From Octopus sinensis (taxonomy: Eukaryota), in the NCBI RefSeq assembly GCF_006345805.1, contig NW_021833335.1:1-27600 (forward strand): DNA of 27,600 nt, in the 5' to 3' direction. The translations under genes and the position numbers were made by a program. A model generated the notes under the pieces. It ran no database searches and had not been told where the DNA came from. It saw nothing but the letters and a program-made list of their open reading frames with translations. Shown here piece after piece: positions 1 through 27,600 of the stretch (positions are counted from its first letter, which is position 1; every line of letters starts with the position of its first letter).

Positions 1-234
1 AACGAATGACAGAAAGGGAATCCTACCCTTTCTGGTCACATTACTAATTAAAAACTCTTCATCGGCGATGAGAATCATCTCCCACCTCCACCTCTTTGCA
101 TACAGAAAAAACTGTAATGAGATTTGTGCTTAAAAACATTGATATATTACTTTAAACGGAGTTGTAGTTTTAATCTGTCAGACTTTTTATTTAAATGTCG
201 AAATGCATATAAATATCACACTAATACAAAGAAA

Positions 235-560
235 CTAATTAATTGTTTAACTAAGTCCCAAGCTTTTGAAGTGAACAGGGAGTGGTACTTTTTCCTCCTC
301 CTCTTCTCTGGCTCTGTAGACCTCCGAGGATATGCAGTCCAGCGTTCATCGCTGAATAAATGTCAGGAAAAGACTGGAACCCCGGAAGACTGAGGAACAG
401 TTTAATATCGACTATGAATATGAGATGATTAGTGCTATAACATTTCATTATGCTCGATCGACATTTGTTCGAATTAGACAGTGAGGACTCTGCTTAGTAG
501 TTCTAGGCACACGACAAACAGCAATATGCTGTCGCTATGTAATGTGCTCCTCTCTAGCAT
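235..560 (-). mobile_element. Internally deleted RLE-type (R4/Dong-like) non-LTR retrotransposon relic: RT motif fragment joined directly to the element 3' end
   Basis: The minus strand gives NHLIFIVDIKLF (RT FxDD-region variant). 384-560 aligns by eye with 4310-4490, and 235-390 with 3393-3570. It is therefore a shorter deletion derivative of the 3393-4647 element. Confidence 0.75.
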
Positions 561-589
561 TTGTTGTATTGTAGATGCACTTTGGAAAG

Positions 590-2067
590 ATATTTGGTCT
601 AAAAGAACCAATACCTGTCAAAATGAGAAAATGAAACTTGCCAGTCAGACAAACTGGGCAGAATCTGATATATTCTCTGTTAGTCAAGAACTTTTCGAAG
701 ATGTTATAAAATATCTTCCAAATTGGAGATCCTGTGGCTGCGACAGGGTGTATAATTTTTTCATTTAACATTTCGAATCTTTACATCCGTATATCTATAC
801 TGAAGTCTTAAAAATTTGTAAAGAAGAGTACATACCGAACAATTGGTTTTACACTGGGATTACTTACCTCATCCCAAAGAAGCCTAACTCGAATCTGCCA
901 AAAGACCTCAGACCCATAACATGCTGCCAAACCTGTATAAAGTTCTCACTAAACGCGTAAATATGAAATTAACAAATTATTTGGAATTTTATTCGCTTGT
1001 TTCGGATAATCAACTTGGATGTAAAAGAAAATGTCAAGAAGCCAAAGAACAGGTCTTGATTAGCAAGAGTATAAACCTGGCCTACAGAAACAATTTGTTT
1101 ACATCCTTGATAGATGTGAAGAAAACTTTTGATAGTGTGGATCATAACTTTCTTTATCACGTTTTGGACTGCTCTTGGATCACCAGGTTCGTAAAAGTGA
1201 TTTTGACCCAGTGAAAGCTGAAGCTCAACCTGAACAAAAAAATAATCGGAAAAATTTGAATAAAGTTTGGGACCCTACAGGGAGATGCTTTATCTCTACA
1301 GTTATTTACGCTTGTAATGGACCCATTGAGCCGATGAGATGATGGAAAAAATAAGTGCAAAGATCAAAGCACGTATAAAGAGACTAACAGGCACAAAACT
1401 GAATGGTATTAATCTCTTTAAAGCTTTGAATGAGCACGCTTTGTCCCTTTACAATTATTACATTGGATTGATAGACATAGAACCTGATCAGTTTGAAGTA
1501 ATTGACAGAGAAATTCGTCAACAACTTAATTCATATCACATACACTTGAGACCTGCAAATTGTCAGAGGCTATATCTCCCTCGTACATACCTTGGAAGAG
1601 GATTGGAATCAATATCGATGAAGAGCGAAAGAATGTTACTGGAATTCTATACTGACATAAAAAAATCGGAAGGCTGTCTGAGAAAGGCTGGTATTCTGCG
1701 GACTGAAAATTTAATGAAAACCCATTTGGACACCATCGCAGACTACTTAAAGCATAAATACACCAAATATAACAATGAAATCAACATAAAAAATTTAAAG
1801 GAAATTCAACTCAAATACCTTCTTGATATAATCGAAACAAAAAGTTTACATTCATCACTTTACAAATGCAACAAAAACATTCATTCCGATATTTTTGTGG
1901 TTGCAGGAAGGCAATATATGCCCAAGTAGTGAGGGTCTATATTGCTTACTGCAAGATAGAAATCTGTTCTGTCAAAACGAAATGTAAATTGTCCGGAAAA
2001 ACTCCACAAATACGACCTACTTGCAAGTGAGATCGGACTGTTGCATAGTGCCAAAGTACAAATTTTT
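590..2067 (+). mobile_element. Degenerate RLE-type non-LTR retrotransposon (R4/Dong-like; RT plus C-terminal remnants), with stops, frameshifts and internal deletions
   Basis: Motifs in order: LPNWRSCGCDRVYNFFI, GITYLIPK..DLRPIT, NLYKVLTK, QLGCKR, IDVKKTFDSVDH, LQGDALS..LF, NLFKALNEHALS, RLYLPRTYLGRGL, LQDRN, then EKLHKYDLLASEIG (RLE tail). The YxDD, zinc-knuckle and PD..D segments are deleted. Left boundary approximate. Confidence 0.85.
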
Positions 2068-2400
2068 AATGATTACGAATTAACAGTTAAAACAAACGAA
2101 GTGCGCCCTTGTAATAAAAAAGAAGTAAATTTGCAAAAATTGCCATATCAATTTCTCATTAAAAATTTGAACAAAAAGTGCCCTTATCTCATGTGGATTG
2201 TGATGTCGAATTCGTTTCAAATCACCAATCCAACCGAACTTGCAAGAATGTGGGGGGAGTTGAAAGGCAACCCTAAGATGACGGTTGACAAGTTCAACCG
2301 CGTCTTAAGGTTGTATTACAACAACCCCAGGATCTTAAAAAGAGAAAAAACACAAAAAAACACCTACACTTTTTATTATGATGTCCCTTATCAATCTACT
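2068..2400 (+). pseudogene. ETS DNA-binding domain gene fragment (copy 1), inside ORF 2041-2571
   Basis: PYQFLIKNL..YLMW...FQITNPTELARMWGELKGNPKMTVDKFNRVLRLYY..ILKREK..TYTF matches the ETS pattern (LwqFL, W, P.E+AR.WG..K..P.M.Y+K+.R.LR.YY, Y.F). Confidence 0.85.
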
Positions 2401-2445
2401 GAGGAATATACCCCTTACTACTCGAATGCATATGAGCCCCCACTG

Positions 2446-2927
2446 ACTGAAAATCAAAACCACTTTGGAAAAGATATATTCATACTTGTTGATGAAACGG
2501 AAATCAATAAACAGAAATTTGTTAATGTTCTTTGTGGGACTATTGAAAGTCCTGAAAAATTTATTTATTAAATTGTTTGGAAATTGAAATTTGTGATGCA
2601 TCTGCAATTTGTAGAATTGTGGATGACACAATTCGAATTTATGATATAAAAAGAAAAATTTTTTTATTATTTATTTCTGATGCTGCCCGTTATATGACTT
2701 TAGCAGCGAGTACATTGAAGGTTATGTATATTAAAATGATTCATATAACTTCTTTTGCTCATCTTCTGCACAATTGTGCATTAAAGATTAGAGCACATTA
2801 TAAATATATTGACGACTTAATCTCGTCTATCAAAATGTCGATTGTAAAAAATCCCTCCCGGAACTTTTTTAAGGTCATATTTCTGGTTGCCCTAGTAATG
2901 ACTAGTTGGTCACTTGATCAAGAATGA
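2446..2927 (+). mobile_element. hAT-like (DUF659-type) DDE transposase fragment
   Basis: KDIFILVDETE..FVNVLCG (first catalytic D), then after a stop FLLFISDAARYM (second D) and AHLLHNCA (CxxH-like), continuing to SIVKNPSR. No TIRs found. Confidence 0.7.
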
Positions 2928-3392
2928 GGCTCAAACGAATTCAACGGGAAAATATAATTTAACTTGTAATGGAAATTTGAAATTATTGTCATACAAATAC
3001 AACAACAATAGCCGACAAGTCCATTCATTCAAGTTATCAAAATATGGCAAGACAAAATTACTTCTCACGTGAAAAATCTGAGGATCTCGGAAATAATACT
3101 CAAAAAAAACTTGAGAAAATTGTATCAGTACCATCACTGTTCATAATGTTTATCAGAATTTAAAAATGTCTTCATATCAATTGTTTTAGAAAAAGAAAAG
3201 ATTTGAAGAACCAATAAACATAAGAATAATGATTAGTGATAAATAAAGAATGAAAATAATTCACCATAATGAAAAAATATTTACAAATTAAATAACAACT
3301 GCTACACCACAAAAAATACAAATAAAAGTACACGTGTGAACGTATGCAGAATTAATTTTGTTTTATTAATTTATATTGATAAAAAAAAGAAA

Positions 3393-4647
3393 CTAATTAA
3401 CTAAGTGATTTTTATAGCTAAGTCCAGAGCCTTCGAAGTGAGCAGAGGGTGGCACTCCACACATTTCCTTCCCTTCTTCCTCCTCTTCTCTGGCACTGTA
3501 GACCTTCGAAAAGGTGCAGTCCAGCGCCTTTCGCTGACTAAACGTGATGGAAAGGACGACATTCCAGATCCTCAATATCTTCAAAATGGAAGTGGTGGAT
3601 GTTGTCGAGTCTTTTACTCACGTATTCGCATAGTTGTATTGCACAATTTCAAATAATATTAACTTCAAATTGATTTGCAAATTGTTAGAATGGACGGATG
3701 ACCTCGACTTGAGAGTAGGTATTGTCTAATTGGTAGATTGTGATCATTTCCTTAAAAAGCAGATCTGCAACATCCCCAGCAACAACGGAAAGGACAATTT
3801 AATAAATCACATAACAGCCACAATCCACACTTCCTTCCCAGAAATCGAGGACTTTTACAAGGACTTTGCCACCCTCGGGTCGGTGGTGAATGACTGTGGT
3901 TTGTTGGATTTGTGATATCTCAGGACTGCAGCAATTTTTATGATTCTCTCGGAGTAAACTTCGGACAATAAGGTCCATTTCATCACTCGGTTCCAATTCG
4001 ATCAGACCAACCTATCGCGTACTCGCAATGAGATGGCGTACTCGTTCAAGGCATGAAATAAGTTCCGTGCATTGAGGCAAGTTTTACATAACATTGCCGC
4101 CCTACTACGCACACTTTCTCGTTTCGGGTGTGATTAATGAGGCTGGGCTCTCAACCACACCAAGATACTTATACCCTTGGTGTTCCTCCAAGACTTTGAC
4201 TAGGTCACCGCACACAGGGGTGTTAGTCGCCGACTTGTTGTAGTTGAGCTCCAGCCCCAAGGCTTTCATGAAACCTTTCAAGACTTTGCCCATCGAGTGG
4301 AGGATCTCTGAAGACCGAGCGAACAGTTTAATGTCGTCTATAAACATGAGGTGGTTGGTGCTAAAACATCCTCCTTCATGTTCGATCGACATTTGTTAGA
4401 ATTGGGCAGTGAAGACTCTACTCAGCGGTTCTAGGCAGAGGACAAACAGCAGCAGAGACATGCTGTCGCCCTGTAATATGTCCCTCTCTAGCTTCACCTC
4501 GCCTATATCGCATTTGTTGTAATGTAGATGCACGTTCCACCTGTCCATCACTGTTGAAACAAATTTGAGAAAACCATGGAGGCAACTTAAGCCTTCGCAG
4601 ACACTCAACGAGGTAGGCATTACCACAGAGAGAAGGTGTAAATTCAT
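3393..4647 (-). mobile_element. 5'-truncated, internally deleted RLE-type (R4/Dong-like) retrotransposon
   Basis: Minus-strand frames give ILQGDSMSLLLFVLCLEPLSR, NHLMFIDDIKLFA, GLELNYNKSA, YKYLG, NARNLFHALNEYAIS, GLIELEP and a C-terminal VLSITFSQRKALD..EEEEE. It ends at CTAATTAA. Confidence 0.85.
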
Positions 4648-4653
4648 TTATAT

Positions 4654-4980
4654 TTAATAATTACGAGTTTACCTTCAAAACAAACCGGAATTGACGCCGT
4701 TTTAATTAAAAAAGACGCGAATTCGCAAAAATTGCCGTAATTTACGTCTCCACGAACAATATAAATACGTGCTGTGCGTTCTGCGGATGACAATTACTAC
4801 TTGGAAATGAAGACTTGTTTATACGAATTTCTTATTGAAAACCTAAACAAGAAGTGTTCGTATCTCATGTGGATTGGGATGTCGAATTCGTTTCGCATCA
4901 CCAATCCACCAGAACTTGCAAGAATGTGGGGGGAGTTGAAAGGCAACCCTAAGATGACGGTTGACAAGTTCAACCGCGTC
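4654..4980 (+). pseudogene. ETS-domain gene fragment (copy 2), truncated within the recognition helix
   Basis: LYEFLIENLNKKCSYLMWIG...NPPELARMWGELKGNPKMTVDKFNRV. Nucleotides ~4915-4980 are identical to ~2235-2304, and upstream homology extends to ~4654/2064. Confidence 0.85.
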
Positions 4981-5418
4981 ATCTCCCAGATCCCTCCCAA
5001 CAACGACGACGTCCTCACTAAGAAGGCCTCGGGGGAAGTCTCAGGACTTGTCCGGACTCTCCGTTGCTGTAGTACTGTCGGGTGAGACTGCAGTGAAACC
5101 CAGGATGGTGGAGGAGTTGAAAAGACTGATATCCCAGCAGCAAAAGAAACTAAAAATAGACGGACTGTTTGCCTAGTACATTATGGTCTGGAGTTGGCTG
5201 ATCTGAAAGTAAAATATTTTGAAATGCAGCAAAAGTATAATGATTTGGAAAGAAGGGTCAATTTAGTGGTTTAAAAGTGATTTTAGTATAAACAAATCAA
5301 TGTCTGCTGAGAAAGCAGGGAGGGTTGTGAATGTGAGTGAGATTGAAGGCTTGAATGTTAAAATCAGCATTATGATTGAGGAGCATAATAAATTGAAATC
5401 TGTATTGATTAGTGTCTA
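4981..5418 (+). other. Possible host-gene fragment (coiled-coil-like, possibly with a ~30-nt intron)
   Basis: Reading segments VEELKRLISQQQKKLK, ELADLKVKYFEMQQKYNDLERR and EIEGLNVKISIMIEEHNKLK, plus a candidate GT..AG at ~5257-5286. No clean gene model is possible. Confidence 0.3.
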
Positions 5419-5772
5419 AATCTGCCAAACACTCTTTGAGGAGATAGATTTGTAAAAAATTTCAATTTTGTAAATTCTCATCGAGCCTCACAAAAACATC
5501 AAAATTCATTGAGTTTAAGCGATGTAACAAATATTTTTTAAGATAATCTGACTGAATTGCAACAAACACACATTGAACAATATATAAATAAATGCACATT
5601 GAACAATATTCCAAAAATGATGGCTGGGCTCTACAAGTAACCAGAGCATTTGTAAAATCTGATATTCTATTAAACAAACTATCTATGCCGTGGTTTGGAA
5701 AATTTTATTACGCAGGCTCTGTACGAGTTCCCTCACCATTAAAGGCTAGAAGTTGTGTCGATCAAATCATAA

Positions 5773-5813
5773 TATGTCGCGAGCGCAGCGCGCGACCGAG
5801 CGCTAGACGCGAC
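5773..5813 (+). repeat. Left copy of a ~40-bp GC-rich inverted repeat (TATGTCGCGAGCGCAGCG...)
   Basis: Near-exact reverse complement of 9986-10026 and 14424-14464. It contains GCGCAGC units and has TA at the outer edge. Confidence 0.85.
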
Positions 5814-6261
5814 TTTGACAGCTAACAAGCCTATCATCAACAAATATATTTATTAAATTATTTAAATTTTAACATGATTTAAAATAAAATTGAAATAACT
5901 AAGTTTTCCATTGAATCCCATATAAAATAATTTATAAGTAGACCTTAATAGAAAAAGTAAAATCAATGAATACTGAACGCTAATTTGTTTAGGTTGTGAG
6001 GGGGGGTAATAATTGACAGATCTCATTGTTATTTTTCGTTTTAATCTCTAAAATTAGGTCTTCTAATCAAAAATGAACTGTGCTGACAGGCGTGCTCCTT
6101 CAGAAGATTCTTGTTTTGACATTTTAATAAATTATGAAGCATTTAGATTTTTCTCATTATTCTAAAATATCAATTATAAATTTTAAAATATTATTTTTAT
6201 TTATGAAATCGGTTTTAAAGCTCATTTGCTTTGGCATCGATTTTAATTTTTGTTATCGAAT

Positions 6262-6295
6262 ATATTTAATCCCAAATACAATCTAGGTATTTGTC
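6262..6295 (+). ncRNA. Putative spliced-leader (SL) RNA gene, 5' part (leader exon + donor), interrupted by LINE insertion
   Basis: ...TTTAATCCCAAATACAATCTAG|GTATTTGTC: CAAATAC (6273-6279) pairs with GTATTTG (6287-6293) around a 7-nt loop, putting an AG|GT donor at the stem. The reconstructed continuation has an Sm-type GATTTTT(T)GA. The 5' end is a guess. Confidence 0.55.
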
Positions 6296-7200
6296 GTCCT
6301 TTAATATTCTAACCAAATCCGAGACTGCACAGAAGGCCCGAATTACTGCCAGGAAGTCTGGGGACTTTACCCTCGAATTCTCAAATTCTAGTGATAGGGA
6401 CTCGTTTGTGAATGACTTCGAGTATAACAAACCATTTGGCCAGGACGGCCATTATATTTCTGCGTGCAGTCTGCAACCATCGACCGTAGTCTTGAAGGGA
6501 ATACCATCTTGGGTCTCCGAGGAAGACCTGGATCTTTACCTCAAAGAAATTCTCAACCCCGGTTTTACTTTCCAACGGTTCTACAAAAATGGACGGAGTA
6601 TACCTGTTGGAAAGTTGAGTCTGAATTCGAGGGCAGAAGCCACTTCGCTTGTAAGGATGGGAATCGAAGTGGGATTTCAAAAAATACGATGCGAATGGTT
6701 TAAAAACCCAGCAACAAGATGCTTTCGCTGCCAACAATTTGGTCACATTGCTAACTTCTGCAAAGAAGTGGAAAGATGTCTTTCTGTGGTGGTGATCATA
6801 ATATGAAAATGTGCCCGATTAAAGGAAAAACTGAGAAAAATGTATAAACTGCGGTCTGAGTGGGCATTTGGCTTGCTACGGTGGCTGCTCTTCAGCTAAG
6901 GCAGCCACTGAACAACTAAAAAAGCAGCTCAGTGCCAGGGACAGACTGGCCAAAGCAGAACACTCAAAAACTGTATGGTCAAAAGCGGAGGCCGTTGAAT
7001 CTGTATGGCGAAAACCCACAATTTCCCGCTGTTTGACTCCTCAACGCAAACAGATGTTAGTGAAGACGCAACTTTGCCTCCCAATACACAACACACAGAG
7101 CCTCCAACCCGCTTTAAGAGGAAAGCACCAACTATCGACGTTGAGCTTACCTCTATGATTCGCAAAATAATCGCTATATGCGATGAAAAAGGCTCGATAT
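6296..7200 (+). CDS. LINE-A ORF1, nucleic-acid-binding protein with three zinc knuckles (N-truncated, frameshifted)
   Basis: VVLKGIP, CFRCQQFGHIANFC, then across frameshifts C..CGGDHNMKMC and CINCGLSGHLACYGGC. No ATG at the 5' junction. Confidence 0.8.
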
Positions 7201-9813
7201 CAACAATCTGTTGTCCCTTTCTCTTGGAAGGGAAAGGATTGATCAGGCGTGAGGTAAACGAAACAAAAATCAAAAAACATGATGATTACTACTTGATGGC
7301 TATCGTTCCCTTGATATTAAGTGGAAGCCGGGCTCGATCGCTGGAACAGGCACTTCTATCTACTACAAATCAACTCTAAGGGTGAAAAATCTAAAAATTG
7401 TGTCCGAGGAATTGTGTGAATTCCTCACAATCGACGTCCTTCTGGAAAAAGGGTGGGTAACAATCGGAGGGATGTACTCAAAATCCCTTTCCAATTATTC
7501 ATCGCTTATCAAGGACTTTTTTGCCGATAAACACAATCATTTGTCAATACTCCTCGGGGATCTAAATGCCAAATGCACATCTTTGGCTGTCTGAGAACCA
7601 ACAGGGATGGCATCATTCTTAAGAAGCTTTCAGAATCTCTCAGTTTCTCGGTCATCACATCAAAAACCCCAAATCATTACTCACCAGGAGGGTGGGACTA
7701 TTTGGGCGTAGCATTGGTCTCTATGTCTACTCTTCAATTTATGGAACAACCGTACACCTTAAATGATATTGGAAGTGACCATCTACCAATTTTATACAAA
7801 CTCAACCTTGGACCTTTAAAGGGTAAACCAACTTTTATACGATATAACCTCTCGACTATAAACTGGGAACACTACCGAAAATGTTTTACACTTTATCTGA
7901 GCAATTTCGCTCCTAAACTTGACGAAAATTCTTCATCTGAGGACCTCGAGAAGTCTAGCAATTCCCTTATTGGATACATAAAGTCTTATCTGGAAACATA
8001 TTCTACAAAAATCGTCTCAAACAATAGGAAAACTCACATGCCAAACATGAATGTTGAAATCCTACTAAGGAAAAAACAATGTCTAAGGAACAAACTCCGG
8101 CGCTGCGCAGATTTTCGTGACCGGTCCGTTTTGGAAAGTGAAATCTTCACCATTACGGAAGAAATAAGAAAATCGGCGAAGGTGGCGAAGGATAAAAATG
8201 GAATACTGAGTGCAAAAAGCTACATAAAGGAAGTCCAAATTTTTGGAAGGTCTACTCGAAATTAACCTCGACGTCTGAGAAAACTATACCTAAACTGCTA
8301 AAACAAGATGGATCCCCTGCATCTCATGAAGAAATCCCGAACATATTTGCTGATAGTCTCAAAAGAATACAAGAAGTCAATCCGGATACAAATCTATCTG
8401 ATTCAGCTTTGTTTGATATGGAAAAAGAGTTGGAAGACAATCTTAGCTCATTACCAATGTGCTCGGAATCTATAACGTGCAAAGACGTGGAAAATGCAGT
8501 TAGATACTCCAAAAATAACGCTCCGGGAAAGGACAAGATAACCATGCGCATGTTCAAAGAAGCTCCCAAGCAACTTTACGAATATTTGGGATGTCTCTTC
8601 TCCCGCAGTGTGAGCTTGGGATACGTCCCTTCTTCATGGAAACTGACGGAGGTAAGGATGATACGGAAGCCTGGAAAACCTGGTTACTTGGCGACAAGTT
8701 ATAGGCCTATAAGCCTAATTCCTACCATCAGTCGAATAATGGAAAGGGTAATGTTTGAACGACTCTCTGAACACGTCGAGAGAAATGGTTATCTCAAAGA
8801 CGTGCAGTGGGGCTTTCGGAGGGGTCGTTCCTGTGCTGACTGTCTTTATACACTCAATTCGTCGATTGTAAAGGCTCTGGATTTCAAAGAGTGTCTGACA
8901 ATTGTGTCTCTAGACATCTCAAAAGCCTTTGATATGGTTTGGCACCTCGGTCTCCTTAGACATCTGGCGAAGTGTCACATAGACAAAGGACTATTCCTAT
9001 GGCTAAAAGACTTCCTCCGCGACAGGCGCTCTGTGATAAGCTTTCTGAACTATGACTCGGATGAACTGAAACTTAAAAGAGGCGTCCCTCAAGGATCAGT
9101 CCTCAGTCCTCTATTATTCAACATTGTGATGAGCAATCTGCCGTCTCCTGTCAACACACGGACGGAAATTTTGATATACGCCGATGATGTTGTAATCCTT
9201 GACATTTCATCGAAACCTGCCTTATCCGAACAAAGGATTATATCATATATGAATACAGTGGAGCAATGGTGCGATGAAAATATGTTCATTATTGCGCGTG
9301 AGAAGTCCGCATTACTGAGAATCACAGAAAGAAAGCAGAAATTTAATAAATTTACCGTGCCTGATCAAGAACATACCTCGACAAAACTCAATTAAATATC
9401 TTGGCTTGTTCATCGATGAAAAGGGAAACTATCTCGAAAACGCAAAATTAAGTAAAAGGAAAGCAACTAATGCTCTGTTCTGCCTGAGGAAGTTAAATTT
9501 GGAGCCTGATACTTTCCTCTACGTTTTCAATACGGTGATCCTACCGGGACTACTATACGGAAAAGAGGGATGGTACTTCTCTAAAAAGAAGGACACCATC
9601 TTAACTAAATTTGAAAAGTCTCGCAGGCTCGCTTTGAAGCTTGCTTACCACCAAAAAGTTGAAGATCCAATCCCCCTGTGGCTTGAAAGTAAATCCTCCA
9701 TGGTCGGTGAAACTGTCGAAAAAGCTATAAGTGGTTATAAATCCAACTCAATTGTCACTGGGACGTACCTGCAGGGAGAAAAAAAAAAAAAAAAAAAAAA
9801 AAAATTTACTTGA
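7200..9813 (+). CDS. LINE-A ORF2, APE endonuclease + reverse transcriptase (several frameshifts)
   Basis: VNETK, WKPGSIAGTGTSIYYK, GDLNAK and DIGSDHLP (APE). APGKDKI, YRPISL, QWGFRRGRS, LDISKAFDMVWH, GVPQGSVLSP and YADD (RT). No RNase H seen. Confidence 0.92.
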
Positions 9814-9933
9814 GGGGGTCTTTTTTTTTTTTCTGGGAAGAAGTCGATAGGGTAGTCCTATTGTTTCATTATACAAACTCCCCCCTAACCTTTAACCCTT
9901 CTCTGTTTCCAATAAAACTTCCTATTCCTATTC

Positions 9934-9965
9934 CTAGGTATTTGTCAATTTATAGATTTTTGATT
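9934..9965 (+). ncRNA. Putative SL RNA 3' part (donor + Sm-type site), copy 1
   Basis: CTAG|GTATTTGTCAATTTATAGATTTTTGA, with GATTTTTGA at 9955-9963 fitting the RAU(4-6)GR Sm consensus. Confidence 0.5.
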
Positions 9966-9985
9966 GATCGGATTGAAATTGAGTG

Positions 9986-10026
9986 GTCGCTCGCTGCGCT
10001 CGGTCGCTCGCTGCGCTCGCGACATA
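9986..10026 (-). repeat. Right copy 1 of the GC-rich inverted repeat
   Basis: GTCGCTCGCTGCGCTCG tandem unit ending CGCGACA-TA; reverse complement of 5773-5813. Confidence 0.85.
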
Positions 10027-10231
10027 TAGATCAAAAAATTTTTAATCCAGCAAAACTTGTGTATAAAAATTATTTTGTAATAATCAAAAGTTTTTTGCAA
10101 TGCAGATGAACAAAAATTACGTTGCGTGATGATAGCATGTTAAATTCTTCTGAAATAAATATGATATCGTTTAAGGCGATATATTTAAGGCGATTATAAA
10201 TATTGTAGCGTGCAAGCATGGTCGTTTTCCT

Positions 10232-11615
10232 GTGATGCGCAAAAATGGCAATCTTAAAGCAGAAGAAAAAAGGGGTGTGCAAAGCCATCCCGAACAGAAG
10301 GGGATGCGTAGAGAACCTGCTCAGGTAGCCCATGAGGACGGCTGGCGTACCGTTGGGAAACCTAAACGTGTCGCTTGCCGTCCAATTTCTAACAACTTAG
10401 GTTCTCGCAATTCGTCTTCGGAGATGGATCCGCCGTCGAAGAAGACCGCTCGCGTCGGGGTAGAATTACCTTCGGCGTTTGTAGCACGACTAGAGGTCTT
10501 TCCACCTGTGGAAAAGGCCTCAGTCGTTAAATTTTTAGGCTTGGACTCGATACAGCCGTCTAAGCGGTATCGAGTTCTGAAGAGGGAGCACTCAATTCCT
10601 GCTGGGGGGAGGAGAAGTCTGAGGACTTTTTCAGTTTCGAAAGGGAGCTGGAAAAGTCATCCCGTTCGGTCCTGGCATGCATCGGCTTGTCAGGTTCGAA
10701 CGCAAGGTAGGGCAGGTAAGAGTCCTCCTCCTTGGGGTCCCCCGGGACTTTGAGGATAACGACCTTTTAGAGCACCTGCAGCGGGAGTACCCCAGTACCT
10801 CTGCCATTGCACGCTTCAAGCAAGGTTATCGGCCTCTTGAAGTGGTGGAGGTTACGCTGGGATCTCCTGCGGAAGCCGAGCGCCTCATACTGCTGGGTAC
10901 GAGGGTCGGCTACGTTAGGCTTCGTGCTGTCCGGCCCCGCCCGAAAGCCACCCAATGCTTTCGGTGTCAGGGTTTCGGGCACATAAGCACGAGATGTCCT
11001 GAGAAGGCGAAGTGCTTGACCTGCGGTGGCGAGCATGGTCGCAAGGCATGCCCCTCGCCACCTACGAAGAGGTACTGTGTCAACTGCGGTAAGTTGGGAC
11101 ACAGTGCCAACTTCAAAGGTTGCCCCAAGTTCAAGGAGGCAACCCGAAAGGTAGGTGCGGGTGTAATCTCGAAGGTAAGTCGCGCGGCTAGCGTCGCAGT
11201 TACTGGGCCACAACCTGGCAAGCGGGCAAAGCAGTCCAAACCACCCAAGACTGTTTCGGTGGCGAGGCCTGTGAAGCCTGCAAGCCACATTGCGAGCGAG
11301 TCGGTACCACCTTTGCCGACAAAGTCGGCTGAGCCGCTAATAACATCCGAGTCAGTTCGGATGCCGAAGCGTGCTAAGCCTTCAGAGTGGGCTACAGGTG
11401 ATACCGCCCAGCAAAACCTAGGGGGGAAAAGGCGTCCTCCATACGTGGAAATGCCACCGCACTCCCCCCCTGGCGAGCGTGCTCCCCAGGACACCATTAG
11501 TCCTGAGGTGCAGTTGTGTGTGCGCCTACTAAAATTATGCAGGGCGACGAAGTGCAGTGTAGCAGATATGCTACATTGCAACATGGCTGAGGCCAAGAAG
11601 ATCCTTGGCGAGTAA
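10232..11615 (+). CDS. LINE-B ORF1 (gag-like, three zinc knuckles; one frameshift near 10600-10680)
   Basis: VLLLGVPRD, CFRCQGFGHISTRC, CLTCGGEHGRKAC, CVNCGKLGHSANFKGC. The start codon is uncertain (10235 or 10304). Confidence 0.88.
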
Positions 11616-11620
11616 CCGAT

Positions 11621-14199
11621 ATGATGCTCAACATTATATCGGTGAACGCGCGCTCCTTGTCCGGTAAAGGAGACGCCGTTCAGAGGATGTTGGCCACCAC
11701 GAGTGCGGACATTCTGGTGGTCAACGAAACGAAGGTAAAGGGGGGTCCGTACGTAGTTGATGGCTACAACTGTTGTCACATACCCTGGAAACAGGGGTCA
11801 ATATGTGGCACGGGAACTAGCCTGTTCTACAAGCCGTACCTCGCCTTGCAAAGTTCAGGTTTATGTTCTTGTAGCCTATGCGAATTCCTGCAAGTAAGGA
11901 TTCGTATAGGTAACCTACATTTTACCTAGGGGCGATGTATTCGAAGAACTTTACGGCGTGTTCCTGGCACGTACGGGAGTTCTTTGGAAAGCATCCGAAG
12001 GCGATGGTTGTTGGAGACCTGAATGCCAAGCACATAGAGCTTGGTTTCAGGGTAACCAACGCGCATGGTTTGGCTCTGAAGACGCTGGTTGAAGACCTCG
12101 GGCTGGAAATCCGGACTTCAAGTGAGCCAAACCACATCGATTCGCGAGGCGGACTAGACTGGCTAGGGCTTGCTTGCTGGTCAGTCCTGGAATGCTAAAT
12201 TGGGTTAGTAAAACAATTTTATTGCCCGATATTGGAAGCGACCATCTGCCTCTATTGCACGAACTCCGCGAGCCAGTCCCTCAAAGGGTTCCGGGATACT
12301 TCGACCTCCGGTCGGGTTCTTGGGCCAACCTGGAGAGGTTCATGGCCAGCAGGTTGCCCTCACTTCTGGTGGGGAATACCTGTGCCAATATACGTGAGTT
12401 GGAGGCGTTAGATAATGGAATCAATGCTGCCCTGACTGATTATATGCGAGATAATTTCAAACAGAACTCAGTGCAGGGTAAGTCACATTCCATGCTGCCA
12501 TACCGGGTCTTAAATAAAATTAGATTTAAGCGCCGGCTATCCAGACCGGGACAAATGCGTCTACGAGGAAAACCGTGTTGGTTTCGCGCTGGATTAGCCG
12601 GCTTCAGAGGGAGATCAGAAGAGAAATCCGCGAACTTGAAAGTTCACGGTGGGAGCGGGCCTGCAAAAGAGTGGACCCGCGCTTTCCGGACTTCTGGAAA
12701 CAACTGAAGAGCCTGTCGGGGAGAGGGGAGGCAAAGTCAGTGCGCCTTAAGCGCTCTGATGGAACCCTCGCCTCGGACCCGGTTGAGGTGGCTGATATAT
12801 TTTCAACCCACCTCAACAACATCTCGGGAACTGACGGAAGTCAGTTCGTCGTAGAGACGTCGTCTTTGTTACTATCCAGGAGGTATTGTCTTGGGACAAG
12901 CGCTGCCAGCTGGACATATCAAGGGTCGATGCAGGCGAAGTTTCCGAAAGGGAGATCCTGGCAGCGATCTCCCGAAGTAAGAACACCGCGGCGGGGCTAG
13001 ATCGGATCCCTATGTCCATCTTCAAAAAGGCCCCGCCGTTGTTGATCACGGCCTTACAGGTTTTGTTTAGCGGGAGCTTGCGACTTGGGATGATTCCTTC
13101 CAGGTGGAAAGTGGCTGAGGTAATCCTCATTGGAAAACCTGGGAAGCCTCATGATGTCCCCGGGGGATACAGGCCCATTTCCTTGCTTCCCGCTATATCT
13201 AAAATCCTAGAAAGGATCATGCACCGAAGGCTCCTGGAGGAGCTGACGGTGGTTGACGCCCTCCCGGAGTTCCAATGGGGATTCAGGGAGGGTCGTTCAT
13301 GTGGAGACTGCTTGTGGAAGGTGTCTTCCGAAATGAAGAACGCCCTCCAGAAAAGGGAGTGTGGTATGTTAGTTAGTCTTGACATAGAAAAGGCCTTCGA
13401 CTCGGTGTGGCACGACGGCCTGCGGAGTTCCCTCGCCACGTGTGGGGTTTCTCCGTGTCTAAGGCGCTGGCTGTCGGGGTTCCTCGAATCTCGCGGTCAG
13501 GTCGTGCGACACCAGGGGGTCTTTTCTAAAGTCGCAACAGTCCTTCGCGGGGTCCCTCAGGGTTCTGTGCTGAGTCCCACACTGTTTAATATCTTTATGC
13601 CCTCTGCACCTATGCCAGTCAATGCTCGTACTGGAATGGTGATCTATGCAGACGACATTATCCTCTGGGATCAGTCGATGAAACCAGAGTGTGCGTGTCG
13701 TAGGCTACAGGTTGCTGTGGATGAACTTGTAAACTGGTGTGGGAGTAGGGGTCTAAAGATGTGTGCGGACAAGTGCAGTGTCCTTAAAGTCTGTAAAAGG
13801 ACGAGGGGTTACACTAATTTTATCCCTAGGTTATCGCTGGACGGGTCAGCGATCGCTGTAGTTGATCGGACAACTTACTTGGGCGTGGTCTTCAAGCAGT
13901 CAGGTAAGTTCGATGATCACATTGCACGTACTAAAATGCGTGCAATGCAGCGATTAGGCGCGTTGCGTGCTTTCCACTTGAGGAGAGGTGCCTGGTTCCG
14001 TGTGTTCAACGCCATGGTGTTACCCGTGTTAACCTATGGCGTGCACGCTTGGCACTTCTGCGAGGACAGGGAGGAGAAGTACGTTGACGCGCTTAAGAAA
14101 GTAAGAAGACGAGCCATCCGGCTAGCCTATGGCTTAGGATGGCGTGATGAGCTCTCCACACCCAGGAATTGTCCCTCAAAGGCCTCCCTGAGGTCCTAG
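11621..14199 (+). CDS. LINE-B ORF2, APE endonuclease + reverse transcriptase (split by ~4 frameshifts, possibly sequencing errors)
   Basis: SVNARSL, VNETK, WKQGSICGTGTSLFYK, GDLNAKH, DIGSDHLP. Then GLDRIP, YRPISLL, QWGFREGRS, LDIEKAFDSVWH, GVPQGSVLSP, YADD, YLGV. Confidence 0.93.
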
Positions 14200-14368
14200 A
14201 GAAGATAATGACTGGGTGGCAGGTAAGACGGTAAGTCCTAACCTGTGGTTGTGTAGAGAGGCGAGCGTGTGTGCTGGACCGAAAAGGCAGGAATGCCGAA
14301 GGTCTCCTTATGTTACCTCACTAACAGCCTCTCTAACTAATTATTTAAAATAAAAATTTTCCTTCCTT

Positions 14369-14628
14369 CTAGGTATTTGTCAATTTATAGATTTTTTGAT
14401 TGATCGGATCTAGAAATTGAGTGGTCGCTCGCTGCGCTCGGTCGCTCGCTGCGCTCGCGACATAATAGATCAAAAATTTTTAATCCAGCAAAAACTTGTG
14501 TATAAAAATTTATTTTGTAATAATCAAAAGTTTTTTGCAATTGCAGATGAAACAAAAGATACGTTGCTGTGATGATAGCATCGTTAAATTCTTCTGAAAT
14601 AACATATCTGATATCGTTTAAGGCGATA
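14369..14628 (+). repeat. ~260-bp direct repeat (right copy), including putative SL 3' part (Sm-type site 14390-14399) and inverted-repeat copy 14424-14464
   Basis: Colinear with 9934-10181. Confidence 0.92.
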
Positions 14629-14976
14629 AAATCTGCTCCTAACAAGAACATCATTTTATCCAGGTTATTACAGTGTCTAACAATTCAAAATATTTAAATT
14701 AAATAAGTTATCGAATTCAGAAAGTGAGTTTTTTAGTATTTTTAATGAAATGCTTATTAGAATCGTTTCAAGTTGGTTAAATTCGAAAATATTTTTACAT
14801 TGGGAAATGTAACACAATTTCTACAATGAATACTTTTTGAATGTTGAGCAACATTTTTGGCATTGAATACTTTCCTTATCCATTTTTATGTTCTTGATGA
14901 AAAATTATTAATTAAAAAGTTATCAAAATATTATTTATTTTGTCTGAATTAAAATATATGAAACAGTCCTCTATAC

Positions 14977-16765
14977 CAGGGGTCTCCAAACTTTTGACAA
15001 CGCGGGCCGGATAGAATATTTGGTAGATGACCGTGTGCCATAGTTTAAAATCAATTAGATTTAATAATGTTCCTAATTTTTTTACTACGACTAAGAAGAC
15101 AGAATAACAAATAAGATATTATCTGATTGGAGTTCAATTATTTCAAGTTGAAGATAACTTTGAATAGTTTCGGCTTCGCATTGAAAAGGATTTTCGAATA
15201 ACCTTCAATGAATGAAACTATCAAAAAACCTTATTTCATCGCTTCTCTTGTCAAGGTCAGAAAATCGTTCAAGAAATTGTTTCTTCAAATCCTTAATTAT
15301 TTGGGTACCAAATTCGACAGGAAATTCAAAAACGTTTTCTTTACAGAAATTTTCGCAAAATGCGAAAGGGACATAGTTTTTATTTTTGAGTTGTTTTCCA
15401 AAAAGCACTAGTTTTGACCTTAATGCCTTGACATGTGTGAATAAATCACAAATAAGAACATATTCACCTTCAAAACTAAAATATAATAAATTAACCTTGC
15501 AATTTGAGATTTAATTCATTCATATGGCCTGTAATGTCCACGCAAAAAGCCAATCTACAGGCCATTCTGTGTCTGACAAAAGTGGTTCTTTTCGGTTTTT
15601 CTTTGTGAGAAACAAATCTATTTCCTTTCTTATTTGAAAAAATCGTAAAAGAATTTTCCCGCAACTTAACCATCAAATTTCCGTATAATAAGGTAAGTTG
15701 TTAACTTCTCTATTTTACTTGTTACTAAAAAAAATCCCAATATTTAAAAAATAAGGTACGTCTGTAAATTCGCAGTCACATTCTTTAAGAAATTCACGAA
15801 ACTCTCGATGATTAAATCCATGAGATCGAACAAAATTTACTAAATTAGAGACTGTTGATGAATAATGCAATGAAGAAACATGGGCGACGAAACTCCATCA
15901 GAATTGCAAGCTTTTATGATCTGTCTTACCAAACCGTGCTTTATTCCTGACATATTCTTTCATCCATCGATAGTTGCACAATGTAATTTATTCCACTGCA
16001 GTTTATATTCTGAAATAGTCTCTTGTAATTCTTTGAATAAGTTTTCTCCAGTAGTTCTATCGTGCATACTGTGTATCGAAACCAATTCTTGTGTGATATT
16101 AAATTGATTGTCGACAGCGCGGATAAAAATTAACAAATGTGATGTTCCACAAATATCAATAGATTCGTCGAGAGCAAGTGAATAGTATTCAAAATTTATT
16201 GCCTTGGTTGCAATTTGTCCGAATAAGTTGCAACCAATATCCTCGATTCGTCGTGCAATCATATTTGCTCCAAGACTTATGTTTTTAAATACATTTTCTT
16301 TTTCCGGGCATAACTCTTCTACTGTTTGCCTTATACATTCTTTTATTAACACTCCATCAGAAAATTTTATTGAATTCGATGAAAAAGTATTTAAGGTTCC
16401 ATTTGTTGTTAAACAAACGGCACTCAGTGTCAATTTTTCGTTTAGTTCTACATAAAATATTCATGTTTAGACTCTAAATATATTAATAGTTTAAGAATTT
16501 TAAATAAATGGATAGTTATAAGAGTTATAAAGTTAAACGATAATTACAACACCAACAACAAAGCAAAAAAAGCAAAAATATATTTATTTAATTTAATTAC
16601 GTATTTGATATATTCAAAAAATATTATTAACTATTAAATAAGTAATATAAGTTTATAAATTTTCTCTCGCGTTTCAACAACAAGCGGGCCGGATGCCACA
16701 AAAAGATATTAACAACAGCCGGGCCGGATTAAATCAGATGGCGGGCCGGGGTTTAGAGACCCCTG
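14977..16765 (-). mobile_element. hAT DNA transposon (Buster/Charlie/SPIN, GTF2IRD2-like), non-autonomous deletion derivative
   Basis: 15-bp TIRs CAGGGGTCTC(C/T)AAAC (14/15 match). 8-bp TSD CTCTATAC / CTCTAGAC. Subterminal GCGGGCCGG repeats. Transposase remnants: FSDG.LIKEC, YSLALDES.D, TTGENLF, CATIDG, LAFCVDIT.HMNELNLKLQG. Confidence 0.93.
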
Positions 16766-18121
16766 CTCTAGACAATTTATAAGGATGGTCCGGGATCGAT
16801 TCCCGTAGGAGGAGTTTAATACAGACTAAATAAAAATCAACGCCTACTCAAAAATTCCTCTTCTTTCGTATGCAAAATATGCCAGATATGCCTGTTCTCT
16901 GGTCAAAGATCGGATGGAATCGAAATACGTCTTTCTCCAGATCAGACTGAAGTTTGTTAACTTTTCTTTTGAGACAAGTGATTTCGCCTGTGAGCTAAAT
17001 TCAATTTTCTGTAAATCATCTTATATTTTGGGTTTCTGAAACAGTTAGGCAACAAATATAGTTTATTTGTGTTGTTTCATCACTAAAATTAATTCTCAAG
17101 ATTCTATAGTTCAGGAAGGTGGTTCATTTTCTACTGGAGGCTCATGATGAATCGACAAATTTGTCACAGCTTGTATAAACAATATTTAACAAGAAGTTTA
17201 TAGAACCTTTTCTTTTTTTAAAGCTTTTGGGGCGCCTAAAACACTAACAGTTCGAAATGTACCGAATTGACTTTCAGCAACACGAAACTGAAAACCTATA
17301 ATACAAATATCGTGAAAATAAAAACCCAAATTTTCAAAATATTTTTTCTTTTTAGAAATAAACTCCGATACAAAACAAGAGACATTGATTTTTGTATTAT
17401 TTAAATAAAAGGTTTTAATACATTTCCCGTTGTTAAAGTTTTCTTAATCATTTTATGAAAAAAATTAAACCATTGTATAATTCCTCCAGTTTAATACGTT
17501 CATCTGCAGCATGCTGATCTATTGCAACAAGGTGCTCGACTAGTCAAATTATCGCTTTTTTACTAACTATTTTTTGTGTCTGTCAAAAGGCAAATAATTA
17601 CGCTTGATTCGAAAAGGCCAACAACCTTTGAAATTATAAATTTTTTCACAGACTCGAGATTTTACTAGTGAAATTTTGTCTAGGGGAACTGTTGAGAGAT
17701 TTCTAATTAGTTTAAAATATCTAAAACAACTGTTTTTTCAATTTCAAAGACTTGGCCTATTTTTGTAAAATTATATTTAAATATAGATACATTATTTTTT
17801 AACAAGAGAAACACATTTCAAAGGAGTCGTCGGACGGACTATTTTACAAGAATTAGGCACATAAAAATGTATTAAAACTAAACAACATGAACCAAAACGA
17901 GAATTTCAACCAAAGAACGAATATCCGAATAAGATACCTGTGGTGTTATCCAGCTCTGAATTCAAATTTTGTATATATTTCATTTGAGTGGCATTTCTTT
18001 TGTTTTCCTCAATGTAAAATGACTCGGAAGATTTAGGAGAAAAATATCTAGTTTCTACGTGAAACAAATGACGCGGGGAATTAGAAAAATTGCAATCATG
18101 TTGAACTAGGTTAGGCCTTCG

Positions 18122-18800
18122 TTAACTGACAGGACTGAGTTTTGACATGCTTTTTTCATATGAATATTTCATAGTATCATGAATGTAGTCAGTTTTCAAA
18201 TTGTCATTATCTAGAGATGTTTGAAAAAAGCCCGTTAGGGAATCGTCACTAAACAGATTTTCTTTACTCATTCTGGTATGGTTAATGGAACAAGTTTCAC
18301 GGAGACTGGGGTCATATATATCATGCGGTTTTTCATGAATTGAAATGGACTTTAAAAAAGTTGGAGAGCTGTCTTCAAATCTATTTATTTTATATCGTGA
18401 AAAAATATTCTGTTTTCGATAGTCAGGCACGTATCAAAAAAATCTTCATAGTGATTAGGAAAATCATCTATTTCGTGGTCTCCAAAGATAAACGCAGATG
18501 GGTCAACAGCTGGAAAATTCGATTTAAGAAATTCTTCTCCAAAACTTGGAGTATCGAATAAAGTCTAATCGTTTAATCGAAGATGGTGATTATTTTTTTT
18601 GCAATAAGGTCCACGTTTCTTTTTGAGACAATATAACAAATCTGAGTCAAAGTCGCTAGTTTGAGATCCGTCAAACGACATTGTGGACAGAAATACATTT
18701 TTTGAAGACCGAGAAAAAAATGACGACTCAATAAACGGTTTTGCGTTTGTGGTCTCTTCGAACTCATAATTGAGCATATCAGAATCCGATAATTTTTAAA
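18122..18800 (-). CDS. Probable host gene or last exon, Ser/Asp/Phe-rich low-complexity protein (frameshifted); function unknown
   Basis: Adjacent minus-strand ORFs 18565-18777 and 18122-18430 are linked by an open segment (TLFDTPSFGEEFLKSNFPAVDPSAFIFGDHEIDDF). No recognisable domain. Confidence 0.35.
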
Positions 18801-18924
18801 ACTAGTTTTTCTACATTTTTTAAAAGTGCAAACGTCACTTAAATTCCTCGTGACATCATCAAATAATTTCCAAATTACCCATAAAACCAATAATTTAAAA
18901 TAGTAAATATAATTTAAAAATAAA

Positions 18925-20027
18925 TTAAATCCCCTTCTCTGCCCCTCCATTCTAAAATAAAGTCAAGAAATAACCAAAGTGAATTCTTCGTGTTTGAGTC
19001 CCCTCAGTCTAACAATCTCTGCCCGAGCCTCCTCCAATCTGGCCCTCAACACATTACAGTCTCGTGACACTTCCTCAAACTGCTCCAACGCCTTTCCGTT
19101 CTGAGAATTCACATCAATTTCTCTGCCGACTCTCTCAAGTTCCCTCATCGTATCTTCCAAACAAATTTGAACGCGATTCCTGTCGTTCGTAAGCTGATTC
19201 ACCGCACATGTCAACTGCTCAACCTTTATCTCCTTAGCAGCCAATTTGTCCTCCAACTGCTCACATTTCTACCACAATAATCCACCAGACATACTTCAAT
19301 TAGGCTTATTCCATCCCCACAATTGGCCAGTCTTTCCACCGTGTTGTTAGCCACCACCAACTTTCGGTTTGTCTCCGTGATTTCGTCTCTCAACACGGAC
19401 ATGAGTCTCTCAGTCCTGGCAGCAATGTCATGTCCGTTGTAGGCCAATGCGGACTTGTATTTGTCCTCCAATTCACGATTTTCCGCCTTTAATTTGCTGG
19501 TCACAGCCAATAGTTCTTCCTTGGGGGTCACCTCCTCCAGTTTTTTCCGTAAAACGGAGACCACGGATTCGTGTTCGGCCTCATTATGCCGAAGAGCGGA
19601 CTCCAATCTCTCCACTTTGGTCTCCAATGTACAAATCTGAGCTTTGAAGGATTCTTCCAGTCCTTTAATGCTTCCATGGAGGATTTCAGCTCTTCTTGAG
19701 CGTTGGCCAGTCTTGTTCGTAGAGAATTTATTTCCTCGACCACTACTTTGCAATGATTGATCTACTTTTGCTAATTTCGATGTTTTTCTCAGCCAGTTGA
19801 CTTTCGGTGTCTGTGTTCTCTACGGGCAATGGTGGTGATGGCTCTTCTTTGTGGGTGTTCTTGGCTTTTTTTCGCCGTTTTTGATTTTTTTTGACAGAAG
19901 TTGACTGACCTGGATTTTTTTTGCTACAAGATGTTAATGTAGACTAATACAAGATGAGGAATGTTATCGGGATAGTAATCACGATTATTCCAATGAGTGC
20001 TAGAACTAGGTTTAATTCTATTTCCAT
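18925..20027 (-). CDS. 5-exon host gene, ~334 aa: N-terminal hydrophobic anchor, Lys-rich linker, long coiled coil (kinectin/RRBP1-like architecture; orthology not established)
   Basis: ATG at 20027 gives MEIELNLVLALIGIIVITIPITFLI. GT-AG introns at 19950-19924 (27 nt), 19765-19743 (23), 19294-19269 (26) and 18974-18952 (23) join the ORF-track frames. One 1-nt frameshift is needed near 19665. Stop TAA at 18927-18925. Confidence 0.75.
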
Positions 20028-21019
20028 GGTTTTCTATGAAATATTGATAAAATTGACACACACGAGAAACGTACAGCCAATGCTTTAATAAAATTTATTT
20101 TTATTTTTTTCATAATGAAAATAAAATTAATAATTACAAATATCCATTTAAACGTCTTTATCAAAACATGGATTATTTTGTTTCATAACATACATTTCTT
20201 AGTATTTTACATACTTTTTTTGTCAGATTTTTATTTGTTTCAGAGAAATTTTGCGCTTGTTTTTTGTCTATGTCTAATAAAATTAAATGAGTGAACATGT
20301 GCTTATTTCATTAATTAAACAATATTTATTTTCATGCTATTGAGTTTCAATATTTTTATGAGAGCACTTCAGCATAGCTGAGGCACGTAAGTGCCTAAAA
20401 TACAAACATGCAAACTACAAAGTTTTTACAAGACCAAGAGAACAAGTTAATCAGAATTAATAAAAGTGAGGTCAGAAATATATTGAGATTCATTATTTAA
20501 GAATGAGGCAGTTTAGAAAATTAGGGCGAATATTTGAATACGAATGTTGATTAACGAGGCAAAATTGATATTGTGATTCACAATAAGATTACTGTGAAGA
20601 TTATATTTTTTAAAAATTGTAAGTAAAGAAACTATCATTTAGTTTACGTCATTGTTTGACATTGAACCGATCGATTATTAAATGGGCAATCTTATATAGG
20701 TCCCCCATAAGCATTCAAATGTCTTTTAAAGGACTCTGGAAGTGTTTTGTGAGTCATTTTTTGAGATTTACCAAGTCTTCGGCTTGATTCGATCCATTTA
20801 TAAAAAAGATAATTTATTCAAAATATCACAATCAAGTACAAAGGCCAGATAGTAGCAGAATGACCACTCCCTGTGATATTGACATATCGAAATGGAAATT
20901 ACTTAAAAAAGTCCTTAGATAGAAGTGTTTCTTACTTTGAAATGGGCATTGCTCAATACATTTCCTCATTAGAGCGGTTCAGGTCGCTTAGTCACTAGAT
21001 AGGAATGAAGATAGGAATG

Positions 21020-22163
21020 GAGATTCAATAGAGTGCACTGCATCATCGATTGCAAGTGAAAAGAGGAGGGGCCCGAGCGGGTCTCCCTGCTTAACTCCTG
21101 TCTGGGAGCGGACGATTTCGTTAACAAAGATGAGCGTGCTCTCCTCGCCGTAGGATAGAAAAACCAAATGGGCGATTTCCGGAACTTAAGCGGGGACATA
21201 CGATCCTCGAGGCCAATCTAGCAGCCAGGCGACAGAAGTAATTTCCAACTGCTATGGGACGGGTTCCGCCATTTCTCTTCCGGAATGCAAGTAGATGTGC
21301 TGAGAAGACTATGTTCCTCGCATAGTAGGGGATATCCCCGTTCAGTATCTTACCGACTAAAGCTGCTATAGCGGATATCAGAGAGTTGCCTGCCTCGCCA
21401 TTTGAGGAAGAGGTGAGGTCCTTGATGTGGCCCAGGCGGAGGCCATCAAGTCCGCCGCAGCTGCTTTTGCCAAAAGATTAAATTGAGAACTTAATTTCAT
21501 CTTCCGATGGGTTGAGCGTGCAAGACACAGATGGGCGAGTAAGAGGCCGCAGATCAGAAGGAGGATTCTGGGTGTTTGGATCTCAGGTGGGCAAGGACAG
21601 TAGGGGTTGGTTTTAACACTGTGTCGTCGTTTGAGACTGTGCAAATGACAGCCCGGACGTCACCCTTGGCTAGTTTGGCACGAACACGATCATTCAGGGT
21701 GTCTTCAAAACACTGTGGGGTTTTCTTTTTGTTATTTGAGGAGTGCTTGCGATCAACATCGGGAAAGGTTGTCATTGAGTGCGAAGAAATTCTGTTGATG
21801 TTCTCTTTAATCAATTCTGCGAGAGGAGGTGGATTTTTCCTAGTGCGGATGGGAGTTCCGAGAGTCAGTGGGGCAAAACTGATTAGACGGGACCATGCTT
21901 CCCAACTGTTGGACGTGAGCGTATTGTTGATGAAGGAATTAAGACATTTGGAAACTTGTATCCTTGCTGACTTTGGAATGCAAAGGGGGATTTTCAAAGA
22001 ACTTGGACAATTTGATGAGGAATGAGTTGACATCCAATTGATGAGCACTAGCACTAGTTGGCTCTTTAGAGGGTTCAGTGGAACCAGGGAGTGGGATGCA
22101 GTTCAGGAGAATGCATGAGGGGCACGCCCATTTTGTGAAGGCAGATGCAATTTTTTTACTCAA
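21020..22163 (-). mobile_element. CRE-type RLE retrotransposon, inverted 5' segment (pre-RT region and RT motifs)
   Basis: Minus strand: KLAKGDVRAVI..LRSKHP, GGLDGLRLGH, LLAFRKRNGGTRPIAVG, GVKQGDPLGPLLFSLAI. It stops just before YLDD. Confidence 0.85.
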
Positions 22164-22169
22164 CTTGAC

Positions 22170-23285
22170 ACAGTAAAGGTGGAAAAAGCGGCTGCATCAA
22201 AAGCAGCGGATACCGTTTTTCCCGGGACAAAAGAGGTTGGACGCAAGCAAAACCTCCCGTCAGGTTTGGAGGGATCGGTATTCGCTCGCCTAAAGATCTG
22301 GCGCCACACGCACATTTCTCTTCAATTTCCAGAAGACGTCAACTTGTCCGAGAGGTTCTACTCTCCTTCAACAAACTCTCTCTGGAGTTGGCAACTGTCG
22401 ACCTCCTGGATTTCTGGACCAAATCTGGAGTTTATATCCTATCTGAGATGTCCAGACAGAGGGATTGGGACGAGATCTGTGCAGCACATTCGTTCTCTAC
22501 GCTCAAACCGGCCTTGGACCAACACAGCAAAGCGTGCTTGTTTGCTGCAGCACACAAGCATAGCGGGTCCTGGCTTGGCTTGACGCTCGACGGGTTCCCT
22601 ATTAGACAACGAAACACTGCGTATTGGGGTTTCTTTTCGGCTGAGGCTTGATGTCTGCGCCCCTCATCCCTGTCGATGCGGAGGTACGGTGGACGTGAAA
22701 AACTTTCACCCCCTCTCCTGTTGCCGGAGCGCAGGCCGCTCGCCCACCATGGAGCAATCAACGACGTAATCTCAAGAGGACTCAACGCTGCTGGCTTCCC
22801 CAATGTGCTAGAACCAGCCGGATTGGACAGAGAGAACGGCAAACGCCGGATGGGATGATTACCTTCCCATTCCGGAATGGAAATTGCTTGATCTGGGATA
22901 CCACGCGTGGAGACACGTGGCCCCCATCCGCCTTGCTCTCATCTGCTTTTTCTTCCGCCTCGGCCGCGACTTTGGCAAAAGCTCGCAAAGTAGAAAAGTA
23001 CAAGAATCTTGCCACTCGGCATTCCTTCGTGCCTGTGGTTTTTGAGACATCAGGCGCTTCCGGTAACCTCATGCTTCATAAAAGATTTTGGAATCCTCAT
23101 TGCTCGGAAGAAAATGGATGCTCGCGAGTCCTCTTGGTTGAGTCAGAGAATCTCGCTCGTAATCGTGTGCGGGAACGCGCAAGCAATCCGTTCGGCTGGG
23201 CTATTACTCCTGAAAAAAATTGTTATGTTGTTCAAAACTCGACAGTTCATATCCATAATTTTCTCATTTTTCAAATGAATAAATC
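22170..23285 (+). mobile_element. CRE-type RLE retrotransposon, sense 3' segment (thumb, zinc knuckle, restriction-like endonuclease)
   Basis: [58 protein letters not shown](P)DGM, LIWD, KVEKY, FVPVVFETSG, WLSQRISLVI..GNA; AATAAA at 23278. Confidence 0.88.
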
Positions 23286-24779
23286 TAATTAGTGATTGTC
23301 TATTTTGAATCCTTACCCACAGAGTGTCTGTGGATATACAAAAAAGCAATCACAGCTGGAACTCCAGCAGTAAGAAAATTATTAAAAATAATTCAATCTG
23401 GGTTGGCTTGACCTGTTTTTTTAATTTTGAATAATTGCATAATTAACTTAATAATCACTAACCATTAAATTTTACATGCTTTTAACATCTCTTAATTCAA
23501 GTTATTTTGAGTTAAATTACTTTTGTGCGTACTCTTGTCAACGAAATCAACATTTTAGTCAATTTTGGAACAAGACTCCAAGCGTTGCCAAAACCATTTT
23601 GTATAATATTTGATCGTGTTCAATTCCAGGCAAGATTTTCAGATTCAAATATTTTGATACATTAGACATCTAATATAAACGTGAATTACGTGGATATCGA
23701 CGCGTTTTCACGTATAGGCAGATAAAAACATTTTAAAATCTAATTCTAACAGTACAATAAAATGCCATTTTTAATCTCCCGAAATCAGAAAATACTCATA
23801 AATAAAAAGCTCATTTTATTAACTGACAAAAATATGAAAATGAATGCATTTCAAAATTGTAAAAGACAACTAATCATGGAAGAAGCATATAATGTGTTGT
23901 TTCCTAACAGTGTACTGCAACCTCTGTCTGCTTCCATTAAACAATTTTCAATTCAAAATGGAATGTGAATAATAAAATATTCGGATGACATTAATTAACT
24001 ACCCCGATTATTCATTCTAATATTTGAAACGGAACAATTCGTTTTTCTGAATTTCAGTGTAGTATAAATGGAGAACTCTTCGTCTTTTGATAAAATAAAT
24101 AGAACAGATCAAATATCGAATTCGACACGTCGGAATTTTGAAAGAATTTTTAATTTCATCCACTGATAAACTGACGTTAAGAAACAAGGAGGCGTTGTTT
24201 CTTAAACATACATCAAGGGTTAATCGGTTGCATGAAAAAATAATAAATTGACTGTGTGGAAAATACAAAACAAGAAGACAAGTAAAACGACCTTCTGGTC
24301 AAAAACTTTGAAATGGGAGGAAATATATATAATTTTAAGAAAAAGATTAGAGGAATAAATCGGAAAATATCACAAAAAATGACGAAATTTCAAATAAATA
24401 AATCACTAAAAGAAACTTCATCACGAGATATTCCTTCTAAATCCATTTTAATACAAAAATAAAGCAAAGCTAATTAATAGAGCAGTACAACAAACTAAAT
24501 AAACCGTATCTAGAAAGGTCATAATCTATTTGGTTTGCCATTAAAAATTAAGATATTTAAACAATAATTAATGAAAAATAGTTTATAATTATTATTGAAA
24601 TAATAATTTGTTTCTTTATTTAGTTTTTTTAATCGGTACTTCAAATTAAATTTTTCAAGTTCATTTTTTACATGCATAAATAAAATTATTTCTGAAATAT
24701 AAAATGCCATTTTCAGTCTTCGAAACCAATTTGATCAAAAATACTTCTTATTTAAGGCGTCGTGTCAAAAGTGCTTTCA

Positions 24780-25470
24780 ATTATCAATGTCTATGCTCCT
24801 CACAGTAGTATTTTCTTTCGTCAATTCGATAAGGTTTCTTTATCTGACTCTCAATCATACGGGTGACATAGGGTCGGATGATCATCAAATGATTGTGGAA
24901 AAATTATTCACGACTTAATTGTTCAAGCCGAACTAATAGCTGATCATTTGAAAATCAATTAATGTTAACCATCGAGAACATTCCTCTTTTTACTGGCACA
25001 ACTGCACTCCTCAACAAGCTCATCACAGTTTTAGGGGTCGCCCGAGGTGCTAGAAAACTTAAGAAATGTCAGTCAGATGGAGCAGACTACATCAAGCAGA
25101 GCTGATTAAGACAATCCAAATTGACTTATGGACAAAATTGAGATCATATTCAATGATATGTTTACTACCCACTCTCGGTAGGGGCAGGCACACTTATCTT
25201 TATACAAAAAGCCAACAAAATCTCCGGCCTTTTATATTTCTGATCACTTTGAGGAAACTTTTATTGCTACTTGTACTACTTCGCATAAATGTGAGTGTTA
25301 ATGAATATCTGGTGCCGAATTAAATCGGATTCAGGGTGAGAAGATCCACTGCGGATATTGTTTGAACTCACAGATGGCGATGCATCATTCGACAGAAATT
25401 TAAAAGAGTTAGGACCATCTTTGGTATCGACATGTAGAAAGATTTTGACTATGTCCTCCGTGACCAAACA
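24780..25470 (+). mobile_element. Highly decayed APE-RT LINE relic
   Basis: Motif remnants in order: IINVYAPHS, DIGSDDH, LYKK, GFRVRRSTAD, GIDM*KDFDYV. Confidence 0.65.
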
Positions 25471-25720
25471 CCGCTATGAAGGACTATTTCAAACCTGACG
25501 GCCCTCGTTTCAATGGACGTCAAAAAATACTTTCCTGGTTACAGTGGACAGAGACCTTCTGAGTTTGTGGAAAATTTAAAGTCCTAAATATGTAATCAAA
25601 AAAACAATAACAGATTTCTTTATTAATAAAAAACATAACTTATTTACTAAAATGTGTTTAAATTGTTTTTTATGGTTTGCCTAATTAAAGTTTTAAGTTT
25701 CACGGTGAAAGTGCGAGATA

Positions 25721-27319
25721 CAGTAAAACCTCTGGTGCTCGCCACCTCTGTTACTCGCCACCTCTATTGCTCGCCACATATTTTTCAAAAAATTAAAAAT
25801 TTCTAGTAAATTTTGATAAATATTCTATTGCTCGCCATTTTCTAAATCTCGCCATTAATTTTTAAAAATATTTTTTTTGGTTAAACTATTTTTTATATAA
25901 AATATTTCAACCAGGCTGAATTTAACATGCGTAAGTGCTAAAGATTGTCTTTTAATGGAAAACGTCGCATTCTTGCGTATATGGAGGAGAACAAAAGTCT
26001 CACGATGGACCGTATAGCAGTTGAGCAGTTGATCAGAAACAAGAAATTGATGCATTTACTTCTTTGATCTCTGCAAAGATTCAACAATATAATGCTGAAA
26101 ACATTTATAACGCTGATGAAACTGGGATTTTTTACAAATCTATCCCTTCAAAAAGTGTTTGTCAGAAGGTTCGACATGGACATAAAATCCTTAAAGAACG
26201 GTTTAATTTTTATTTATTTTTTAGATTTTCTTTGTTGCTATGCTCAAATATGACTGGGACAGACAAAAAAATTCCACTTATGATTGGAAAGTTCCAGAAA
26301 CCTCGCTGCTTTAAAAATTTTAAAGTCGAAAATTTTGTCGATTACTGTCATTCACCAAAAGCATGGATGACAAGTAAAATTTTTAACGAATGGCTTCTAA
26401 CATAAGATAGGCATCTAAAAAAACGAAAAATTCTTTTAGTTGTGGATCGATGCCCATCCCATAAACTTTACGCTGATTTACAGTCAATTGAAGTTCTTTA
26501 CCTACCTTCGAAGACTACAACAATTCTACAACCAATGAATCAAGGAATCATTAGATCCTTCAAAGGACATTTTAATAAACTTAAATTTGAGTTTATGTTA
26601 GAAAAAATTGAAAATGGAGAAAATCCACTGGAAGCTCATAAAAAAATAACTTTAAAAGACGGTCTTCTTTTTACATATTTTGCCTGGAAAAAAGTAACGA
26701 CCAAAAACAATTACAAATTGTTTCGGACATTCAAAATGGATCGAATGTGAAAATCAATTCGAAAGACCAACTGTTGAAATTGATAATTATGATCAAATTG
26801 TAAATATCTTGAAAATATTGGACCCGGTGGATAAAGATGATTTTATTAATCATGAATTTACCGAAATATATGAAATTGAAGATTACCTTAATATTGCTGG
26901 AGATTCTTTCCCACAAAAATATGACGATGAAGATACTCATAATGACGAATCTCATGTGAATTCAGAAGAGGCTTGGAAAATGTTGAAAAGAATAAAGTCA
27001 TTCTTTTATCAAAATGAAAATTTTGATATAAATTCGTTGGAACTAATCGACACCGTTATTAGAAATTTGGCTGAATTAAAAAAAACTATTAAAGATTTTT
27101 TTAGTTAATTTTTTCCTTTTAATTTCTTTCGATTCTCTTTGTTTCTTTGCTCAAATATGACTTGGAAGGCTCACTTATGATCGGAAAGTATCGAAAACGG
27201 AGATGTTTTCAAAATTTCAATGTCAACAAATTTATTGATTATTTCTATTGCTCGCCAAATTCTATTGCTCGCCATTTTTTCTTCGGTCCCGAAAATGGCG
27301 AGCACCAGAGGTTTTACTG
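25721..27319 (+). mobile_element. pogo/Tigger (Tc1-mariner superfamily) DNA transposon, defective
   Basis: Perfect 24-bp TIRs CAGTAAAACCTCTGGTGCTCGCCA (25721-25744, 27296-27319) and TA on both outer sides. Subterminal CTATTGCTCGCCA repeats. Confidence 0.95.
25927..27108 (+). pseudogene. pogo/Tigger DDE transposase pseudogene with a 24-nt intron (26201-26224)
   Basis: N-terminal MRKC*RLSFNGKRRILAY (HTH start) followed by a deletion. Then NADETGIFY, KER|FSLLLCSN, KAWMT, LLVVDRCPSH and QPMNQG (third catalytic D reads N). In-frame stop at 26403 and a frameshift near 26705. Confidence 0.88.
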
Positions 27320-27600
27320 TATTTTGAAAAAATGATTTTTTGCGGTCAGTGTACAAGAAATAAAATCAATAAACTCGCTCTAGCAGGTTGAACACAGCTT
27401 ACCAGCCGTCAGTGTTGTCCCTTTGGCTTCTCTCGGATCCCTCTTGGATAAAAAATTACTAGATCAGACTTTGTCTCCGTTTGTGACTTGATTGTTTATT
27501 TTATTTATTGTATGAAAATTTGAGTGAAAGCAATCTAATTTTTTTTAAGGAACAACTCTGTAAGAATGTTGGTTTTGAATCATCACCTCCTAACATTCTC

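Follow-up and report, generated by a model that had tools for sequence, protein, structure and literature searches.

Background

The endonucleases of APE-type LINEs such as Tx1L and TRAS1 recognise about 10 bp surrounding the nick, and the nesting of a LINE within a DNA transposon is documented (PMC1919474). Elements of the R1 clade are found in arthropods, where they target rDNA, telomeric repeats, or microsatellites (PMC4640811), and R9, a site-specific non-LTR element of bdelloid rotifers, is cited as producing TSDs of more than 100 bp (Gladyshev & Arkhipova 2009, as quoted in PMC5035012). A further set of elements with preferred sites—CRE1/2, SLACS, CZAR, and NeSL-1—use a restriction-like endonuclease and insert into genuine spliced-leader (SL) RNA genes of organisms that trans-splice (PMC4640811).

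Here, we describe a locus of Octopus sinensis, contained in a 27.6-kb stretch of DNA (the window), in which two APE-type LINEs, LINE-A and LINE-B, adjoin the same nucleotide of a small DNA transposon. We put at roughly 55% the probability that these are sequence-targeted LINEs nested in a DNA transposon much as Tx1L is in Tx1D, represented here by two events at one locus.

Results

Two LINE families adjoin one nucleotide

A search of the whole window recovered the exact 13-mer CTAGGTATTTGTC three times, each time on the + strand (6283, 9934, and 14369), and the sole other near match in the window, with two mismatches, lies on the opposite strand. The 3' ends of LINE-A and LINE-B both adjoin this 13-mer, and LINE-A is bracketed by exact copies of it as a perfect 13-bp TSD (Table 1)—two observations of the first-pass annotation that are borne out by the exact 13-mers at both LINE ends. 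Because the last CTA of the (TTCCTA)3 tail of LINE-A overlaps the 13-mer, its TSD is better given as 10-13 bp and its 3' junction carries an uncertainty of 1-3 nt; that of LINE-B reads ...TTTTCCTTCCTT/CTAGGTATTTGTC, where the slash marks the insertion point. Both copies in the window (2/2, one per family) abut the shared target nucleotide. The chance that two independent LINE 3' ends within 27.6 kb share a base is at most roughly 1 in 10^4 per pair, and finding two on one base is far beyond chance.

Table 1 Features of the locus, in window coordinates
Feature	Position	Strand	Details
Left MITE TSD, TAATA	5770-5774	+	Directly before terminus TGTCGCG at 5775; recurs in T2 at 14463-14467
MITE left part, 521 nt	5775-6295	+	Left TIR 5775-5803; ends with 13-mer 6283-6295, the upstream copy of the LINE-A TSD
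LINE-A	6296-9933	+	5'-truncated, frameshifted APE-type LINE; Pfam domains, retained endonuclease motifs, flanking 13-mer
LINE-A ORF1 remnant	6296-6806	+	CCHC knuckle
LINE-A endonuclease	about 7230-8000	+	Motifs NETK, GDLNAK, and SDH retained
LINE-A RT	8409-9395	+	Pfam RVT_1, E 3.9e-38
LINE-A 3' UTR	about 9720-9933	+	A26 9779-9804; AATAAA 9911-9916; tail (TTCCTA)3 9919-9936
T1, first 248-bp copy	9934-10181	+	13-mer 9934-9946; MITE right part to 10024; right TIR 9996-10024
T1 remainder	10025-10181	+	Decayed MITE TSD 10025-10028, then 153 nt of unique flank
Filler at LINE-B 5' junction	10182-10194	+	TA, then TTTAAGGCGAT re-duplicated (10170-10180 again at 10184-10194); read directly
LINE-B	10195-14368 (start ~10195)	+	Near full-length, frameshifted APE-type LINE
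LINE-B ORF1	about 10245-11615	+	Three CCHC knuckles
LINE-B endonuclease	11621 to about 12330	+	Exo_endo_phos_2 fragment, Pfam E 3.8e-5
LINE-B RT	12886-14199	+	Pfam RVT_1, E 8.8e-39
LINE-B 3' UTR	14200-14368	+	AATAAAA 14348-14354; tail TTTTCCTTCCTT 14357-14368
T2, second copy	14369-14628	+	13-mer 14369-14381; MITE right part to 14462
T2 remainder	14463-14628	+	Intact TSD TAATA 14463-14467; flank copy 14468-14628; then unduplicated flank

The earlier description of both elements as APE-type LINEs with a gag-like ORF1 holds: CCHC knuckles (also detected in each as Pfam zf-CCHC), an APE endonuclease, and an RT are present in both. LINE-A starts within ORF1 and is thus 5'-truncated, and each of the two copies carries several frameshifts and is now dead. 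That they are sister families is likewise supported by colinear proteins and by RTs 44.7% identical over 291 aa; these RTs are nearer to each other than to any entry in the protein database, where the best relatives reach 39% identity (LINE-B RT as query) and 43% (LINE-A RT as query). They are nonetheless different families with unlike DNA, as had been noted, given a GC content of 41.5% in LINE-A versus 53.0% in LINE-B and a single 39-nt match between them by blastn. The last ~95 nt of both 3' UTRs are homologous as far as the junction (score 35 versus a shuffle maximum of 34), which places the true 3' ends of both LINEs there.

Classification of the two LINEs

An endonuclease profile built from LINE-A, LINE-B, and relatives matched the L1 endonuclease (3.5e-19), that of TRAS1 (2.1e-14), and also APE1/ExoIII, and the residues E (of NETK), D/N (of GDLNAK), and SDH are invariant in the alignment; the endonuclease sequence alone had no match among PDB sequences. 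The closest PDB matches of the RT were the R2 and L1 ORF2p RTs, equally. We therefore set aside a clade assignment by way of PDB sequences, since the profile matches both L1 and TRAS1 endonucleases and the RT matches R2 as well as it does L1.

Other characters narrow the placement. A three-knuckle gag is present, as in the Jockey, R1, and I groups. Jockey-clade elements have a poly(A) 3' end and arthropod hosts; a Jockey-type terminal poly(A) is absent here, the tails being (TTCCTA)3 in LINE-A and TTCCTTCCTT in LINE-B, and the host is no arthropod but an octopus. LINE-B ORF2 stops at 14199, the homologous region of LINE-A ends at about 9720, and a third related family (LINE-C, at the second O. 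sinensis locus introduced below) stops at the same point; ORF2 ends about 130 aa past the RT core. Downstream of the RT, there was no match to the RNase H of the I clade (or of LOA, Tad, Ingi, and Nimb), nor is there room for one, and the ORF2 tails of LINE-A and LINE-B yielded neither a Pfam match nor the Cys/His motif by which we judged R1-clade membership.

The shared target is a MITE

The window belongs to an octopus genome, and a neighbouring LINE within it matches Octopus sinensis copies with 89% identity at the protein level and 93% at the DNA level. A second O. sinensis locus, L007, carries the target without any LINE: at L007 1145-1749, it is uninterrupted, with both sides contiguous, and this empty copy confirms the earlier supposition that the 13-mer and the DNA downstream of it are target rather than LINE 3' UTR. 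The left part of the window copy aligns at 94% to L007 1135-1668, with flanks beyond that differ, and the whole element in the window corresponds to 5775-6295 plus 9947-10024. Overall, the two copies are 599-605 bp long and 93-94% identical, uniformly over ~600 bp. Each is bounded by GC-rich TIRs of 29-37 nt whose arms co-vary within each copy; 31 of 32 positions are complementary in the window (the left TIR against 9996-10027) and 34 of 37 in L007. Each also has its own 5-bp TSD—TAATA in the window and TATTT on both sides in L007—within flanks that cannot be aligned. These TIRs and separate TSDs identify the target as a dispersed, non-autonomous DNA transposon (MITE), of which two copies occur in about 110 kb sampled, the second at an unrelated locus. 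GC content in the left part is about 25%, and no ORF of at least 70 aa is found inside the element. The LINE insertion point lies 78-91 nt from its right end, where the site reads TCTAGGTATTTGTC in the window and CCTGGGTATTTGTC in L007, differing at critical bases. Another O. sinensis locus, L006, was rejected as the orthologous locus, as it has only transposon segments in common with the window.

A long repeat brackets LINE-B

Beyond the 13-mer, identity between the DNA following LINE-A and that following LINE-B continues for 248-260 nt, with 9934-10181 (T1) matching 14369-14628 (T2) at 93%. These long direct repeats bracketing LINE-B had been missed in the first-pass annotation. T1 ceases to match the O. 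sinensis MITE at 10024-10027, and T1 and T2 share a further 153-161 nt of unique flank past the MITE end; they are thus a local duplication and not two copies of the MITE. We also discarded a model in which T1 and T2 are tandem target monomers, because the repeat continues beyond the MITE end for 154 nt of unique DNA and the upstream region is itself no monomer. Most simply, the repeat would be a very long TSD of LINE-B. A TSD of 248 bp would be exceptional, and a local tandem duplication that existed beforehand could have produced the same arrangement. The 11-nt filler at the 5' junction of LINE-B is missing from the junction between T2 and its flank. T1 and T2 differ by about 11 indels versus 3 substitutions, an excess of indels that may reflect consensus error in long reads.

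Discussion

Sequence targeting and its alternatives

The shared junction suggests a sequence specificity that would be common to each family as a whole. Each endonuclease would then recognise about 10-13 bp around ...AAT/CTAGGTATTTGTC and nick the bottom strand opposite the insertion point, and the resulting 3'-OH would prime RT, with LINE RNA copied from the conserved 3' UTR and a short TTCC-type tail (target-primed reverse transcription, TPRT). For LINE-A, a second-strand break 13 bp downstream would give the 13-bp TSD; for LINE-B, the corresponding break would fall 248 bp downstream, beyond the MITE end in unique DNA, to give a 248-bp TSD, and its 5' junction might have gained the small 11-nt re-duplication in the same event. 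One may go further and posit a mollusc lineage of APE LINEs outside R1 and Tx1, the two clades known for target specificity, with a three-knuckle gag, a short ORF2 lacking a C-terminal zinc finger, and strict specificity for a single site in the MITE, in which both diverged sisters kept the target and one routinely makes TSDs of ~250 bp; we offer this more ambitious version only tentatively. Searches with the RTs found no further copies of LINE-A or LINE-B in the protein database, LINE-B RT found none in viral contigs, and exact 20-25-mers of the target had no match in viral, metagenome, or prokaryote genome collections. The second MITE copy is empty, and LINE-C (L007 16755 to about 18100; 49% aa identity to LINE-A) sits elsewhere than at this site. 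Among the closest metagenomic relatives, L002, L003, and L005 represent a single locus with TSD ACATCCTTGCA, and in L004 two unlike LINEs lie head to tail, again at other sites; the TSDs of these relatives are ordinary ones of 10-11 bp at unrelated sites, and site specificity of these nearest database relatives was rejected.

The most serious competitor, which we nevertheless regard as rather unlikely, is that ordinary weak target preference met a local hot spot or mere coincidence, either at a fragile spot or at a site that the first insertion had rendered attractive. A perfect 7-bp inverted repeat (CAAATAC-N7-GTATTTG) does carry the insertion point in its loop, the nearest relatives occupy unrelated sites with ordinary TSDs of 7-11 bp, everything derives from a single locus, and LINE-A and LINE-B are apparently low-copy, as no close proteins occur in the O. 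sinensis annotation. Yet hairpins of 7 bp are frequent (the window has 52), so that a hairpin alone cannot pick out one base, and both insertions bear the hallmarks of TPRT—a TSD and an intact 3' end—features that endonuclease-independent insertion at breaks usually lacks. Nor would an earlier LINE have helped a later one: TPRT is primed by DNA on the downstream side of the nick, and the upstream tail of a resident element thus confers no priming advantage. It is much less probable that the arrangement of T1, LINE-B, and T2, or one of the junctions, arose through mis-joined long reads. T1 and T2 do differ mainly by single-nucleotide indels where the DNA is rich in homopolymers, a pattern familiar from long-read assemblies with poor polishing, and the LINE frames are broken mainly by frameshifts; but a mis-join would yield neither a clean junction between the end of T1 and the 5' end of LINE-B with an 11-nt filler nor a 13-bp TSD around LINE-A, and, taking the O. 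sinensis MITE as outgroup, derived changes are present in both T1 and T2.

Sequence-specific targeting had already been proposed in the first-pass annotation and remains the most economical explanation of the joint junction; the part of that proposal that did not survive concerns the target, which was taken to be an SL RNA gene entered 4 nt upstream of its splice donor by SL-gene-specific APE LINEs. Several features did point that way: the insertion point is directly followed by AG/GTATTT and, about 21 nt downstream, by an Sm-like AGATTTTTGA, after which come a GC-rich hairpin and a T-run, and this combination of donor and Sm site is absent from 19 kb of background DNA. On the other side, the Sm-like motif present at the target (AGAUUUUUGA) occurs 59 times in the window, and the proposed RNA is predicted to fold no better than shuffled sequences (z = -0.75 and -0.57). 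Rfam returned nothing for the interrupted and intact copies of the target (best E-value 0.11, for the intact copy, and irrelevant), and the sequence had no match among published SLs, those of copepods included. The exon end would read TCTAG/GT in the window versus CCTGG/GT in L007. Against a gene also stand its position inside a dispersed, TIR-bounded ~600-bp element with a 5-bp TSD and the lack of any better-conserved RNA core in the uniform identity between copies. Molluscs, to which the octopus host belongs, do not appear in the list of taxa with SL trans-splicing (PMC7986045); we found no literature linking SL trans-splicing to cephalopods. We consider an SL gene highly improbable, and with it falls the suggestion that SL targeting arose independently in APE LINEs. 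Least credible of all is that the 13-mer and the ~250 nt that follow are a common 3' module of the LINEs themselves, with no shared host target. Such a module would explain why both LINE bodies are followed by the same stretch of 248-260 nt, 93% identical between them, but coding regions only 45% identical are incompatible with an inherited tail conserved to that degree; moreover, the 13-mer also lies directly upstream of the truncated 5' end of LINE-A, as befits a TSD, the O. sinensis copy joins DNA upstream of 6283 to DNA downstream of 9946 without a LINE, and the final 154 nt lie beyond the MITE in unique flank.

Comparison with known systems

As the SL hypothesis is unsupported, we regard the locus as a finding for specialists rather than for a general readership. 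With the elements that occupy true SL exons (CRE1/2, SLACS, CZAR, and NeSL-1), LINE-A and LINE-B share their nature as non-LTR retrotransposons with a preferred site, and nothing more: here, a MITE is the target, and trans-splicing is not known from the host animal. The long repeat around LINE-B invites comparison with R9, in which a second-strand cut far from the first yields a long TSD, reportedly of about 126 bp. R9, however, has a restriction-like endonuclease and resides in 28S rDNA, whereas LINE-B is APE-type, its 248-bp duplication was seen once, and LINE-A, its sister, produced a duplication of only 13 bp there. If the 248-bp duplication is indeed a TSD, it has implications for the placement of the second-strand cut.

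Resemblance to the R1 clade (R1, TRAS, and SART) is more extensive, comprising the APE endonuclease, three CCHC knuckles in ORF1 (LINE-B), a precise 3' junction without poly(A), a TSD of ~13-14 bp (LINE-A), and the capacity of several lineages to share one target; the octopus host, the MITE target, and an ORF2 that ends soon after the RT core without a Cys/His motif set the two LINEs apart. The closest parallel is Tx1L in the Tx1D elements of Xenopus laevis, where an APE LINE likewise sits at a defined nucleotide of a TIR-bounded, multicopy, non-autonomous DNA element. Specificity of Tx1L is documented genome-wide and biochemically, as against one locus for the octopus LINEs, which also differ in their three-knuckle gag, in the absence of a C-terminal zinc-finger region from ORF2, and in their TTCC-type tail, and probably belong to a different clade; here, moreover, the host is a mollusc and two sister families occupy one site. 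If the specificity is real, it would constitute a third animal example of APE endonucleases gaining long recognition sequences and would extend the transposon-in-transposon arrangement of Tx1L and Tx1D to cephalopods, with two sister LINE lineages on one target.

Structure and relationship of the two LINEs

The ORF1, endonuclease, and RT proteins of LINE-A and LINE-B, the two APE-type LINEs of the window, are colinear, with an RT identity of 44.7%. Essentially no DNA similarity is left between them and their GC contents differ (41.5% versus 53.0%), so that their initial description as different families holds. Best identities to their proteins among 5.8 billion database proteins reached only 39% and 43%, and the two elements are nearer to each other than either is to any of these. 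Both are disrupted by several frameshifts each; catalytic motifs of the endonucleases are retained, and the endonuclease profile matches those of L1 (3.5e-19), TRAS1 (2e-14), and cellular APE/ExoIII enzymes. ORF and domain searches found neither an RNase H nor a C-terminal zinc finger in either element.

Coordinates of elements and repeats in the window and at two comparison loci
Feature	Sequence	Coordinates	Strand	Content
LINE-A	window	6296-9933	+	between first two 13-mers; 5' start within ORF1; CCHC knuckle, endonuclease, RT
LINE-B	window	~10195-14368	+	ORF1 with three CCHC knuckles, Exo_endo_phos_2 fragment, RT, 3' UTR
T1	window	9934-10181		target DNA
T2	window	14369-14628		target DNA
Target unit	window	5765-6295 + 9947-10037		interrupted copy
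Target unit	L007	1135-1760		uninterrupted copy
Target unit arms	window	5775-5803 / 9996-10024
Target unit arms	L007	1145-1181 / 1713-1749
LINE ORF	window	1339-1929		unrelated to LINE-A/LINE-B
Non-LTR fragments	window	583-2064, 3366-4650		another family
Ets/hAT-like ORF	window	2041-2927, 4774-5085		two occurrences
pogo/Tigger-type ORF	window	25718-27322		DDE_1
pogo/Tigger-type ORF	L007	15883-16746		DDE_1
GC-richer block	window	18900-23300		45-52% GC
LINE-C	L007	16755 to ~18100		third LINE family
Two LINEs	L004	113-9266		head to tail

A shared insertion point

The 13-mer CTAGGTATTTGTC has three exact plus-strand occurrences in the window, at 6283, 9934, and 14369. The 3' UTR of LINE-A terminates with AATAAA and (TTCCTA)3 and that of LINE-B with AATAAAA...TTTTCCTTCCTT. 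Because the last ~95 nt of these UTRs are homologous up to the junction, the true 3' ends of both elements abut the 13-mer, with 1-3 nt of ambiguity due to a CTA overlap; the first-pass annotation had correctly placed both at the same nucleotide. Its deduction of targeting is right at the level of this one locus, from which all inference about targeting is drawn. Further upstream in the LINE-A 3' UTR (9779-9832), an A26 run is followed 16 nt on by a T12 run with which it could pair as a long A:T hairpin; since 129 nt separate it from the true 3' end, this internal A26 is not a poly(A) tail.

Metagenomic relatives of LINE-A and LINE-B occupy unrelated insertion sites with TSDs of 7-11 bp. One JGI metagenome contig (L004) carries two LINE families without mutual DNA similarity in 32% GC DNA, one of 40% and the other of 57% GC, a contrast like that between the window's LINEs. 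The first has an 11-bp TSD, CTCGAGCCCGG, on its flanks, overlapping the 5' end of the second, which has a (CATTC)n-type tail. At L007, another O. sinensis locus, LINE-C lies neither at the 13-mer nor in the target repeat described below. Its RT shares 49% identity with that of LINE-A and 41% with that of LINE-B; homology to LINE-A is also seen in part of the 3' UTR. This copy is 5'-truncated, its start adjoining the end of a Tigger-like element.

Identity of the target

Of four O. sinensis loci examined, one, L007, was found to hold an uninterrupted copy of the target, which aligns end to end with the window copy at 93-94% identity. The unit ends in TGTCGCGAGCG...CGCTCGCGACA, with inverted repeats of 32 nt in the window and 37 nt in L007; a 32-nt GC-rich piece of the target DNA is present inverted at 5772-5803. 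The flanking 5-bp duplication differs by copy (TAATA in the window, TATTT in L007), and the surrounding DNA is unrelated. By its structure, then, the target is a ~600-bp MITE, with the LINE insertion point 78-91 nt short of its right end. The L007 site lacks a LINE and reads AAGCCTGGGTATTTGTC; because, judged by this empty copy, both the 13-mer and the downstream DNA belong to the MITE, they are not LINE 3' UTR. The MITE arms co-vary within each copy (...GACCGAGCGC on both sides in the window, ...GCACGCGAGCGC in L007), a pattern pointing either to separate subfamilies or to selection that keeps the arms complementary.

The first-pass annotation had read the target as a spliced-leader (SL) RNA gene, a reading that we consider wrong: the candidate gene sits within the mobile repeat bounded by TIRs and a TSD. 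We also rejected it because conservation between the window and L007 is uniform, with no concentration in an RNA core, and because the putative exon end is not the same in the L007 copy. Rfam gave no match in the window or on the intact target copy, known SL sequences did not match the target, and the putative SL RNA fold was no better than those of shuffled sequences. Sm-like motifs are frequent in the window's AT-rich DNA, and the host is a mollusc, whereas the groups known to trans-splice do not include molluscs (PMC7986045).

Duplication around LINE-B

T1 and T2 are 93% identical, their match extending 248-260 nt past the start of the 13-mer, a stretch initially overlooked; long direct repeats therefore bracket LINE-B. 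Each comprises the right 91 nt of the MITE and 153-161 nt of the unique flank of this locus, which makes the duplication a local one around LINE-B. An 11-nt re-duplication, TTTAAGGCGAT, lies at the end of T1, at the LINE-B 5' junction. For the T1/T2 duplication, the most economical explanation is a 248-bp TSD. Use of the O. sinensis MITE as an outgroup shows derived changes in both T1 and T2, which differ by ~11 small indels and only ~3 substitutions; this indel excess may reflect long-read consensus error, real decay, or indel-prone AT-rich DNA.

Other elements in the window

Protein matches to the unrelated LINE ORF all come from O. sinensis (best 89% identity), and the non-LTR fragments share 93% DNA identity with O. 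sinensis copies, which identifies the window as octopod DNA. An ORF with an Ets DNA-binding domain (Pfam E 2.7e-16), continuing into hAT-transposase-like sequence, occurs in two repeats that share 90% identity. It may represent either a transposase whose DNA-binding domain was replaced by Ets or a captured exon. Perfect 27-nt inverted repeats enclose the pogo/Tigger-type ORFs; 16-nt tandem repeats lie internal to these ends, and the L007 element is 68-78% identical to that of the window. The Ets, hAT, and pogo/Tigger ORFs are in keeping with a transposon-rich animal genome. The GC-richer block, with minus-strand coiled-coil ORFs and several ORFs without a Pfam match, is probably another retroelement.

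Comparison with known target-specific elements

That sister LINEs integrated by TPRT at one base on two independent occasions implies a recognized motif longer than that of ordinary LINE endonucleases. Its length would be roughly 10-13 bp, matching the TRAS1, Tx1L, and R1 endonucleases (PMC1919474). The position of the second-strand cut would not be fixed, given TSDs of 13 bp and 248 bp; the rotifer element R9, as cited in PMC5035012, offers a precedent for an exceptionally long TSD. The nesting is of moderate specialist interest, and public octopus genomes allow easy testing. Target-specific APE LINEs inserting into a DNA transposon are probably represented here by a new example of a kind already known, for which Tx1L nested in Tx1D is the closest analogue.
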